Shown piece after piece: positions 1 through 52,430 of a DNA stretch of 52,430 nt. The stretch is from positions 1 to 52,430 of the forward strand of contig MGWC01000001.1 of assembly GCA_001800815.1 (NCBI GenBank), in the 5' to 3' direction. Numbering within the stretch: the stretch's first letter is position 1; every line of letters starts with the position of its first letter. The translations under genes and the position numbers were made by a program. The stretch is from Euryarchaeota archaeon RBG_19FT_COMBO_56_21. Lineage in GTDB: Archaea; Thermoplasmatota; Thermoplasmata; UBA10834. The notes beneath the pieces are model-generated. The model was not told the origin of the DNA. It was given only the letters and a program-made list of their open reading frames with translations, and searched no databases.

Positions 1-43
1 GTACCGATAAGTATTATATACTCTGGAGGCCATTTTATTGCCT

Positions 44-61
44 GTCCGACACGTGTCGGAC
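44..61. promoter_or_regulatory. Perfect 18-bp palindrome GTCCGACACGTGTCGGAC downstream of a TATA-like box (TATTATATA, 12-20), upstream of smc
   Basis: Self-reverse-complementary sequence read directly; lies about where an archaeal transcription start would fall. Confidence 0.5.
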
Positions 62-146
62 TTCACTGGGATGGGATGCAGAGACAGCGACCTAGAGATA
101 TCTTCATCAGGCCATGTTTTCGCGTCCCCCACTGAGAGGGAAATCG

Positions 147-3100
147 ATGTACCTAAAGGAGATCGAGCTCGAGAACTTCAAGTCCTTCGCGAGGAAGAGG
201 AGAATCCCGCTCTTGCAGGGCTTCACGTGCGTGACGGGGCCGAACGGAGCTGGCAAGTCGAACATCTCTGACGCCATCCTGTTCGTCCTGGGCCCGAAGA
301 GCTCAAGGGTCATCAGGGCAGGCAAGCTCACCGACCTGATATTCAACGGCGGGAAGGACAAGAAGGCAGCGAAGGAGTGCACGGTCAGTCTGATCTTCGA
401 CAACTCGGATCGCTTGATACCGATCGACTCCCAGACGGTTAAGCTGACCAGGACTGTTAGGGTCTCCGAGAACAACGCCGAAGGCTACTATTCCTACTTC
501 TACGTCAACGACCGGAAATCCTCCCTGGGAGAGTTCGACAACCTACTGGCGAACGCAAGGATATCCGCAGACGGGTACAACTTCGTCCAGCAAGGGGACA
601 TAACCAGGATCACCTCGATGAGCAATCTCGAGCGAAGGCGAATTCTTGACGACATTGCTGGGATCACCAAGTTCGACGAGGAGATCCAGAGCGCCGAGAA
701 AGAGAAGCTGGCAGCCGAGGAGAACATCGGCAGGCTCACGATCATCCTGGACGAGATCAAGAAGCAGATGAAGCAGCTCGATTCGGACCGCGACGGGGCC
801 CTGAAGTACAAGGACCTGCACGACAAGCATGGCATCGCACAAGCGTGCCTGGTTCTCAAGCGGAAGGAGTCGGTCGACAGGGAGATATCATCCCTGAGCG
901 AGCAGGTCACGAACTACACCTCAGAGAAGGAGAAGGCGGAGAAGAAGCAGGAGGAGCTGCGCCAGCAGCTCTACGGCATAGTCGTTGAGCTCGCCCAGGT
1001 CGAGCAGGAGATAAACGATCGAGGCGGCGAGGAGGCCAAGCAGATCAAGGAGAAGATTGACAACCTCAGGATCGAGATCGCACGCGCCAAGGACGCCGTC
1101 TCGAACTCCGAGGAGGCCATCGTCAATCTCAAGGAAGTCAGGAAGGCCCAGTCGGAGGACCTGAAGGCGGTCCAGAAGGACTTGGCCGCACTCGAGGAGA
1201 AGCTTGCACCTTTCAAGGACCAGCTGGAAACGAAGTCAAAGGTACTGGAAAAGAAACGCTCGCAGCTTACCACTCACCATGACGAGATATCGAAGTCGGA
1301 TTCGGACCTGAGCAACCTGCAGAAGGAAGCACTGAGCCTGTCCGTGGAGGTCACTGGAAAGGAAGAGAAGCTCCATGCGCTCAGGCTGGAGCAGGACCGA
1401 CTCGATGACCGCATCCAGAGGCTGAGGATAGATATCGGCAATCTGGAGGAAACGAAGAAGACCTACGAGTTCGAACTCAAGGACGCCGAGTGGTCGATCA
1501 AGGAGATAAAGAGCGAGACCAAGAGCTCGAACCAGGGGACGAGAAAGCTTCAGGAAGAATACCAATCCAAGCGGAACAAGGAGAGGAAGCTCCTTGACCA
1601 ATACCAGGATCTCGACAACGCGATCAAGACCCTCACCCGGGAATACACCCAGATGAAGGCAGAGGCGGAGGCCGTTGACCAGGTCCGGAGGGGCTACACT
1701 AACGCTGTCAGCACTATCCTTGAGGCGAGAGACAAGGGTGCCATCAAGGGAGTTCACGGGACAGTGGCCGAGCTTGCGGAAGTAGACGAAGGATACGAGA
1801 CCGCCGTCAATGTAGCAGCCGGCTCGAGGATGCAGGCGATTGTGGTAGACAGTGATGCGGTCGCTGCGGAATGCATATCATACCTCAAGAAGAGCAAGAT
1901 CGGTCGCGCCACCTTCCTGCCGATCAATAAGATGGTAGATGGAAGGCCGAGGGGCAAGGCCATACTCGCGTCCAAGAGCTCAGTCGGATTCGCGATCGAC
2001 CTCGTCAAGTTCGACGAAAAGTACCGGACAGCGTTCTGGTTCGTCCTGGGTGACACTGTCGTCGTGAAGAACTTGGACGAGGCCAGGAAACTGATGGGCG
2101 GGATAAGGCTGGTAACGCTCGACGGTGAGCTCGCGGAAGCTAGCGGCGCGATGGTGGGCGGCACGCTCGAGAAGAACCTTGTCAAGATAGGTGCACCGTC
2201 CGAGAACAGGATCGAGAAGAAGGCGGCCGAGCTCAGGAACGCCATCGAGGAGGCCGAGAAGGTTCAGGGCGAGCTCACGCAGCTGAAGACTGACATCGCA
2301 CAACTGGAGGCGACCATCCGGGATATGAACGCGAAGGATGGCGGCGAGAGCGTCAAGGTCAGCACGCTCGAGGCGAAGAAGAAAGAGTTCGATGTCAAGC
2401 TCAAATCGATTGAGGAAGAGCTCAACGCCAAGAACAAGGACCTCTCGGACACGCTCGATCTGGTTGAGAGGACGAAGGAGGATGTCGGGAGGTTCGAGAA
2501 GGATATCGAGGGGACGAAGAAGAAGAAGGAGGCCAAGGACAAGAAGCTCCTCGAGGCCACCCCCAACGAGCTATCGAAGGCGCTAAAGGAGCTCGAGGCA
2601 GAGATATTCTACCTCGCGAACGAAGTCGCGAGCCTAAATTCCGAGATTCAGACCGGCACGAAGCAGATCGAGATAGTCCAGGCTAGGAGAGCCGAGCTCG
2701 AGACCGGCATCAAGAGCACGGACGAGAACATGGCCGCCCAGAAGGTCAAGGGCAAGGAGGGAGCCGAGAGCCAGGAGAAGATGGATACCGAGCTCAAGGC
2801 CCTGCAGAAGATGGAGCGGTCGATGGGCGACGAGCTCAACTCGCTACGCACGAAGAGAGACTCACTCTACAAGAAGAAGACCGACACCGACGCCAACATA
2901 GACAAGGCGGTCACCAAGGTCCAAACCTCGACTGATTTCGTCATGAGCCTGCAGACGAAGGTCGCGGAGGCAGAGAAGAAACTGCAAGAGGCCGAGGCAG
3001 AGCTTGCACAGTACGCGAATGTGAAGCTCCCCGAGGAGATTCCGTCGATGGAGGACCTGAGGATCACCGTCACGGACTGCGAGCGCCAGATGGCTTCGCT

Positions 3101-3755
3101 GGGCGCGGTCAACCTCAAGGCGATCGACGACTACGAGGACCGCAAGCAGCGCTTCGAGAGCCTGAAACTGGAAATCAGCCAGCTCGAGAAGCAGAAGACG
3201 AACCTCAACAAGCTTGTCGCCGAGCTGAACGACAAGAAGACCATTGGATTCATGAGGATTTTCGGAGGGATCAACGAGAACTTCAAGAAGGTCTTCGCCG
3301 AGCTGTCAGGTGGCGGAGATGCAGAGCTTCTCCTTGAGAACGAACAGGTCCCGCTCGCGGGCGGGCTGATAATGAAGGCCAGGCCGAGGGACAAGAAGGG
3401 CGTGAGGATGGAGGCGCTGTCAGGAGGAGAGAAGTCTCTGACCGCCCTGTCGTTCATCATGGCCATTCAGTCCCACCAGCCATCGCCATTCTACCTACTC
3501 GACGAGGTCGATATGTTCCTCGACGGCATCAACGCGGAGAACGTCGCGAAGGCCGTCAAGAGGGGCTCGAAGAACGCGCAGTTCATTCAGATATCCCTCA
3601 GGAATGTCACTCTGAAGGAATCAGACCACATAATCGGCGTCACGATGCAGCATGAGGGCATATCGGACATCGTGATGAAGCCGAACATCGGCGAGGGAAC
3701 CGAGGAAGTCCCCGAGGAACCTTCGGAGCAGAGGACGGAAGAGGAGGCAGCCTAG
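147..3755 (+). CDS. smc: Chromosome segregation protein SMC
   Basis: MYLKEIELENFKSF start (ATG 147), Walker A GPNGAGKS, long coiled coils, hinge GRATFLP, signature LSGGEKS, Walker B LLDEVD. Confidence 0.98.
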   Translation: MYLKEIELENFKSFARKRRIPLLQGFTCVTGPNGAGKSNISDAILFVLGPKSSRVIRAGKLTDLIFNGGKDKKAAKECTVSLIFDNSDRLIPIDSQTVKLTRTVRVSENNAEGYYSYFYVNDRKSSLGEFDNLLANARISADGYNFVQQGDITRITSMSNLERRRILDDIAGITKFDEEIQSAEKEKLAAEENIGRLTIILDEIKKQMKQLDSDRDGALKYKDLHDKHGIAQACLVLKRKESVDREISSLSEQVTNYTSEKEKAEKKQEELRQQLYGIVVELAQVEQEINDRGGEEAKQIKEKIDNLRIEIARAKDAVSNSEEAIVNLKEVRKAQSEDLKAVQKDLAALEEKLAPFKDQLETKSKVLEKKRSQLTTHHDEISKSDSDLSNLQKEALSLSVEVTGKEEKLHALRLEQDRLDDRIQRLRIDIGNLEETKKTYEFELKDAEWSIKEIKSETKSSNQGTRKLQEEYQSKRNKERKLLDQYQDLDNAIKTLTREYTQMKAEAEAVDQVRRGYTNAVSTILEARDKGAIKGVHGTVAELAEVDEGYETAVNVAAGSRMQAIVVDSDAVAAECISYLKKSKIGRATFLPINKMVDGRPRGKAILASKSSVGFAIDLVKFDEKYRTAFWFVLGDTVVVKNLDEARKLMGGIRLVTLDGELAEASGAMVGGTLEKNLVKIGAPSENRIEKKAAELRNAIEEAEKVQGELTQLKTDIAQLEATIRDMNAKDGGESVKVSTLEAKKKEFDVKLKSIEEELNAKNKDLSDTLDLVERTKEDVGRFEKDIEGTKKKKEAKDKKLLEATPNELSKALKELEAEIFYLANEVASLNSEIQTGTKQIEIVQARRAELETGIKSTDENMAAQKVKGKEGAESQEKMDTELKALQKMERSMGDELNSLRTKRDSLYKKKTDTDANIDKAVTKVQTSTDFVMSLQTKVAEAEKKLQEAEAELAQYANVKLPEEIPSMEDLRITVTDCERQMASLGAVNLKAIDDYEDRKQRFESLKLEISQLEKQKTNLNKLVAELNDKKTIGFMRIFGGINENFKKVFAELSGGGDAELLLENEQVPLAGGLIMKARPRDKKGVRMEALSGGEKSLTALSFIMAIQSHQPSPFYLLDEVDMFLDGINAENVAKAVKRGSKNAQFIQISLRNVTLKESDHIIGVTMQHEGISDIVMKPNIGEGTEEVPEEPSEQRTEEEAA

Positions 3756-4685
3756 ATGAGCTTCACGACCGAGTGCACCGACGTGCTGAACCACCTGATG
3801 TTCCAGAAGGCAATCATCGAAGACGACGCAGTCGCGGGTAGAGAGCAGAAGATCGAGAACTATCTCAAGATGGTGGGCGATATGCGCACGGGCGCATTGA
3901 CGCCATCGGAGGACCCCTTCGAGCAGAGCGTCGCCATGGTCTTCGAGCTGGTCGTCAACAGCCGCATGGACCCGTGGGACATCAACCTGATAGAGTTCTC
4001 AAAGATGTATCTGGCCAGGGTCCGAAAGGCAAACGAACTCAACCTCATCATCGCTGGAAAGATAGTCTACATGGCCTGGGAGATCCTGAAGCTGCAGACG
4101 GAGCAGGTCCTTCAACGCGTCGACCGACCGGAGCAGGTCGAAATGATGTTCGAAGGTTGGGACACGGATCACCTAGACCTGTTCGTGGATCCGTTCGACC
4201 TCGGCAGCGGTGAGGCTCTCCTTCACACGGATGAGCCCCCGATAGACGAGAAGGTAAGACGCAGGGGCGAGCGGCCCGTTACGCTCATAGACCTCTTGGA
4301 CGCGTTCGAGGAAGCGAAGAAGGAGGCGGACATCCGCCAAGAGCTTTCCAAGTTCATGCAGAAGTACAAGAGGCCGGATTTCGACGACAAGGCACACAAG
4401 GAGAGTCTCGAAGAGGACATCGCCCAGGTCTGGGAAAGGATACAGAAGTACGGGCAGGGCTCCGTGGCAGTCACGGACCTATACGCTGGGGGCAAGGAAG
4501 ACCGGATCAAAGTGTTCATATCAGTCCTGTTCCTCGCACAGATGGGAAAGATACAGGTGTGGCAAGAGAAGATGCCCTTCGGTGAGATCTTCCTAGAGGT
4601 CAAGGTTCCCTGGGACATCGCGCAGCTCGAAGACGCGTCTGCACTCGTGAGCGAGAAGATCGAAGAGGTCCCGGTGGTTAAGTGA
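3756..4685 (+). CDS. scpA: Segregation/condensation protein A (kleisin)
   Basis: MDPWDINL motif, C-terminal FISVLFLA..GKI.VWQE..FGEI winged helix; abuts smc. Confidence 0.93.
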   Translation: MSFTTECTDVLNHLMFQKAIIEDDAVAGREQKIENYLKMVGDMRTGALTPSEDPFEQSVAMVFELVVNSRMDPWDINLIEFSKMYLARVRKANELNLIIAGKIVYMAWEILKLQTEQVLQRVDRPEQVEMMFEGWDTDHLDLFVDPFDLGSGEALLHTDEPPIDEKVRRRGERPVTLIDLLDAFEEAKKEADIRQELSKFMQKYKRPDFDDKAHKESLEEDIAQVWERIQKYGQGSVAVTDLYAGGKEDRIKVFISVLFLAQMGKIQVWQEKMPFGEIFLEVKVPWDIAQLEDASALVSEKIEEVPVVK

Positions 4686-5200
4686 ACAGCGAAAGGATCA
4701 TCGAGGCCGAACTTTTCTCGGCCGCGAAGCCAGTGACAGTCACGGACCTCCAGACCGCTTCGGGGCTGGATGCGAGAACCATAAGGTCCGCACTGAAGAA
4801 GCTCATGGATGAGTACAACGAATCCGAGAGGGCGATTGAAATCGCCAAGATGGGCCCGCGCTACGCCATGCAGGTCAAGAAGGATTTCTCGAAGGAGGCC
4901 GGCAGGCTTGCAAATCTGAAGATACCGAAGGATGTCCTCAAGACGGCATCGCTTATCGCCTACTATCAACCAGTCCTGCAGAGCAAGATGTTCGACCTGA
5001 TTGGCAACAGGATATACGACGACGTGAAGGAGCTCATCGACCTCGGGCTCGTGAAGGCGAAACCTAAACGCAAGAGCGTCGAGCTGACGACGACCAAGAA
5101 GTTCATCGAGACGTTCGGAATAGACGCGCGCTCGCGCGGCGATGTCAAGGCTTGGCTCGAGGAACGCATCACGAAGATGACGGGTAAAGCCCCGCGCTAG
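4682..5200 (+). CDS. scpB: SMC-Scp complex subunit ScpB
   Basis: IIEAELF, LIAYYQPV, TTKKFIETFG motifs; overlaps scpA stop (GTGA). Confidence 0.93.
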   Translation: MNSERIIEAELFSAAKPVTVTDLQTASGLDARTIRSALKKLMDEYNESERAIEIAKMGPRYAMQVKKDFSKEAGRLANLKIPKDVLKTASLIAYYQPVLQSKMFDLIGNRIYDDVKELIDLGLVKAKPKRKSVELTTTKKFIETFGIDARSRGDVKAWLEERITKMTGKAPR

Positions 5201-5284
5201 CCGTGCGAACCCTCCATCCAGCATCATTCAGATAATGCGGAAAGCTTTAAATGCGGCCCAGCCATTGACGAGACTGTGATTTAA

Positions 5285-5500
5285 ATGGTGATGCCTCTAA
5301 GCTTGCTTGAGAAATCCATGAACAAGAAGGTTTCTTTGCTGCTTAAGGACAGCAGACTTCTTGTGGGCACACTCGTTGGATTTGATGACTACCTGAACAT
5401 GGTCCTTGAGAACACCGAGGAGACGAACGGCGACCAGGTGAAGCGCATGGGGACAGTGATCCTGCGCGGGAACAATGTCGTGAGCATATCCCCTCTATGA
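5285..5500 (+). CDS. Sm-like archaeal protein (SmAP/Lsm)
   Basis: Sm1 G.L.GFDDYLNMVL and Sm2 ILRGNNV motifs, 71 aa; TATA-like TTTAAA near 5246. Confidence 0.95.
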   Translation: MVMPLSLLEKSMNKKVSLLLKDSRLLVGTLVGFDDYLNMVLENTEETNGDQVKRMGTVILRGNNVVSISPL

Positions 5501-5601
5501 ATTCTGCTGGTTTCTGACAATACTGACTTCCAGCATCAGCGCTCTGGACCATTTCCCGCCCACACCATGCTTTTATAGATTCCATTCTCATCCAGAATGC
5601 C

Positions 5602-6585
5602 GTGAAGGCAGTACTCCTCGTAGGGGGAATGGGCACGCGTCTCAGACCCTTGACGTACAGGATCCCGAAGCCGCTGGTGCCCGTCATGGGAAAGCCCCTC
5701 ATGATGCACGTGATAGATTCCATCCCGAAAGAGGTCGACGAGGTCATCATTCCCGTGAGCTACAAGAAGCAGGTCATGGAGGAGTATCTTGCGAAGAATC
5801 CTCCTAAGAGGAAGGTCACCCTCGTCGACGAGCCCGAACCTCTTGGCACGGGGGGCGCAATCAAGAACGTCGAGAACCGCATTGACGGTCAGTTCCTCGT
5901 AATAAACGGGGATAGCGTGTCATCTCTCGATATCGCCAAGTTCATCGCTTTCCATAGGCATAAGAAGGCCTTCGCAACGATTTCGCTGTGGCCGGTTGAA
6001 GACCCAACACCTTACGGAGTTGTGGACCTCTCAGAGGACGGTAGGATACGGCGTTTTCAGGAGAAACCGAAACGTGAGGAGGCTTTCTCCAACCTCATCA
6101 ACGCGGGCGTGTACGCGCTCGAGCACGATATTCTGGACTTCATCGGCAAAGGGTTCGTATCCATGGAGAGAGAAGTCTTTCCGAGAATCCTCGACCGAGG
6201 CATGTACGGCATGTGCTTCGATGGCCACTGGATCGACTGCGGCCGGCGCGAGGACCTCCTGAGGGCACACTGGACGCTGATGGGAGAACAACTTCAGAAG
6301 ATAGACAAATCATCGGTCCACGAAGGAGCGGAAATTCGCAGACCGGTAGTCCTGGAGGGCAATTCCGTTGTCGCTGGCGCCTCCATCGGACCATATGCGT
6401 ATATCTCTGCCAGTGCGGTGGTTGGGCTTCGCTCGAGGATCGAGAGGTCCGTGGTGCTGGAAAATGCGAGAATCGGCACGAGGTGCACGATTGTCAACTC
6501 GATCATCGATGCGGGCGTGACCGTGCCTGACGGAGCTCATGTCGAGTCCAAGATTATCAGCAACGCGAAGCACGAACAGGGGTAG
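5602..6585 (+). CDS. NDP-sugar pyrophosphorylase (mannose-1-phosphate guanylyltransferase-like)
   Basis: GGMGTRLRPLT..PKPL, EPLGTGGA, EKP motifs, C-terminal hexapeptide beta-helix. Confidence 0.9.
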   Translation: MKAVLLVGGMGTRLRPLTYRIPKPLVPVMGKPLMMHVIDSIPKEVDEVIIPVSYKKQVMEEYLAKNPPKRKVTLVDEPEPLGTGGAIKNVENRIDGQFLVINGDSVSSLDIAKFIAFHRHKKAFATISLWPVEDPTPYGVVDLSEDGRIRRFQEKPKREEAFSNLINAGVYALEHDILDFIGKGFVSMEREVFPRILDRGMYGMCFDGHWIDCGRREDLLRAHWTLMGEQLQKIDKSSVHEGAEIRRPVVLEGNSVVAGASIGPYAYISASAVVGLRSRIERSVVLENARIGTRCTIVNSIIDAGVTVPDGAHVESKIISNAKHEQG

Positions 6586-6594
6586 GCGTATTCG

Positions 6595-6822
6595 ATGGCC
6601 AAGAAGCTGCGCAAGGTAACCACTCCCCCAAGACTCTTGCTGCTAGAACTACTGATACCTTGGGTCGCGATGGGCCTTGCGACCCTGCTGGGAGTGTACT
6701 TGGGGTTCGGAGATATCGCCATCACCGTCTTCGCATTGGCCTGCGCGCTCACGACAACCGTGATCGTGAGGTTCTGGGAGCAGAGACGGAGACGCGTTCT
6801 CGCGCGTAATCTAAAGACCTAG
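6595..6822 (+). CDS. Small membrane protein (2 TM), hypothetical
   Basis: Two hydrophobic stretches flanked by basic residues; fills the gap 9 nt after the previous gene. Confidence 0.55.
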   Translation: MAKKLRKVTTPPRLLLLELLIPWVAMGLATLLGVYLGFGDIAITVFALACALTTTVIVRFWEQRRRRVLARNLKT

Positions 6823-7824
6823 GGCTATCAACAGCAGGAAGGTCATACCAGCGATGGTCGCGGAAGCCGGTATCGTCAGGATCCACGCAGCCACGATTTT
6901 CCGGCCAACCCCCCACCTCACTGCTGACAACCTGCGCGTAGCGCCTACTCCCATTATGCCCCCTGATATCGTATGTGTTGTGCTCACTGGGATACCGAGG
7001 TTCGCTGTCCCATACAGCAACATCGCCGCCCCAGTCTCTGCGCAGAACCCCTGGTAAGGGTCGAGTTTCGTTATCCTGGAGGCCATTGTCTTGACGATCC
7101 TCCACCCTCCAAAGAAAGTCCCCAGGGATATCGCAGCGTGACATGCCACCATGACCCAGAGCGGGACAATGAACTCGGTCATGCTGGATGAACCGGGAGT
7201 ATCAATGAGCAAAACCAGAGTAATGATGCCCATTCCCTTCTGTGCGTCGTTCGTTCCGTGCGTGAATGAGTAGAAAGCAGATGACCCTAGTTGCAGCTTC
7301 CTGAACCACCGGTTGACGACCGTCCTGGAGAGCTTCCGAGCGATGCGCATGACAACGACGGTAAGAACGAAAGCCGCGGTCAGGCCAGCCAGCGGAGATA
7401 TCACTATGAACGAAACGGTCTTCATGGTTCCGCCCCAGACTATGGCGCTCAGGCCGGCAACCGCTCCCCCGGCGCCAATCAGTCCACCCACAAGCGCATG
7501 ACTGCTCGAAGTTGGGATGCCGAACCACCAAGTGATGATGTCCCATACGATAGCGCCCACTACTGCGCAGAACACCAGGAGCACGCCGTGCTCAAAGACC
7601 AATTCAGTGTCGATGATGCCCTTGCCTACTGTCTTGGCCACTTCTTGACCCACTATGATTCCGAGGAAATTGAATATCGCAGCCATGCTGACCGCCGCAA
7701 GAGGAGACAGCACCCTAGTGGCAATGATAGTGGCAATGGAGTTGGCAGAATCGTGAAACCCATTGACGAAATCGAAGCCAAGAGTCATCATTATCGTGAT
7801 GGCCGCGAGGCTGAGAAGTTCCAT
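6811..7824 (-). CDS. PiT-family inorganic phosphate transporter
   Basis: GFHDSAN and HGTNDAQK signatures, P.SSSHA and PVSTTH repeats. Confidence 0.95.
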   Translation of the reverse strand: MELLSLAAITIMMTLGFDFVNGFHDSANSIATIIATRVLSPLAAVSMAAIFNFLGIIVGQEVAKTVGKGIIDTELVFEHGVLLVFCAVVGAIVWDIITWWFGIPTSSSHALVGGLIGAGGAVAGLSAIVWGGTMKTVSFIVISPLAGLTAAFVLTVVVMRIARKLSRTVVNRWFRKLQLGSSAFYSFTHGTNDAQKGMGIITLVLLIDTPGSSSMTEFIVPLWVMVACHAAISLGTFFGGWRIVKTMASRITKLDPYQGFCAETGAAMLLYGTANLGIPVSTTHTISGGIMGVGATRRLSAVRWGVGRKIVAAWILTIPASATIAGMTFLLLIALGL

Positions 7825-7833
7825 CGAATCGAC

Positions 7834-8463
7834 CTACGAATTCTTGACAAAAACGTCCTTTATAACGTCTGCGGCATCTTCGCACTTGTCAGTGGCCATC
7901 TCCAAATTCTCATAGACCTCTTTAAGCTTGATGATATCAACGGCATCGTGCTTCTTAAAGAGGTTTGCCACCGCCACGTGAGTGATGTCATCCGCAAGAT
8001 TCTCAAGCCTGTTAACTTCGATACAGTGCTTCAGTATTTCGTTCTTCTTCTTGAAATTCCTGAGGTCCTTGACCGCGTGGTTGACTTCTCCAGCCGAACT
8101 CAGGATGACCTCAGCCAATCTGACCATGTCCGGGGGAACCGTCTTGAGCTCGTAAGACCACATCCTGTGCGAGGCGGCTTCGATGAAGTCCAGGATATCA
8201 TCCAGGCGCGAGGCGAGCTTGGACAAATCGTCATGATCGATAGGAGTCACGAAGGTTTTGTTCAGAGCCTCAGCCAGCTGGTGAACGACCTCGTCTCCCT
8301 TGTGCTCAATCTCTTTGATTTTATTCCTCTTCTCAGCGACGCTGCTGAAGTCCTTGGTCATCTCGAGGAGCGCCTCAGCACCCTCGAGTACTATGTCAGC
8401 CTGCATCTCCAGCATCTCGAAGAAATGCTTTTCCTGAGGAATTATCCATTCCTTGAAACCCAT
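7834..8463 (-). CDS. DUF47/PhoU-like phosphate transport regulator
   Basis: EHKGD, FVTPIDHDD, ENLADD, LEMATDKCED motifs; directly upstream of PiT. Confidence 0.92.
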   Translation of the reverse strand: MGFKEWIIPQEKHFFEMLEMQADIVLEGAEALLEMTKDFSSVAEKRNKIKEIEHKGDEVVHQLAEALNKTFVTPIDHDDLSKLASRLDDILDFIEAASHRMWSYELKTVPPDMVRLAEVILSSAGEVNHAVKDLRNFKKKNEILKHCIEVNRLENLADDITHVAVANLFKKHDAVDIIKLKEVYENLEMATDKCEDAADVIKDVFVKNS

Positions 8464-8601
8464 CCGCTGTGCCCCCTGAAGGGGGATTACTTGTAGTGGC
8501 TATAAACCCTTGTGGACTGACAAATGGAGATGATGCCTGGCACCTCGAAATCCAGACAAGGACCACAAGGTTTTATTTGCGATTCGAACATCACTGTGGC
8601 A

Positions 8602-9972
8602 ATGACCCAGGAGAAGAAGGCTCCCCGGCTCTTCGGAACGAACGGAGTCCGGGGCATCGTGAACTCTGACGAAATGGACCCAATGTTCGCGATGAAGCTC
8701 GGGATGGCGATCGGCTCCTTCATGAAAGGAAAGGTGATGATTGGCACAGACGCCCGCACCTCAAACGAGATGCTCAAGAGTGCCTGCGTTTCTGGACTAA
8801 TGGCGGTCGGATGCGATGTATCGGACTGCGGGGTTGTTCCGACACCGACCCTTCAGTATGCGGTCAAGATAGCCCAGGCTGCGGGAGGAGTGGTCATTAC
8901 AGCTTCCCACAACCCTCCGGAATTCAACGGAATCAAAGCCATCGACGCGGACGGAACTGAGATGGGCAGGGAGAATGAAGAGGCCATCGAGCGGATATAT
9001 CACGAAGGGCGCTTTACCCGTGCGGACTGGCGCAGAATCGGCCAGGTCACTCAGAATCTCACTGTGGTCGATAGATACATTGGGGGGATTCTCTCCAAGG
9101 TGGACGGCCTCGCTATCAGGAAAGCCAACTTGAGGATAGCGGTTGACTGCGGGAATGGAGCGTCGAGCCTCGTGACCCCCAAACTGCTCGAGCGACTGGG
9201 AGTGCGATACGTGACTCTCAATGCTGACCCGAATGGTGCATTCCCAGGACATAACAGCGAACCTGTTCCTGAGAATGCAGTGGATCTTGTCGAGCTGGTC
9301 AAATCGGGAGGCTTTGACTTCGGCGTCATCCACGATGGGGATGGCGACAGGACAATCTTCGTCGACGAGACCGGCAGATACCTTCAGGGAGACAGGAGCC
9401 TTGCAATCGTAGCCAACTACATCTGTTCTCTGAAACCCAACAGACTTATCGTCACCAATGTCGCCTCTTCCCAGTGCATCGAGGAGGCTGTGAAGATGGC
9501 TGGCGGCAGGATGCTCTACACGAGAGTGGGATCACCCACGATAGCTCGAGCAATGATGAAGGAAGGAGGGGTTTTCGGTGGTGAAGAGAATGGAGGTCTG
9601 ATCTTCGCGGAGTTCCAGTTCTGTAGAGACGGGGCCATGGCAGTGGCGAAGATGCTCGAGATTGTTGCGAAGACCGGACAACTCTCGAAGCTCAACGATC
9701 GCATCCCCTCATATTGTCAGTGCAAGAAGAAGACCGGATGTCCCGAGGGAAGGAAGCAGGCGGTCCTGCGGGAAATCGAGAAGGATGCCAAGGGGCTCAA
9801 GGTCGACACGACCGATGGCATCAAGATACTGTTCGACGAAGGCTGGGTCATAATTCGCCCTTCGGGAACCGAACCGATATTCCGAATATTCTCGGAATCC
9901 AAGACCGCTTCAAGGGCCGAGGAACTAGCTGAGAAATACAAGAAGAAGGTCGAGAAACTCGTCAACGGTTGA
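8602..9972 (+). CDS. glmM: Phosphoglucosamine mutase / phosphohexomutase
   Basis: LFGTNGVRG, TASHNP catalytic Ser, DGDGDR metal loop, GEENGG, RPSGTEP; start at ATG 8602 inferred. Confidence 0.88.
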   Translation: MTQEKKAPRLFGTNGVRGIVNSDEMDPMFAMKLGMAIGSFMKGKVMIGTDARTSNEMLKSACVSGLMAVGCDVSDCGVVPTPTLQYAVKIAQAAGGVVITASHNPPEFNGIKAIDADGTEMGRENEEAIERIYHEGRFTRADWRRIGQVTQNLTVVDRYIGGILSKVDGLAIRKANLRIAVDCGNGASSLVTPKLLERLGVRYVTLNADPNGAFPGHNSEPVPENAVDLVELVKSGGFDFGVIHDGDGDRTIFVDETGRYLQGDRSLAIVANYICSLKPNRLIVTNVASSQCIEEAVKMAGGRMLYTRVGSPTIARAMMKEGGVFGGEENGGLIFAEFQFCRDGAMAVAKMLEIVAKTGQLSKLNDRIPSYCQCKKKTGCPEGRKQAVLREIEKDAKGLKVDTTDGIKILFDEGWVIIRPSGTEPIFRIFSESKTASRAEELAEKYKKKVEKLVNG

Positions 9973-9973
9973 C

Positions 9974-10831
9974 TCACTTTCTCTGGTTCGCCTTCCACTT
10001 TACGGCCATCACTTCTCGCATGATCCTGGCGCCGAGAACTGAGGTATTGCCATTGTCGTACGGAGGAGATATCTCCACGACATCGAATCCCACCAGTCTG
10101 TCGCCCAGCTTGTTTACGATGTACCTGACGTCCCACGGGGTGATGCCGAAGGGCTCTGGTGTGCCCGTTCCGGGCGCGTAAGCTGGATCGATTCCATCGA
10201 TATCCAATGAAAGGTACACGGGGGTCCTCTTCAGCCTCGAGAGCATTTCGTCGAAAACCTTTGGGGTTCCTTCTTCATGGATTCTGAAAGCGTCAACATA
10301 CAATGCGGTGCTCACATCCTCGTCCGACGATATCGACCTGACACCGAATGCAAAAGCGTTGCCTTCTCCCACGTGGTCCAGAAGTCGTCTGTGCGCGCAA
10401 GCGTGGCTATTCTTCAAGCCCTGATAGGCTTCTCTGAAATCGAGATGGGCATCGATGGTAATGACAGATATCTCACCGAATGCCCTAACCACAGGAGGCG
10501 TAATGGAATGCTCCCCACCGATGAACAGGGGGAATTTTCCCGCAGCCACTAGCCTCTTGGCCTCTTCGTGGATGGCATCCACCATCTCGTCGACAGAACC
10601 CTCCTCGTAGAGGTCGCCCGCGTCGTGAACGGGTATGTCTTCGAAGGTCGTACCGTGCTCGAAATTCTCTCTCTCGAAGGTCTGCGAAGCCTCTCGGACG
10701 GTTGTTGGGGCGAATCTGGTGCCGCTGCGAAAACTAGTCGTCTTATCGAACGGGACGCCGACAATCACGAACCTAGCGTCCTCGAACGGAGCATTGGCGT
10801 CCGCGAACCTGAGCATTCCGCGGATCGGCAT
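9974..10831 (-). CDS. speB: Agmatinase
   Basis: GGEHS, DAHLD, SLDIDGIDP..APGTGTPEP ureohydrolase motifs. Confidence 0.93.
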   Translation of the reverse strand: MPIRGMLRFADANAPFEDARFVIVGVPFDKTTSFRSGTRFAPTTVREASQTFERENFEHGTTFEDIPVHDAGDLYEEGSVDEMVDAIHEEAKRLVAAGKFPLFIGGEHSITPPVVRAFGEISVITIDAHLDFREAYQGLKNSHACAHRRLLDHVGEGNAFAFGVRSISSDEDVSTALYVDAFRIHEEGTPKVFDEMLSRLKRTPVYLSLDIDGIDPAYAPGTGTPEPFGITPWDVRYIVNKLGDRLVGFDVVEISPPYDNGNTSVLGARIMREVMAVKWKANQRK

Positions 10832-10834
10832 CGG

Positions 10835-11221
10835 TCACACCCTTGTGATCTTCTTTCTGTCCATGGCGACGAGGTACATTACCTCCCCGCCCGGCTTGAG
10901 CTCCGCCTTCATCTCCGCGTCCACCGGAAGGTGGAACATCTCGTAGGTCTCGAGGTCCATCAACTCGACCTCGTTGCCTGTGACGGCAATGACCTGACCC
11001 TGTCTCTTGTCAATTAGTGGGACTAGGACCCTGTGCTTCACAGGATAGACGACGCTCCTCTTGCTCCCGTCGAATATGCCGACGGCCTCAATCCTCGCCT
11101 TAGCTTCTCCATGCTTCCCTGGTTTGGATGTGGTGATGCTGAGAATCTTGCACGGCTCGTCGTCGATGACCATGTAGCGGTTCTCCTTGAGCTCCCTGAC
11201 TTCGGCTTGCTCGGTCAACAT
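10835..11221 (-). CDS. eif5a: Translation factor aIF5A
   Basis: [10 protein letters not shown] hypusine-site motif. Confidence 0.97.
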
Positions 11222-11353
11222 GGCAATATCACTTCGTTGCTTTCCGTAACTTCTGGGCGCTTAAATATCTTCCTCACGGCCAGGGCCGTCTTCGCAACGG
11301 AAAAGCAGATGAAGAATCTATACAGAACCTTCGCCATGCACCGTGCGACATAG

Positions 11354-12571
11354 ATGAAGACAATCGGACTTGACACGGAGATAGCGAGCATCTCGGAGTC
11401 AATAGACAGCAGAGAAGTAATCGCATTGGCTCAGGAACTCGTCCGAGTCCCCAGCGAGTACAGGAAAGAACACGCAGTATCGAGATACATTTTCAGGAAG
11501 CTCACCAAATGGGGCTTCAGGCCGAAAACAGTCAAAGTAGATGGTTTTGGACCGTGCGTCGTCTGCCAACATGAAGCAGGCCATAGGCGCTCCGTGGTCC
11601 TCAACGGCCATATGGACACGGTCGAGGTCAAAGAGGGCTGGAAGCACGATCCATTCGGCGCCAAGATCGAGAACGGCATGCTATATGGCCTGGGCGCTTT
11701 GGACATGAAATCCGGGCTCGCGGCACTGATGATCGCCTTCAGAACGATTGCCGAGAGCGGGGTCAAGCTACACTGCAATGTGAGATTCCAAGGGGTCACG
11801 GGCGAAGAGGAAAACTCGGCGGGGATAAGGACGCTTATCGCCCGCGGATTCTTCAAAGACGCCAAGGCGACGATAGTGGGAGAGGGCATAGGCGGGATGG
11901 GAGTCATCACGCACGGGCGAAGGGGAGGTTCATACTACAACATTGACGTCATAGGCAAATCCGCTCACGGATCAACGCCACACTTGGGTGTGAGCGCCAT
12001 AGCGGACGCTGCGAGACTCGTTACCGCCCTGGACACGATGAAGATGCGAATCTCTCCGGGATTGATCTCGGATAGCGGTCAACAGCTTTCCGAGAGCCAG
12101 CTTGTGTTGCGCATTTCTGGCGGCGATGTCAGCTACAGCGTCCCCGACAAATGCTCATTGAGGATGATGCGCGCGACCGTTCCGGGCCGACCAGTCGACA
12201 TAACAGAGGAGCTGCAACGAGTCATCAAGAAGCTTGACCTCAAGAGCACAGTGAAAATCAAGATGGAGCGCGGGCCCGGAGACCTGCTGAAGCCTTACTT
12301 CTCGCCTACGGACTCGGAGCTGGTCAATACGGCGAGCAAGTGGATCAAGCACTACACTTCGACGGATCCAAGACTAGTATGTGGACTCTCAGAGGCAGAC
12401 GATAACAAGATCGCAGAGCTCGCACGAGTCCCGGTCATATGCTTCGGCCCGGGAGAGCGCGGGAAGTTGGCAAGATACCACCAGCCTGAGGAGGCGGTGA
12501 GCGTGGCGCAACTTGGAACCGCAGCGAAAATCTACTGCTCGGCCGTTCTAGAACTCGCGTCCGCCCCGTGA
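11354..12571 (+). CDS. M20-family metallopeptidase/deacylase (ArgE/DapE-like)
   Basis: GHMDTV, G..DMKSG, GEEE, GEG and C-terminal YH metal ligands. Confidence 0.88.
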   Translation: MKTIGLDTEIASISESIDSREVIALAQELVRVPSEYRKEHAVSRYIFRKLTKWGFRPKTVKVDGFGPCVVCQHEAGHRRSVVLNGHMDTVEVKEGWKHDPFGAKIENGMLYGLGALDMKSGLAALMIAFRTIAESGVKLHCNVRFQGVTGEEENSAGIRTLIARGFFKDAKATIVGEGIGGMGVITHGRRGGSYYNIDVIGKSAHGSTPHLGVSAIADAARLVTALDTMKMRISPGLISDSGQQLSESQLVLRISGGDVSYSVPDKCSLRMMRATVPGRPVDITEELQRVIKKLDLKSTVKIKMERGPGDLLKPYFSPTDSELVNTASKWIKHYTSTDPRLVCGLSEADDNKIAELARVPVICFGPGERGKLARYHQPEEAVSVAQLGTAAKIYCSAVLELASAP

Positions 12572-12583
12572 ACATACACTGGC

Positions 12584-13627
12584 TCATCTGCGGAAGCGTT
12601 TCTTTCCCATGACCCGCTTCGGAGGTGAGGCGCGCTGTTTTCTGATTTCAGCCATGCGCTTCTCGATCTGTTCCTTGAGGATTCCAGATATGTCATTGTG
12701 AGAATAGGCATCCGCCCGGGCCGCTAGACATATTTTCGCTGCAAGTGCGCGCGCAATAGCGCCTCTCTGCCATGGGGGCGCGTTGTGCACGAGCGGATGC
12801 GTGAAGATAATTCCATGCTTGGGTGGCCTCGACCCTTCTTTCAAATGCCGGAACATCGCTTTCTCGGCACCAAGCAGCTGCACAGTCCCTGAGGGCATCG
12901 ACGCCAGCCGGTGGATGCTCCCTGCGTGCATCATAAGCCGCGCGCCAATCACCGGCCCGACCAGAGCACTTACATTAGGGGCGACTTCCTTCATCCTCAG
13001 GTCGACGTACTTCTCCAGCTTGCGCCTTCCGGAAAGCACTTCGTTTAGCGCACGCGATAGTGTCACGATTGAATCCAGATCCTGCTGCTCGACCTCTGAG
13101 CCGATTGAGTCCATATCGAGCTTCAAGGCCTCGAGCAGCTTCGCACGGGACCCGTGTTCTGCGATGGCTTTAGCATAAGCCTCACCGTCGAGGACATTTT
13201 CGAGCTCGGGGAAGTGCAGACCATACCACTCATGCAGTCTCTCAGACAACAAGTTGGTTGTGTAGACCATATCATCGTATGCGCGCACAGCTTGACCGAG
13301 GTGGACATCGGGGCCCACGCTCTCCTTGACCGCCTGCCTGGCAAGTGCGATGGTGGCCTCCCTGTAGATGTCGATTGAGAATCCGTAGGTTTCAGGCCGG
13401 ACGAAGGAAGAATCGAACTTCACTCTCTTGCCGAATTCGGCCAGGCGCCTGTCTGTCACCTGCTTCGCGGATGAGGCTAGAGCTAGTTCCTCTTCGAGGA
13501 CCTCGCCCTTCTTCATCCTCTGAAGTCTTAGGGCGATATCCTTGGGATCCTTTGGGAAGAGCGCTGCTTTCTTGACTTTCCCCTCTTCGCAAAGGAAGGC
13601 CCCGAACCATTTGGTTACGAGGATCAT
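12584..13627 (-). CDS. nop5: Box C/D sRNP protein Nop5 (Nop56/58)
   Basis: EWYGLHFPEL, APNVSALVG, Q.LGAEKA.F, PPKHGIIF motifs; start MILVTKWF at 13627 inferred. Confidence 0.93.
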   Translation of the reverse strand: MILVTKWFGAFLCEEGKVKKAALFPKDPKDIALRLQRMKKGEVLEEELALASSAKQVTDRRLAEFGKRVKFDSSFVRPETYGFSIDIYREATIALARQAVKESVGPDVHLGQAVRAYDDMVYTTNLLSERLHEWYGLHFPELENVLDGEAYAKAIAEHGSRAKLLEALKLDMDSIGSEVEQQDLDSIVTLSRALNEVLSGRRKLEKYVDLRMKEVAPNVSALVGPVIGARLMMHAGSIHRLASMPSGTVQLLGAEKAMFRHLKEGSRPPKHGIIFTHPLVHNAPPWQRGAIARALAAKICLAARADAYSHNDISGILKEQIEKRMAEIRKQRASPPKRVMGKKRFRR

Positions 13628-13710
13628 CGGTGCCCATATCCTGAAGCCTGCTAAAAAGCCTGTTGTGAGGGTATTCATTAGAACCGTTCATTTGGTGTGA
13701 GTTCCAGGAC

Positions 13711-14709
13711 TCACTTTGACCGCATGAAGGACGAGATCTCACTCGGTTTCAGAATCCCTCTCTCAGTCACGAATGCTTTCACGTATTTCACGGGAGTAAC
13801 GTCAAAGCATGGGTTGAGAGCCTTTGAGCCTCTGGGTGCAACCCTGCAATCGCCCACACAGAGGACTTCGTCCTCTGACCTCTCCTCTATGATGATGCCC
13901 TTACCCGTGCTCATGGAAGGGTCAAAGGTGCTGATAGGAGCTGCCACGTAGAACGGCACCCAATTCTCCTTGGCAAGGACTGCCTTCGTGTAGGTCCCAA
14001 TCTTGTTGGCAAAATCCCCGTTCCTCGCAATCCTGTCCGCGCCGACGATCACAAGGTCGACTGAGTCTTTCATATAATGACCCGCTGCGTTGTCGGAGAT
14101 GATGGCGTGATCGATCCCCTCATTCAGCAACTCCCAGGCCGTGAGTTTCGCACCCTGCAGGCGGGGCCTCGTCTCGTCGACGTAGACGAATACTTTCTTG
14201 CCAGCACGATGAGCAACTCTAATTGGGGCCAGGGCAGTGCCAAAGTCCACAGTAGCCAAAGCGCCCGCGTTGCAGTGCGTCAGTATCCTGCTCCCGTCTT
14301 TAATCAGCTTCGCCCCATTCTCACCTATTCGCTTGCACTTGTCGACTATGCGGTCGGCGTAGGCGGAGGCTTCCTTGACGAGATCCTCGTCGCATCTCTC
14401 AAGCATTAAGTTCACAGCATAGGACAGATCGTATGCGGTCGGCCGAGTCTTAATCAATATCACCGAGACTTTGATCAGTGATTCCTTTCTCTGCCAAGCA
14501 AGCGCCATACCGTATGCGCCAGCCGCGCCAATTGATGGAGCTCCTCTGATGGTCATGTTCGATATCGCTTCTGCCATCTCCCTGGGGGTGCGGATGGACA
14601 CTATTCTCAGCTGATCCGGGAGCAGACGCTGATCGATCGCCTTGACGATCCCCTTCTCCATCCAAAGAGCGCGAATGTCCTTAGTGCCTCGGGCGGTCTT
14701 AACGAGCAT
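13711..14709 (-). CDS. mtnA: S-methyl-5-thioribose-1-phosphate isomerase
   Basis: IDQR.LP, IRGAP.IG, RPTA, THCNAGALAT, ETRP.LQG, NKIGTY. Confidence 0.93.
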   Translation of the reverse strand: MLVKTARGTKDIRALWMEKGIVKAIDQRLLPDQLRIVSIRTPREMAEAISNMTIRGAPSIGAAGAYGMALAWQRKESLIKVSVILIKTRPTAYDLSYAVNLMLERCDEDLVKEASAYADRIVDKCKRIGENGAKLIKDGSRILTHCNAGALATVDFGTALAPIRVAHRAGKKVFVYVDETRPRLQGAKLTAWELLNEGIDHAIISDNAAGHYMKDSVDLVIVGADRIARNGDFANKIGTYTKAVLAKENWVPFYVAAPISTFDPSMSTGKGIIIEERSEDEVLCVGDCRVAPRGSKALNPCFDVTPVKYVKAFVTERGILKPSEISSFMRSK

Positions 14710-14769
14710 CTGAACCCGCCTCGTGAATCAGCATTGCGAGATAAAAGAATCGGTGCGATTACCCTGCCA

Positions 14770-14784
14770 AAAGAAACTTAAACC
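14770..14784 (+). promoter_or_regulatory. BRE/TATA promoter of tRNA-Val
   Basis: AAAGAAACTTAAACC (purine run then TTAAA) 30-45 nt upstream of the tRNA. Confidence 0.5.
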
Positions 14785-14814
14785 AATGGGGCATTCATCG
14801 ACCTGCTCCGACAA

Positions 14815-14887
14815 GGGCCCATGGTCTAGCGGTTATGACAGCGCTCTCACACAGCGCAGATCACCGGTTCAAATCCGGTTGGGCCCA
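14815..14887 (+). tRNA. tRNA-Val (anticodon CAC), CCA not encoded
   Basis: Acceptor GGGCCCA/TGGGCCC, anticodon arm GCGCT-CTCACAC-AGCGC, T arm ACCGG-TTCAAAT-CCGGT, discriminator A. Confidence 0.97.
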
Positions 14888-14890
14888 CTC
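14875..14890 (+). repeat. Left copy of 16-bp direct repeat CCGGTTGGGCCCACTC (tRNA 3' end)
   Basis: Identical to 23274-23289. Confidence 0.9.
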
Positions 14891-15071
14891 CATGTTGCAG
14901 CCAGACAATTATCCTCAGATTCCAGACACACAGATTTCCCGGTTGATTGAGTTCAGATCTCAATTCCCTGGCTTTGAACATGTTTGGGCCCCTTCGTGCC
15001 CACACGATCGGCCAGCTCTGTGCCGCGACTGGAGTTCCTGAACACTAATTCGCCTGCCCCTGCTAGACTCG

Positions 15072-16355
15072 TCATGAGATTTCTCTCTGCTGGAGCCTCT
15101 TCCTCTTGTCTATCGTTTTCTCAGTTCTGTAACTGAGGACAGTCGCAATGATAGTCGTGCCAAGAATGACAATGAGAGTGGTGTTGAGGAACAACGCCGT
15201 CAAGTCGATGCCCTGCGGCAAATCAGGCGCGCCTACGAGCAAGGTCGTGGCTCCCGTGGCCAGTACTGCAGCTGCCAATCCTCGAGGCATGAGAGCGAAC
15301 AACGCAGACGAATCCTCCTGAGGAAGCGTGCCTATTCTGCTCGTGGCAGAGGACGTGATCCACCGAACTGCCACGATTACACACAGCATCGCGATACCGA
15401 CAATGAGCTGCAGTCCATCTATGGTTCCGAATTCGAAAAGCAAGCCCATGTAGACGAAGAAGAACGTCCGTATGAAGAAGGTTATTTCTGCGTGGAAACG
15501 CTGAATCCTGTCATCGGAACCACCTGAGAGGTACACAGAAGTGATTTGTCTTTTCACGAAACCGCGGTTCCCTATCGACAGGCCAAAAGCCAAGGCTGCA
15601 ATCGCACCCGAGCTACCGACTAGTTCAACCGCGCCTGCAGTGAGGAACAGCACTGCGATTGTCAGCATGTAGGCAAGAGGTTGCCTTTGAAGGAGCTGAA
15701 GAGCATAGAGCCAGAGCACTCCAACCCCAAAGCCCATCAGCGCACCACCCAAGAAATCGAATGTAAGATCTCCCGCGAGGTTCACGGCGTTGAACTCGCC
15801 AACTCTCACAATCGTGAGCAGGGTAATGGCGGCGAGAATGACCAAGACATCTGTGAGGGAAGATTCAATGACAAGAGTCGATTTCGTAGAGGGCCTAATC
15901 CTCAGTCTACCCGCAATGGGAATCACTATCGCGCCACTCGTTCCTCCGACTATCGCACCCAGGCTCATGGCAATGTAGATGCTCTCGCCAATCGCAACGT
16001 AGACCACGGCTGCGACTGCCATCATTGTAAGCAGAAACGTGGCGGTTGCCATGAAGAGCGAGAGCCTCATCGACTCGAACACGGCCCTTATGTCCAATGT
16101 CAAGCCTCCATCGAAAAGGATCATGACGAGCGCCACGGAGAGGAAAAGATCCCTGTAATTGTTGAATTCCTCCAGAGTCTCAGTCGTAAGAAGGTGGAGC
16201 CTACCTCCAAGAATGGCCGGTCCGAGCAGAACTCCGACAAAGACCAGCAAGAGCACGTCAGGTACCTTGTACCTCTTGAATATCAAGTTGCCAAAGAATC
16301 CGATGAACACAACCGCACCGATGGCCAGAAACGCGACTATCGTGTTGTCATCCAT
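15072..16355 (-). CDS. Cation/H+ antiporter, CPA1 (NhaP-like)
   Basis: ILFDGG, GGTSGA, ES..TD, FF..G, PRGLAAA motifs, ~12-13 TM; start MDD at 16355 inferred. Confidence 0.88.
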   Translation of the reverse strand: MDDNTIVAFLAIGAVVFIGFFGNLIFKRYKVPDVLLLVFVGVLLGPAILGGRLHLLTTETLEEFNNYRDLFLSVALVMILFDGGLTLDIRAVFESMRLSLFMATATFLLTMMAVAAVVYVAIGESIYIAMSLGAIVGGTSGAIVIPIAGRLRIRPSTKSTLVIESSLTDVLVILAAITLLTIVRVGEFNAVNLAGDLTFDFLGGALMGFGVGVLWLYALQLLQRQPLAYMLTIAVLFLTAGAVELVGSSGAIAALAFGLSIGNRGFVKRQITSVYLSGGSDDRIQRFHAEITFFIRTFFFVYMGLLFEFGTIDGLQLIVGIAMLCVIVAVRWITSSATSRIGTLPQEDSSALFALMPRGLAAAVLATGATTLLVGAPDLPQGIDLTALFLNTTLIVILGTTIIATVLSYRTEKTIDKRKRLQQREIS

Positions 16356-16422
16356 CTTCCGCACCGTTCCTTTTCAACCCAATTAGTCAAGGGCAGCTTA
16401 GGGCTGACCACGCGATGTCCTC

Positions 16423-17715
16423 CTATCCGCGCAGTCGTTCAACCACAGCATCTTGTCCTGATCTCTGTCGGGACTCCACAGGACAGGCTTCTTCTGATGT
16501 GGGAGTCCCGCTCATAGCCCTCCTGAGAAGAAACGGCGTGAAAACAGCCGTTAGAACCCCCATCAATATGATCACAGAGTAGATCTCCTTGGAAATAATC
16601 CCGATTGTCAGGCCGTACAGTCCTATGATCATGGCCACCTCCAATCTTGGTGACATTCCGATGCCTATCGAGAGGGAGTCTCGTCTTGATATTCCAAGCA
16701 GGCGCGCAGGAATGCCACAACCCGCGACCTTCGAGAGCACTGCCACGACCGTCAGCAATGCTGCGAACAGCCAGGCGATTCCCGATATCTCCCCAAGGTC
16801 AACAAGGACCCCAAGCGACACGAAGAATATCGGTGCAAAGACCATCTCGAGGACTGAGAGCTGTCTCTTGTAGCTCGATCTGAATTGACAGCGTGCAAAG
16901 CTCGTCCCGGCTACAAAGGCTCCTATAATCGCGGAAATGCCAATAGCCTCTGATACGACAGAGTATACGAAGGCAATGCACAACGCCAACAGAAACCCGC
17001 TCTCCTCTATACCTCTCTCCAGGCCTCGCTTCTGGACAGCAGCAATTCCCTTCGCGATATACTTGGAGCCGATATAGGCTCCCAGGCCGACAAACGCTGC
17101 TGAAGCGAACACAAGAAGAAACAGTTCCCAAAGGTCGATGCCTGCTCCTGTTGCTGTTCCCTTAGATATCCCGAGCACAACCATACCGAGAACATCGTCG
17201 ACCACCGCAGCTCCTATGATGATCTTGGCGGTATCGGATCCTATGACCCTCATCTCGCGAAGAACCCCGGCAGTGATTGCCACGCTCGTTGCCACAAGCG
17301 CGGCGCCAACGAAAACTGATTGGGAGAACTTGTCGTAGCCGTTGCCGGGTTCAGGAAGCATCAGTTCTGCCAGAACGAAACCGCAGACCCACGGTACGAT
17401 CACACCACCAAGTGCAATGACCATCGAGCGCTTTGTGTAGATCTGCTTGATATCACATTCGAGGCCTATCATGAACAGAAGCAAGATGGCGCCAAGATTC
17501 GCCAATTGCTCCACCAGATTTCCAGTTACTGTTCCGCCAACCGATATCAAGCCCAAAACGCTCGGTCCAATCACGATACCAACTATCAGTTGGCCGAGGA
17601 TCTTCGGCTGCCTGAACCTTGCGAATAGGAAGCTTGAAGCTATGGCCACAGAGAGTAGAAGTGACAACTGCAGCCACAGATTGCCTACTATTGCGCTCCA
17701 GATGTCCTCGAGCAT
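16423..17715 (-). CDS. Cation/H+ antiporter, CPA2 (NapA/Kef-like)
   Basis: LLF.IGLE, ATSVAI, VVDDVL, GAFVAG, PIFFVS.G, PRLEV motifs. Confidence 0.9.
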   Translation of the reverse strand: MLEDIWSAIVGNLWLQLSLLLSVAIASSFLFARFRQPKILGQLIVGIVIGPSVLGLISVGGTVTGNLVEQLANLGAILLLFMIGLECDIKQIYTKRSMVIALGGVIVPWVCGFVLAELMLPEPGNGYDKFSQSVFVGAALVATSVAITAGVLREMRVIGSDTAKIIIGAAVVDDVLGMVVLGISKGTATGAGIDLWELFLLVFASAAFVGLGAYIGSKYIAKGIAAVQKRGLERGIEESGFLLALCIAFVYSVVSEAIGISAIIGAFVAGTSFARCQFRSSYKRQLSVLEMVFAPIFFVSLGVLVDLGEISGIAWLFAALLTVVAVLSKVAGCGIPARLLGISRRDSLSIGIGMSPRLEVAMIIGLYGLTIGIISKEIYSVIILMGVLTAVFTPFLLRRAMSGTPTSEEACPVESRQRSGQDAVVERLRG

Positions 17716-17791
17716 GGTCTAACCTTTTTGTCATGGCGGTGCGTTCTTCCGATGGCCTTCGAACATGTTTCCCCAGCATTGGTCCTCTCGC

Positions 17792-18571
17792 TCAGCCACG
17801 CCTTTGACGTCTCATTACTTCGCTTCCGAGGAGAAGGATCTCAAAGCCGTTGAGCTCCCCAATGAGTGTGTTATGCTCGTCAATGACAGGCAGGTCTTCA
17901 AGGCCATGTTTCATCATCTTCTCCAACGCAGTCAGCAGCCTGTCGTCCTCAGTGACCGTCACGGGCTTCACCATGTATTCCTCGACCGAGAAAGGGAGGG
18001 GGATTCGCTTGGACCGCGGCTGTTGCCGCCCTTTCTCGAAAAGCGATAGTGAACCCTGGATTGCAGCCAGCATCTCGGTGAGTCCAATCATTCCGATGAG
18101 CTTTCTCTTGTCGTCGACGACGTACGCGCTCCTTGTCCTTGGGTCGGCCAACACTCTGTCAACGACATCGTGAAGGCCCATGCCCTTCGTGACGACGATT
18201 GGATTGGCCACGACAAGCCTGTAAGCGTCCCTCACGAATCTGAATGAGAGCTCGTCGGCCATCCGTTCGAACATACCAACGCTCAATTCCCTCTCCACTA
18301 GGTCGAGCACGCTCTTTCCAACTGAGGTTAGACCGAACTTCTTCCATGTCTTCCGTCCAGGTTCCAACAGAGAAACGACCTTCCTCTCCTCCAGTTCCTT
18401 CAATGCCGTGCCGACGTTCTGAATCGAGCGATCTGTGTCCCGTGCGATTTCAGAGGCGCCGAGGTACTGGTTGTGCGCGAAACATCTGAGGGTGACAAGC
18501 CTTCGATCTGACATGATTATCCATCTTACAGTGTCCTTCATGCTCTGCTCCATGGTCTCACAATTCTCCAT
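17792..18571 (-). CDS. Winged-helix regulator fused to a CBS-domain pair
   Basis: N-terminal ASEIARDTDRSIQNV..ALKEL HTH with LTSVG wing; C-terminal VVDD..KLIG and LPVIDE..LIG CBS motifs; start uncertain. Confidence 0.85.
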   Translation of the reverse strand: MENCETMEQSMKDTVRWIIMSDRRLVTLRCFAHNQYLGASEIARDTDRSIQNVGTALKELEERKVVSLLEPGRKTWKKFGLTSVGKSVLDLVERELSVGMFERMADELSFRFVRDAYRLVVANPIVVTKGMGLHDVVDRVLADPRTRSAYVVDDKRKLIGMIGLTEMLAAIQGSLSLFEKGRQQPRSKRIPLPFSVEEYMVKPVTVTEDDRLLTALEKMMKHGLEDLPVIDEHNTLIGELNGFEILLLGSEVMRRQRRG

Positions 18572-18658
18572 CTCGAGTTTCTCTCAGGCACTCGGCTTGT
18601 TGTGATAATTGCGGACAAGGATTTAATAGTTATTCATCATTATTCACAGATAGTCACA

Positions 18659-18706
18659 GGGATGTGCGGGCTCTCAACCCCCAATTTTGGCCCCACTGCA
18701 CATCCC
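18659..18706 (+). promoter_or_regulatory. Stem-loop in the presumptive 5' leader of the opine dehydrogenase operon
   Basis: GGGATGTGC (18659-67) pairs with GCACATCCC (18698-706), inner GGGC/GCCC; TATA-like TTTAATA at 18622-28. Confidence 0.45.
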
Positions 18707-18730
18707 ACGACTTGCCCCGAGAGTGCTCCG

Positions 18731-19849
18731 ATGCCGTACAAGAAAAGAAAAGGAGAGAGGAAGCCAACTTTTGCAGTCCTGGGAGCAGGTCACGGAGGCT
18801 TGGCGATGGCAGGCCATCTAGCGCTTCTTGGCTTCCGCACACGGCTCTGGAACCGGTCGCGCGAAAGGACAGATCGTGTCTCCGACCGCGGAGGAATAGA
18901 GCTGGAGGGCGTGATAGAAGGTTTTGGGGAATTGGAGCTGGCCACGGACGATATTGGTGCCGCAATCGAAGGAGCGGATGTGATCATGGTGGTGGTGCCC
19001 GCAACGGGGCACAGAGACATCGCCAAGCTGTGCGCCCCGCATCTTAATCGCAACCAAGTCATAGTCCTGAATCCCGGAAGGACTTTCGGAGCGCTTGAGT
19101 TCCTTCAGGTGCTCAACAATGAGGAAGCTCCGGCCACTCCCACGTTGGCTGAGGCCCAGACTTTCATCTACGTATCTCGCCACACGGACTTCGCGCACGC
19201 GCGCATAATGCAGATCAAGAACTCCGTCCCTCTTGCGGCAATCCCCGCGCACAAGACGCCGGAAGTTCTGGACATCGTCCGAAAGGCCCTTCCCGAATTC
19301 GTAGCAGCAACAAACGTCCTCGAGACGAGCCTCGACAACATAGGAGCCATCTTCCATCCGGCTCTCACTATCCTCAATGCGGCTAGAATAGAATCTACTC
19401 ACGGCGACTTCGAGTACTATCTTGAGGGTGTCTCCCCTTCGACGGCGAGGATCGTCGAAGCTGCGGACATGGAGCGCGTTGCATTGGGGACAGCTCTTGG
19501 CGTGCACCTCCACACCGCAAGGGAATGGCTCTATCTGGCCTATTCTTCTGCTGGTAAGACGCTTTATGATGCCACCCAGGGCACCCCTGGCTACAAGGGG
19601 GTAAGAGCTCCATCGACACTGACTCACAGGTACATCCTCGAGGATGTTCCAATGAGCCTCGTGCCGATGGTCTCAGTTGGCAAGTTGCTGGGGGTGAAGA
19701 CCCCCACGCTCAACGCACTCATTCACATGGCTTCTCTTATTCACGCTCGCGATTTCTGGGCCGAGGGCAGGACTGTCCAGAAGCTAGGTCTTGCTGGGAT
19801 GTCAGTTGAGGATATCCGAATGCTGGCCGTCAGAGGAGTGTCAAAATGA
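18731..19849 (+). CDS. NAD(P)-dependent opine (octopine/nopaline) dehydrogenase family protein
   Basis: Rossmann GAGHGG, LNPGRTFG, N.GAIFHP, D.ER.A, HRY..EDVP, G..TP motifs; start ATG 18731 inferred. Confidence 0.9.
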   Translation: MPYKKRKGERKPTFAVLGAGHGGLAMAGHLALLGFRTRLWNRSRERTDRVSDRGGIELEGVIEGFGELELATDDIGAAIEGADVIMVVVPATGHRDIAKLCAPHLNRNQVIVLNPGRTFGALEFLQVLNNEEAPATPTLAEAQTFIYVSRHTDFAHARIMQIKNSVPLAAIPAHKTPEVLDIVRKALPEFVAATNVLETSLDNIGAIFHPALTILNAARIESTHGDFEYYLEGVSPSTARIVEAADMERVALGTALGVHLHTAREWLYLAYSSAGKTLYDATQGTPGYKGVRAPSTLTHRYILEDVPMSLVPMVSVGKLLGVKTPTLNALIHMASLIHARDFWAEGRTVQKLGLAGMSVEDIRMLAVRGVSK

Positions 19850-21507
19850 GAATCCTGGCAGCTTCCATAGGCAATTGCGTCCACACCGCTGGCATTCAGG
19901 CCTTCCTGGAAATAGCCCGTACTCTCGGACACGATACTGTATTCCTCGGTCCAGCGGTCTCCGTAAAGAGGCTCGCCGAAGCCATTGTCGAGCACAAGCC
20001 GGATGCTGTTGCCGTGAGTTACAGGTTGACCCCCGAAAGCGCAAAGGTGATTTTCGACGAGCTGCAATCTGAGATCACCAGGAGCCCAGACTTAAAGAAA
20101 AGCAGGAAGTTCTTCTTCGGTGGGACGCCTCCAGTAGCGGCCCTCGCCGTCAAGACAGGCATATTCGATACATGCTTCGACGGCAGCGAGCAGGAGAAAG
20201 CCGTTGTGGCACTTCTCCAAGGGACACCTCTGGTAAAGAGTGCATCCGAGTACGCCTCGGACCTTGTTACCAGGGTTCAGAGCTCTCAACCGCTGCCCCT
20301 TATTCGACATCATTTCGGGCTTCCATCGATGAAGGACACGATTGAAGGCGCCAGGAAGATCGCTGAGAGCGGCCTGTTGGATATCCTCTCGATAGCGCCG
20401 GATCAGAGCGCACAAGAATCCTTTTTCAGACCTCGGGAGATGGACTCGCGCCTCGATGGTGCCGGAGGCGTCCCTCTGAGAAGCCCCGCCGACCTCCAAG
20501 CACTATATGAGGCGACAAGAACAGGCAGCTTCCCCCTCCTCAGGTGCTATAGTGGCACAAGAGACCTCATCAGATGGGCCGAGATGATGAAGGACACCAT
20601 CAACACAGCATGGGGTGCGGTCCCTCTCACCTGGTACAGCGAGCTCGACGGCCGCTCCAAAAGAACTCTGAATGAAGCCATTGCAGAAAACCAGCAGGCC
20701 ATGAAATGGTATGCTGAGCACGGGATTCCCGTGGAGGTCAACGAATCCCATCAATGGGCTCTGAGGCGTTCAGGCGACGTCGTGGAACTCGCGACAGCAT
20801 ACCTCGCAGCGTACAACGCGAAAGCTCTCGGCGTGAGAGACTACGTTTGTCAGTTCATGTTCGACACTCCAAGAGGCATCTCGCCCGCAATGGACATCGC
20901 GAAGATGCTCGCCAAGCTCGAGCTCGTAGAGTCCATCAAGAACGGCGAGTTCAGGGTAATCAGGATGGTCAGATCTGGTCTGACCTCATTCTCCTCGTCG
21001 GCCAATGTCGCAAAGGGGCAGCTGGCTGCTTCCGTGTACGCCGCCATGACCCTGAAACCTCACATCGTCCACGTTGTGGGCTACAGTGAGGGGGATCATG
21101 TGTCCACGGCAGAAGAGGTGATCGAAAGCTGCGAGATCGCCCAGGGAGCAATCATGAAGGCTCTTCTCGGTGGGGTGAGACCGGAGACCGATCCAAAGGT
21201 CATGGTCAGAAAGGCAAACCTCATCGAGGAGACTCGGTACCTGCTTGATGCGATCAAACGCTTGAAGAGAGCCAACTCACATGATCCGCTCACATCCCCC
21301 GAGACGATAGCCGAGGCGATCAGGGAAGGATTGCTCGATGCATCGGATCTTCGCGGGAGCGGAGTGGCCCGGGGGAGAATAGTGACATCAATCGTCGATG
21401 GAGCCTATGTGGCGGTCGATTCCAACACTGGCAAGCCGATCACGGAGAAGGAGAGAATCCAGGAACTTGCAGTCTGCGAACACGACCTTGATCTCGCCGA
21501 GATTTGA
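19846..21507 (+). CDS. Cobalamin-binding protein: N-terminal B12 domain fused to a glutamate-mutase-E-like TIM barrel
   Basis: GNCVHTAG (DxHxxG variant), FLG, SY, GG B12-domain motifs; ~420-aa C-terminal alpha/beta domain; no CxxxCxxC; ATGA overlap with upstream gene. Confidence 0.75.
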   Translation: MRILAASIGNCVHTAGIQAFLEIARTLGHDTVFLGPAVSVKRLAEAIVEHKPDAVAVSYRLTPESAKVIFDELQSEITRSPDLKKSRKFFFGGTPPVAALAVKTGIFDTCFDGSEQEKAVVALLQGTPLVKSASEYASDLVTRVQSSQPLPLIRHHFGLPSMKDTIEGARKIAESGLLDILSIAPDQSAQESFFRPREMDSRLDGAGGVPLRSPADLQALYEATRTGSFPLLRCYSGTRDLIRWAEMMKDTINTAWGAVPLTWYSELDGRSKRTLNEAIAENQQAMKWYAEHGIPVEVNESHQWALRRSGDVVELATAYLAAYNAKALGVRDYVCQFMFDTPRGISPAMDIAKMLAKLELVESIKNGEFRVIRMVRSGLTSFSSSANVAKGQLAASVYAAMTLKPHIVHVVGYSEGDHVSTAEEVIESCEIAQGAIMKALLGGVRPETDPKVMVRKANLIEETRYLLDAIKRLKRANSHDPLTSPETIAEAIREGLLDASDLRGSGVARGRIVTSIVDGAYVAVDSNTGKPITEKERIQELAVCEHDLDLAEI

Positions 21508-21525
21508 TTCATTCGGTGAATGGAA

Positions 21526-22995
21526 ATGGAAGGGATCGCAGGCACATTCGGAATGAGAGACAAACACCTCGTGAGAATGATGCTGGAGAAGCTCGAACAC
21601 AGGGGACCCGACGCATCAGCAATCTATGCTGACGACGCTCTCGTTCTCGGGGCCAGGAGGTCGAGAAGAAGCCCCATCGAAAAGGCCACAGCGATTGCAC
21701 AGGAGGATGGGGTTGCTGTCGCATGCGATTCATACATCTTCAACAAAGAGCGGTTGCGAAAGACGATTGCCCCGAGCTGCGACGGGAGTGCCTCAGACGC
21801 GCAGCTCGTGCTCAAAATGTATAGGACCATAGGCGCTTCCGTCTTCCGCTACATCGATGGGGCATATGCCATAGTCATCGTTGACTGTGGCAAGACCCTT
21901 GTCGCAAGGGATACCTACGGTCTCAAACCGCTTTACTTCTCGGGGGACATGAGAAGGGGCATATACTCTTCCGAAATCAAGTCCCAGCAACTCGCAGAAG
22001 AGCGATTCATTCCCTTCCCGCCTGGCGAGATGCTTGTCTCCGGGGAGGGTTTCAGAAGAATCGTGAGGCAAGAAATCCCTTGGACCAAAGATCTCAATCC
22101 CAAGCGTCCCGCAGATAGAGTGCGTCAGCTCATAATGCAGAGTGTGTTGGGCTGTGTCGACAATTCGAGCGGATTCAACGTGTTACTCAGCGGAGGTGTC
22201 GACAGCAGCGTTATTGCTGCAGCTGCTGCTGAGACTGCATTGAGCACACAGAGTGTCTGCGTAGGGACGGAAGATAGCGAGGACCTCAAGATGGCTCGAT
22301 TGGTCGCAGATCACCTCGGGACCAGACACAAAGAGCGTGTCTATGATGTCGAAGACATGCTCAAAGTCCTCAGCGACGCAATATACTATGGGGAGACTTT
22401 CGACTACCCTCTCGTGAGAAGTTGCATCCCCAATTACATTGCTACGCATGTCTTCTCGGACAGGCACAGGATCACTCTCTGCGGCGAGGGAGGAGACGAG
22501 GTATTCGCAGGATACGACTTCCTATTTGGCGTCAAGAAGGACGAGGCGCTGAGATTGGAGAGGGTCGCCCTGCTCAGGGATGGTCACATGACCGGATTCC
22601 AGAGAGTCGATCGGATGACTGCGTCTGCCTCTCTGGATGGAAGAATGCCCATGATGAGCAATCAGGTTGTGGATTATGGTCTTCGGCTGGGTAGGAAGGC
22701 ATTGCTCGGATCCAAAGTCGAGAAGAGCAAACTTGTCCTTCGCAAAGCCTTCGCCGATCTCTTGCCGAAGCAGGTTACATGGAGAAAGAAGAGGAGGTTC
22801 AGCGATGGCGCTGGCTCCATCAGCTCTCTTGTCGGGTATTCAGAGAAGCTCATATCTGACAAGGAGTTCGAGAGAGAACGGGGACTACTGCCAAGAATCA
22901 GGACGAAGGAGGAGCTGTTGTACTACAGGGTCTTTCAGCGTCACTTCCCATCGGAGAGCGCACTAGCCTCAGTTGGATTCACGCCACGCCCATGA
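21526..22995 (+). CDS. Asparagine synthetase B-like ATP-dependent amide ligase lacking the N-terminal nucleophile Cys
   Basis: MEGIAG start, HRGPD, RD.YG.KPLY, SEIK, PP-loop LSGGVDSS, GEGGDEVFAGY, K.VLR, WRKK; GGTGA RBS at 21515 (alternative start 21520). Confidence 0.88.
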   Translation: MEGIAGTFGMRDKHLVRMMLEKLEHRGPDASAIYADDALVLGARRSRRSPIEKATAIAQEDGVAVACDSYIFNKERLRKTIAPSCDGSASDAQLVLKMYRTIGASVFRYIDGAYAIVIVDCGKTLVARDTYGLKPLYFSGDMRRGIYSSEIKSQQLAEERFIPFPPGEMLVSGEGFRRIVRQEIPWTKDLNPKRPADRVRQLIMQSVLGCVDNSSGFNVLLSGGVDSSVIAAAAAETALSTQSVCVGTEDSEDLKMARLVADHLGTRHKERVYDVEDMLKVLSDAIYYGETFDYPLVRSCIPNYIATHVFSDRHRITLCGEGGDEVFAGYDFLFGVKKDEALRLERVALLRDGHMTGFQRVDRMTASASLDGRMPMMSNQVVDYGLRLGRKALLGSKVEKSKLVLRKAFADLLPKQVTWRKKRRFSDGAGSISSLVGYSEKLISDKEFERERGLLPRIRTKEELLYYRVFQRHFPSESALASVGFTPRP

Positions 22996-23273
22996 CTACG
23001 CGAGGGAAGTCACGAATGAGAGACCTAACCCCATGTTTCCACCACGCAATCTCTCTCTGATAGTCTGAAACCATTTTCCTATGGGCAAATAGACTGTGTC
23101 CAAACCCGTTCATTTTGTACCCGTAAGTATAGCATCCAGCTTTAATCACCGGCAGATTCCGGGCCATAATCCGGGATTGAGAAAAAAGTTAAAGGGTTTT
23201 GAGAACTGGCCCTGCATTGTCTCACAGGAATTGAAATCCGAGATAGAATATCTGGCTCGCAACAGGTGCAGGC

Positions 23274-23289
23274 CCGGTTGGGCCCACTC
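23274..23289 (+). repeat. Right copy of tRNA-Val 3'-end repeat (att-like), with a degenerate T-arm upstream
   Basis: CCGGTTGGGCCCACTC identical to 14875-14890; upstream ACAGGTGCAGGC aligns with ACCGGTTCAAAT. Confidence 0.85.
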
Positions 23290-23319
23290 GATTTCTCCGC
23301 TCAAAACAATAATCAACAT

Positions 23320-24954
23320 TCATTTGTCGTAGAGTCGGCAGGCGACGAAATGACCGTTTCCAACATCGTCCATCTGCGGTTCCTCCACCGCTCCGAGCTT
23401 GACCGCCAATTCAAGCTTTGGTCCCTTTGTTCGTTTGATGGCGACCCGTCGCACTGCGAGCGCGATTGGGTTCTTCTGCTCCTTCATGAATTTGAGACGG
23501 GTCTCCAGCTCGGCGACCGCCTTATCGAGATTAGCCTCAGGCCCGAGCACTTTGAAAACGACGTGTCTCCCTCTGGGTTTGATCGACAGAATCATGTTGT
23601 GAACTCTGGAAGCAGGGTCCACGTCCAGCACTCTTTCCATCAACATCGCCGCTTCCTGAGCCACTTTCCTAGCTGATATCTTCCGTCGGGGCGGCTTCTT
23701 ACCTTTATCCGCGCTCCCCGCCGCCGTCCCAGGCAATGACAACTTGTCGCAGGACACGACGACCTCTCGATCTACTAAGAACATGTCAATTGCGACCACA
23801 GCGTCCAATAATGAAGACTCCTTCTTGCGTTCGGCGAAATAGGCCCCGAGCCATCTCTTCACCAAATCAACGTCTTCCCCGGACCGCAGGTCGACATAGG
23901 CTGCGAAGCCATCGGATCTGAGCCCCACGACGTGGTTCGACAGGATGTGCGTCGGGTTTGTGATCTTCGCGACTTCTAGCAGGTGGGCAACAAGGTCCCT
24001 CCCCTCCCAGCCGCACTTGTCAAAGGCTACGGAGCACCTCGGATGGAATCTGCACCCCTTCGGCGGGTCAATGGGGCTGGGGACTTCGCCTTCAATGCCC
24101 CTCCTGTCCTTCCTCTTGAGAGGGTCGGGGATGGGAATTGACGAAATGAGAGCCTTCGTGTAGGGGTGCAGAGGGTTGCCCATGAACTCGCGAGTTGGAG
24201 CCAGCTCGACTATCTTCCCCAGATACATGACTGCGATCCTATCGCTCATATGCTCTATGACGGACAGATCGTGAGAGATGAAAAGGAAGCTTAGTCCCAG
24301 TTTAGACTGGAGACGCTTGAGAAGGTTCAGAGCCTGAGCCTGAACCGACACGTCCAACGCCGAAGTAGGCTCGTCCAGAACTATGAAGTCAGGATCGAGC
24401 GCAAGTGCTCTCGCAAGCGCTATCCTTTGCTTCTGACCCCCGCTGAACTCGTGTGGCAGCCTGGAAAGATGGTCATGGGAGAGGCCCACTTGCTCGATGA
24501 GCTCGTGGATCTTCTCCCTCTTTATGAACTTCGAGTCACCGATGCCCTTGGGTGGCCCATGAATCGCAAATCCCTCTCCAATTATCCTCTCCACCGTCAT
24601 CCGCGGGTCGAGGCTGGAATATGGATCCTGGAAGACGATCTGCATCCTCTTCCTGAAGCCACGGACTGCGGACTGCGGGATCTCCGTGATATCCTTGCCC
24701 TGGAAGATGATCCTCCCACCTGTCGGCTCGGCGAGCCTCAGTATGGTGCGTCCGACCGTGGTTTTTCCGCATCCCGACTCACCGACTAGACCCAGGGTCT
24801 CACCCCTGAATACCGACAGATCTACGCCATCGACTGCGTGGACATGTCCGACCACAGTGCTGAAAACGCCCTTCTTCACCGGGAAGAGTTTCTCCAGACC
24901 AATGGTCTGGACGATTGGTTGGCTGCCGTTAGCCCGGTCTCCGCTAACGGACAT
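23320..24954 (-). CDS. Oligopeptide/dipeptide ABC transporter ATPase (OppF/DppF) with ~200-aa C-terminal insertion
   Basis: [37 protein letters not shown]...HFVAC. Confidence 0.92.
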
Positions 24955-26221
24955 TTGGGCCCTCCTTTCCAGTCCACAAATGGCATGAAACGAAGTGCCC
25001 TGGAGAGATCTCCACCCGCCGCGGCATATCCTCTCCGCAGACTTCCGTGGCCTTCTCGCATCTCTCTACGAACGCGCAGCCTTGGAACGGACGCATCAGG
25101 TTTGGCACCGTCCCTCTTATCACTGACAGCTCATCCTTTCTCTCGCCCAGTTTAGGGAATGCCGCGAGCAGTCCAGCCGTGTAAGGGTGTCTCGGGTTGG
25201 CGAATAGCTCGAAGGTCTCCGCCTCCTCCACGATCCGACCTGCGTACATCACGCATATCCGGTCGCACACCTCCGCCACGACTCCCAAGTTGTGCGTGAT
25301 CAACATCATCGAGCTGCCAGTCGTGCGCATGAGGTCTCTCAACAGGTTGAGTATCTGGGCCTGGATCGTGACATCGAGCGCGGTCGTCGGTTCGTCCGCG
25401 ATCAGAAGTGATGGGGAGCACGATAGCGCGAGCGCGATCATGACGCGTTGCTTCATGCCGCCGCTCAGCTCGTGGGGATACTGCTTCATGACATTGACCG
25501 GCGCGGCAATCCTCACCAGCTTCAGCACCTCCTCTATCTTCTTGTCGAGTACAGCTCGATCATAGATGCCCTGGTGCAAGGAGATGACCTCGCCGAGTTG
25601 ATAGGCGACCGTGAAGACTGGATCTAGGGCGGTGGCAGGGTCTTGGAATATCATGGATATGCTCTTGCCTCTGATGGATCTCATCTGGTCATCGGTTCTT
25701 GTGAGCAAATCGAACGAGAAAAGCGCAGCAGCTCTCCCGACTTTGTCGGACGCAGGCATCGTCTTGGCATTCTGTGCGAGATAGTACCTTGTGACTCCGG
25801 TCGGAACTCTGTCCGGCGGAACGATCTTATCGATCTGCGCTGGGGTCAACTTCTTGGCCTTCTTCTTGCGACCAGTGTCCCTGTAATCGTAGAGCGCGAC
25901 AAGCTTCTTCTTCTCCACCAGAGACGATCTCCTGTACCATTCCTGGGCCTCTATCTCCAGCTGCATCCTTCGCTGTCGGACATCCTGAGGCTCCATGAAG
26001 AAGATGTTGCCAGCTGTAATCTTTCCGGGGCCCGGAACGAGCCTCAATATGGAGAAGGCGGTCATGCTCTTCCCGCAGCCCGTTTCTCCAACAATCCCCA
26101 CGGATTCCTTTTCGTAGACTGTGAAATCAATGCCGTCGAGAGCAGTCACCACCCCCTCGTGCAGGAAGAATTGAGTCCGTAGCCCCACAATCTCGAGCAG
26201 GGGCTTCCTACCGGGCATCAT
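24944..26221 (-). CDS. Oligopeptide/dipeptide ABC transporter ATPase (OppD/DppD) with ~90-aa insertion
   Basis: [35 protein letters not shown]; start 26221 overlaps upstream stop. Confidence 0.92.
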
Positions 26222-27168
26222 CTCCTCAGCCCCTTCATACGCGGGTCGAGCACGTCCCTCAGACCGTCCCCTAGCAGGTTGAACCCCAGAATGGTCAGCA
26301 GCAGCACGAGTCCAGTGAAGGTCGCCATCCATGGTGCCTCCTCCAGGTACGGGATGCCCCTGTACAGCATGTAGCCCCAGCTTGGCGTCGGAGGCTGCGT
26401 GCCCACTCCAAGGAAGCTGAGGCTGCTCTCAATTGTGATCGCATCCGCGACGCCGATGGACGCCCACACGATCAGAGGAGCCAGACAGTTCGGCAGGACG
26501 TGTGTGAACATGATCCTGATATTCTTCGCGCCCAGAGCCCTGCTAGCCTCGACGAACAGCCGCTCCCGAACCGCAAGCGCCTGACCGCGCATGAGCCTCG
26601 CGAACCCGGCCCAGTAGGATATGGATATCGCCAATATGACGTTGTTCAGGCTTGGTCCTAGCGCTGCGGCGAATGCAAGTGCCAGCAGGAACGCGGGGAA
26701 TGTCCAGAACAAGTCAATCGTGCTCGCGATGATGTAATCGACTTTGCCGCCGAAATAGCCCGCCGTAAGCCCCAGCAACACCCCGATCACCAGGGAGAAA
26801 AAAACTGCCAGCGTCGCCACCAACAACGAAACTCTCGCGCCCCAGATAACCCGACTGAATACATCTCGACCTAGCTCGTCAGTCCCAAAGATGTGTCCGT
26901 CTCCCTTGGATACGTTGTACCCGAAGAACCTGAACCAGTGCGGAGGCAAAGTCTGGTCCTCCGGATGGATCTCGCTCGGGGTCGGGTCGGCAATTGGCAG
27001 GACGGGGGCAAACACGGCGAGCGCGACCATCACGACAATGACAGACAAACCAATGACGACCATCTTGTTCCTGCTGCCCCGCTGGATCATATCGGCTATG
27101 GTCTCCCTCGCGCCGCCGGCCATCTTCCAGCCGAGAAGCCTGTCGTTCAGACCCTTCCTCAGCCTCAT
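26218..27168 (-). CDS. Oligopeptide ABC permease (OppC/DppC)
   Basis: FGTDELGRD, FVEASRALGA EAA loop, LSFLG.G..PPTPSWG. Confidence 0.95.
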   Translation of the reverse strand: MRLRKGLNDRLLGWKMAGGARETIADMIQRGSRNKMVVIGLSVIVVMVALAVFAPVLPIADPTPSEIHPEDQTLPPHWFRFFGYNVSKGDGHIFGTDELGRDVFSRVIWGARVSLLVATLAVFFSLVIGVLLGLTAGYFGGKVDYIIASTIDLFWTFPAFLLALAFAAALGPSLNNVILAISISYWAGFARLMRGQALAVRERLFVEASRALGAKNIRIMFTHVLPNCLAPLIVWASIGVADAITIESSLSFLGVGTQPPTPSWGYMLYRGIPYLEEAPWMATFTGLVLLLTILGFNLLGDGLRDVLDPRMKGLRR

Positions 27169-28106
27169 CCCAGCCTCACCCTTGGGTCCACGAACGCGTA
27201 GAGTATGTCAGCAACCAGGTTGCCGAGTACGACGAACATCGCCAGTACGAGTATGCACCCCTGAACAGTCGGATAGTCGTAGTTCGTGATGGAGTTGGTC
27301 ACGAGCAGACCAAGCCCAGGCCATGAGAAGACGGTCTCGACGACGACTGCGCCCGCGACGAACCAACCGATGTCGAGGCCAATGACCGTGATCACAGGGA
27401 GCATCGCGTTCTTGAGAGCATGCTTGAATATCACTTCGCTCTCCGGGAGTCCTCTAGACCTGAGCTGAGTGATGTAGTCCTGTCTCTGCACCTCAAGCAT
27501 GCTCGATCTCATCATGCGGGTCGTGAGCGCCGCATTGCCAAGACCTAAAGTCATCGCGGGCAGGATGATGCTCTTGAAACCCCCGACCGTTCCTTCGATT
27601 GGAAGCCATCCTAAGTACACCGCGAACAGCAGCATTAGCAGGATGCCGAGCCAAAACGAGGGCATGGCGTATGCAACGAGCGTGAAGACCATCACACTCC
27701 TGTCCTTCCAGGAGTTCTGCTTCAGCGCCGAGTATACCCCAAGAGGGATGCCCAGTGAATATGAAATAGTCAAGCCGATGGCCATGAGCTCGAGTGTCTT
27801 CGGAAGCCTCTGGATGATGAGGTCGCTTACGTCGAGATTGAGTGTCTGACGACTGACCGATTGGCCGAGATCGCCCTGCGCCAGGCGGTAGAGGAATTTG
27901 CCGTACTGGACGATGAACGGCTGGTCAAACCCATACTTCTCTCTGAGCTTCTGAATATCATCGGGGGACGCGTGCGGAGGCAGGATGTTGACGATGGGAT
28001 CTCCGGGGGTCAGGTACAGCATAAGAAAGACGATGAATGTCGCAAGCAGAATTACAGGAATGGCGAGAAGAATCTTCCTGATCACGTAAGAGATTAGATC
28101 CGCCAT
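27165..28106 (-). CDS. Oligopeptide ABC permease (OppB/DppB)
   Basis: PGDP, GDLG.S, P.FWLG, HALKNA, E.VF.WPGLG, DPRV; start MADL at 28106 inferred. Confidence 0.95.
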   Translation of the reverse strand: MADLISYVIRKILLAIPVILLATFIVFLMLYLTPGDPIVNILPPHASPDDIQKLREKYGFDQPFIVQYGKFLYRLAQGDLGQSVSRQTLNLDVSDLIIQRLPKTLELMAIGLTISYSLGIPLGVYSALKQNSWKDRSVMVFTLVAYAMPSFWLGILLMLLFAVYLGWLPIEGTVGGFKSIILPAMTLGLGNAALTTRMMRSSMLEVQRQDYITQLRSRGLPESEVIFKHALKNAMLPVITVIGLDIGWFVAGAVVVETVFSWPGLGLLVTNSITNYDYPTVQGCILVLAMFVVLGNLVADILYAFVDPRVRLG

Positions 28107-28222
28107 GGATTTCTTCCCCTTACAGCCCCCATCCGCCGCCGTCCATAGATGCTTCTGCTCCGCGTGTTTTGGTCGGGTTCCGCATATGAAATGAAATGGT
28201 AAAGGGTTTTCTAGTTTTTCCA

Positions 28223-29947
28223 CTACTTCACTATGTCAACGTCCAGGATGTTAATAGGCTGCTCCTGGCCGAGCGGGTGCACATACCAGCCTGTCACATA
28301 GTTGTGTATCGCGAAGATCTGGTACCAGAATATGATCGGTGCCCAGGCCCCCTGCGTCAATAGCCTGATGTGTCCAGCTGTGGCGTTGTCAGAGAAATCC
28401 TTCTCCGTCTCCGCGTAGGTCCAGTTGGTGACATAGCCGTCGAAAACGTCGTCCATGTACCATCCGGTGTTCGAACCTCCAGCGGCCCATGTGCCGAAGT
28501 GCCAGTCGAGGATCTCCGCTCTCGGCCACGAGTACCAGAACAAGATGGCTTCCTGTTCTCCATCAGCCGCCTTGGCCCTCAGAGTTGTCTCCGCGTATTG
28601 CGCGAGATCCACATGGACTCCAACCGCCTGGAACTGGGTCTGCAGAATCTCTCCCATCGAAACGTCCTCGCCCTTGTTTGTAGTCCATAGATCCAGCGTC
28701 AGCTCAGCTCCCGCGGCATTCTCTAGCCATGCGTCGCTGTCTCTGTTGGTCCAGCCGGCCGCCGCGAACAGTGTGCTCGCCTTGGCGGGGTCATATGAAT
28801 AGTTGTATATCGCTGGAACCTTCGTCGACTCAGGCTCGATTGGCGACAGGTAGTTGACACCCTCCTCACCAATGCCGTGCCAAACCGTCTGCAGGATCTG
28901 CGTTCTGTTGATGGCGTAGCCGAACGCTTTTCTGAGGTCCGCATTCGTCCACGGAGTCTTGTTGCAGTTGAACTCTACGTGATATGTCCCCTGTCCGCGG
29001 CCCGAAATCACCGTCATCTCGGTGTTGGCCTCGTATGTCGGAACCTTGTTCGGTGGCACCTGCTGCAGGATATCGATCGCCCCGCTCTCAAAGCCGGCGA
29101 ATCTTGCTGCCTGGTCCGGTATCACCCTGTAGATGATCTTGTCGATCTTTGCGGGCCCCTTGTTTGTGTACCAGGAGGCTCCCCAGTTGTAGTCCTTGTT
29201 CTTCACAAGTGTGACATGATCGCCTGCGACCCACTCCTTGAGCTTGAACGGACCAGTCCCGATGACTTTGTGTCCGGCCGTTCCGTAGTTCTCAAGTCCG
29301 TCCGATTCAAGCGCGTCAGGACCCATCATCGAACCGTACAAGTGCGACAGGTTGAAGATCAACGCCACATCAACCCAAGTAAGGTTGAGCGTCATGTGGT
29401 AGTCATCCCTGCACCATATGCCCGCGTCCGGCCATCCGGTCTTGTTCTCGCAGCCATATATGGCCCAGAACTCGTACTGCACCCAGCTATCATCTTGGGC
29501 GTAGTAGTCGATGATCCTCCTGACCGCATCTGAGTCAAACGCCAATCCGTCATGGAACTTCACACCCTCCTTGAGCGTGATGTTGAATGTGGCGTTGTAC
29601 GGGTAACCCGTGCCTCTCATGTTCTTGAGCTCCCAAGACTCTGCAAGTCCTGGTACGTAGGCACCGGTCAGGTCCCTGGCGATCAAGGTCTCGTATATCA
29701 TGCCCGGAGGCCCATACATCGCACTCGTTTTCGCAGGGTCCATCGTCTCAACATCGGAGCTCATAGCGATAACGAGGACCTTACCCTCATCCGCATTGAA
29801 CAGACCTGCGGCCCATGCGCCGGCTACTGCGGCTATCACCAGTATGACCACGATTACGACTGCCCACAACATCTTGCTTTTCGGTCGAGCTGGCGAGCCG
29901 GCAGGTTGCGCTATCTCACTCTCTGGTTGCTTCTCAGAACTCCCCAC
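28223..29947 (-). CDS. ABC substrate-binding protein family 5 (OppA/DppA-like), N-terminal membrane anchor
   Basis: TMDP, YETL, PGLAESWE, GVKFHDG, GTGPFK, LRKAF.YAINR motifs. Confidence 0.93.
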   Translation of the reverse strand: MGSSEKQPESEIAQPAGSPARPKSKMLWAVVIVVILVIAAVAGAWAAGLFNADEGKVLVIAMSSDVETMDPAKTSAMYGPPGMIYETLIARDLTGAYVPGLAESWELKNMRGTGYPYNATFNITLKEGVKFHDGLAFDSDAVRRIIDYYAQDDSWVQYEFWAIYGCENKTGWPDAGIWCRDDYHMTLNLTWVDVALIFNLSHLYGSMMGPDALESDGLENYGTAGHKVIGTGPFKLKEWVAGDHVTLVKNKDYNWGASWYTNKGPAKIDKIIYRVIPDQAARFAGFESGAIDILQQVPPNKVPTYEANTEMTVISGRGQGTYHVEFNCNKTPWTNADLRKAFGYAINRTQILQTVWHGIGEEGVNYLSPIEPESTKVPAIYNYSYDPAKASTLFAAAGWTNRDSDAWLENAAGAELTLDLWTTNKGEDVSMGEILQTQFQAVGVHVDLAQYAETTLRAKAADGEQEAILFWYSWPRAEILDWHFGTWAAGGSNTGWYMDDVFDGYVTNWTYAETEKDFSDNATAGHIRLLTQGAWAPIIFWYQIFAIHNYVTGWYVHPLGQEQPINILDVDIVK

Positions 29948-30240
29948 CTACTTCCCTCCTTTGAGACAAGATACAGGATCCACACGAGAAACGTCTCTAC
30001 ACGTTCAGTTTCCTCTGGGGGTCCGCTCTTGTTTCTACGGGCTCCAAGATTGTGGTTATCCGTATATAAGGGAATCCCTGCAGCCGAAAACCTATCACGT
30101 TGCGCTGACTGTTGGACCCTGACTCTCCGTCGATGTCAGTACTCACAGCGTGCGAAAAAGAAACCATCTGAACCTGAAACAGAACAGCCGAAGCATTATG
30201 TGAAAGCGTGGGCATCCATGTGAAAACAGGAGGGCCTCGC

Positions 30241-30879
30241 ATGGAGATCGACGTCCACATGCATTCGCTCTACTCACCGGACTCCCGTTCCAAACCCGAG
30301 CTGATGGTGAAGCAAGCCATCGCCATCGGCCTCGGCGCAATAGCTGTAACGGATCACGACACTTGGGAAGGCGGCAGGGCGGCAGCCAAGCTGGCGGGAA
30401 ATGACACACTGATAATACCGGGCGCTGAGCTCAAGACGGAGAAGGGCGACCTTCTCGCCCTCTTTGTGGACGAGGCTATCACTGCCAGTACATTCGCGAG
30501 GAAGGTCGACGAGATACACGCGAAGGGAGGCGTTGCAATCGTGCCTCACCCGGGGGTTTCCCCAAGAATCACCCGCCTCGAGCTTTCAATGGTGGACGGG
30601 TACGAGTCCTTCAACGCGATTCTGAGCGCGTCGTCGAATCGCCGGTCTGTCGAGAAGGCATCCGGCCTGGGGAAGCCGGGCTTCGGCTCCTCGGACGCCC
30701 ACCTGGTGCGGGAGATCGGCAACGGGAGGACGGAGGTAGCGGACTGCGAGACTCTCGCCGATCTGCGAGAGGTTGTTCTCAAGAACCCGAGAGTGTCGCG
30801 GATGACAAGATCCAATCCAATTATTCATAGAACTAACGAAGCAATACTATTCGGAGTGAAAGGGATCTGGAAACGCTAG
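30241..30879 (+). CDS. PHP-domain metal-dependent phosphoesterase
   Basis: D.HMHS..SPD, TDHD, PG.E, HP, SDAH motifs. Confidence 0.9.
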   Translation: MEIDVHMHSLYSPDSRSKPELMVKQAIAIGLGAIAVTDHDTWEGGRAAAKLAGNDTLIIPGAELKTEKGDLLALFVDEAITASTFARKVDEIHAKGGVAIVPHPGVSPRITRLELSMVDGYESFNAILSASSNRRSVEKASGLGKPGFGSSDAHLVREIGNGRTEVADCETLADLREVVLKNPRVSRMTRSNPIIHRTNEAILFGVKGIWKR

Positions 30880-32243
30880 CCTGACGGTGACCGTTCGTCA
30901 GTCTTCTGCCTCAGAACTCGGACTTTCTGCTGCGGTCCAGAGACCTTCGACAGGAAATCCTCAATCTTGATGATCCTGGCATTAATCCTGGCAACATCCT
31001 CCTTGAGCGATGCTGCAGCCATGACCAATTCGTTCCGGATTTTCAGTTCCTGCTCCGAAGGCTGCGGAGTGAGCGCCAGCGGCGCGGGATCTGGATGCTG
31101 CAGAGCCTGTTCTTGCAGCTCTTTCACCCGTTGCTCGACGAACGCCTGAAGAGAGGCCGCGCTCTTGTCCAAAGAGTCCAGCTTGCTCAGAATATCCTGC
31201 GGCATCTCCATCTTGGGAGGCTCCCGCAGACCTATCTCCTTGATCTGCATCTGATGGGCATTCGCCATCTTCTCGATGTTCTCAAGGCGGACCTCGAGCT
31301 CTTTGGGGAATGCGATGGCGGGGTTTGCCCTAGACCCTCCGGCAAGCGCTGCGAAACCCTTGTCAATCTTCTTGTCGGAAGCCGAGAGGATCACAGCCAG
31401 CCCTTTGGATATCCTCTCGTCAATGCTCCTGTGGAATTCCTCAAGCGATTTCTTCATGGCGCTGTCGAGCTGCTCGAGTTTCTGCTCTTGGCTCTCGACT
31501 ATGCGAATGATATTGCTGAGGTCCCCGAGGCTCCTTGATATGTTCTCAAGCACCTCCCTGTCCCCAGGGGATGCCCTGCCTCCAGCGTCGGACACCTGGA
31601 AGTCTCTCAGCAGGTCGATCACCGCGGACAGGTCCGCCTCTGGTCCCGCCTTCTTGATCGCGTCCTTGATCGGTGCGAGCTTCGCCAGCTCCTGCTCGGC
31701 GAGTTCTAGGATCTCCTTGTTATCGACTTCAACATTCTCCAGTCCCTGCATTATCTTCTCGAGCTGGTCGGCGGCCTTCGCAATGCTGGATTTCTCAATC
31801 GCATCGATGTCTTTCACGGCGTCCTTCTTCCCCTTGGCGATTGCATCCGCAACTGCCGTCCCCTCATGCGGGAACAGGGGCACCATGTGAATGACCCCTG
31901 TCTTGATCTTGGCCTCGACATAGGAGTATTCACGGTCGTTGACTGTCACGGTCTGCTTGTCTGACTTGACGTAAAGAATCGCGATGCAGTCGTTGGGCAG
32001 AACGCAAACCTCGACATCAAAGCCTGAGCTCTTGGCTAGTGCCGGCAGGCGTTCCGGCTTCTCTTTCGATACGGCCGCAAGATAGGCCCCCAGATAGGAC
32101 GTCGCGTAGTTCTCAAGAGCCTTCTTGGCTGGGCGCATGGCCTTGGGGGGTGCGCTCTCCATGCGAATCTCAGCGGTATTATCCATTATGTTGTATTGAG
32201 CTTTTGCTTCAGAGGATGCAATCAGCGCAACCCAGGATATCAC
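30876..32243 (-). CDS. Hypothetical protein: N-terminal alpha/beta domain plus long coiled coil (true start probably 32189 or 32162)
   Basis: Long ORF with host-like codon usage filling the gap; heptad-rich E/K/L/I C-terminal two-thirds. Confidence 0.75.
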   Translation of the reverse strand: MISWVALIASSEAKAQYNIMDNTAEIRMESAPPKAMRPAKKALENYATSYLGAYLAAVSKEKPERLPALAKSSGFDVEVCVLPNDCIAILYVKSDKQTVTVNDREYSYVEAKIKTGVIHMVPLFPHEGTAVADAIAKGKKDAVKDIDAIEKSSIAKAADQLEKIMQGLENVEVDNKEILELAEQELAKLAPIKDAIKKAGPEADLSAVIDLLRDFQVSDAGGRASPGDREVLENISRSLGDLSNIIRIVESQEQKLEQLDSAMKKSLEEFHRSIDERISKGLAVILSASDKKIDKGFAALAGGSRANPAIAFPKELEVRLENIEKMANAHQMQIKEIGLREPPKMEMPQDILSKLDSLDKSAASLQAFVEQRVKELQEQALQHPDPAPLALTPQPSEQELKIRNELVMAAASLKEDVARINARIIKIEDFLSKVSGPQQKVRVLRQKTDERSPSG

Positions 32244-32361
32244 TCCTTCGGAGAACCCTTACAACCAACTGGCCCTCGTAGGAAAGGTTTATCTATTTAT
32301 AACTCAAATCGCATATTTGTCGAATACCGCCCCTTATCGATCATTCTAGGCTGGGATTGCT

Positions 32362-33189
32362 CTGAGCATCATAAAATCCAAACGATACATCAAGAAGGTC
32401 GCACTCGTCGGCGACTCATCGGTCGGCAAGACCTCCCTCATTAGGAGGTTTGTGATCGACGTATTCGATGACAAATACATCGCCACGATCGGTGCGAAGG
32501 TCAGCAAGAGAGATGTCGAGTACACGATGCCCGATAAAACGGTCTACCTCACGATAATGCTCTGGGACATTCTCGGACAGAAAGACTACAAGAAGATGAG
32601 ATTGCAGGGCCTGACGGGGGCGCACGGGGTAGTGCTGGTCACTGACCTAACTCGGCCTGAGACAATCAAGGCGGCCGTAGATTTCTGGCTCCCCGAGGTG
32701 AGCGAGATATGCCCGGCGGCTCCTGTGCTGCTCGTAGGCAACAAGTCCGACTTAGCCGGAGAAGTCAGTCCTGCCTCGACGCAATTGAACGAGATATCCG
32801 TCAAAGCGGAGATGCCCGTCATCTATTGCAGCGCCAAGACCGGTGCGAACGTCGAGCATGCCTTCAGGAGGATAGGAGAGCTGATGCTCTCCTCTGACCT
32901 CGGAGACAAGAAGGGCGGAGGGGATCTCACCGTTGCCTCACTCGCTCAAGCCATCGACGATGTGGTCAGTGATTTCTGCGAGCAGTACGGCGATACCCAG
33001 CGGGCGATGGAGGTCGTCGAAAGGGAGTTCAACAAGGCCAGGGTCAATGTGAATGCGCCGTCCAAGGACTCCCTTCTTATGGCGATAGAGTATTTGTCCG
33101 ACATTGAGAGGGACATCCACGGACGTGATGTCTCCGAAGTGAACAAGCTCAGGCGCTGGAAGATGATCGACGAGGCCAGAGGTGGCTGA
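32362..33189 (+). CDS. Rab/Ras-like small GTPase with C-terminal helical extension (non-canonical start)
   Basis: In frame upstream of the ORF-track start: KKVALVGDSSVGKTS (G1); then YIATIG (G2), WDILGQ (G3), NKSD (G4), CSAK (G5); start at CTG 32362 is a guess. Confidence 0.88.
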   Translation: MSIIKSKRYIKKVALVGDSSVGKTSLIRRFVIDVFDDKYIATIGAKVSKRDVEYTMPDKTVYLTIMLWDILGQKDYKKMRLQGLTGAHGVVLVTDLTRPETIKAAVDFWLPEVSEICPAAPVLLVGNKSDLAGEVSPASTQLNEISVKAEMPVIYCSAKTGANVEHAFRRIGELMLSSDLGDKKGGGDLTVASLAQAIDDVVSDFCEQYGDTQRAMEVVEREFNKARVNVNAPSKDSLLMAIEYLSDIERDIHGRDVSEVNKLRRWKMIDEARGG

Positions 33190-33221
33190 GAGTCGGTCTC
33201 TGTTTGTCGGGTGTGTTGTCG

Positions 33222-33818
33222 ATGAAGAAACAGCAGCTTGAGATAGGCCTTCAGAAACTGACTCCTCTCCCAAAGCAGTCTGCCAGGCTCGAGCAGTATG
33301 CGACACCTGCGCACGTCGCCGCTGATATGCTCTGGGAGGCCTACACGGCCGGAGACATCGAAGGCAAATCCATTGTGGACCTTGGCTGCGGGAACGGGAT
33401 ATTCGCCATCGGAGCGAAGATACTCGGCGCGAAGAGCGCACTAGGAGTTGATCTGGATCCAGAGGCAGTCAAGATCGCGAACGAGAACGCGGATGCACTG
33501 CAGCTAATCGTCGATTTCCAGGAAGGGGATGTGACCGAGGTTGGAGGCAGGTACGATACGGTCCTGCAGAACCCTCCGTTTGGCTCCCAAACCAAGAACG
33601 CGGATCGCGCGTTCATCAAAAAGGCGGTCGAACTCGCCCCTCGGGCTTACTCACTACACAATGACGGCACTGAGGACTTCGTCCAGCAGATGGTTTCCGC
33701 GCTGGGCGCGAGAGCAGTGCTGGTCAAAAAGTATAAATTCGAGATTCCATATGCGTTCGAATTCCACAGAAAGCCGATCGAGACGATTTCAGTGGTTCTC
33801 CTAAGGTTTGAGAGATAG
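33222..33818 (+). CDS. METTL5-like N6-adenine RNA methyltransferase
   Basis: LEQYATP, DLGCGNG SAM motif, NPPFG catalytic motif. Confidence 0.92.
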   Translation: MKKQQLEIGLQKLTPLPKQSARLEQYATPAHVAADMLWEAYTAGDIEGKSIVDLGCGNGIFAIGAKILGAKSALGVDLDPEAVKIANENADALQLIVDFQEGDVTEVGGRYDTVLQNPPFGSQTKNADRAFIKKAVELAPRAYSLHNDGTEDFVQQMVSALGARAVLVKKYKFEIPYAFEFHRKPIETISVVLLRFER

Positions 33819-34385
33819 GTGATTCAGCTGGCAAGAACTGGTAAGAGAGTGCTTCCGGGCGACGAGGTGGCGATTGCTGAGGAATACATGTCCGGAGAAG
33901 GCACCTACGAGATGGAAGGGAAGGTCTACGCGAGCACTGTCGGGGAGCTCGACCTGGACGCGAGAGAGAAGGTCGCGAAGATCATCCTTGACAACCCGCC
34001 CGTGGTGCTCCAGGAGGGCGATGTCGTCCTGGGAGAGGTTTCGGACACGAAGCCAGCCATGGCGATTGTGAGCATCTTGAAGCAAGAGGGCAGGGATCGG
34101 GATGTGTCGAGCGAGACCCTGGCGTCTGTACATGTTTCCAAGATATCGAGCTCGTACGTCGAGGACGCGGGCGACCTGATGAGACCAGGCGACCTCATCC
34201 GAGCCTCGGTCATACAGGCGGAGCCGTCGGTCCAACTGTCGACCGCGGGACCGCACTTCGGAGTGGTCAGGGCCCTGTGCGGGCGCTGCAGATCGCCCCT
34301 GGAACGCAAGGGCAGAAGTCTGTACTGCGACAAGTGCGACAGAACGGAGAATCGGAAGGTGGCGGACGACTACCGCAACTTCTAA
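33819..34385 (+). CDS. csl4: Exosome RNA-binding subunit Csl4
   Basis: VLPGD...EEY..GEGTY, S1 domain, C-terminal CxxC...CxxC zinc ribbon with E.RKVA. Confidence 0.93.
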   Translation: MIQLARTGKRVLPGDEVAIAEEYMSGEGTYEMEGKVYASTVGELDLDAREKVAKIILDNPPVVLQEGDVVLGEVSDTKPAMAIVSILKQEGRDRDVSSETLASVHVSKISSSYVEDAGDLMRPGDLIRASVIQAEPSVQLSTAGPHFGVVRALCGRCRSPLERKGRSLYCDKCDRTENRKVADDYRNF

Positions 34386-34447
34386 CCATATTGGGAAAAC
34401 CTCTTATCGCATGAGCTAGATAGAGCTATATCAGAAGGGGGGCAGGA

Positions 34448-34627
34448 TTGGCAGATGACAAAGAGCTCCTCGCTGAGATAGAGCGTCTCAGAGAGGACGT
34501 GAAACAGCTACGCGAAATTGTGAACGTGCTAGTGAACGTCGTCATGGAAGAGGACTTCGAAGAGGAGGACCCGGAGTTCCCCGCCAACACCCACGGCTTC
34601 GAGACGAACCTCAGATTGAACAACTGA
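34448..34627 (+). CDS. 59-aa acidic coiled-coil microprotein (below ORF-track cutoff)
   Basis: TTG start after purine-rich RBS; MADDKELLAEIERLREDVKQLREIVNVLVNVVMEEDFEEEDPEFPANTHGFETNLRLNN*; fills the csl4-glyA gap. Confidence 0.7.
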   Translation: MADDKELLAEIERLREDVKQLREIVNVLVNVVMEEDFEEEDPEFPANTHGFETNLRLNN

Positions 34628-34662
34628 TTCAAATACGGGCCCGCGAATCCCGTCTGGGGAAG

Positions 34663-35877
34663 ATGAAGAACACATACTTCTTAGATAGCATGCGGGCTCA
34701 AGAGAAGTGGAGGATGGAGGAGTCGATCAACCTCTTGCCCTCCGAGAACATGACGAGCCCGCAGGTGCGCGCGCTGCTGTCGTCCGACTTCGTCAACAGG
34801 TATACTCTGCCTGTCGAGGCCGAGTACGCCGGCGAGTACATGGAGAATTCCTACAGAGGCACGCGCATCACAACCGATGTCGAGCGGAAGTGCGAGCAGG
34901 TCTGCAGAGAGGTTTTCGGAGCGAGACACGCATGCGTGCAACCGCTTTCTGGACACATAGCGGCCATAATCACGATCGTCGCGACGACGAAACGCGGTGA
35001 TAAGGTCGCCTCCATATCGGACGAGTTCGGGGGCTACGACGGATACGCGCAGAAGTACATCCCCGACATTCTCGGGCTTAAGGCAGTCAAGCTGCCTTTC
35101 ACCGCTGACTCGTGGAACCTCGATGCCGAGAAGGCATCGCAAACGATTCGGAAAGAGAAGCCCAAGCTAGTGATCCTCGGAGCATCGCTGATCCTGTTCC
35201 CTTACGAGATCAGACCCGTTGCGGAGGCATGCAAGGATGTGGGTGCCACGCTCGCCTATGACGGCTCGCATGTACTTGGCTTGATTGCGGGGGGTGAGTT
35301 CCAGGAACCTCTCAAGGAAGGAGTGCAAATATTATACGGCTCTACGCATAAAAGTTTCTTCGGACCTCAGGGAGGGCTTATAGTAACGGACTCAAAGGAA
35401 CTGGACGGAGAGATCAGAAGGAATCTCACGTGGCGCGTGGTCGACAACATCCACTGGAACCGGGTGGCGTCGCTCGGACAGGCTCTCCTGGAGATGAAGA
35501 GGTTCGGCCCGCAGTACGCCAAGCAGGTCGTGAAGAACTCAAAGAGACTCGGCAAAGAGCTCAAAGAGAGGGGCTTCCCCATTATGTTTGAAGAACTCGG
35601 CTTCTCGCAATCTCACCAGCTGCTGATGGACAGAGGCGAGCTGAAAGCGATCTACGGCCTCACGATAAACGACTTCTCCATTAGGATGGAGAAGTCCAAC
35701 CTGATAATCGACGCTGTCGGGAGGCTCGGGACCGCGGAGATAACCAGACTCGGGCTCAAGGAGAAGGACATACCCGAGCTGGCGGACCTTTACATGGAAG
35801 CCGCAAAGGGAAGGAATGTCAGAGGCCAGGTCAAGGCCATGAGGGACAGATTCGATATGGCCTTCCGCATCAGATAA
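34663..35877 (+). CDS. glyA: Serine hydroxymethyltransferase (archaeal type)
   Basis: INLLPSEN, QPLSG, YDGSH..GLIAG, STHKSFFGPQGG PLP lysine, RLGT.E.TR. Confidence 0.88.
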   Translation: MKNTYFLDSMRAQEKWRMEESINLLPSENMTSPQVRALLSSDFVNRYTLPVEAEYAGEYMENSYRGTRITTDVERKCEQVCREVFGARHACVQPLSGHIAAIITIVATTKRGDKVASISDEFGGYDGYAQKYIPDILGLKAVKLPFTADSWNLDAEKASQTIRKEKPKLVILGASLILFPYEIRPVAEACKDVGATLAYDGSHVLGLIAGGEFQEPLKEGVQILYGSTHKSFFGPQGGLIVTDSKELDGEIRRNLTWRVVDNIHWNRVASLGQALLEMKRFGPQYAKQVVKNSKRLGKELKERGFPIMFEELGFSQSHQLLMDRGELKAIYGLTINDFSIRMEKSNLIIDAVGRLGTAEITRLGLKEKDIPELADLYMEAAKGRNVRGQVKAMRDRFDMAFRIR

Positions 35878-35912
35878 GCCATTAATATGGTCAGGGACCA
35901 TTCCACTCTCCT

Positions 35913-36917
35913 GTGAAAGAGAACAGGTACTCCAGGCAGACCCTTCTGCCCGAGATAGGGCCAGGGGGACAGAAGAAGCTCGAGAAGAGCAGGGCTGTCG
36001 TCATAGGGTGTGGTGCCCTCGGCACTAATGCTTTATCCTTCTTGGTAAGGGCAGGGGTAGGCCAGGTGCTGGTGGCGGACAGGGATATTGTTGACCTATC
36101 CAATCTTCAGAGACAGACTCTCTTCTCCGAACGGGACATCGGAAGGCCCAAGGCGAAGGTCGCCCAAGAGATCCTGCAGGAGATCAACTCTGATGTCGAA
36201 GTCGACGGACAGGTCGTTGACATCAGCCATGCCAATGTCGAGAAACTCGTCAAAGGTGCGACCGTAGTTCTCGACGCCACTGACAATATGGACACCCGAT
36301 TCCTGGTCAATGACGCGTGCGTGAAGCACGCTATACCGTGGGTGTACGCGGGCGCGGTCGGCGTGACAGGGATGGTAATGCCAGTCTTCCCGAAGGGGCC
36401 GTGTCTCAGGTGCGTCTTCCCCGCACTGCCTCAGCCCGGTCAGCTCCCGACTTGCGATACCGTCGGCATCGTCAACACACTACCCGCGGCTGTGGCCTCG
36501 CTGGAAGTGACGGAGGCATTCAAGATCATGCAGGGCAAAGAGCCCATGATGGGGCTTATGGTCCTAGACATCTGGCTCGGTGAATTCCAGAAGATCAATG
36601 TCAAGAAGAACCCCGCGTGTCAGACCTGTGCCAAACGGGACTTCAAGTACCTCGAAGCAAGGGAGAGGAAGTTCGCCGCCTCGCTCTGCGGCAGGAACGC
36701 TGTTCAGATCGTGCCTGCGAGAGAACTTCGTGGCGGCCTTTCGGACCTCAGGAAGCAGCTAGCCAAGCTAGGTGATGCGAAGGTTGTAGACGGCGTTCTC
36801 AGGTTCAAGTCGAAAGAGGCAGATCTGACAGTATTCGCCGATGGCAGGACGATTATAGCAGGCACCACAAACATAGCGAAGGCAAAGACAGTGTTCTCAA
36901 AGTACATCGGTGATTGA
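35913..36917 (+). CDS. ThiF/MoeB/E1-like adenylyltransferase
   Basis: RYSRQ, GCGALG, SNLQRQ, CLRC and CQTC zinc ligands, TCDT.G active-site region. Confidence 0.92.
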   Translation: MKENRYSRQTLLPEIGPGGQKKLEKSRAVVIGCGALGTNALSFLVRAGVGQVLVADRDIVDLSNLQRQTLFSERDIGRPKAKVAQEILQEINSDVEVDGQVVDISHANVEKLVKGATVVLDATDNMDTRFLVNDACVKHAIPWVYAGAVGVTGMVMPVFPKGPCLRCVFPALPQPGQLPTCDTVGIVNTLPAAVASLEVTEAFKIMQGKEPMMGLMVLDIWLGEFQKINVKKNPACQTCAKRDFKYLEARERKFAASLCGRNAVQIVPARELRGGLSDLRKQLAKLGDAKVVDGVLRFKSKEADLTVFADGRTIIAGTTNIAKAKTVFSKYIGD

Positions 36918-37544
36918 TTGCGCGGGCTCGTGCTGATGTCTGGAGGCATCGACTCTCCCGTGGCCGCTTACCTGATGGGAAAGCAGGGGTTGGAGCTGGT
37001 CCTAGTTCACTATGACAACAGACCATTCACCAGCGACGAGGAAGTCGACAAGGCAATCAGGTTGATGCGGAAGGTGGAAGAGGCCCTCGGAATGAAGACC
37101 ACCAAGGTGCTGGTGCCCCACGGGAAGGCCCAGACCGAGTTCGCAAGGTCGTGCAGAAGGAACATGGAGTGCGTTCTCTGCAGACGGATGATGTTCAGAG
37201 TGGCCGAGCGGCTTGCAAAGAGATATTCCGCGGAATGCATCGTCACCGGAGAATCACTCGGCCAAGTCGCGTCACAGACCCTGGCCAACATCAACGTAGA
37301 GGAGAAGGCAACTTCGCTGCCGATACTCAGGCCCCTGATCGGCTTCGACAAAGTGGAGATCGAGAGGATAGCGAAGAAGATCGGCACCTACGAGATATCG
37401 ATCCTGCCGGGGCTGTGTTGCACGATCGCGCCGAAGAAACCATCGACCTACGCGAAGATAGCCGATGCGGTCGAACAGGAGGCGAACGTGGACCTCGAGA
37501 AGCTGGCCCAAGACGCGTTCAGCGGCGCGGTGGAGATCGAATGA
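36918..37544 (+). CDS. ThiI-like PP-loop sulfurtransferase, catalytic domain only (no THUMP)
   Basis: SGGIDSPVA, C..CRR, TGESLGQVASQT..N, RPLIG.DK.EI, IGTYE.S, CC. Confidence 0.85.
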   Translation: MRGLVLMSGGIDSPVAAYLMGKQGLELVLVHYDNRPFTSDEEVDKAIRLMRKVEEALGMKTTKVLVPHGKAQTEFARSCRRNMECVLCRRMMFRVAERLAKRYSAECIVTGESLGQVASQTLANINVEEKATSLPILRPLIGFDKVEIERIAKKIGTYEISILPGLCCTIAPKKPSTYAKIADAVEQEANVDLEKLAQDAFSGAVEIE

Positions 37545-38020
37545 AAGGATACGTGCTCGACACTTCTGTGCTCTACTATGGCAAGGACCTCCCCGCGGGA
37601 TATGAATTGGTAATCACTCCCGGAGTGGTGAACGAGCTGGACAAGGAGGATATGGGGACCAGGCTGGAACTGCTGCTCGCAACGCGCGTGAGAGTATCCT
37701 CGCCTTCTGAAAGGTCGCTGAAGAGGATAGAGATAGAAGCGGATAGGACGGGCGATTCGCGCAGGCTTTCCCAGACCGATAGAGAGATACTCGCTCTCGC
37801 CCTCGACCTTGGCTACGAGCTGATGACAGACGATTACTCGGTCCAGAATATCGCGAAAGTGATGGGCATTCCATGCAGAGGATTGGATCAGAAAGGCATT
37901 ACGGAGATCTTCGAATGGCAGGCCAAGTGCAGGGGATGCGGAAAACTGTTCCCCGCAGATGTGCACGTGTGCGACGTCTGCGGGAGTGAGACAAAGACGA
38001 AAAGGAAGAGGAAAAGTTAG
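37541..38020 (+). CDS. nob1: Nob1-like PIN endonuclease with zinc ribbon
   Basis: YVLDTS, LSQTD, TDDYSVQN, CRGC...CDVCGS; ATGA overlap at 37541. Confidence 0.9.
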   Translation: MKGYVLDTSVLYYGKDLPAGYELVITPGVVNELDKEDMGTRLELLLATRVRVSSPSERSLKRIEIEADRTGDSRRLSQTDREILALALDLGYELMTDDYSVQNIAKVMGIPCRGLDQKGITEIFEWQAKCRGCGKLFPADVHVCDVCGSETKTKRKRKS

Positions 38021-38349
38021 AGCCTCTCGAGCAGATATATCGTGACCGTGTCGTCGTCCTCGGGCGGGTCGCTCCTTGGATACCTCTTGGCCAGCTTGTT
38101 GTAGAGATCTCTCCTTGTCTCTCCTTTCTTGGCCTCCAGGTCGTACTGCAGGAAGGTCATGGGTATTTCCTTCAGCTTGTTCGAGCAGGAGTACAGCACG
38201 TTCGCCGTGAATCTCTTCTTCGGGCTAACGATCTCGACATTCTCGTCCGGGGAGTACTTCAACTCACCTTTGTGTATCCTGATGGTCGCGAACACGCGGT
38301 CATCAAGCTTCTTCCAGTCCTGTGAGAAGTCCATTGTTCGGAATCTCAT
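38017..38349 (-). CDS. Small hypothetical protein, ASCH/PUA-like
   Basis: F...W.KL....ATIR pattern and small beta-rich layout reminiscent of ASCH; start may be 38334. Confidence 0.55.
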   Translation of the reverse strand: MRFRTMDFSQDWKKLDDRVFATIRIHKGELKYSPDENVEIVSPKKRFTANVLYSCSNKLKEIPMTFLQYDLEAKKGETRRDLYNKLAKRYPRSDPPEDDDTVTIYLLERL

Positions 38350-38440
38350 CTCAATCCACGTATCAAGGAGTATCAGTTACTAGGCTTAAGCGTTACTTAC
38401 GAATCACAACGCCCACACTGCCGGAATCGGAGCCGCCCTA

Positions 38441-39526
38441 TCAAATTACGTAGAACACTTTCGTGCATCGAATTGCTCTTGCTAGCCCTCTCCGCCCGAG
38501 CACCCGCATCGCGAATTCTGTGCGCAAGTCCGACGGGAAGAACAGGTCCCCCAGCTTCCTGGTCCAGAGGGAGTTCGCGAGCGGCTTGCCCATCACCTCT
38601 CTCCATCTGCGGTCGTACGCGTCCAGTGGGATCCCTTTCTCCAAGTGTTCCTTGATCGTCTTCCCAGCTATCCTTCCTGCAATCATGGCTATGGGGATGC
38701 CACCGCCGTTGCTCGCCATCACATGACCCGCTGAGTCACCTACGAGCATTGCGTTGCCCCGAACGGTCCTATCAACAGGACCTGATTGCGGGACGAACCC
38801 CATGGTTAAACCCGTGTACGAAGGCACTCCGATCTTCTTGGCGAACCTATCAAACAATTCAGTGGGTTTGCCCATCAGAAGGTCGGGCCTGAAGCCGACC
38901 CCAATATTCGCTCCATTGTGCTTCGGTATCACCCATCCGTATCCACCGGGAGCGAGAGAGCCGAAATACATCTTCACGACAGGCTCGAAGCTCCCCTCCG
39001 CTTGGCATGCGATTGCTGGATATCTGGCGTCTGGGCGCTGCAGCCCAACGTCTCGGGCAGTCCTGGAGTTCGGGCCATCCGCGCCGACAATCACCTTTGC
39101 CTTGATCTCTCCTAAGGTCGTCGAGGCCACGCCGTTCGTGATCGAGTTCATCGATGTGGCCGTCTCAAGCCTCGCACCGGCCTCGACCGCAAGCTTCGCA
39201 AGGTGCTTGTCGAAGGCCCGGCGATCAAGCGTGATTCCCTCGAAGGGGACCCTATAGCCCCTCCCATTTGGAGATACGAGTTCGATGAATTCCGACCTCC
39301 CCATGACCAGTGAGCTGTCGACTGTAAGCAGCTCCTCCAGGTCTATCGTCTCGGGGAACATCGAGTACATCTCCTTGATCGCGGGGAGAAACTCGCCACA
39401 CTGAACGGGGTAGCCAATCTCCGTCCGTCTATCAATCAGAAGAACGTCCAGGCCCTTCCCCGCGCAGTATTTGGCGGTAGTGCTGCCTGCCGGACCCGCG
39501 CCGACGATCAGGACGTCGACTTCCAA
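38441..39526 (-). CDS. Geranylgeranyl reductase family FAD oxidoreductase
   Basis: DVLIVGAGPAG, PVQCGE, DR..FD, GADG, PGGYGW.IP, GDSAG...NGGGI; TTG start 39526 inferred. Confidence 0.92.
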   Translation of the reverse strand: MEVDVLIVGAGPAGSTTAKYCAGKGLDVLLIDRRTEIGYPVQCGEFLPAIKEMYSMFPETIDLEELLTVDSSLVMGRSEFIELVSPNGRGYRVPFEGITLDRRAFDKHLAKLAVEAGARLETATSMNSITNGVASTTLGEIKAKVIVGADGPNSRTARDVGLQRPDARYPAIACQAEGSFEPVVKMYFGSLAPGGYGWVIPKHNGANIGVGFRPDLLMGKPTELFDRFAKKIGVPSYTGLTMGFVPQSGPVDRTVRGNAMLVGDSAGHVMASNGGGIPIAMIAGRIAGKTIKEHLEKGIPLDAYDRRWREVMGKPLANSLWTRKLGDLFFPSDLRTEFAMRVLGRRGLARAIRCTKVFYVI

Positions 39527-40233
39527 GGTTTCTTCCCCCTGGTCATCGTCGCGCCCTTCATCTCCAAGTACTCCGAGGTCACCTCGCAAAAGCCCGTCCG
39601 CTTCATGAGATCCTCGTAGACCCTCGTGGAGCCGAACGCCTCGTAGGTCTCCAGGAGCTTTGCATACGGATCCCTGGCCCATCTCTCCTTCGCCGCAGCG
39701 GGAGCCGCTATTCGGGTCAGTGGAGGCACCATGCGCCTCACATGTATCTCGAGCATCTTCGCAAGAGGGCCCGGAGGTGGTTTCGCCATGTCGACGACGA
39801 TTGCCTCTCCGCCTTCCTTGAGGACTCTGTGTATCTCGCCCAGCCCCCGCTCTTTGTCGAAGAAGTCGCGGAAGGAGAAAACACAGAACACCTTGTCGAC
39901 GCTCCCGGCAGTCATTGGTATCTCCTCGCCCACGCCTCTGAGGAACGATACACGCTCTGGGTCGACGTTCTTCGCAGCGGCTTTTGAGAGGTCGGGAGAC
40001 GGCTCGAGCGCGAAGACGCTCTTTGATGACAAGTGCTTCGTGAAATTGCCAGGACCTGAACCTATCTCCAGGACGATGTCCTCGGGTTTGGCCAGCGCGG
40101 CAACCTTCTTTCGCCATCGATCGACCATTCCAAAGGTGATCAGCCAGTTCACTCGCTCGTAGTACGGCCCGACCTCTTCCATCGCATCCATGAGATCGCG
40201 CCACTCATTGGTGGACATTCCATGCGGATCCAA
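39508..40233 (-). CDS. UbiE/MenG-like SAM-dependent methyltransferase
   Basis: YERVN..ITFG...RWR, LEIGSGPG, FSFRD, EIHRVLK.GG. Confidence 0.8.
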   Translation of the reverse strand: MDPHGMSTNEWRDLMDAMEEVGPYYERVNWLITFGMVDRWRKKVAALAKPEDIVLEIGSGPGNFTKHLSSKSVFALEPSPDLSKAAAKNVDPERVSFLRGVGEEIPMTAGSVDKVFCVFSFRDFFDKERGLGEIHRVLKEGGEAIVVDMAKPPPGPLAKMLEIHVRRMVPPLTRIAAPAAAKERWARDPYAKLLETYEAFGSTRVYEDLMKRTGFCEVTSEYLEMKGATMTRGKKPWKSTS

Positions 40234-40242
40234 TCAAATCAC

Positions 40243-41235
40243 CTACGAGTCCCGTTCGAGAACCTTCTTGACGAGGTTTCTCAAGCCCGCGCTATACTGC
40301 GTATTCGTCAGGCATCCGAGATGACCTAGCGCCTCCATTCCGTAGTACTCGCTCATGCCCTTTGCCTTCTCGACGGCTCCTGACTTGATCACTAGCCTGG
40401 CGCACTTCCTGACCTCCTCGCTTGAGGGAGTCTCCGATGTGATGACATCGAAGATAGCCTTCTTGATATCCTCCGAACCCTTGATGGCCAGAAGGGAAGG
40501 GAGAGTCAGGTTGCCCTCCTTCAGATCGTTGCCAGCCGTCTTCCCGGTCTTCTTCTCGTCCCCCGTGAAGTCCAGGATATCGTCTATGATCTGGAATGCG
40601 ATGCCGAGGTCTAGGCCGTAGCTGCCCAATGCTGATATCTCGTCCGCGGTCGCCCCTGCGAGATACGCACCAACCATAGCGCCCGCCCTGATGGGCTGCG
40701 CAGTCTTCCTCTCGGCAACCTGGAGATAAGTGTTAACGCTGAGATCCTTCCTGTGCCTGTACCGGTTCTGAAGGATCTCTCCTTCCGCAAGCGCAGTGCA
40801 GGCGTCCGCCGTGGTCTCGACAACGACCTTGTCGAACACGCCTCCCAACCGGAAGGCCTTGACGAAGAGAAAATCTCCAGTAACGACTGCCGAGTGAAGA
40901 CCCCACTTCTTGTAGACTGTGTCTCGGCCCCGCCTAGTAGAACCGCCGTCGTTGACGTCGTCGTGAACAAGGGTGGCCGAATGTATGAGTTCGAACCCGG
41001 CGGCGATGTCCACGATCTTCTTGATGTCCGCGCCTCCGAGTGCCTTGTATGCTAGAATCGTCACGGTCGGGCGGATGCGCTTCCCGCCCGCATCGATGAC
41101 ATGGAGGGATGCCTCCGTCAGAACCTTCTCCTGAGACTTCACCATTTCATGGAGCTTGTCGTCGACCATCTGGAGCTCTTTCTTTATGCCGAAGTCCCAT
41201 GGCGATGTCGTCATGGCGATGCGCATATAACCCAA
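40243..41235 (-). CDS. Polyprenyl diphosphate synthase
   Basis: GGKRIRP, LVHDDVND...RRG, KT, FQIIDDILD; start may be 41214. Confidence 0.93.
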   Translation of the reverse strand: MGYMRIAMTTSPWDFGIKKELQMVDDKLHEMVKSQEKVLTEASLHVIDAGGKRIRPTVTILAYKALGGADIKKIVDIAAGFELIHSATLVHDDVNDGGSTRRGRDTVYKKWGLHSAVVTGDFLFVKAFRLGGVFDKVVVETTADACTALAEGEILQNRYRHRKDLSVNTYLQVAERKTAQPIRAGAMVGAYLAGATADEISALGSYGLDLGIAFQIIDDILDFTGDEKKTGKTAGNDLKEGNLTLPSLLAIKGSEDIKKAIFDVITSETPSSEEVRKCARLVIKSGAVEKAKGMSEYYGMEALGHLGCLTNTQYSAGLRNLVKKVLERDS

Positions 41236-41319
41236 TGCATACTTAAGCGTAATGCCTTCTGGCTAGTGCTGTTTTCGGGCATCTGGCATGACAGAAAACG
41301 GAGGCATTTGGGCATCGAC

Positions 41320-42816
41320 TCAGGGCCAACCGGAGGGCAGTCCCGCGAACGCCTCGGCCGCTGTGCGGCATGCCTCGACGAACGGGTCGGGGAACAGTCC
41401 GATGCCAACGACCATGACGACCGCAAAGAGGATCGCTACTGTCAGGATTGGCGGTACCTTCACAGTCGTCTCAGGGCCTTTCTCCATGTACATGTACTTG
41501 ATCACGCGCGCGTAATAGTACAGAGACAGGGCGCTGTTGAGGACGCCTGCTACCGCCAGCCAAACGAGCCACGACGGTCCGGGGTCGATCGATGCGTAGA
41601 CAGACGAGGAGAAGAGCACGAACTTGCTCGCGAATCCCGCCAGGGGCGGAATGCCAGCAAGAGACAGCAGGAATAGCGTCATGGTGAGCGCGAGGAACGG
41701 GGATCTCTTGCTCAGACCCTTGAAACCATCCAAGCGTTCGCCTATCGCGATCGCGCCCATCGCGGCAACGACCATGAACGCCCCTGACTTCATGAACGCG
41801 TGCGTGAGGATATGGAGCAGGCCCCCTGCGAGCGCGTACTGGGTCCCGACGGGCAGAACTATCAATATGTATCCCGCCTGGGCGATCGACGAGTATGCGA
41901 GCATCCTCTTGATGTTCGTCTGGGAGACCGCGATAAGGTTGCCCACCGTCATCGTGATTATCGCGAGCGCTGCGATGGCCACTTCCCAGTCGGTCTTCGT
42001 CAGGATCATGCCGATCAGGAATATCTTGAAGAGGGCTGCGAACCCCATCTTCTTGGAGGCCGCGGCCAGAAGGCCGGAGATCGGCGTCGGGGCCCCCTCG
42101 TATACATCCGGGGCCCACATGTGGAACGGGACCATGGCGATCTTGAAGCCCAAACCCGCCATGAGCAGCACAGATGCCAGTATGAGCATGGGCTCCGCGT
42201 CAATCCCGGCTGGGTTCCCCGCAAGGATGGGCTCGATCCCGACGATCCGCGTGGTGCCCGCAATGCCGTAGATGAGCGTTATTGCGAACAAGGTGAGGGC
42301 GGAGGAGAATCCTCCGATGATGAAGTACTTCGTCGCAGCTTCCGCGGACCTCTTCTCGGTCTTCCTGAAGCCGGACAGCGCAAACGACGATATACCCGCT
42401 ATCTCGAGCCCAACGAAGAGCGCGATCAGGTCGGTGGATTCGGCCACGATAGTCATGCCGGTAATGGCCAGCAGTATGAGCGAATAGTACTCGCCCTGGT
42501 TCCGATCAGTCCTGATGAACTCCGGGGACCCGAGCACGACCACTATCCCGACGAACAAGAATACGAGCATGAACAGCCCGGAGAACGCGTTGACCTCGAT
42601 CAGGTCTATCATGCTTGTGGACATCGCCCAGACATCCAGGAAAAGCCACCCGACCAATAGTATCACGAGGGACACAAGAGGAACGAGCGACACGAGGGCC
42701 AACACCCGCTTGTCCTTGAACAGGTAGTCCAACGCGGGGAGCACCAGCGCGAACACTATCAATACGAGTTGAGGCATGAGCGACTCAAGATAGTTCCAGA
42801 CGGCCATCTCATCCAC
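41320..42816 (-). CDS. nuoN: Complex I-like subunit N
   Basis: EAATKYF, FKIA.VPFHMWAPDVYEGAP, KRMLAYSSI. Confidence 0.95.
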   Translation of the reverse strand: MDEMAVWNYLESLMPQLVLIVFALVLPALDYLFKDKRVLALVSLVPLVSLVILLVGWLFLDVWAMSTSMIDLIEVNAFSGLFMLVFLFVGIVVVLGSPEFIRTDRNQGEYYSLILLAITGMTIVAESTDLIALFVGLEIAGISSFALSGFRKTEKRSAEAATKYFIIGGFSSALTLFAITLIYGIAGTTRIVGIEPILAGNPAGIDAEPMLILASVLLMAGLGFKIAMVPFHMWAPDVYEGAPTPISGLLAAASKKMGFAALFKIFLIGMILTKTDWEVAIAALAIITMTVGNLIAVSQTNIKRMLAYSSIAQAGYILIVLPVGTQYALAGGLLHILTHAFMKSGAFMVVAAMGAIAIGERLDGFKGLSKRSPFLALTMTLFLLSLAGIPPLAGFASKFVLFSSSVYASIDPGPSWLVWLAVAGVLNSALSLYYYARVIKYMYMEKGPETTVKVPPILTVAILFAVVMVVGIGLFPDPFVEACRTAAEAFAGLPSGWP

Positions 42817-44335
42817 CTCCTGCGAACAGCACTTGCACTATCCGCACAGCAGGGTCGATGTACTGGAAGATCACGAGCGGGAAGACCCCGAAAATCGCAA
42901 TGACCGCGATCAGTGTGCCCACAGGGACCCCTTCGAACCAATCGATGTCGTGTATGTGGGAGGTATCGATCTTATCCGTCATCGGGCCGAACATGGACCG
43001 CTGCAGGGCCCACAAGTAGTAGCCCGCGGTTATGGCGACGGCTATCATCGGCAGGAGCAGCCACAAGCCCCAGGTCTGGTACACGCTGGCGAAGACCATG
43101 AACTCCGCAGCGAAACTCACGAGGCCGGGCAGCCCCAGGGACGCCAAGAAGCCTATCGTCATCATCGTAGCCGCGTTCGGCATCTTCTTCGAGAGCCCTC
43201 CGAGGCTAGGTATCATCCTAGTGCCCGCGTGGTGCTGAACCACGCCGCACATCATGAATAGGACTGCCGTCACGAGACCGTGAGCGAACATCTGGAACAC
43301 GCCTGCGACGATCCCCAGCTGCGTGAACGTGGCGTATCCCAGCAGAACGAAACCCATGTGGCTGATCGAGCTGTAAGCGACCATCTTCTTCAGGTCGCGC
43401 TGAGCCAGACAGACCATCGCTCCATATAGGATGCTCGCGATCGCTATCGCGGCCATCACGAGCTGCATCGCATCCGCGCCTGCAGGCAATGTGGGCATCG
43501 AGACCCTGATGATGCCGTAGCCGCCCATCTTCAGCAACAGGCCGGCCAGGAGAACGCTTCCTGCGGTGGGGGCCTCGACATGCGCGTCGGGCAGCCAAGT
43601 GTGGAAGGGCACCATCGGCAGCTTCACGCCGAACCCGAAGAAGGTGGCAGCGAAGGCTATGATCTGGAACGTTCGGCCGAACTCTGAGAGCCCGGCCCTC
43701 CAGATGTCTTCCATCCCGAACGAATTGACACCCGCTTGGAAGTACATCGCCATAATGGCGATGAGCATCGCGAGGCTCGCGATGTGTGTGTATATGAAGA
43801 ACTTGATCGCGGCGTAATCCTTCCTCGGACCTCCCCAGACGCCTATCAGGAAGTACATCGGGATGAGGACTATCTCCCAGAATACGTAGAACACGAAGTA
43901 GTCGAGAGTGGAGAAGACGCCCAGTACGCCGACCTCGAGGATCAACATCAGCCCGAAGTACTCCTTCGGCCTCTGCTTCGTGTCCCACGAGAACACGATG
44001 GACAGCGTGGTGAGAAGTGTGGTCAGCAGGAACATGGGCAGGCCAATGCCGTCAAGGCCCACGATGTACCGAATCCCGAGCGACTGTATCCATGAGTACT
44101 CCTCATAGTACTGGAAATCGAAGAAGCCGTTCCCCTCGTGGTATCCGGTGGCAGAGCCATCGGGCTCGACCATAAAGTCCACCGCAACGAGCAACGAAAG
44201 CACAAGGGCCGCCAGCGAGAAGGAGAACGCGACCCATTTCGCGTACTTCTCGTACCTGCCGAGACTGAAGGTCGCGATGGCGCCTATCAGAGGCAGCAGT
44301 ATGATGATCGAGATGATTGGTATGTTCTCGAACAT
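42809..44335 (-). CDS. nuoM: Complex I-like subunit M
   Basis: GLDG, FYVFWE..LIPMY, PFHTWLPDAHVEAPT, LLKMGGYG. Confidence 0.95.
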   Translation of the reverse strand: MFENIPIISIIILLPLIGAIATFSLGRYEKYAKWVAFSFSLAALVLSLLVAVDFMVEPDGSATGYHEGNGFFDFQYYEEYSWIQSLGIRYIVGLDGIGLPMFLLTTLLTTLSIVFSWDTKQRPKEYFGLMLILEVGVLGVFSTLDYFVFYVFWEIVLIPMYFLIGVWGGPRKDYAAIKFFIYTHIASLAMLIAIMAMYFQAGVNSFGMEDIWRAGLSEFGRTFQIIAFAATFFGFGVKLPMVPFHTWLPDAHVEAPTAGSVLLAGLLLKMGGYGIIRVSMPTLPAGADAMQLVMAAIAIASILYGAMVCLAQRDLKKMVAYSSISHMGFVLLGYATFTQLGIVAGVFQMFAHGLVTAVLFMMCGVVQHHAGTRMIPSLGGLSKKMPNAATMMTIGFLASLGLPGLVSFAAEFMVFASVYQTWGLWLLLPMIAVAITAGYYLWALQRSMFGPMTDKIDTSHIHDIDWFEGVPVGTLIAVIAIFGVFPLVIFQYIDPAVRIVQVLFAGGG

Positions 44336-44338
44336 GGT

Positions 44339-46315
44339 TCACCAACCTCCCCAGGGCACGACGAACAACAGGAATGCGAGGAGTATGACGATGCCCAAGA
44401 TGATCAGGCTCGCGTATCTCTGCACATTCCCGCTCTGAGCCTTCCTTATGATTCCGCCGATGCTGGCGCCCAGGTATGAGAATCCGTTGACCGCACCGTC
44501 GATGACGCGTCTGTCGAAGGCATCGCAGACCAGCGAAAACCCGTACCAGACCTTGCACGCGAAGTCGTCGTAGAACTTGCTGATGTACCATCTGTTCTCG
44601 AGCGCCCTCTGCAAAGTGCCTGCGGTGCCTCTGGCGAATACCGAGCGGTCGAATCCCGGCATGTAGTACATTCTATATGCCAGCAGAATCCCGACAACCG
44701 CGAGTGCCAGCGACACGTATGTCAGCGGGTCGGTGAAGATCTCAACCGCGACATCCATCGCAGACTCGTGTCCTGCCAATACATGCTCCTCGATCGGAAG
44801 CTCCATGAACGCCTTGAATCCGTCTCCCGCAAACAGCGCGAACCCGGAGGTTATCGCCAACCCCGCCAGAATGATTAGTGGGATGGTCATAATCCTAGGT
44901 GACTCGTGTGCGTGGTAATCCGACCGTGCCTTGCCAGCGAAGGTCATGAACCACATCCTGAACATGTAGAAGGCCGTCATGAAAGCGGTCGCGATGCCCA
45001 GCACCCAGAGCAACAGAAAAATCGGGTCGAGATCTCCCGCATGATAAACGGCAGCGAGCACCTCATCCTTGCTCCAGAACCCGGATAATGGCGGTACGCC
45101 CGCGATAGCTAGCGCTCCTATGAGCATCGTCGTTGAGGTGATCTTCATATGCTTGCGTAGCCCGCCCATAAGTCGCATGTCGTTTGTGCCGACGGCGTGT
45201 ATGACGCTGCCAGCGCATAGGAACAGAAGCGCCTTGAAGAAGGCGTGGTTCATTAGATGGAATGTCGCGGCAGTGTAGCCGCTCGGGTTCTGGAGATGAT
45301 ACACCAAGTATCCCCCGGCCCCCAATCCAAGGATCATATAGCCCAGCTGACTGATGGTGCTGTAAGCCAGCACTCTCTTGATATCGTTGGCAGCCAAGGC
45401 GCAAGTGGCAGCAATGAGCGCCGTGACGCCACCTATGACGGCCGCGAACAACAAGCTCTCCGGCGTCTGGACAAGCAGAGGATACGTCCTCGCGGTCAAG
45501 TACACGCCCGCTTTCACCATGGTCGCAGCATGGATGAGCGCCGACACCGTTGTTGGGCCCTCCATCGCATCAGGCAGCCATTCGTGCAACGGGAACTGCG
45601 CGCTCTTGCCGATCGCTCCGCCGAAGATCAACGCGGTCGACAGAATCAGTATATCCGAGGGAACCGTCGGAGCACCCGCAGCGCCGCTGTTTACGTCGAA
45701 CAAGACAGCGAAATCGAGGTTTCCGACGTACTTGAAAAGCAGGATGATCCCTGCCATAAACATGATGTCGCCCACGCGCGTGACTATGAACGCGCGCTTG
45801 GCCGCGCTCGCGGCGGACGGCTTCTGATACCAGAAGCCTATGAGAAGGTAGGAGCACAGGCCCACGAGCTCCCAGAAGATGAACATCTGGAGGTAGTTGT
45901 CCGCGATGACCAGGCCGTACATCACCGATATGAACAGCATGATCTCGGCGTAGTACCTCCGTCTGGTCTCTCCCTCCGCGTGCATGTACCCGCCGGAGTA
46001 GACGACAACCAGAGTACCGACTATCGATACGACAAGGAGCATCAGCGCGGCCAGCTGGTCGATCCAGATCCCAAATGTGACTTCGTAGCCGCCGATGATC
46101 AGCCAAGTGGTCCGAGGTGCGTCTTCGGTGAGCGTGTTTCCGTTCATTACCTCCCAGATCACGAGGAACGAGAGAGCGAGTGCTCCTCCTGCGCCCGCGA
46201 TTCCGTACCCCCAGCCATCCTCCCATCCGAGAGTCCTCTTGGGCATCAGCGCTATCAGAATGAAGGCGATGAACGGGAACACCGGTATGAGCCATGCGTA
46301 CTGGAGCACGTCCAT
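44339..46315 (-). CDS. nuoL: Complex I-like subunit L
   Basis: WELVGLCSYLLIGFW, GKSAQFPLH.WLPDAMEGPT, HAATMV, HAFFKALLF. Confidence 0.96.
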   Translation of the reverse strand: MDVLQYAWLIPVFPFIAFILIALMPKRTLGWEDGWGYGIAGAGGALALSFLVIWEVMNGNTLTEDAPRTTWLIIGGYEVTFGIWIDQLAALMLLVVSIVGTLVVVYSGGYMHAEGETRRRYYAEIMLFISVMYGLVIADNYLQMFIFWELVGLCSYLLIGFWYQKPSAASAAKRAFIVTRVGDIMFMAGIILLFKYVGNLDFAVLFDVNSGAAGAPTVPSDILILSTALIFGGAIGKSAQFPLHEWLPDAMEGPTTVSALIHAATMVKAGVYLTARTYPLLVQTPESLLFAAVIGGVTALIAATCALAANDIKRVLAYSTISQLGYMILGLGAGGYLVYHLQNPSGYTAATFHLMNHAFFKALLFLCAGSVIHAVGTNDMRLMGGLRKHMKITSTTMLIGALAIAGVPPLSGFWSKDEVLAAVYHAGDLDPIFLLLWVLGIATAFMTAFYMFRMWFMTFAGKARSDYHAHESPRIMTIPLIILAGLAITSGFALFAGDGFKAFMELPIEEHVLAGHESAMDVAVEIFTDPLTYVSLALAVVGILLAYRMYYMPGFDRSVFARGTAGTLQRALENRWYISKFYDDFACKVWYGFSLVCDAFDRRVIDGAVNGFSYLGASIGGIIRKAQSGNVQRYASLIILGIVILLAFLLFVVPWGGW

Positions 46316-46316
46316 C

Positions 46317-46643
46317 TTACCACCTCAGGATGTTGATCTTGTCAACATCGATAGTCTGATACCTTCTGTAGACCGACAGCAGTATCGCCAATCCCACGGC
46401 AACCTCTGCGGCCGCAATCGCTATCGAGAAGAGAGCAAACGCCTGACCAGTCGCATCCGTGCCTAGTGTTGGATGCAGCGAACTGTAGTAGGAGCTGAAG
46501 GCGACGAGGTTGATGTTCGCGGCGTTGAGCATGATCTCGATCGACATCAGCACGACGATTGCATTCCTTCTAGTCATGACGCCATAGACGCCCACGGCGA
46601 GCAGGAGGGAGCTGAGTATGAGCCAATACTCTATCGGGATCAT
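46317..46643 (-). CDS. nuoK: Complex I-like subunit K
   Basis: RRN...LMSIE.MLNA, AAAEVAVGLA. Confidence 0.95.
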   Translation of the reverse strand: MIPIEYWLILSSLLLAVGVYGVMTRRNAIVVLMSIEIMLNAANINLVAFSSYYSSLHPTLGTDATGQAFALFSIAIAAAEVAVGLAILLSVYRRYQTIDVDKINILRW

Positions 46644-46885
46644 TCTTCCTCCTCCTTCGCCAGGAACACTCCGCCCAGGAGCGCGACCAATAGCAACAAT
46701 CCGATGAACAGCATCACGAGACCGTATCCGGAAGCATCGCTCTCGCCGAACAGCGCATTCCCAACATCTTCATTGGTGGTGTTGTCGAGTGTCGTAGCAT
46801 CCGGCCACGATACTTGCATGATGGCTCCAACGAACAACAACGCGAGTGCGAGCACCATGAGAGCTCGGAACAACCCAGAGTTCAT
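46640..46885 (-). CDS. nuoJ: Complex I-like subunit J, C-terminal half
   Basis: VG.ALF...LLLVALLGGVFLAK matches NuoJ C-terminus; position between J-N and K. Confidence 0.8.
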   Translation of the reverse strand: MNSGLFRALMVLALALLFVGAIMQVSWPDATTLDNTTNEDVGNALFGESDASGYGLVMLFIGLLLLVALLGGVFLAKEEEE

Positions 46886-47151
46886 CGCTTCTCACTCTCC
46901 ATGATCTCGCGCCTTGTGAGCATGATACCGAAGAGGATTACCACGACTACTGCCCCGACATAGACGAGTATCTGGACTATCGCAACGAACTCAGCGCTCA
47001 GCATGATGTACAGCGCAGCGATCGCGATGAAGCATGTTGCCAGACCGACCACGCTGTGGACGATCTCCCTCGCCCTGATCACATATATCGCTGAGAGCAG
47101 GGTCGACGCAGACAAGAACAGGAATACGAACATCTCCCAGTCCAAGGTCAC
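46882..47151 (-). CDS. nuoJ: Complex I-like subunit J, N-terminal half
   Basis: VHS...L, AEFVA.VQILVYVGAV; GTG start overlapping nuoI stop. Confidence 0.88.
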   Translation of the reverse strand: MTLDWEMFVFLFLSASTLLSAIYVIRAREIVHSVVGLATCFIAIAALYIMLSAEFVAIVQILVYVGAVVVVILFGIMLTRREIMESEKR

Positions 47152-48056
47152 TTCCTCACCCCCGGCCATTCGAGCGCATCGAACTTGCAGGCCCTGTAAC
47201 ACTTCCCGCACCCGACGCACTTCTCAAGCACGAAGACCGCGCGCTTCTTCGGCTTGCCTTTCTTGCCATCCTTGAGCACCTTCTCCGTGCCTGGCAAATC
47301 CATCATGTAAATGACATCCGCAGGGCAGGCTCTCGCGCACGCGCCGCATCCAGTGCATTTCTTGATAAGGAATTTCGGCTCAGGCATCTCGAAGTAGGAT
47401 TCGTAAACCTCCTCCATCTCGAGGGCGCTCTCGGGGCAAACGGTCTCGCATTTCTTGCAGGATGTACATTTGCCGAGGTTGATCTCTGGCTTGGTCTTGC
47501 CAACCCCCTCGATGGGCATCATTGCGATCGCCATCTCGGGGCATTCGCCCGCGCACTTCTCGCAGCTGGTACACTTGGTCATATCCAGGATAGGCAGGAG
47601 GCGCTTCTGCCGTTCCTCCTTCACTTTCCCCGCGAACGAATCGTCCCTCAGCTCCTTGGGACCGTACTTGAGCTTGGAGCGTTCATGATGGGCGAGCTCA
47701 AATTCGACGCTCTCGTGGATGGCGACCGTTGGACATATCTCGACGCACAGACCGCAGAACAGGCATCTGCCATAGTCCACTCCAGGCCGTTCGATCTTGC
47801 CCAGCTCAGGGTCCTCCAGCTTCTCCATCCACATGCAGTCGTTCGGACAAATCTGAACGCAGTTCGAGCATCCGATGCATCGCTTGAAATCCACAATGTG
47901 TTTTCCGCGGTAGCCGATCGGCAGCTCCAGTTTCTGATATGGATACAACACGGTGTTCGGCTTGCCCAGAATCAGCGAGTTGGCGACCGTCTTTCCAGTG
48001 CGCTTCATCGGCTGCAGGACAAGCCCCAGGGAACTCCTCTTCTTAGCCTGCGGCAT
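47148..48056 (-). CDS. nuoI: Complex I-like subunit I extended with four extra ferredoxin motifs
   Basis: T..YP...YRG, RCIGC..C...CP, RCLFCGLCVE.CP plus four more CxxCxxCxxxC; start MPQ at 48056. Confidence 0.9.
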   Translation of the reverse strand: MPQAKKRSSLGLVLQPMKRTGKTVANSLILGKPNTVLYPYQKLELPIGYRGKHIVDFKRCIGCSNCVQICPNDCMWMEKLEDPELGKIERPGVDYGRCLFCGLCVEICPTVAIHESVEFELAHHERSKLKYGPKELRDDSFAGKVKEERQKRLLPILDMTKCTSCEKCAGECPEMAIAMMPIEGVGKTKPEINLGKCTSCKKCETVCPESALEMEEVYESYFEMPEPKFLIKKCTGCGACARACPADVIYMMDLPGTEKVLKDGKKGKPKKRAVFVLEKCVGCGKCYRACKFDALEWPGVRK

Positions 48057-49183
48057 CAGAACCACCCCATCGACTTGAGCGCAACTGCGATCATGAGGTT
48101 GATCACTGCCAGAGGCAACAGCCGCTTCCAGCCAATCCCGAGCATCTGGTCGACCCTTACCCTCGGGAGGGACCATGTCATCCACTGGAATATCGTGTAG
48201 ACGATGTAGGCCTTGATCAGGAACCATATCTCGTCGGGAATGAGAGCAGGACCATGCCAGCCCCCGAGAAAGAGGGCAGTCGCGAGGGCGCCTCCTGCGT
48301 AAGATCGTATCGTGGTCGTGAAGTAGAACAGGCCGAACCTCATCCCGCCGTACTCCGTGGTCCAGCCCTCGACGAGCTCTGCCTCCGCCTCGGGCAGATC
48401 GAATGGGATGATCTCAACCTCAGCGGCGAGACAAACGAGGAAGATCAGAAAGCCGATGAACAGCGGAAATGCAAACCATATATCGTGTTGAGCATCGACG
48501 ATGTCCACGAACCCGTAGCTGCCTGCGAGAAGGAACACGCTGGCGACAGTCATGAGGAGCGGGATCTCGTAGCTCATCATCTGCGCAGCAGACCTCATCC
48601 CGCCTATCAGCGTGTACTTGTTGTTCGAGGCCCAACCTGCCAGAAGGATCGAGAACGGCGCGATTGCGAATGCCGCTAGAGCAAACAGAGCCCCTGCGGG
48701 CACATAAGAGCCCGACTCGTTGGTCGCGACGCCGAAGTTCTCGCTGAACGGGATAGTCGCAAGGATGAGTATCGATGAGCCGATGTAGATAATCGGTGCT
48801 AGCAAGTATCCCATCTTGTCTGCCTTGGCGGGGACTATTATCTCCTTGACGAACAGTTTGATGCCATCAGCTAGATTCTGGAGCCAGCCGCCGATTCTGT
48901 AGCCCACATAGTATGGACCGTAGAAATCGAACATGCGACCCATGAACTTCCGGAATATCCAGATGAAGTTGAGCACGTTGATTAGTGCAATTACTACAAC
49001 AATCACCACTTCGAGGAAGATCGTCATCACAGCCATGTGGCCCTGCGATGCTGCGAAGTTCCCAACGGCATCAAAGAAGTCCCCGAACCACCATGGGAGC
49101 ACATCTCCTAGCCAGTACCATAGGTGATTGATGAGGTCCACGAGCCAGTGGATGATTCCGTAGCAGAATTCGAACAGGTTCAT
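48056..49183 (-). CDS. nuoH: Complex I-like subunit H
   Basis: LADGIKLFVKE, SNNKY...G.MR, SYEIP, PFDLPEAEAELV.G..TEY.G, PRVR.DQ. Confidence 0.96.
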   Translation of the reverse strand: MNLFEFCYGIIHWLVDLINHLWYWLGDVLPWWFGDFFDAVGNFAASQGHMAVMTIFLEVVIVVVIALINVLNFIWIFRKFMGRMFDFYGPYYVGYRIGGWLQNLADGIKLFVKEIIVPAKADKMGYLLAPIIYIGSSILILATIPFSENFGVATNESGSYVPAGALFALAAFAIAPFSILLAGWASNNKYTLIGGMRSAAQMMSYEIPLLMTVASVFLLAGSYGFVDIVDAQHDIWFAFPLFIGFLIFLVCLAAEVEIIPFDLPEAEAELVEGWTTEYGGMRFGLFYFTTTIRSYAGGALATALFLGGWHGPALIPDEIWFLIKAYIVYTIFQWMTWSLPRVRVDQMLGIGWKRLLPLAVINLMIAVALKSMGWF

Positions 49184-49187
49184 GCTG

Positions 49188-50270
49188 TCACCTATCGGTC
49201 TCCCCTATGCACATGTCGAGTCCGCCCATGATCGCGACGACATCTGCGACCTTGTATCCGATCAGTATCTTGGGTGCCGCGGATACGGTGACGAATATCG
49301 GGCTCCTGATCTTGACCCTATACGGCTTGTCAGTGCCGTCTCCGACGATGTACATCATGCCTTCGCCGCGCGGGTCCTCGACTCGCGCCAGCCCCGTGCC
49401 CACGGGAGCGTTCCTTGGCGAAACTATGCGCACTTTCCCCTTGGGCATCTTCTTGAGCGCCTGCTTCATGATCTGGCAGCTCTCCCACATCTCGTCCATG
49501 CGGACGCGGTAACGAGCATAGCAGTCGCAATCCTTGTGAGTGACAACATTGAAATTCATTTCCTCGTAGACGGAGTACGGTCTGTCCTTCCTGAGATCGT
49601 AGGAGACGCCGCTCGCTCTCAGCGTCGGTCCCGTGACGCCCATGTTGATGGCGTCCTCTTTCTTCAGGATGCCCACGCCCACGTTCCTCATCATGAATAT
49701 CTTGGAGCCCTCGAACAAATCCTCGTACTCCTTCAGACGGCCCTCGAAGTACGAAATGGCCCGCAAGGTGTCCCGCTCGAAGTTCGGCGGCAGGTCGTGC
49801 GCGACACCACCAATCCTCGGGAAATTGTACGTGATGCGCGCGCCCGTGAGCGCCTGGAATAGATCCAGGAAGACCTCTCTCTCCCTCATGGTGTAGACAA
49901 AACCGACTCCAAGTCCAAGATCTCCCGCGTACGCCGCGAGCCACATCAAGTGGGAGACGATCCTCTGCATCTCGATGGTGAGTACCCGGATATACTCTGC
50001 CCTCTCGGGCACCTCCACATTCATCAGGTCCTCAACAGCCATGCAGTACAAATGAGACCAAGTGAGTGATGAGCCGTAACAGAGCCTGTCAGCGAGCGGA
50101 ATTATCTGTGGGTACGTCTTGCCCTCGCAGAGTTTCTCGATTCCCCTATGAAGGTACCCCACCTCGGGCTGCGCGTCGACTATCGTCTCCCCGTCGACCT
50201 TCACCCTGAGGTTCCAGAGCCCGTGCGTCATCGGGTGCTGCGGGCCCATGTTGATCCACATCTCAGCCAT
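49188..50270 (-). CDS. nuoD: Complex I-like subunit D
   Basis: NMGPQHP.THG, GYLHRG.EK, DRLCY, GPTLRASG, EDPRGE, GETDR; no NiFe CxxC. Confidence 0.96.
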   Translation of the reverse strand: MAEMWINMGPQHPMTHGLWNLRVKVDGETIVDAQPEVGYLHRGIEKLCEGKTYPQIIPLADRLCYGSSLTWSHLYCMAVEDLMNVEVPERAEYIRVLTIEMQRIVSHLMWLAAYAGDLGLGVGFVYTMREREVFLDLFQALTGARITYNFPRIGGVAHDLPPNFERDTLRAISYFEGRLKEYEDLFEGSKIFMMRNVGVGILKKEDAINMGVTGPTLRASGVSYDLRKDRPYSVYEEMNFNVVTHKDCDCYARYRVRMDEMWESCQIMKQALKKMPKGKVRIVSPRNAPVGTGLARVEDPRGEGMMYIVGDGTDKPYRVKIRSPIFVTVSAAPKILIGYKVADVVAIMGGLDMCIGETDR

Positions 50271-50276
50271 CCATCA

Positions 50277-50780
50277 TCACCCCTTGAAATCCTTCCTAAG
50301 CGGATGGAAAGTGTAGTCCTTGGGCAGCAGGATCCGCTCAAGGTTCGGATGGCCATTGAACATGATACCCATCAGGTCGTACGACTCGCGTTCCTGCCAG
50401 TTCGCCCCTCCCCAGATGGATGACACCGAGTCGACGCTGGGATCGTCCTTCGGGGTTCTGGTGATCAGCTCGAGCAGGAGCTTGTTCTGATAAGACGTGA
50501 TGTGATAGACTATCTCGAACCTGTCATCGTACTCGACCGCGGAGATCATCGACAGGTGCTCGAACCCGAGTTCGTCCCTCAGGTACTTGCAGGCCTTGGC
50601 AATCTCTCGCCGGTCCAACTTCGCCCTCACGAATCCTTCCTTGAGCTTCGTGAAACCGGTAATGGCTTCGGGGAAGGCGTTCATGAGGGCCCTTATCAGC
50701 TTCTCCTCAGGGACCGCGTCTATCCTTGAGGGTGCCTTCTCCATGTCCTCTTTCTGGTCGCTCCTTCCCCTCTCCGCCAT
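50277..50780 (-). CDS. nuoC: Complex I-like subunit C
   Basis: A.W.ERE.YDLMGI.F.GHPNL.RIL, HPLRKDF; start MAER at 50780 inferred. Confidence 0.93.
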   Translation of the reverse strand: MAERGRSDQKEDMEKAPSRIDAVPEEKLIRALMNAFPEAITGFTKLKEGFVRAKLDRREIAKACKYLRDELGFEHLSMISAVEYDDRFEIVYHITSYQNKLLLELITRTPKDDPSVDSVSSIWGGANWQERESYDLMGIMFNGHPNLERILLPKDYTFHPLRKDFKG

Positions 50781-50797
50781 AGCAACTACCCTGTCTC

Positions 50798-51370
50798 TCA
50801 CTTGCCTGTCAGAAGACCCTTCCGGTTCTCCTTGATCATAACTTGTAACTTCAGGAACCCGTCTATCAAGGCCTCTGGCCTTGCCGGACAGCCTGGAATG
50901 TAAATATCGACTGGAATGAATTGGTCGACACCCGGAACGACGCTGTAGCTGTTGTAGAACGGGCCGCCGGAAATTGCGCACTCTCCCATTGCGATGACCC
51001 ACTTGGGCTCCGGCATCTGATCGTAGAGCCTTCTCAATACGGGTTTCAGCTTCTTGCTGACGGGGCCGTTCACGAGAAGGACATCGCACTGCCTCGGGGA
51101 CGACCGGGGGATGATGCCGAACCGTTGCTGGTCGAACCTGGGCGCCGAGGCCACGGCCATCTCGAGGGCGCAACACATGATGCCGAAATGCAGGAAATAG
51201 AGCGAGTTCCTTGTGGCCCAGTTGAAGAAATCCTTGGTGATATAATCCAGTCCGCTGCCGACGGGTGACCTCCGAAGGATTCCCTCGAGAACCTCGTCGC
51301 ACCATTTCAGGAAATCCTTTGAGTGGAACGCTAATGCCTGTCCTGCGGACTGATCTCCGCGATCCTTCAA
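50798..51370 (-). CDS. nuoB: Complex I-like subunit B
   Basis: GIMCCALEM, SPRQCD, QMPEPKWVIAMG.CA..GG, IPGCPARPE; start TTG 51370 (or CTG 51376) inferred. Confidence 0.94.
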   Translation of the reverse strand: MKDRGDQSAGQALAFHSKDFLKWCDEVLEGILRRSPVGSGLDYITKDFFNWATRNSLYFLHFGIMCCALEMAVASAPRFDQQRFGIIPRSSPRQCDVLLVNGPVSKKLKPVLRRLYDQMPEPKWVIAMGECAISGGPFYNSYSVVPGVDQFIPVDIYIPGCPARPEALIDGFLKLQVMIKENRKGLLTGK

Positions 51371-51726
51371 ATCCAGACGATCTCCTCCTTCTTCAGGGCG
51401 TAGGTCACCCCGACGAGAAGTATGCCCAGGAACATCAGCAGGAACAACTTCGACAAATCCGTCAGGTTCGTGAACACCAGGGCCCATATCAGAATGAAGA
51501 CCGTGACGATATCGAAAGCCACGAAAATGATGGCATACATGTAGTACTGGAAATGGAACTGGATTCGGGCGTCGCCGATTGGCACCTCGCCGCACTCGTA
51601 CGTCGTGGCGCCCCTGGGGTCGTGCTTATCAGTTCTGAAATACCGCGAGAGGAAGAACACGACCGTTGGAAAAAGAAGAGCAACTATCGCAAAAACTGCG
51701 ACGCCCATGTAGTCCTCTGCGAGCAT
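51367..51726 (-). CDS. nuoA: Complex I-like subunit A
   Basis: YECGE.P.G, YY.YAIIFVAFD, 3 TM. Confidence 0.94.
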   Translation of the reverse strand: MLAEDYMGVAVFAIVALLFPTVVFFLSRYFRTDKHDPRGATTYECGEVPIGDARIQFHFQYYMYAIIFVAFDIVTVFILIWALVFTNLTDLSKLFLLMFLGILLVGVTYALKKEEIVWI

Positions 51727-51855
51727 TGTTCGGTGATTTTCATGCTTGTATAAATCGTTTTTCGAATTGGACGGTATCCTCTCGAGGCGTCAATACAGTG
51801 CTCACGCTCTCACGTGCGCCATGCTAGCACCCCCATTTCCACTGGAGCTGTTCGT

Positions 51856-52428
51856 CTACCGTACCCTCGCGCCGCACTTCTGGCAGAACGCGCCAGCAGG
51901 GTCAAGCGGCACGCCACACCTCGGGCAGTTCGTCAGAGGCGCGCCCATAGGCCCTGCCTGCATCGGCGGAGGTGCATACTGTGGAGCTGCCGGTTTCTTG
52001 TCCTTCGCTAATACGTAGACGACCAAGACAATGATGACCACGATGATGATCACGATGACCGCTACGACTATCAGGACCGTTTGCCAGAGATCCTCGAACA
52101 ATCCTTGTCCTCCTCCAATAGGCACTCTGGTAGCCTCGTAGTTTATTGTGACATCGGTAGTCTGGCCGTTGGTCCATGTGAGAGTGTACGTGCCGTCCAT
52201 CTGGGCGGTGTATAACCCCCAATCATCCGAGGACGTACTTGTCACCTGAACGACGCTGTTCGGGTCTCGCAGGACAAACGAGAGAGCTGCGGAAGACGTC
52301 CAGGAATAGTCAATCCAGTCCCCTTCATCCACATTGATCTGCTTGGTGAGAACTTCACCCGGAGACAACGTATCGTTGACGGCAACCGCCAGTCCCGAAA
52401 CGGACAGTGCCATCGCGGCCAACACCAA
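51856..52428 (-). CDS. Membrane-anchored protein: signal peptide, GOLD/emp24-like beta domain, TM helix, Pro-rich linker, zinc ribbon (5' end probably outside window)
   Basis: Beta-rich G.Y.L.W.N segment, long Val/Ile TM, CPRCG...FCQKCG. Confidence 0.7.
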   Translation of the reverse strand: MVLAAMALSVSGLAVAVNDTLSPGEVLTKQINVDEGDWIDYSWTSSAALSFVLRDPNSVVQVTSTSSDDWGLYTAQMDGTYTLTWTNGQTTDVTINYEATRVPIGGGQGLFEDLWQTVLIVVAVIVIIIVVIIVLVVYVLAKDKKPAAPQYAPPPMQAGPMGAPLTNCPRCGVPLDPAGAFCQKCGARVR

Positions 52429-52430
52429 CA

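Follow-up and report, generated by a model that had tools for sequence, protein, structure and literature searches.

The closest described counterparts of the protein analysed here are isomerases dependent on adenosylcobalamin (AdoCbl), namely the glutamate mutase of Clostridium cochlearium (1cb7/6h9e), made of GlmS and GlmE (also MutS and MutE), and KamDE and OraSE, with which it has an AdoCbl isomerase barrel in common. The Asp of the DxHxxG loop normally hydrogen-bonds the cobalt-ligating His, and changing this Asp costs glutamate mutase much of its activity. We know of no precedent for an Asp-to-Cys swap in a B12 ligand loop, and a literature search found no paper on a fused CxHxxG B12 mutase. 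The Glu that contacts the adenosyl ribose is Glu330 in glutamate mutase (GM), Glu370 in MCM and Glu338 in OAM, and Glu330 stabilises the dissociated Ado radical pair (PMC4413051).

Several osmolyte pathways are also relevant, namely AblA/AblB (N-epsilon-acetyl-beta-lysine), Eam (beta-glutamate) and Ngg/AsnO (NAGGN), in which an amino acid is rearranged and then acylated or amidated, as in the pathway that we propose here. AsnO is an AsnB homolog, as is the ligase of our locus; however, the Abl and Eam mutases are radical-SAM enzymes rather than B12 enzymes, and these pathways include no opine dehydrogenase. The aminomutase genes ablA and eam, which serve beta-amino-acid osmolytes, are under Na+/c-di-AMP riboswitches (PMC9337991).

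The window, by which we mean the whole 52,430-nucleotide stretch of archaeal DNA that was analysed, contains the following features.

15072..17715, minus strand: two Na+/H+ exchanger genes, 15072-16364 and 16423-17715 (Pfam Na_H_Exchanger)
17792..18571, minus strand: candidate regulator with a winged helix and two CBS domains, divergent (Pfam HVO_A0114, CBS)
18728..19849, plus strand: predicted opine dehydrogenase of the Asp/Glu-preferring mODH type (Pfam Octopine_DH, 5.6e-48)
19846..21507, plus strand: single-chain B12-binding and GlmE-like mutase gene, 553 aa, ATG start
19849..20181, plus strand: B12-binding Rossmann domain, residues 2-112 (Pfam PF02310; same coordinates in the genome-wide scan)
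19876..19893, plus strand: CxHxxG loop (C11 V H13 T A G16) instead of DxHxxG (DNA read)
20242..21465, plus strand: GlmE-like TIM barrel and C-terminal helical/beta subdomain, about residues 133-540 (VIA-align, hhalign)
21088..21090, plus strand: codon of E415, aligned with GlmE Glu330 (profile mapping)
21520..22995, plus strand: AsnB-like adenylating ligase that lacks the Cys nucleophile at its N-terminus (Pfam Asn_synthase 2.1e-47, GATase_7)

The original prediction read the B12 loop as GNCVHTAG, with Cys at the position of the usual Asp. This is confirmed by the DNA itself, where ggc aat tgc gtc cac acc gct ggc at 19870-19893 encodes G9 N C11 V H13 T A G16, and by HMMER alignments with solved B12 domains, which place C11 in the Asp column and H13 in the His column of DxHxxG (the counterparts are GEDEHSVG in OraE, 3kow, and EGDLHDIG in 4jgi). 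PF02310 is the sole Pfam match of the window protein (residues 2-112, E 7.8e-14, 52 bits against a cut-off of 32.1), and residues 1-128 give a VIA Z of about 16 against the corrinoid proteins 4jgi, 7xcn and 1y80. In an alignment of 25 family sequences neither C11 nor H13 varies, and the HxxG, S58..L61 and G92 G93 are invariant beside them, the last two being the remaining B12 fingerprints; the His ligand and the SxL and GG fingerprints are common to GlmS/GlmE and the window protein. Since C-x-H is also present in 202 of the 234 family sequences examined, Cys11 is, as judged from the sequences, a family trait, and a sequencing accident is excluded. The remaining 32 comprise 17 DxHxxG paralogs, 10 N-terminally short gene calls and 5 proteins without the motif or the domain (P0139, P0147, P0168, P0188 and P0230). 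The absence of CxxxCxxC, also claimed at the outset, follows from the positions of the six cysteines (11, 110, 234, 335, 429 and 544); with no Radical_SAM Pfam match either, a class B (cobalamin-dependent) radical SAM enzyme was ruled out, and OxsB, TokK and TsrM appeared only as low Foldseek matches via the B12 domain.

The barrel region is homologous to the E subunit of glutamate mutase. The AlphaFold2 model of the window protein (mean pLDDT 87.6) has 6h9e_B and 1cb7_B as its top Foldseek matches (E 1.4e-16), and VIA-align matches model residues 133-537 to 41-443 of 1cb7_B with Z 31.2 and rmsd 3.0 over 375 residues. GlmE thus ranks first in the model and profile comparison that had been proposed with the original prediction, followed by KamD (8t0v_A, Z 29.4), OraE (3kow_B, Z 26.7) and MCM (about 20); generic barrels reach about 16, roughly half of the GlmE value, and the modelled fold is that of a mutase and not that of a methyltransferase or another non-mutase. 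When a 72-sequence family profile was compared by hhalign with a 22-sequence GlmE profile, residues 99-548 aligned with GlmE 12-460 over about 430 columns at a probability of 98.2% (local, E 4e-14) or 99.3% (global, E 1e-19); with a small alignment the probability was only 1.9%. The window protein falls below the threshold of Pfam PF06368 (Met_asp_mut_E), for which its relatives score 17-27.5 bits against a cut-off of 26.6, the highest being P0137 at 27.5. All strings quoted in the original prediction are in the translation (RHHFGLPSMKDTIEGARKIAESGLLDILSIAPD at residues 154-186, FPLLRCYSGT at 229-238, WYAEHGIPVEVNE at 288-300, ESH at 300-302 and HVVGYSEGDH at 409-418), and the GlmE strand order asserted for them holds in the profile alignment, where RHHFG corresponds to GlmE 64-68, LRCYSGT to 147-152 and VEVNE to 209-214. 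The window protein therefore shares the B12 fold, barrel, C-terminal subdomain and strand order of GlmS/GlmE and differs in being one chain, with the GlmS-like B12 domain fused ahead of the GlmE-like barrel. OraE is likewise one chain of barrel and B12 domain, in the opposite order.

Active-site residues were mapped by remote profile alignment at 17% identity, not from superposed coordinates, using a GlmE reference (L084) whose numbering equals that of 6h9e_B 1:1. On this mapping, Arg66, Arg100, Arg149, Glu171 and Tyr181 of GlmE become H156, Q190, Y235, G257 and L267. The first four, which we take to be the glutamate-binding residues of GlmE, are invariant in 7 true GlmE sequences, and the replacements at the substrate positions are near-invariant across the window family. 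Because these residues are replaced, the window protein is, as far as its predicted active site tells, not a glutamate mutase. The earlier proposal of a sigma-epsilon (GlmS-GlmE) fusion with altered substrate residues and a non-glutamate substrate is thus supported by the modelled fold, by hhalign and by the residue mapping. E415 aligns with GlmE Glu330, and Glu occupies this column in 230 of 234 sequences.

The opine dehydrogenase (ODH) gene ends in an overlap with the mutase start (ATGA at 19846-19849); its longest ORF runs from 18602, and homologs favour the Met at 18728. In 77 of 80 loci an ODH gene adjoins the mutase gene in the same orientation, directly upstream in 73 and directly downstream in 4, and the 3 loci without one have no upstream DNA. 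The window ODH matches the Arthrobacter enzyme CENDH/ArODH (1bg6) over its full length (E 6e-82, about 40% identity), its R118, G206 and R43 being ArODH positions 111, 198 and 35. Among the linked ODHs, Arg is found at 111 in 63/63, Gly at 198 in 61/63 and Arg at 35 in 63/63, the last of which we take to indicate NADPH; the catalytic His-Asp pair (H210 in 63/63, D306 in 62/63) and the Trp are also kept. Taken together, the metagenomic mODHs and ArODH resemble the partner ODH at these three positions and in the catalytic residues. The Arg/Gly pair at 111/198 shifts opine dehydrogenase specificity to L-Asp or L-Glu plus pyruvate (PMC10787698), and by the residue description given there, rather than by sequence comparison, the partner ODH would be an mODH. 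Asp may not be the physiological substrate, since mODH-582 has a KM of 24.8 mM and a kcat of 0.9 per s for L-Asp (PMC10787698, Table 3). The mODHs are described in PMC10787698 without a physiological role or gene context, whereas the partner ODH is fixed beside a B12 mutase. That the mutase and the opine dehydrogenase act in one pathway is, in our judgement, highly probable.

The third gene of the window operon encodes an AsnB-like protein that begins MEMEGIAG, with a likely start at 21526. Its PDB matches are AsnB (1ct9, E 4e-52), beta-lactam synthetase (1jgt, 3e-23) and CarA (1q15, 4e-13). A glutamine-dependent asparagine synthetase B was ruled out for the window gene, which has no N-terminal Cys and scores 329 bits with NF006949, under the cut-off of 499; the TIGR03104 match (3.6e-40) is also below its cut-off. 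The Cys nucleophile is missing from 25 of 31 linked AsnB-like homologs, where A, S, E, Q, P or F stands in its place. Beta-lactam synthetase and CarA are AsnB homologs without the glutaminase Cys that adenylate the carboxylate of an N-(2-carboxyethyl)-type secondary amine. The window protein has lost this Cys likewise, yet it is much nearer to AsnB, and nothing indicates lactam formation. Of the 80 loci, 37 have an AsnB-like gene and 43 do not; a D-Ala-D-Ala-ligase-like ATP-grasp gene takes its place in L023 and L037, and P0137 is a mutase-ATP-grasp fusion.

Evidence on when the operon is used comes from an Rfam scan of the 80 loci and the window. A c-di-AMP riboswitch lies directly upstream of the operon in 7 bacterial loci (101-118 bits, cut-off 38), and in L017 an nhaA-I motif precedes both the ODH and the AsnB-like gene; the order in L051 is promoter, aptamer, terminator, start codon. 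The scan found no further riboswitch classes in these 80 loci or the window; riboswitches occur in only 8 of the 80 loci, and the archaeal window adds none to this evidence. Cell-wall genes too are under c-di-AMP riboswitches. Osmotic-shock genes are governed by these riboswitches (PMC9337991). The ion-homeostasis neighbours in the window, the Na+/H+ exchanger genes and the CBS-domain regulator, are circumstantial evidence. The same regulator cluster adjoins the operon in L002, L007 and L026, and CBS-pair genes lie within it in L017, where a Na_H_Exchanger gene directly follows the mutase and CBS genes in the same orientation, and in L043, which has a CitMHS-family transporter with the CBS pair. 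MscS is nearby in 6 loci. Lrp/AsnC and YheO-type regulators, permeases and an Opp-type ABC transporter were also seen near some loci.

A role of the operon in osmostress or solute formation is slightly favoured by these data. It could instead be a catabolic or fermentative module that degrades an opine-like compound or amino acid after its import, or in which the ODH acts as a sink for NAD(P)H, as it does in invertebrates under anaerobiosis. The opine dehydrogenase reaction runs both ways, the hosts of the family are anaerobic amino-acid fermenters, and the regulators, permeases and ABC transporter just mentioned would fit import and breakdown. The family, with homologs that are 54-96% identical to the window protein over the full length, is also large and patchy over anaerobic Bacteria and Archaea, with an accessory distribution (8/151 genomes of the class, 2/151 in Bacteroidota) that suits such a module. 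However, riboswitches for c-di-AMP, nhaA-I motifs and genes of ion homeostasis typically go with stress and solute genes (PMC9337991), the ATP-consuming ligases of the operon suit synthesis more than breakdown, and the mutase has no conserved lyase, aminotransferase or CoA-transferase neighbour. We regard the catabolic explanation as unlikely.

It is also conceivable that cobalamin is not used for radical chemistry, or not used at all, so that the protein would be a corrinoid protein of methyl or group transfer, a sensor of B12 or redox state whose Cys11 (perhaps with C234 and C429) binds cobalt or a metal, or a barrel that has lost catalysis. The ligand triad lacks its Asp, the B12 domain is akin to the methyltransferase corrinoid proteins 4jgi, MttC and 1y80, and C11, C234 and C429 go together in the CxHxxG clade and are all missing from the 17 DxHxxG paralogs. 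Cys-cobalt ligation is known in BtuM (PMC6072759) and in MMADHC complexes (bioRxiv 10.1101/2023.07.25.550549, PMC12501144). Yet C234 and C429 are each individually lost in some family members, the barrel is specifically of the AdoCbl-isomerase type and retains the Ado-ribose Glu, and about 40 of its residues are invariant in the 25-sequence alignment, which argues for catalysis. The DxHxxG paralogs (about 600-636 aa, e.g. P0159 and P0204; uncharacterised) have the architecture of the window protein and keep the near-invariant R154, H156, Q190, R233, Y235, D268, R270, E297, D311, K353, R376, H409 and E415, while differing in the canonical loop Asp, a longer linker and the lack of Cys at 234 and 429; because they share these barrel residues, the Cys may be a variation on one chemistry. 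MutL/GlmL accompanies glutamate mutase, and a fused MutL/GlmL is carried by the CxHxxG relatives P0151 and P0155. A CobA-type corrinoid adenosyltransferase gene abuts the mutase/ODH pair in L036, L046 and L047, and the window genome encodes one such enzyme. From the fusions and the adjacent adenosyltransferase genes we infer AdoCbl as the likely cofactor. The non-radical explanations thus seem to us distinctly unlikely, and an AdoCbl-type radical mutase with a non-glutamate substrate is probable; its chemistry may differ from that of glutamate mutase because the loop Asp is Cys here.

The structural scores alone do not separate GlmE far from the aminomutases, KamD and OraE being nearly level with it, and the closest sequence match of the window B12 domain is OraE. 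An aminomutase of the lysine-5,6/ornithine-4,5 type, dependent on PLP and AdoCbl, whose beta- or omega-shifted amino acid is then coupled to pyruvate by the ODH, would moreover resemble ablA and eam, which are under riboswitches of the same types and yield known precursors of osmolytes (PMC9337991). However, hhalign and Pfam tie the barrel to GlmE, C-terminal subdomain included, and NCBIfam OraE and Lys_5_6_beta matches are confined to the B12 domain and far under their cut-offs. The PLP-binding Lys of 5,6-LAM and OAM sits in the B12/Rossmann domain, whereas the 25-sequence alignment has no invariant or nearly invariant Lys in residues 1-130. An aminomutase is accordingly quite improbable.

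In true GlmE loci (L084-L095) the gene is flanked by ORFs of about 415 aa and about 390 aa, which we take to be methylaspartase and MutL, and a scan of the window genome (84.6% complete) found neither canonical PF06368 nor MutL. A genuine glutamate mutase that is merely fused and converts glutamate to 3-methylaspartate is very improbable, for although GlmE is the top structural and profile match and P0137 reaches the Met_asp_mut_E cut-off, all four GlmE substrate residues have near-invariant replacements, and the gene lies not beside methylaspartase and MutL but between an opine dehydrogenase and an AsnB-like gene, the former pairing recurring across the loci.

The best explanation overall, and one that we consider rather likely, is an opine mutase of the AdoCbl type that serves a solute-forming pathway induced by osmostress. 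The mutase would belong to the superfamily of base-off/His-on adenosylcobalamin isomerases and be naturally a single chain. In it, His13 would be the lower cobalt ligand, Cys11 would stand in for the Asp that hydrogen-bonds the His, and Glu415 would hold the adenosyl ribose like Glu330 of glutamate mutase. Co-C homolysis would give an adenosyl radical that drives a 1,2-rearrangement in the barrel. The substrate would most likely be an amino-polycarboxylate of the opine type that the NADPH opine dehydrogenase, translationally coupled to the mutase, makes or uses. The subclass of this dehydrogenase is expected to join L-Asp or L-Glu to pyruvate as N-(1-carboxyethyl)-Asp/Glu; that this very compound is the substrate we suggest only tentatively. 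In the order of steps that we infer, an ATP-dependent ligase (the Cys-less AsnB homolog here, an ATP-grasp enzyme elsewhere) would then amidate or ligate a carboxylate. Salt or osmotic stress would switch the operon on, leading to a compatible solute. Because its gene adjoins that of an opine dehydrogenase and is preceded by salt-stress riboswitches in several bacteria, the mutase probably helps its hosts to make a protective solute.

Foldseek, VIA-align and deep hhalign comparisons agree that the C-terminal 420 residues of the mutase resemble glutamate mutase E (GlmE), as the original prediction had proposed. From an alignment of 25 sequences AlphaFold2 gave a confident model (mean pLDDT 87.6, pTM 0.75), whose top Foldseek matches are glutamate mutase E (6h9e_B and 1cb7_B, E 1.4e-16), followed by OraE, KamD, MCM and HCM. 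In VIA-align, residues 133-537 of the model superimpose on residues 41-443 of 1cb7_B (Z 31.2, rmsd 3.0, 375 residues), and the lower matches descend from KamD (29.4) and OraE (26.7) to MCM (about 20), ThiC (about 18) and generic barrels such as DHPS and GcpE (about 16). When a 72-sequence family alignment was compared with a profile of 22 GlmE sequences drawn from genomes, hhalign gave a probability of 98.2% in local and 99.3% in global mode over 423-439 columns, superseding the 1.9% from a shallow comparison of 25 with 7 sequences. The family protein P0137 scores 27.5 bits against Pfam Met_asp_mut_E over profile positions 21-383, and phmmer and hmmsearch searches of the PDB with the protein, alignment A1 and P0137 returned no GlmE, only B12 domains and ATP-grasp. 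Neither AlphaFold nor profile comparison produced a methyltransferase or other non-mutase fold, the outcome that would speak against a mutase. A PLP aminomutase is a listed alternative; OraE and KamD are close in fold, and both rank below GlmE in the two structural comparisons.

The substrate residues had been predicted to differ from those of GlmE, and the whole glutamate-binding set proves to be replaced by residues that are themselves near-invariant, with the cofactor-handling Glu kept. The correspondence below comes from a remote profile alignment; the true GlmE reference locus, L084, aligns to 6h9e_B without gaps and therefore has the same numbering.

GlmE Arg66: window H156, of RHH
GlmE Arg100: window Q190
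GlmE Arg149: window Y235 (R233 aligns with Gln147, on the same strand)
GlmE Glu171: window G257
GlmE Tyr181: window L267
GlmE Lys326: window V411
GlmE Glu330: window E415 (Glu in 230 of 234 sequences)

In GlmE, glutamate is bound by the three arginines and Glu171; the family has exchanged this set and retained, as E415, the residue that handles the cofactor. Glu330 is described as stabilising the dissociated adenosyl radical pair, as are Glu370 of MCM and Glu338 of OAM (PMC4413051). The site contains conserved arginines (154, 212, 233, 270, 273, 307 and 376) and acidic residues (186, 268, 297, 311 and 350), and such an Arg- and acid-rich site would fit a poly-carboxylate amine substrate. The rival reading as a true glutamate mutase shares the evidence of the fold and has to accommodate the exchanged set. 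Canonical GlmE was found in none of 40 genomes of the class of genome G001 but, across its phylum, in 76 of 301.

The reading of the gene itself (19846-21507, forward strand, 553 residues) is confirmed: nucleotides 19870-19893 spell G-N-C-V-H-T-A-G, the peptide strings cited for the protein all occur in its translation in the order given, and a radical-SAM CxxxCxxC motif is missing, the only six cysteines being at 11, 110, 234, 335, 429 and 544. Pfam recognises the B12-binding domain PF02310 alone (residues 2-112, E 7.8e-14), and the NCBIfam matches, to the B12 domains of OraE, KamE, corrinoid proteins and MutS, are all sub-threshold. Alignment by HMMER with the solved B12 domains 3kow and 4jgi places C11 at the Asp position of DxHxxG and H13 at its His, and S58..L61 and G92-G93, which are the remaining two fingerprints of such a domain, do not vary. 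To our knowledge, the Asp position of the cobalt-ligand loop has so far been considered fixed. C-x-H occurs at the aligned positions in 202 of 234 family sequences and canonical DxHxxG in 17, all longer paralogs (595-636 aa), while 10 others are N-terminally short gene calls and 5 lack the motif or the domain; the Cys is thus fixed in one clade, and the superfamily around that clade also includes the canonical Asp form. In the family alignment three cysteines occur together in about 180 of the 202 CxHxxG-clade sequences, and all 17 DxHxxG paralogs have non-Cys residues at the same positions. Their codons in the window are:

19876-19878, forward strand: C11
20545-20547, forward strand: C234
21130-21132, forward strand: C429

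An Fe-S or other metal site formed by these three was considered and set aside: each is replaceable in some members, and a cluster motif is absent. A further B12-binding domain of the window's genome (contig C1, 52703-53041) belongs to an open frame of 579 aa shortly beyond the window end; two short B12-domain proteins are encoded on contig C10, and there is a weak match on C21.

The family is large, and its names in the source databases are only 'cobalamin B12-binding domain-containing protein', 'methionine synthase' or 'MCM cobalamin-binding subunit'. At E <= 0.001 it includes 7507 of 8000 scored candidates, the best 120 of which are 54-96% identical over full length, and 689 cluster representatives match the mutase at the same threshold; at least 598 mutase loci are present in species-representative genomes. 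Conservation between Bacteria and Archaea is strong (identity of at least 50%). Among the matches listed, the hosts are anaerobic and include the archaeal Thermoplasmata, Thorarchaeota, Methanofastidiosa and Thermococci, the bacterial Bacteroidales, Clostridia, Aminicenantes, Omnitrophota and others, and the cultured Thermoanaerobacter thermocopriae and Caldanaerobacter subterraneus. The spread is patchy: in the window's class 8 of 151 genomes carry the mutase, the window's own included, in its genus 4 of the 7 others do, and a search of Bacteroidota genomes with the DxHxxG protein P0204 matched 2 of 151, both of the CxHxxG type. Several members are natural fusions:

P0136, 732 aa: mutase fused to a Peptidase_M15_3-like domain (weak)
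P0137, 863 aa: mutase fused to an ATP-grasp ligase
P0151 and P0155, 1226 and 1266 aa: distant relatives fused to MutL/GlmL, both with CxHxxG
P0168, 826 aa: distant relative fused to MutL/GlmL, with no detectable B12-binding domain

These are useful Rosetta-stone leads to the pathway and to a reactivase. The long dehydrogenase-mutase frames of loci L040 (961 aa) and L066 (840 aa) were discarded as artefacts, being open frames in GC-rich DNA of which only the C-terminal ~540 residues match.

A non-radical or sensory use of cobalamin is a further rival reading; the MutL/GlmL fusions and adenosyltransferase genes point instead to AdoCbl. A gene for a CobA/BtuR-type ATP:corrinoid adenosyltransferase directly adjoins the dehydrogenase-mutase pair in L036, L046 and L047, and the window's genome encodes an enzyme of this type. 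A MutL/GlmL protein accompanies glutamate mutase; no MutL, MCM or canonical GlmE was found in the window's genome (assembly 84.6% complete), and Rfam scans detected no cobalamin riboswitch in the 80 related loci or the window.

The most constant neighbour of the mutase is an opine dehydrogenase, whose gene adjoins it on the same strand in 77 of the 80 loci (directly upstream in 73, directly downstream in 4); in the other three the mutase starts no more than 175 bases from the end of the available DNA. In the window the stop of the dehydrogenase overlaps the start of the mutase (ATGA), and the dehydrogenase matches the Arthrobacter N-(1-D-carboxyethyl)-L-norvaline dehydrogenase ArODH (1bg6) over full length with E 6e-82. 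According to PMC10787698, the mODH subclass favours pyruvate together with L-Asp or L-Glu, and in most cases NADPH, the preference for Asp/Glu being set by Arg and Gly at ArODH positions 111 and 198, as a double-mutant swap demonstrated, and Arg at position 35 marks the use of NADPH. In the partner clade the diagnostic residues are R118 (63/63), G206 (61/63) and R43 (63/63), and the catalytic His210 and Asp306 as well as Trp267 are also kept. By these diagnostic positions the partner is probably of the mODH type. The KM of mODH-582 for Asp is high (24.8 mM; PMC10787698), so the true substrate of the dehydrogenase may differ, or the high Asp/Glu of stressed cells may suffice. A complex prediction for mutase and dehydrogenase gave no answer (score 0.00) and speaks neither for nor against binding. 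Convergent with the operon is a complete Opp/Dpp-type ABC transporter (23320-29947, reverse strand) that comprises a pair of ATPases, each with an oligo_HPY tail, a pair of permeases and the SBP_bac_5 binding protein; in other bacteria opines are among the compounds that transporters of this family carry.

A third enzyme, AsnB-like, is encoded in 37 of the 80 loci. The window's protein (21520-22995, forward strand) reads MEMEGIAG; the Cys nucleophile expected at its N-terminus is exchanged for Glu, and it is hence unlikely to be a glutamine-dependent asparagine synthetase, whatever automatic annotation would say. It scores 329 bits against the AsnB equivalog (cut-off 499) and, besides AsnB, also matches the Cys-less relatives beta-lactam synthetase and CarA. 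The glutaminase Cys position is mostly Ala or Ser in the mutase-linked homologs: in a set of 31 proteins that includes the window's, it is A, S, E, Q, P or F in 25, Cys in 4 and unclear in 2. A D-Ala-D-Ala-ligase-like ATP-grasp gene takes the same place in L023 and L037, and the occurrence of two unrelated ATP-dependent amide-forming enzymes in one position argues for an amidation or ligation step at a carboxylate of the intermediate.

Rfam scans of the 80 loci and the window, which otherwise yielded only tRNAs and no further riboswitch class, found full-length c-di-AMP riboswitches directly upstream of the operon in 7 bacterial loci (101-118 bits, gathering score 38) and two nhaA-I motifs in L017. 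These RNAs, with a regulator gene of the window, are:

L051, 3659-3790: c-di-AMP riboswitch
L023, L037, L041, L043, L061 and L071: c-di-AMP riboswitch in each
L017 (Desantisbacteria), 3766-3819: nhaA-I motif
L017, 8459-8511: nhaA-I motif
Window, 17792-18571, reverse strand: winged-helix (HVO_A0114-like) protein with two CBS domains, divergent from the operon

The leader of L051 has, in order, a promoter-like site, the aptamer, a terminator-like hairpin and the start codon, and in L017 one nhaA-I motif precedes the dehydrogenase-mutase unit and the other the separately transcribed AsnB-like gene. The nhaA-I RNAs sense Li+ and rare variants Na+ (PMC9646797). Genes of the osmotic-shock response are under c-di-AMP riboswitches, and Na+ riboswitches, at times in tandem with c-di-AMP riboswitches, are reported to control ablA and eam, aminomutases that make beta-amino-acid osmolytes (PMC9337991). 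The association of either class with a dehydrogenase/mutase operon appears not to have been described. Ion-homeostasis genes recur near the pair: a CBS-pair protein and a Na+/H+ exchanger within the L017 operon, a CBS pair together with a CitMHS-family transporter in L043, and, in 6 loci each, MscS channels and a PF00324 permease of about 740 aa. The window operon is preceded by the divergent HTH-plus-CBS regulator and two Na+/H+ exchangers, and the HVO_A0114-like/CBS cluster has the same position in three related Thermoplasmata loci; this protein is a candidate ligand- or ionic-strength-sensing regulator. A tRNA gene (14815-14887, forward strand, Rfam 66.6 bits) lies between an aIF-2B-like gene and the exchangers. 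Further along, 38441-52428 on the reverse strand holds a geranylgeranyl-reductase-like gene, a polyprenyl synthase and an 11-subunit-type complex-I/Mrp-like cluster (three Proton_antipo_M, NuoH, NuoD, NuoC and a ferredoxin-like gene), which, like SMC/ScpB, Nop56/58, the exosome subunit Rrp4 and ThiF/ThiI elsewhere in the window, belongs to the usual equipment of an archaeal chromosome.

These findings are explained most economically by an AdoCbl-type mutase acting on an opine-like amino-polycarboxylate in an osmostress-induced pathway, the substrate, product and order of whose three putative steps (reductive condensation, radical rearrangement, ATP-dependent amidation or ligation) we infer; a catabolic module is the rival against which the riboswitches and neighbours are to be set. 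The pyruvate-derived 1-carboxyethyl group of an opine is the same CH3-CH(COO-) unit that loses a hydrogen to glutamate mutase in 3-methylaspartate, so that by analogy a 1,2-shift would yield the 2-carboxyethyl isomer. A bolder scheme, which we consider rather improbable as a whole, would make the pair the first AdoCbl-type system to rearrange a secondary-amine (imino-diacid) substrate. The dehydrogenase would form N-(1-carboxyethyl)-L-aspartate (or -glutamate) with pyruvate; the mutase would remove a hydrogen of the methyl group, in just the way that glutamate mutase acts on 3-methylaspartate, and the neighbouring group would then shift, with no PLP involved, so that the N-(2-carboxyethyl) (beta-alanine-type) isomer results; and the Cys-less AsnB or ATP-grasp ligase would amidate or cyclise this product by beta-lactam-synthetase-like chemistry, giving salt-stressed anaerobic bacteria and archaea a new class of compatible solute. 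In the same scheme the cobalt ligand would be tuned or redox-gated in a new way by a Cys11-His13-Co triad that co-varies with Cys234 and Cys429.

The known AdoCbl-dependent isomerase reactions number only about a dozen, and additions to them are rare. This family is set apart by a glutamate mutase fold combined with a fully remodelled substrate site and a Cys in the ligand loop, and we rate its architecture, ligand-loop residue, substrate site and physiological setting as new within the superfamily. Full-text searches, with most subscription journals outside their range, found nothing on the mutase family or CxHxxG, nor any work tying opine dehydrogenases to cobalamin or to c-di-AMP or nhaA-I riboswitches. 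PMC10787698 gives no physiological role for mODHs and does not mention B12, operon or osmotic context; the pairing with the mutase supplies such a context for these 'orphan' enzymes. Because the partner's subclass makes N-(1-carboxyethyl)-Asp/Glu in vitro, there is a concrete and cheap substrate hypothesis for the mutase, and the existence of cultured carriers makes the question directly testable. Together, the riboswitches and the ion-homeostasis genes nearby suggest that thermophilic Firmicutes, Bacteroidales, Thermoplasmata, Asgard archaea and others have an osmolyte pathway that has gone unrecognised.

Follow-up and report, generated by a model that had tools for sequence, protein, structure and literature searches.

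The window, the whole 52,430-nt stretch of archaeal DNA analyzed, carries three tightly coupled genes on its plus strand, encoding an opine dehydrogenase (OpDH), a B12 mutase-like protein, and an asparagine-synthetase (AsnB) homolog. The OpDH gene (18731–19849) begins with ATG, a longer GTG frame running from 18602, and its stop codon overlaps the mutase start codon as ATGA (19846–19849). The mutase gene (19846–21507; stop codon 21505–21507) is separated by 12 nt from the first ATG of the AsnB homolog (21520–22995); the spacing of a GGTGA ahead of 21520 fits the second ATG better, making 21526 the probable start and MEGIAG the N terminus. A sequence-only reading had described this coupled, co-oriented trio and named its families, and both descriptions hold: Octopine_DH, B12-binding, and Asn_synthase profiles all match. 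Its tRNA-bounded island does not: ARAGORN found a single tRNA in the entire window, tRNA-Val at 14815–14888, and an Rfam scan of 14000–24000 returned the same tRNA-Val alone, with no riboswitch at the window operon. GC content near the three genes (0.53–0.56) lies inside the range of the window (0.529–0.588).

Divergent to the operon, on the minus strand, lies a gene (17792–18571) for an HVO_A0114-type HTH protein with a CBS pair (Pfam CBS, 3.1e-15; HVO_A0114, 2.3e-6). Its position is kept in L003 (68% identity) and L004 (66%), the two Thermoplasmata loci having upstream sequence, and we infer that it is a candidate operon regulator. Two CPA cation/H+ antiporters and the CBS protein flank the operon; a five-gene Opp/Dpp-type ABC system occupies 23320–29947 on the minus strand. 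The host genome (84.6% complete) encodes a CobA-type adenosyltransferase, and searches of it found no MutL, PduO-type adenosyltransferase, or diadenylate cyclase domain.

Conservation of the OpDH–Mutase Pair

We compared the best 80 of 586 related loci; the 80 carry the labels of at least 13 phyla. Of the 73 informative loci (each with at least 1150 bp upstream), 68 have an OpDH gene immediately before the mutase in the same orientation, and three of the other five have one nearby in a different order. The estimated distance between OpDH and mutase is mostly below 40 nt, with extremes of −7 and 157 nt. The AsnB homolog is third in 33 of 70 loci, and a Ddl-like ATP-grasp ligase of divergent type is coupled in L007, L047, L074, and L078. 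A protein search at E ≤ 1e-10 found no AsnB homolog in three of five genomes without a linked copy. The sequence-only reading had looked to a neighborhood search for co-occurrence of the trio; the pair recurs almost throughout and the third gene in about half of the loci, suggesting a conserved core of OpDH plus mutase with AsnB as an optional addition. Because the genes do recur in other loci, the proposal is not undone by a lack of co-occurrence elsewhere.

This gene arrangement is far beyond chance, and it recurs across many phyla. Outside the trio, no neighbor family is shared among more than 11 of the 80 loci, and the pathway must therefore draw on common metabolites. The three window genes look like a single representative of a biosynthetic module that is self-contained and widespread, occurring in many phyla of anaerobes; within the host's own phylum the module is scarce (3 of 151 genomes sampled).

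Association with a c-di-AMP Riboswitch

In 21 of 80 loci the operon is immediately preceded by the c-di-AMP riboswitch RF00379, which occurs nowhere else in 1.17 Mb; all 12 copies checked with Rfam score 85–118 bits (gathering score, 38). It precedes the operon in 18 of 26 Bacillota loci and is the genome's only copy in two of five genomes, and the order in L068 is promoter, aptamer, terminator hairpin, gene. According to earlier reports, this riboswitch stops the transcription of genes for K+ uptake (PMC10636490); K+ and amino-acid transporters and genes for cell-wall remodelling and osmotic shock make up its regulon (PMC7266159); and c-di-AMP reduces the Glu/Asp counter-ion pools of L. lactis (PMC8092236). 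The position of the riboswitch in Firmicutes is a hint that the module takes part in balancing salt and potassium. In Thermoanaerobacter and Caldanaerobacter genomes, the other c-di-AMP riboswitches stand ahead of genes for cell-wall hydrolases and a peptide-type binding protein; the presence of the riboswitch is therefore not in itself specific to osmolyte synthesis. MscS, ClC, and MarC neighbors occur in other phyla, the channel and antiporter loci coming from related genomes and not being independent counts. Because the window has no riboswitch and the host genome no detected diadenylate cyclase domain, the c-di-AMP link applies to the bacterial loci only.

Specificity Determinants of the OpDH

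The OpDH matches Octopine_DH (PF02317) at 163.3 bits (cut-off 30) and PDB 1bg6 (CENDH) over residues 12–364 (E = 6e-82), keeping GxGxxG and the equivalents of His202, Arg292, and Asp297. In the accessible text of PMC10787698 (2024), the ArODH substitutions A111→R and N198→G move preference from Phe to Asp. Window Arg117 aligns with ArODH A111 and Gly205 with N198, and positions 34–36 read N-R-S, placing Arg at 35. Among OpDHs adjoining a mutase, the 111-equivalent is Arg in 72/72 and the 198-equivalent Gly in 70/72. Hot-spring ODHs approximately 40% identical to ArODH prefer L-Asp, and next L-Glu, with pyruvate and mostly use NADPH; their kcat with Asp is approximately 1 s−1, against 861 s−1 for ArODH with Phe (PMC10787698, in excerpt). 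Such a low kcat is consistent with a native substrate other than Asp. Judged by the published positions, the window enzyme is predicted to be of the CENDH/ArODH type, in the acidic-amino-acid (mODH-like) subclass, and it probably prefers NADPH. These determinants and the riboswitch of the bacterial orthologs, both absent from the sequence-only reading, are the decisive clues.

The same enzyme family could instead make a staphylopine- or pseudopaline-like opine metallophore; the convergent Opp/Nik-type ABC transporter would then take up the metal complex. CntM-type enzymes share the Pfam family of the OpDH, the hypothetical product would be an aminopolycarboxylate, and the Opp/Dpp-type genes of the window have partial Opp-like counterparts in a few other loci. 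Conservation of those genes, however, does not extend even to L003 and L004, the nearest relatives; no exporter is conserved; and the 20 flanking ORFs scanned hold no nicotianamine-synthase-like (CntL) gene. The operon is regulated by c-di-AMP and no metal-responsive element was detected; the OpDH determinants fit Asp/Glu, not a nicotianamine-like intermediate. We consider a metallophore very unlikely.

The AsnB Homolog and Probable Amide Formation

The third protein combines Asn_synthase (PF00733; 162.9 bits, cut-off 21) with GATase_7 and matches E. coli AsnB (1ct9) at E = 3.9e-52. Its score against the NCBIfam AsnB equivalog, 329.4 bits, is under the cut-off of 499, and the NAGGN amidotransferase model matches weakly (137.8 bits; cut-off 570). 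In the alignment to 1ct9, Glu takes the place of Cys1, in agreement with the earlier description of a Cys-less homolog, and Asp-Ser-Tyr replaces the glutamine-binding Asn-Gly-Glu; the PP-loop SGGVDS and GEGGDE are retained. This pattern points to an ATP-dependent amide synthetase whose glutaminase domain is dead.

From the missing Cys1, the sequence-only reading had argued for a lactam synthetase-like enzyme, which would cyclize the opine to a specialized metabolite in the style of beta-lactam synthetase or CarA. Both enzymes have the AsnB fold without Cys1 and the glutamine-binding Asn/Glu, both are PDB matches (E = 2.9e-23 and 4.2e-13, respectively), and the secondary amine of an N-carboxyalkyl amino acid is suitably placed for intramolecular attack. 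Bit scores nevertheless put the protein far nearer AsnB (181) than beta-lactam synthetase (86) or CarA (53), and 8 of 35 operon-linked AsnBs keep a working-looking glutaminase site (Cys1 plus Asn-Gly-Glu), branching at the base of the linked clade in the tree. Because these Cys1-bearing proteins sit basally, glutaminase loss is secondary and the ancestral reaction used glutamine-derived NH3. Moreover, about half of the loci have no AsnB; tailoring, export, and resistance genes are not conserved nearby; and the riboswitch suggests housekeeping physiology. The evidence weakens the lactam argument, leaving it quite improbable, and favors amidation with NH3 or glutamine.

A Putative Carbon-Skeleton Mutase

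Residues 1–112 of the mutase match B12-binding PF02310 (52 bits; cut-off 32.1). The C-terminal ~440 aa of the window protein have no Pfam match, PF06368 included, and PF06368 matches 5 of 25 relatives weakly (best, 1e-6). Alignment of the C-domain to GlmE by hhalign gave a probability of 54.8% (E = 1.2e-4; 353 columns), and 26 of the 30 nearest ESM Atlas clusters are Met_asp_mut_E. Across the family, Cys occupies the Asp position of DxHxxG in 73 of 79 members and His is present in 77 of 79. The protein putatively joins an N-terminal B12-binding domain to a distant relative of GlmE (glutamate mutase epsilon) in one chain and acts as a carbon-skeleton mutase with probably adenosylcobalamin (AdoCbl) as cofactor; CxHxxG in place of DxHxxG appears to define a new subfamily. 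Glutamate binding in GlmE involves Arg66, Arg100, Arg149, and Glu171, none of which hhalign paired with an identical residue: R154 and R233 are two positions off, R100 stands opposite Gln, and E171 falls in a gap. Because these residues are unmatched, the mutase substrate may not be free glutamate. Also counting against a glutamate-mutase-like route are the Cys in place of Asp and the absence of MutL and PduO-type adenosyltransferase hits from the host genome; its CobA-type adenosyltransferase counts in favor.

Distant relatives are fused to MutL, the family to which the glutamate-mutase accessory gene belongs, and in L082 a mutL gene adjoins a canonical GlmE. Single relatives are fused to ATP-grasp and to Peptidase_M15_3. 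In a paralogous ~611-aa mutase family (28–30% identical), 51 of 75 loci likewise include a neighboring OpDH-like gene; these OpDH-likes carry R/K in 52/52 and G in 52/52 at the specificity positions, suggesting that the mutase–OpDH pairing is ancient.

The paralogous pair lies within polysaccharide clusters that hold Bac_transf, DegT aminotransferase, glycosyltransferases, and "sugar-transfer associated" ATP-grasps. Such company would suit a product that, instead of being a free solute, serves as an envelope-attached building block on peptidoglycan, pseudo-wall, S-layer glycan, or polysaccharide, with AsnB or ATP-grasp making the amide link. O-antigens do carry opine-type acyls, including alanopine on Qui4N and N-epsilon-carboxyethyl-lysine (PMC10609480, in excerpt), and the Peptidase_M15_3 fusion, the neighboring Ddl-type ligases, and the riboswitch-controlled cell-wall hydrolases of Thermoanaerobacter and Caldanaerobacter point the same way. 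Across the 80 loci, however, none of the neighbor clusters run against Pfam (the 20 commonest and selected others) proved to be a glycosyltransferase or sugar-modifying family. The trio occurs in Thermoplasmata-type archaea and in phyla of both Gram types, whose envelopes differ greatly, and the ancestral glutaminase of the linked AsnB clade would supply NH3, not a macromolecular amine. An envelope role is, on balance, unlikely.

A catabolic role would make the operon a variant Glu/Asp fermentation, with OpDH restoring NAD(P)+ in the manner of anaerobic invertebrates and the AsnB homolog serving as the cell's ammonia-dependent asparagine synthetase. Glutamate mutase is a classic catabolic enzyme, OpDH can run in either direction, and the named hosts belong, we presume, mostly to anaerobic lineages or habitats; genome G000 has no canonical Cys-bearing AsnB, its sole other homolog having a degenerate PP-loop. 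Tepidanaerobacter, however, has a separate canonical MutL–GlmE–methylaspartase cluster in addition to its OpDH–mutase pair, a canonical long AsnB accompanies the linked paralog in three of five genomes, and the linked genes include no methylaspartase, thiolase, or energy-conserving function. An OFF riboswitch that the operon shares with K+ importers argues for synthesis on demand, and NADPH-type Arg35 with low turnover suits biosynthesis (PMC10787698, accessible text). We regard this redox-sink role as very unlikely.

Proposed Pathway

Our preferred reading, held tentatively and at slightly less than an even chance, is that a Glu-type acid is rearranged, condensed with pyruvate, and optionally amidated to give an osmolyte or K+ counter-ion. 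The mutase would first turn L-glutamate, or a close derivative, into a 3-methylaspartate-type branched acid. OpDH with NADPH would then condense this acid with pyruvate to N-(1-carboxyethyl) branched aspartate (a "branched opine"), pulling the unfavorable mutase equilibrium. Where present, the AsnB homolog would adenylate one carboxylate to form an amide, with nitrogen coming from free NH3 in the window archaeon and from glutamine in the Cys1-bearing orthologs. Linked AsnBs, Ddl-like ATP-grasps, and the ATP-grasp fusion all suggest ATP-dependent amide formation as this third step. The product would most likely be an intracellular, metabolically inert anionic solute or amide, acting as K+ counter-ion or compatible solute.

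Comparison with Known Systems

The sequence-only reading knew of no characterized pathway with this trio, and our literature searches likewise found none combining the three families. The window OpDH shares its fold and catalytic residues with mODHs (Telek et al. 2024, PMC10787698), ArODH, and CENDH (1bg6), and its pattern of Arg111, Gly198, Arg35, and His14 (ArODH numbering) is identical to that of the Asp/Glu-preferring, mostly NADPH-using mODHs. The accessible text of PMC10787698 treats mODHs purely as biocatalysts, with no B12-mutase gene context, riboswitch, or physiological role.

Like GlmS/GlmE, the window mutase has a B12 Rossmann domain with the His ligand, Ser, and GG motif; unlike them, it is one fused polypeptide with the B12 domain at its N terminus, and the window-type operon has no linked methylaspartase of the methylaspartate pathway. 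The AsnB homolog shares with E. coli AsnB (1ct9) the two-domain architecture, PP-loop SGGxDS, and GEGxDE. Throughout the linked clade, however, the AsnB "TTIR" stretch is (A/F/P)(P/A)L(V)R instead, and linked AsnBs are ~60–120 residues shorter than the canonical AsnB of the same bacteria.

At the level of whole pathways, the pyrrolysine trio PylB/PylC/PylD comprises a methyl-branch-forming mutase, a Ddl-like ATP-grasp amide ligase, and an NAD(P) dehydrogenase. It resembles the loci that carry a Ddl-like ATP-grasp instead of AsnB, a likeness by enzyme type: PylB is a radical-SAM enzyme and PylD is not an opine dehydrogenase, unlike the B12 mutase and OpDH here. Similar in logic are the routes to two compatible solutes: N-epsilon-acetyl-beta-lysine, made by a mutase and a capping enzyme (AblA/AblB), and NAGGN, made with an AsnB-type amidotransferase (AsnO/Ngg). 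In both systems, as in the pathway proposed here, a common amino acid would be made inert by rearrangement and its charges then capped; AblA/AblB does so with a radical-SAM aminomutase and acetylation, whereas the present module would use a B12 mutase and reductive N-carboxyethylation.

Results

A Conserved Gene Pair with an Optional Partner Gene

The operon comprises genes for an opine dehydrogenase (OpDH; 18731–19849), a B12 mutase-like protein (19846–21507), and an AsnB homologue (21520–22995). Their tight, co-oriented coupling, noted in the sequence-only reading, is real: the OpDH and mutase ORFs share an ATGA overlap, and the AsnB-homologue ORF starts 12 nt after the mutase ORF. A GGTGA motif is better spaced for an ATG at 21526, so the AsnB homologue would begin MEGIAG. 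That reading had also placed the operon in a tRNA-bounded island, which was not borne out, since the whole window holds a single tRNA (tRNA-Val, 14815–14888) and its GC content is ordinary. At the same coordinates, an Rfam "Plastid-ycf2" match (14815–14888, minus strand; 37.3 bits, below the 65.7 threshold) lies antisense to tRNA-Val and is almost certainly a tRNA artefact. Two related Bacillota loci carry an array of 7–8 tRNA genes directly 3′ of the operon (L047:10857–11491 and L078:9828–10561); such arrays may be where the impression of a tRNA-flanked island arises in other genomes.

Of 8,000 candidates scored in one search with the mutase, 7,507 matched at E ≤ 0.001. In a second search the clusters at 50% identity numbered 689 at E ≤ 1e-3, 414 at 1e-10, and 138 at 1e-30. 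A one-genome-per-species scan recovered 586 mutase relatives, and the best 80 loci, with labels from 13 phyla and 10 unlabelled, were kept for comparison. OpDH lies immediately upstream of the mutase on the same strand in 68 of the 73 loci with enough upstream sequence; among the other five, it is nearby in a different order in three and absent from the locus in two. An AsnB homologue follows downstream in 33/70 loci with enough downstream sequence (tblastn: adjacent in 36/80). ORF clustering of the 80 loci placed the B12 protein in 78, OpDH in 69, and AsnB in 33, with the next neighbor cluster common to at most 11. By these counts the core is a gene pair, the third gene is optional, and no other neighbor is required. 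The check for co-occurrence across genomes upheld the pair in most loci and the trio in part. The module is patchy, with the mutase in 3/151 sampled genomes of the host's own phylum.

The host is a Thermoplasmata-type archaeon, and the closest homologues are labelled Thermoplasmata or Methanobacteriota. Neighboring genes in the window encode Nop56/58, eIF-2B, an exosome subunit, and a Ras-like GTPase; a Ras/Roc-family small GTPase gene (32452–33189, plus strand; Pfam Ras, 8.1e-22) adjoins a methyltransferase gene and an exosome Csl4-like gene, and a 455-aa ORF (30876–32243, minus strand) has no Pfam match at E ≤ 0.001. An Opp transporter considered as a system component was dropped because it is not conserved, having no counterpart in L003 or L004, the nearest Thermoplasmata loci. 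An opine metallophore system (CntKLM with CntABCDF) would place CntL next to OpDH together with a conserved importer/exporter; no nicotianamine-synthase-like family was found among the 20 flanking ORFs scanned.

A Predicted Acid-Specific Opine Dehydrogenase

The window OpDH matches PF02317 (Octopine_DH) at 163.3 bits (cut-off 30) and is related over its full length to N-(1-D-carboxyethyl)-L-norvaline dehydrogenase (ArODH/CENDH, PDB 1bg6; E 6e-82), with a Rossmann GxGxxG motif at residues 18–23 (GAGHGG). The catalytic His, Arg, and Asp of 1bg6, which we take to be His202, Arg292, and Asp297, are all matched in the window protein and kept in 69–70 of 72 mutase-linked OpDHs, the remainder being alignment gaps. 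A His-Asp catalytic dyad has been named for opine dehydrogenases (PMC10787698).

Telek et al. 2024 describe six hot-spring enzymes (mODHs), about 40% identical to ArODH, that use pyruvate and prefer L-Asp over L-Glu, most of them favoring NADPH (PMC10787698). Specificity for Phe or Asp was switched by A111R + N198G in ArODH and by the reverse swap in mODH-582, and Arg at position 35 marked NADPH use (PMC10787698). The window OpDH carries both determinants—R117 at ArODH position 111 and G205 at position 198—as well as N-R-S at 34–36, which puts Arg at position 35, and it shares the N14H, D34N, and D36S changes reported for mODHs. Among mutase-adjacent OpDHs, the determinant Arg is present in 72/72 and the Gly in 70/72. 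By these residues the window OpDH is a member of the acidic-amino-acid (mODH) subclass, with a predicted preference for L-Asp or L-Glu with pyruvate. The mODHs turn over Asp at about 1 s−1, versus 861 s−1 for ArODH with Phe (PMC10787698), and this low kcat leaves room for a better native substrate. The strings "cobalamin," "neighbo," and "operon" are absent from the text of PMC10787698.

A Divergent B12 Mutase-Like Protein

Residues 1–112 of the window mutase form a B12-binding domain (PF02310, 52 bits; cut-off 32.1) in which His13, Ser58, and Gly92-Gly93 are present and the Asp of the DxHxxG signature is replaced by Cys. Across the family this position is Cys in 73/79 members and Asp in 4/79, and the His is kept in 77/79. 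The C-terminal ~440 residues have no Pfam match and, by sequence, no match to a solved structure; PDB sequence searches with the mutase and with its profile returned B12-binding domains and nothing for the C-domain.

Several comparisons suggest that the C-domain is a remote homologue of GlmE, a component of glutamate mutase. PF06368 (Met_asp_mut_E, the GlmE domain) has no match in the window protein; among 25 mutase relatives, five match weakly at E ≤ 1 (best 1e-6), three of them with scores of 22.9, 23.8, and 27.5 bits against a cut-off of 26.6. The one above the cut-off is the family protein P0137, and one match spans model positions 21–383 of 441. Profile alignment by hhalign gave 41.9% probability against one GlmE and 54.8% (E 1.2e-4, 353 columns) against a 19-sequence GlmE alignment, and Met_asp_mut_E accounts for 26 of the 30 ESM-Atlas clusters nearest to the mutase. 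Fusion proteins of the family (P0136, P0137, P0151, and P0155) carry Peptidase_M15_3 (732 aa), a glutathione-synthetase/RimK-type ATP-grasp (863 aa), or MutL, the accessory protein family of glutamate mutase (1226 and 1266 aa); the MutL-fused proteins are distant mutase relatives.

The glutamate-binding residues of GlmE are, as we take them, an Arg claw of R66, R100, and R149 together with Glu171. In a low-confidence hhalign alignment these fall opposite H156, Q190, and Y235 and, for E171, in a gap, so that by this alignment neither the claw nor Glu171 is found in the window mutase. Its family has near-invariant residues of its own—R154, H156, D179, D186, Q190, R212, R233, Y235, R270, E297, and D311—which suggest a polycarboxylate substrate. 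Tepidanaerobacter encodes a canonical MutL–GlmE–methylaspartase cluster elsewhere in the genome, besides the mutase pair. Judged by that separate cluster, the Cys for Asp, and the unmatched glutamate residues, the protein is probably best regarded as distinct from ordinary glutamate mutase. Neither MutL nor a PduO-type adenosyltransferase was found in the host genome (84.6% complete); a CobA-type adenosyltransferase is encoded there (195 bits).

An AsnB Homologue More Consistent with Amidation than Lactam Closure

The sequence-only reading had emphasized a Cys-less AsnB homologue making an opine-derived amide or lactam. The window protein (N terminus MEMEGIAG or MEGIAG; PF00733, 162.9 bits) has lost the glutaminase residues, with Cys1 replaced by Glu and the glutamine-binding Asn-Gly-Glu by Asp-Ser-Tyr, and has intact adenylation motifs (PP-loop SGGVDS and GEGGDE). 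It does not reach the NCBIfam AsnB equivalog scores (PRK09431, 329.4 vs. 499; TIGR01536, 219 vs. 267.1). Its kinship is nonetheless closer to Escherichia coli AsnB (1ct9; E 3.9e-52, 181 bits) than to beta-lactam synthetase (E 2.9e-23, 86 bits) or CarA (4.2e-13, 53 bits), and its lineage is not uniformly glutaminase-dead: Cys1 is kept in 8 of 35 linked AsnBs (L008, L026, L027, L042, L052, L060, L064, and L076).

In a quick IQ-TREE run of 37 rows, rooted on three canonical long AsnBs and leaving out L027 as too short, the linked AsnBs split from the canonical ones with 97% SH-aLRT. The Cys1-bearing members (7 of the 8 are in the tree) are basal and the Cys-less forms derived; many of the latter have deletions in the glutaminase domain, and Caldanaerobacter lost Cys1 separately from its Thermoanaerobacter sister. 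The basal position of the Cys1-bearing forms implies an ancestral reaction using glutamine-derived ammonia, which favors simple amidation by the linked AsnBs over lactam closure.

A canonical 610–613-aa MCGI-type AsnB stands alongside the linked paralogue in 3/5 genomes, so the linked gene is not the housekeeping enzyme in those genomes. The "TTIR" stretch of E. coli AsnB, presumably important for aspartyl-AMP formation, is replaced by (A/F/P)(P/A)L(V)R in all linked members, which makes a carboxylate substrate other than that of AsnB probable. No canonical Cys-bearing AsnB was found in the host genome (84.6% complete). A second Cys-less homologue (N terminus MQGLAG) lies there outside the window, on contig C18 (1425–2897, plus strand) among unrelated neighbors; it nests within the archaeal (Thermoplasmata) linked clade and, given those neighbors and a degenerate PP-loop (LDGGINSS), may be inactive.

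A protein search of five genomes lacking a linked AsnB turned up no homologue at E ≤ 1e-10 for three of them, which makes the predicted amidation step optional. A divergent Ddl-like ATP-grasp gene, co-directional and abutting, accompanies or replaces AsnB at four loci (L007, L047, L074, and L078); only divergent, co-directional ATP-grasps (82–150 bits) were counted as linked. The Ddl of the Tepidanaerobacter group (263 bits, in divergent orientation) was rejected as a partner, being probably an ordinary cell-wall enzyme.

A c-di-AMP Riboswitch in Bacterial Orthologues

Each of the first four Bacillota loci scanned with Rfam has a c-di-AMP riboswitch, RF00379, just upstream of OpDH. These four hits served to build a covariance model, which was then run on the window together with the 80 loci (1.17 Mb); it gave 21 hits, all on the coding strand and all in the operon leader. 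Rfam confirmed eight further hits, bringing the total to 12/12 at 85–118 bits against a gathering score of 38. By phylum label, the riboswitch occurs in 18/26 Bacillota, 1/5 Armatimonadota, and 2/10 unlabelled loci and in none of the others. At L068, the leader runs from a near-consensus promoter through the aptamer and a 12-bp terminator hairpin to the gene. At L047 and L078 the riboswitch stands ahead of an ATP-grasp gene that itself precedes OpDH, which places the ATP-grasp ligase in the operon.

Five whole genomes carry 1–4 RF00379 copies each, and in two of them, both Bacillota, the operon's is the only copy found (G003:C1:1546781–1546927, equal to L035, and G011:C43:58511–58645, equal to L047). 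As a caveat, other copies in Thermoanaerobacter and Caldanaerobacter stand ahead of genes for NlpC/P60 and LysM cell-wall hydrolases and for a family-5 binding protein. The published regulon includes transporters of K+ and amino acids as well as genes for cell-wall remodelling and osmotic shock (PMC7266159); the riboswitch terminates transcription of K+ importers (PMC10636490), and c-di-AMP lowers Glu/Asp counter-ion pools in Lactococcus lactis (PMC8092236).

The window itself contains no RF00379 riboswitch, and membership in the c-di-AMP riboswitch regulon holds for the bacterial orthologues only. Directly upstream of the archaeal operon, in divergent orientation, lies a gene for an HTH(HVO_A0114) protein with a CBS pair (17792–18571, minus strand). 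L003 and L004 keep the gene in this position, and the protein could play the part that the riboswitch has in bacteria. A role for the CBS regulator as a c-di-AMP sensor in the archaeon found no support, as no diadenylate cyclase (DAC) domain was found in its genome (84.6% complete). Farther upstream, also divergent, are tandem genes of the Na+/H+-exchanger family (CPA; 15072–16364 and 16423–17715, minus strand). MscS, ClC+CBS, MarC, and DUF389 genes recur beside the operon in Bacteroidota and Ignavibacteriota, in genomes related to one another.

A Sister Mutase–OpDH System

A metagenome scan with a 4-sequence alignment recovered 75 loci of a paralogous ~611-aa mutase family that is 28–30% identical and has the canonical DxHxxG (L122–L196). 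An OpDH-like gene is present in 51/75, and the counterparts of the specificity determinants are R/K in 52/52 and G in 52/52 of these proteins. Recurrence of the pairing in this second family argues that the association of the mutase superfamily with acid-specific OpDHs is old and functional. The pair is followed in each lineage by an enzyme that forms amides at the expense of ATP.

The ~611-aa-family clusters look like surface-polysaccharide loci, with Bac_transf, a DegT-type aminotransferase, GT2/GT4 glycosyltransferases, an aldo-keto reductase, and 2–3 ATP-grasp ligases (for example, metagenome loci L130:1086–8082 and L126:3110–11099). Opine-type acyl groups occur in O-antigens (PMC10609480), and these clusters may serve to decorate amino sugars with acyl groups of this type.

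Discussion

The enzymes of the operon all belong to known superfamilies, and their combination fits a small biosynthetic unit that would act on Glu/Asp-type amino acids, pyruvate, NADPH, and ATP. We favor an order in which the mutase would act first, followed by OpDH and then by amidation. The mODH preference for the C4 acid Asp over Glu supports this order, as does energetics: the glutamate mutase equilibrium is unfavorable, and an irreversible reductive condensation would pull it. The steps may instead run in reverse, with the mutase acting on a glutamate opine made by OpDH; a substrate of that kind would explain why the amino-group site of GlmE is not conserved in the mutase. The two arguments from Asp preference and equilibrium lead us to keep the mutase-first order.

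As the predicted product we favor an anionic solute kept inside the cell or a counter-ion to K+, which amidation would neutralise in some lineages. Such a product best accounts for the control by a riboswitch, for the absence of conserved genes for transport or tailoring, and for the neighbors linked to ion homeostasis. More broadly, and only tentatively, we propose that a cobalamin mutase family not recognised before and an acid-specific OpDH together make up a two-enzyme unit of ancient origin. Its products would be "branched opines," a new class of microbial metabolites comprising compounds of the N-(1-carboxyethyl)-3-methylaspartate type and the corresponding amides. In anaerobic bacteria and archaea the window's lineage would yield a compatible solute or K+ counter-ion under the control of c-di-AMP, and the sister lineage would yield amide-linked surface-polysaccharide decorations. 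The core idea of the sequence-only reading thus survives in part: its emphasis on a lactam formed by a Cys-less AsnB gives way to a conserved mutase–OpDH pair, optionally amidated and c-di-AMP-controlled.

Our literature searches turned up nothing on the mutase subfamily, its pairing with OpDH, the riboswitch control, the gene combination, or the predicted compounds, although primary ydaO/c-di-AMP riboswitch gene lists may already include the operon. The sequence-only reading likewise knew of no characterised pathway with this trio.

If correct, the proposal would assign a function to a large family annotated as "cobalamin B12-binding domain-containing protein," with over 7,500 sequences matched in one search, and would widen the small set of B12 carbon-skeleton mutases by a further class of substrate. 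An OpDH subclass of bacteria and archaea that has so far been described just as a biocatalyst would gain a physiological role. The proposal would also make the operon a major enzymatic target of the c-di-AMP riboswitch, and the only target in 2/5 genomes checked. It could further explain K+ and osmotic balance in syntrophic and thermophilic anaerobes such as Tepidanaerobacter, which is described as tolerating 1 M ammonium (PMC4374699).

The predicted operon product would mirror the known solute logic of AblA/AblB and the NAGGN pathway.

Follow-up and report, generated by a model that had tools for sequence, protein, structure and literature searches.

A Cys-less AsnB-like protein encoded beside an opine dehydrogenase and a B12 enzyme in Thermoplasmata, a candidate ammonia-dependent amide ligase

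The third gene of an operon that also encodes an opine dehydrogenase (ODH) and a single-chain B12 enzyme specifies an AsnB-like protein whose residues predict a dead glutaminase site and an intact synthetase site, and this combination is a fixed state in the AsnB-like clade to which the protein belongs. We propose, with moderate confidence, that the enzyme uses ammonia to amidate an N-(1-carboxyethyl) acidic amino acid at its aspartate-like side-chain carboxylate. The gene was studied within a 52,430-nucleotide stretch of DNA, analysed as a whole and referred to here as the window. A first-pass annotation of this DNA had already described the dead and intact sites and a link to opine dehydrogenase, and both descriptions held; it did not include the glutamate-mutase-like middle gene of the operon, the occurrence of the ODH–B12 cassette in at least 592 species genomes, or the tie of that cassette to riboswitches.

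The AsnB-like protein and its two active sites

The AsnB-like amide ligase (P0001) is encoded at 21526..22995 on the plus strand, stop codon included, and its 489 aa translation opens with MEGIAG. An in-frame TGA at 21517-21519 closes the reading frame on the upstream side, so that only ATG 21520 or ATG 21526 can be the start. A Shine-Dalgarno-like GGTGA (21515..21519, plus strand), read directly from the sequence, lies 6 nt ahead of ATG 21526, and the orthologues begin with M-[E/Q]-G-I-A-G, matching this codon; ATG 21520 is an unlikely alternative. Pfam detected Asn_synthase (2.1e-47) and GATase_7 (9.7e-14), and the protein belongs to PF00733 (Asn_synthase / PP-loop ATP pyrophosphatase superfamily) at 163 bits against a gathering cut-off of 21. 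In sequence searches it matched E. coli AsnB (PDB 1ct9) at E 3.9e-52, and beta-lactam synthetase (BLS, 1jgt) and CarA (1q15) more weakly, at E 2.9e-23 and 4.1e-13. The AlphaFold model, confident in both domains (pLDDT 91, pTM 0.91), has the two-domain fold of AsnB and human ASNS (6gq3) and superposed best on these (TM 0.88 and 0.87), with lower values for BLS (0.74) and CarA (0.73). Scores fell below the cut-offs of the NCBIfam AsnB models (NF006949, 329 vs 499 bits; TIGR01536, 219 vs 267) and of the lasso-peptide/macrolactam cyclase models (NF033535, 102 vs 525; NF033561, 44 vs 300), and the neighbours of the gene are an ODH, a B12 enzyme and a regulator rather than a lasso precursor peptide and B protein.

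The glutaminase site lies in the N-terminal Ntn-type domain (residues ~1-190; 21526..22095, plus strand). In the alignment with E. coli AsnB, whose numbering counts from Cys1, Glu2 occupies the place of Cys1, the nucleophile of glutamine-hydrolysing AsnB (EC 6.3.5.4). Met is not cleaved off before Glu or Gln. The first-pass annotation had pointed out that MEGIAG for MCGIAG is no single-base change from Cys, and codon 2, GAA (21529-21531), indeed differs from TGT/TGC at all three positions. Its reading of the H.RL motif as ARRS and of NGEIYN as DSYIFN was likewise seen in the alignment, where E. coli HERL and NGEIYN stand opposite these strings, the latter giving N74D, G75S and E76Y (D68-S69-Y70 in the window protein). 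Such motif changes are direct sequence readings in which chance plays no part. Glutamine is bound in AsnB by a network of R49, L50, I52, N74, G75, E76 and D98 (PMC5775275, PMC6748925), of which D98 is the sole residue retained, as D/E (D91 in the window protein). The R49-V53 loop is shortened and variable, with a variable R49 column and I52/V53 deleted among the orthologues, and of 84 orthologues all carry N74D (D68), 75 carry G75S and 70 carry E76Y.

This domain nevertheless remains constrained, which would be unneeded in a pure relic and counts against the reading preferred here: mean pairwise identity among orthologues is 0.50 for the domain and 0.24 for loop 44-58, and D68 and N73 are invariant in Thermoplasmata forms. 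A further observation against it is that N74D tracks the loss of Cys, being found in 68 of 81 Cys-less relatives vs 1 of 60 Cys-bearing ones. Outside Thermoplasmata, about 45 residues of the former glutamine site are deleted in 10 of 15 Cys-less rows, and therefore no new catalytic role for the old glutamine pocket is evident.

The C-terminal ATP-pyrophosphatase (synthetase) domain (22096..22992, plus strand) presents a different picture vs the N-terminal one, and the first-pass statement that SGGVDSS, GEGGDE...GY and the C-terminal Lys are retained proved correct. The PP-loop is LLSGGVDSS at residues 220-228 (SGGVDSS, 222-228), the stretch CGEGGDEVFAGY at residues 319-330 (GEGGDE, 320-325) holds the equivalents of E348, D351, E352 and Y357, and R360, K402 and K422 correspond to R387, K429 and K449 of E. 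coli AsnB. The SGGxDS loop and the catalytic E348, D351 and K449 of AsnB are thus all present. Across the 84 orthologues, the PP-loop Ser/Gly/Gly/Ser is found in 84 and its Asp in 83, and the catalytic positions are similarly conserved (E348 83/84, D351 83/84, E352 84/84, R387 84/84, K429 82/84, K449 83/84). In AsnB, the residues for aspartate and ATP include Cys523, carried by the C-terminal tail, as well as a Thr-Thr-x-Arg motif (PMC5775275), and here the AsnB-like protein departs from AsnB: T321, T322 and D384 are replaced by Pro, Leu and Gly, so that Pro-Leu-Val-Arg stands in place of the motif, 80 of the 84 orthologues have Gly for D384, and the alignment stops at E. coli residue 514, the tail of ~40 residues with C523 being absent. 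These changes and the lost tail suggest an Asp-like acid substrate that is N-substituted or branched.

Conservation of the Cys loss

Cys1 was found in 0 of 84 full-length orthologues while synthetase residues were kept in 82-84 of them, and we therefore conclude that the gene is not a decaying copy, the possibility that the first-pass annotation had raised against itself. In the second tree, 51 of 51 Cys-less rows formed one clade (SH-aLRT 98) and the Cys-bearing cassette forms were placed outside it; a larger FastTree recovered 92 Cys-less rows as a clade with support 96. The window protein falls inside the Cys-less clade, and its gene is the next one after those for ODH and the B12 enzyme.

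Among 42 cassette-linked AsnB-like proteins, 34 were Cys-less and 8 had a complete glutaminase domain, with Cys1 accompanied by RLSIxD, GGxQP, NGEIYN and SDTE. The synthetase signature ESFDAxLVRS / LQR is common to these 8 and to the Cys-less cassette forms. Because the 8 retain a full glutaminase domain together with the same synthetase-site signature, ammonia is favoured as the nucleophile, NH3 transfer being the simplest chemistry that, judging by these motifs, both forms could have in common. The first-pass annotation had left the nucleophile as ammonia, an amine or an intramolecular group; ammonia is now favoured among these, and the intramolecular option has lost ground with a fold nearer to AsnB than to beta-lactam synthetase. 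The Cys-bearing cassette forms, lying outside the Cys-less clade, could also act differently, which weighs against the preferred reading.

The operon and the ODH–B12 cassette

In the operon, the ODH gene is followed by the B12 gene and then by the AsnB-like gene. Thermoplasmata loci conserve the B12 gene in 14 of 14 cases and the ODH gene in all 12 informative ones, and among 78 loci of other lineages ODH was adjacent in 73 and an AsnB-like gene lay nearby in 45, joining the pair in 42, bearing out the association proposed in the first-pass annotation. These loci were found by an alignment-based search; a single-protein query returned no relative. The AsnB-like gene has a scattered distribution, being present in 16 of 49 genomes from the order and in 2 of its 12 high-quality genomes, and in the Thermoplasmata loci it is operon-linked wherever context is visible. 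None of five genomes whose ODH–B12 pair is without an AsnB-like gene holds a cassette-type copy elsewhere, and so the AsnB-like enzyme appears to be an add-on step. The pair itself has been seen before. Zhang et al. (2009) predicted a B12-dependent family always adjacent to octopine/nopaline dehydrogenase in 11 genomes, often neighboured by genes for asparagine synthase and D-Ala-D-Ala ligase (PMC2667541), and the same two genes occur in Halothermothrix orenii as Hore_09740/09750 (PMC2626281, which also names Thermosipho, Petrotoga and Thermoanaerobacter as carriers); the passages of the two reports on this pair give no function and do not mention the Cys1 loss, a fold like that of glutamate mutase, riboswitches or residues for ODH specificity. 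The published literature searched yielded no function for the cassette, and the portions of the asparagine synthetase literature searched contained no description of the Cys-less clade.

The ODH (18731..19849, plus strand) is of the CENDH/ArODH type (Octopine_DH 5.6e-48; 1bg6 E 8.3e-82; catalytic His252). Its reading frame opens at GTG 18602, and since the 1bg6 match begins at residue 55, Met44 (nt 18731) is the probable start. R160 and G248 stand at ArODH positions 111 and 198, and N84 and S86 at D34/D36; among 70 cassette ODHs, Arg occupies position 111 in all and Gly position 198 in 64. Two-way swaps of the residues at 111 and 198 flipped the preference between L-Asp and L-Phe, and the best substrates of natural mODHs were L-Asp and L-Glu (Telek et al. 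2024, PMC10787698). The window ODH resembles mODH-45/47/48/49/55/582 of that study, which are ArODH-like with Arg 111, Gly 198 and N/S/T at D34/D36, its place in this group being judged from the signature positions. As read from these positions, the ODH carries an Asp/Glu-type specificity signature. Gene context is not discussed by Telek et al. (2024), with no mention of an operon or B12 (PMC10787698).

The B12 enzyme (P0122, 553 aa; 19846..21507, plus strand), whose start overlaps the ODH stop (ATGA), combines an N-terminal B12-binding domain (PF02310 7.8e-14) with a glutamate-mutase-E-type TIM barrel. Over residues 140-553, neither Pfam nor PDB sequence profiles gave a match; only the fold search did. 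The best fold match of the model (pLDDT 90) was glutamate mutase GlmS/GlmE (1cb7, 6h9e; 1cb7_B, E 2.7e-16, TMt 0.66, 439 aligned columns), from which the window protein differs in being a single chain with an N-terminal B12 domain and in its 15% identity; Pfam Met_asp_mut_E did not match it. A radical-SAM reading was ruled out by the absence of CxxxCxxC and the glutamate-mutase fold. A gene for a corrinoid adenosyltransferase neighbours the pair in 4 of 30 loci that lack an AsnB-like gene.

Divergent to the operon lies a gene (17792..18571, minus strand) for a regulator that combines a winged-helix domain of the HVO_A0114 type with CBS domains; of the 11 Thermoplasmata loci whose sequence extends far enough upstream, 8 have it beside the operon. 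The host genome (84.6% complete) yielded no diadenylate cyclase domain, which lends no support to the regulator as a sensor of c-di-AMP. Elsewhere the cassette is, on sequence matches, tied to ion/osmotic riboswitches: Na+/Li+ and c-di-AMP types precede it in 4 of 46 loci. At one (L051), the AsnB-like gene and the ODH–B12 pair each have their own nhaA-I riboswitch, and at another (L085) a c-di-AMP riboswitch stands upstream of AsnB-like-ODH-B12. Rfam found only a tRNA over the whole window, and a promoter/terminator scan, which does not cover archaeal promoters, gave the same counts as shuffles. No RNA sequencing run was listed for positions 18600-23000. An Opp/Nik-type ABC importer (23320..29947) adjoins the operon, and for this reason a staphylopine-like metallophore was considered; this reading was ruled out, as transporter matches occurred in 2 of 15 Thermoplasmata and 9 of 78 other loci, at ~30% identity.

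Candidate reaction and alternatives

In the preferred reading we infer which nucleophile and which substrate react, how the steps are ordered and what product results. ODH would condense pyruvate with L-Asp or L-Glu, giving an N-(1-carboxyethyl) amino acid, and the AdoCbl mutase would convert a glutamate-type skeleton to a 3-methylaspartate-type one, exposing a beta-carboxylate suited to an AsnB-type site. The acid substrate of the AsnB-like enzyme is thus most likely produced by the two upstream enzymes; an opine is a candidate that fits the Asp/Glu signature of ODH, the replacement of D384 by Gly, and a gene that is placed last and is not always present. The PP-loop domain would adenylate the side-chain carboxylate of the aspartate-like acid, and free ammonia, not derived from glutamine, would attack the acyl-adenylate to give a carboxamide, AMP and PPi, probably by the adenylate-then-ammonia chemistry of AsnB. 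The N-terminal domain would persist as a folded, non-catalytic module. Amidation would be an optional final tailoring that removes one negative charge, the product possibly being a stress-related solute. That the AsnB family amidates carboxylates beyond free aspartate is known from the AsnB proteins of B. subtilis and L. monocytogenes, described as amidotransferases, which act on meso-diaminopimelate in peptidoglycan (PMC5485061, PMC8554201).

Ammonia-dependent asparagine synthesis (L-Asp + NH3 + ATP -> L-Asn), either for the cell's own supply or to provide Asn for an asparagine opine made by ODH, would agree with the retained E348, D351, E352, R387 and K449 equivalents and with the ability of AsnB synthetase domains to use ammonia (PMC3854871). 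The host genome, with AsnRS present and no GatB found, needs free Asn, and among the 30 loci without an AsnB-like gene AsnA lies near the ODH–B12 pair in 2 and an AsnC/Lrp regulator in 4; the AsnA cases could mean plain asparagine synthesis and to that extent oppose the preferred reading. We nonetheless consider this unlikely, as a gene for an archaeal synthetase of the AsnA type (AS-AR; 1nnh 4.4e-64, 3p8t 2e-60) is already present in the genome, the Thr-Thr, D384 and C523 tail of true AsnB are altered or missing, the NCBIfam AsnB scores are far under the cut-offs, and the gene is patchy and operon-tied. A housekeeping AsnB as the main reading was rejected. It is quite unlikely that the adenylated carboxylate is joined in a peptide-like bond to an amine instead of ammonia, be it an amino acid, a polyamine or the partner of the opine itself, as by the ATP-grasp enzymes that stand in for the AsnB-like enzyme in some cassettes. 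A D-Ala-D-Ala-ligase-type (Ddl-like) ATP-grasp does flank the pair in 3 of the same 30 loci (L098, L102, L108), in L102 behind the c-di-AMP riboswitch type of the L085 AsnB-like gene, and ligases of this type normally use the amine of an amino acid rather than ammonia, a point against amidation; the N-terminal domain, with its invariant D68, N73 and D/E91, could bind an amine. Against this stand the 8 cassette-linked homologues whose full glutaminase domain could deliver only ammonia, the deletion of most of the putative pocket in 10 of 15 non-Thermoplasmata Cys-less rows, and a neighbourhood with no recurrent donor-making gene.

BLS and CarA, the two Cys-less AsnB homologues with solved structures, likewise combine a retained adenylating site with loss of the glutaminase nucleophile; they act on N-substituted amino acids (secondary amines) bearing a beta-carboxylate, and their catalytic set is Tyr-Glu-Lys. 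The ODH product from L-Asp would have this geometry, and with both enzymes giving significant sequence and fold matches, the secondary amine of an opine might attack its own beta-carboxylate to form a beta-lactam (a gamma-lactam from a glutamate skeleton). Such ring closure is very improbable given a fold nearer to AsnB, an AsnB-type Glu at the E348 position (E321) where BLS and CarA would have their catalytic Tyr, and the lack of any further beta-lactam pathway gene nearby; the protein falls outside BLS/CarA, and cassette sister forms with a glutaminase domain predicted to be live would make no sense for cyclization. Least credible of all is a role without catalysis, as a pseudoenzyme or as a scaffold for mutase and dehydrogenase. 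Decay of that kind does occur in the family, since the host genome also encodes a paralogue (C18:1425-2897) in which the PP-loop Ser and Asp and the counterpart of K449 are gone, but the operon copy and its orthologues keep each tested ATP-site residue in 82-84 of 84.

Beyond amidation itself, we suggest only tentatively that the cassette makes an amidated opine not described before, such as N-(1-carboxyethyl)-3-methylasparagine or N-(1-carboxyethyl)-asparagine, by a route in which the AdoCbl mutase would catalyse a novel reaction of an acidic amino acid with an N-substituent. The Cys-less enzyme might then be a charge-lowering switch, and in hundreds of anaerobes, both bacterial and archaeal, the product might serve as a solute that protects against stress and is induced by Na+/Li+ and c-di-AMP riboswitches. 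The low count of riboswitch loci weighs against the preferred reading too, as do the labels of the sequencing runs containing window DNA (soil, sediment and permafrost metagenomes), which do not point to a salty habitat.

The Cys-less proteins represent a large AsnB-fold clade in which glutamine use appears to have been lost once and the adenylating site kept, and the glutamine-using sisters in the same operon slot offer a natural experiment in the change from amidotransferase to ammonia ligase. The clade is now tied to an ODH–B12 pair that was flagged in 2009 without a function and is present in at least 592 species genomes. The ODH specificity residues point to pyruvate together with L-Asp or L-Glu as specific substrate candidates, and these would open the pathway to direct in vitro testing, including a possibly new B12 rearrangement and a stress-linked metabolite.

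The AsnB-like protein and its orthologues

The AsnB-like ORF has a maximal extent of 21520..22995 (+ strand), and because an in-frame TGA lies immediately 5' at 21517-21519, only ATG 21520 and ATG 21526 are possible starts. The start was taken as 21526, given a GGTGA motif (21515-21519, + strand) 6 nt 5' of this codon and the M-[E/Q]-G-I-A-G N-terminus of the orthologues. The resulting 489-aa protein (P0001) matched the Pfam families Asn_synthase (2.1e-47) and GATase_7 (9.7e-14). Its best solved relative was E. coli AsnB (1ct9, E 3.9e-52), followed by human ASNS, beta-lactam synthetase (2.9e-23) and CarA (4.1e-13). In an AlphaFold model (33 orthologues in the alignment) both domains folded confidently (pLDDT 91, pTM 0.91), and the model superposed best on AsnB (TM 0.88), then ASNS (0.87), and more weakly on beta-lactam synthetase (0.74), CarA (0.73) and TsnB9 (0.70).

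The first-pass annotation had described an AsnB homologue with a dead glutaminase and an intact synthetase domain, and every motif it named was found on translation and alignment to E. coli AsnB. Codon 2 is GAA, so that Cys1 is lost; ARRS aligns to HERL and DSYIFN to NGEIYN, while SGGVDSS, GEGGDE...GY and K422 (the K449 equivalent) are kept. The altered glutamine site and retained ATP-site residues thus confirm that observation.

A word-index search with P0001 listed 120 matches, among which P0002-P0098 share 47-90% identity with the query; beyond these came some fragments and then sequences at 40% identity or less. The orthologue set comprised the 84 members of P0001-P0098 with at least 480 residues, 14 shorter ones being left out. 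Position 2 is never Cys in this set; its commonest residues are Glu (45), Gln (29 or 30 in two separate counts), His (4) and Leu (2), and the count with 29 Gln also listed one Ser. In E. coli AsnB numbering from Cys1, N74 is replaced by Asp in 84/84, G75 by Ser in 75/84 and E76 by Tyr in 70/84; the R49 column is variable, I52 and V53 are deleted, and D98 is retained as Asp or Glu. The PP-loop Ser, Gly, Gly and Ser are each present in all 84 orthologues, as are the equivalents of D279, E352, R387 and R447. The PP-loop Asp and the equivalents of E348, D351, Y357 and K449 are each found in 83/84, and that of K429 in 82/84. Mean pairwise identity was 0.585 in the C-domain and 0.495 in the N-domain, falling to 0.24 across residues 44-58, once the glutamine loop. 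The first-pass annotation had tied the possibility of a decaying copy to close orthologues that keep Cys1; with Cys1 in 0/84 orthologues and the residue conservation described here, the AsnB-like gene is not a decaying copy.

Loss of Cys1 and the nucleophile

In an exhaustive search of 50%-identity representatives, the orthologue group formed one full-length cluster and the next matches had at most 37% identity. Many of these ~490-aa relatives at ≤37% identity are also Cys-less, position 2 being Ser or Ala in most of them. A FastTree phylogeny of 168 rows, with E. coli AsnB as the outgroup to 25 randomly chosen orthologues of the 84, a paralogue and 141 relatives, nested the Thermoplasmata group (support 100) within a clade (support 96) whose 92 rows were all Cys-less; 15 more Cys-less rows were dispersed among Cys-bearing ones, with 13 changes of Cys state needed overall. 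A second tree (IQ-TREE quick mode, LG+G4) held 78 rows, including 44 AsnB-like proteins from loci of the cassette, that is, an opine dehydrogenase (ODH) gene and a single-chain B12 protein gene with or without the AsnB-like gene. It placed all 51 Cys-less rows in one clade (SH-aLRT 98), with Cys-bearing cassette forms branching just outside. Deep branching in both trees is to be read with caution, since neither a careful search nor a mixture model was used. The N74D change co-occurs with Cys loss, being found in 68/81 Cys-less relatives vs 1/60 Cys-bearing ones. Deleted forms of ~445 aa occur in bacteria and some archaea (loci L040, L041, L044, L052, L060, L063, L071, L074, L075 and L085); they are Cys-less and lack the former R49-D98 site, and retain the M-x-GIAGI start and an HRG motif.

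The nucleophile had been proposed to be ammonia, an amine or an intramolecular group. Among 42 cassette-linked AsnB-like proteins, Cys1 is absent from 34 and present in 8 (L082, L087, L092, L093, L096, L100, L105 and L107), all eight encoded directly 3' of the B12 gene. The four Cys-bearing forms that were aligned (L082, L096, L100 and L105) all carry the full glutaminase set (RL[SA]IxD, GGxQP, NGEIYN, SDTE). They have in common with the Cys-less cassette forms a synthetase-site signature, ESFDAxLVRS and LQR, where E. coli AsnB has ETYDVTTIRA and CAR. As the operon slot and acceptor-site signature are the same with or without a working glutaminase, ammonia transfer is the simplest common chemistry; the ammonia would come from glutamine in the few Cys-bearing forms and from solution in the many Cys-less ones. 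A new catalytic role for the glutamine pocket is argued against by the deletion of ~45 residues over the old glutamine site in 10 of 15 non-Thermoplasmata Cys-less rows. Pointing away from ammonia are the conservation of the N-domain in the Thermoplasmata forms and the presence at three loci of ATP-grasp ligases in the AsnB-like slot, as ligases of this type usually join an amino-acid amine. The core of the earlier proposal was right, and the Cys-bearing sisters with the same synthetase-site signature narrow it to ammonia.

Spread and genomic setting of the cassette

The ODH ORF (18602..19849, + strand; Octopine_DH 5.6e-48) matches N-(1-D-carboxyethyl)-L-norvaline dehydrogenase (1bg6) at E 8.3e-82. 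It opens at GTG 18602, 43 codons before the first residue matching any ODH; Met44 (nt 18731) is the likelier start, and 18602-18730 probably untranslated. The B12 protein (553 aa; 19846..21507, + strand) overlaps the ODH stop and has an N-terminal B12-binding domain; its sequence contains no radical-SAM cysteine motif, and residues 140-553 had no match among Pfam and PDB sequence profiles. The best fold match of its model (pLDDT 90) was glutamate mutase subunit E (1cb7_B, E 2.7e-16, TMt 0.66), followed by ornithine and lysine aminomutases and methylmalonyl-CoA mutase. The B12 gene lies 5' of the AsnB-like gene in 14/14 informative Thermoplasmata loci and ODH 5' of the B12 gene in 12/12; a divergently oriented wHTH-CBS regulator gene, at 17792..18571 in the window, accompanies them at 8/11. 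An ABC importer of the Opp/Dpp/Nik type (23320-29947, - strand), complete with a pair of ATPases, a pair of permeases and a family-5 binding protein, is transcribed towards the operon in the window; it is not conserved at other loci.

Scanning one-per-species genomes with a B12 alignment gave at least 592 confirmed relatives, from which 80 loci (78 of them new) were retained, in Bacteroidales, Aminicenantes, Clostridia, Thermotogae, Omnitrophota, Thorarchaeota, Bathyarchaeia, Methanofastidiosa and others. Of the 78, 73 have an adjacent ODH and 45 an AsnB-like gene nearby. Clustering of all neighbouring ORFs recovered the B12 family at 78/78 loci, ODH at 70/78, the AsnB-like family at 43/78 and a MarC-type membrane protein at 10/78; the remaining recurrent clusters were short ORFs, several of which, by coordinates, run antisense to ODH or the B12 gene. 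Among 30 loci without an AsnB-like gene, flanking genes included a Ddl-like ATP-grasp ligase (3/30), AsnA (2/30), an AsnC/Lrp regulator (4/30), a CobA/BtuR corrinoid adenosyltransferase (4/30) and MscS-type channels (3/30). The flanking adenosyltransferase genes support AdoCbl as the cofactor of the B12 protein; the window's own genome has one such gene, on contig C61. In four Bacteroidales loci (L050, L062, L072 and L091) an AsnC/Lrp-type regulator immediately follows the B12 gene but is encoded on the other strand, and asnA lies ~1 kb 5' of ODH in L050 and L062.

Five genomes whose ODH-B12 pair lacks the AsnB-like gene have no cassette-type copy elsewhere; one holds a canonical Cys-bearing AsnB (579 codons) and the others gave weak partial matches. 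Within the window's own order the AsnB-like gene occurs in 16/49 genomes, and 2/12 high-quality ones, which makes it an accessory trait. In the window's own genome (84.6% complete) AsnRS was present, and GatB and bacterial AsnA were not found. Contig C10 (~68400-69340, + strand) encodes an asparagine synthetase of the archaeal AsnA type (1nnh 4.4e-64, 3p8t 2e-60), which has the AsnRS-like core but no anticodon domain, so a housekeeping asparagine source exists without the AsnB-like gene. AsnRS matches on C43 and C51 had nearly equal scores and are possibly a single gene assembled twice. The same genome has a second Cys-less AsnB-like gene outside any cassette (C18:1425-2897, + strand; 490 aa, start MQGLAGCYGE), ~50% identical to P0001. 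Its PP-loop reads DGGINSS and its K449 equivalent is Glu, and its nearest relatives (P0074, P0079 and P0085) retain SGGIDSS and the Lys; this paralogue is possibly decaying, or else a pseudoenzyme. No second full-length copy was found in other genomes among the 49 of the order.

An Rfam survey of 46 cassette loci found a riboswitch ahead of a cassette gene at 4/46. nhaA-I, a Li+/Na+-responsive class, lies directly 5' of the B12 gene at L045 and twice at L051, once 5' of ODH and once 5' of the AsnB-like gene (copies at L051:5766-5819 and L051:10459-10511). A c-di-AMP riboswitch precedes AsnB-like-ODH-B12 at L085 (115.8 bits) and Ddl-like-ODH-B12 at L102 (98.6 bits). A further nhaA-I lies 3' of the AsnB-like gene at L105. 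Other Rfam matches at the 46 loci were tRNAs, with no further riboswitch classes, and the window gave one tRNA and nothing else. L051 is a Desantisbacteria locus with the AsnB-like gene 2 kb beyond ODH-B12; the separate nhaA-I elements suggest that the parts of this split cassette are co-regulated. In the window, two tandem Na+/H+ exchanger genes (15072-17715, - strand; 430 aa each) adjoin the operon's regulator; a homologue has the same position in the Thermoplasmata locus L009 and partly in L001, and is missing from most others. Together, the riboswitches, MscS channels and window exchangers weakly tie the cassette to ion or osmotic stress. The sequencing runs in which the window's DNA occurs carry the metagenome labels sediment, soil and permafrost.

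Acid substrate and a candidate pathway

P0001 retains the equivalents of three pocket residues and of K466 (E321, D324, E325 and K422), K466 being placed on the phosphate in PMC6748925. The D400/D384 position is Gly in 80/84 orthologues, and the Thr-Thr pair of true AsnB is Pro-Leu in the AsnB-like enzyme. This pair, an Arg and Cys523 are among the residues listed for aspartate and ATP binding in PMC5775275, and the C-terminal tail bearing Cys523 is absent from P0001. With the pocket residues kept and the D384G, Thr-Thr and tail changes, the acid site looks like one for Asp that leaves space around the amino end. Telek et al. (2024; PMC10787698) describe ODHs from hot springs, relatives of the opine dehydrogenase ArODH, as preferring L-Asp/L-Glu with pyruvate and NADPH; exchanging Ala and Arg at ArODH position 111 and Asn and Gly at position 198, in both directions, switched the enzymes between L-Phe and L-Asp. 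In the window ODH, Arg160 and Gly248 occupy these two positions, with N84 at the D34 position and S86 at that of D36; these signature positions liken it to the metagenomic ODHs (mODHs) of that study. Among 70 cassette ODHs, Arg and the catalytic His are each found in 70/70 and Gly in 64/70 (Ala in 6). Judging from these residues, an opine-type product is a plausible candidate acid for the AsnB-like enzyme.

If each enzyme acted like its nearest characterised relative, then in one possible order of steps ODH would form N-(1-carboxyethyl)-L-Asp or -L-Glu, the glutamate-mutase-like B12 enzyme would rearrange a skeleton of the glutamate type to the 3-methylaspartate type, and the AsnB-like enzyme would adenylate the resulting beta-carboxylate and amidate it with ammonia; we infer this three-enzyme model by analogy.

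The B12 family was predicted from 11 genomes by Zhang et al. (2009; PMC2667541), who described it as always next to an octopine/nopaline dehydrogenase and listed D-Ala-D-Ala ligase and asparagine synthase among its neighbours, and the H. orenii genome paper (PMC2626281) remarks on the ODH-B12 pair and calls its role unknown. The non-subscription literature searched held nothing further on the function of the cassette or on a Cys-less clade. On its sequence, the protein is a predicted AsnB-fold amide synthetase without glutaminase, which would belong to a widespread putative pathway.
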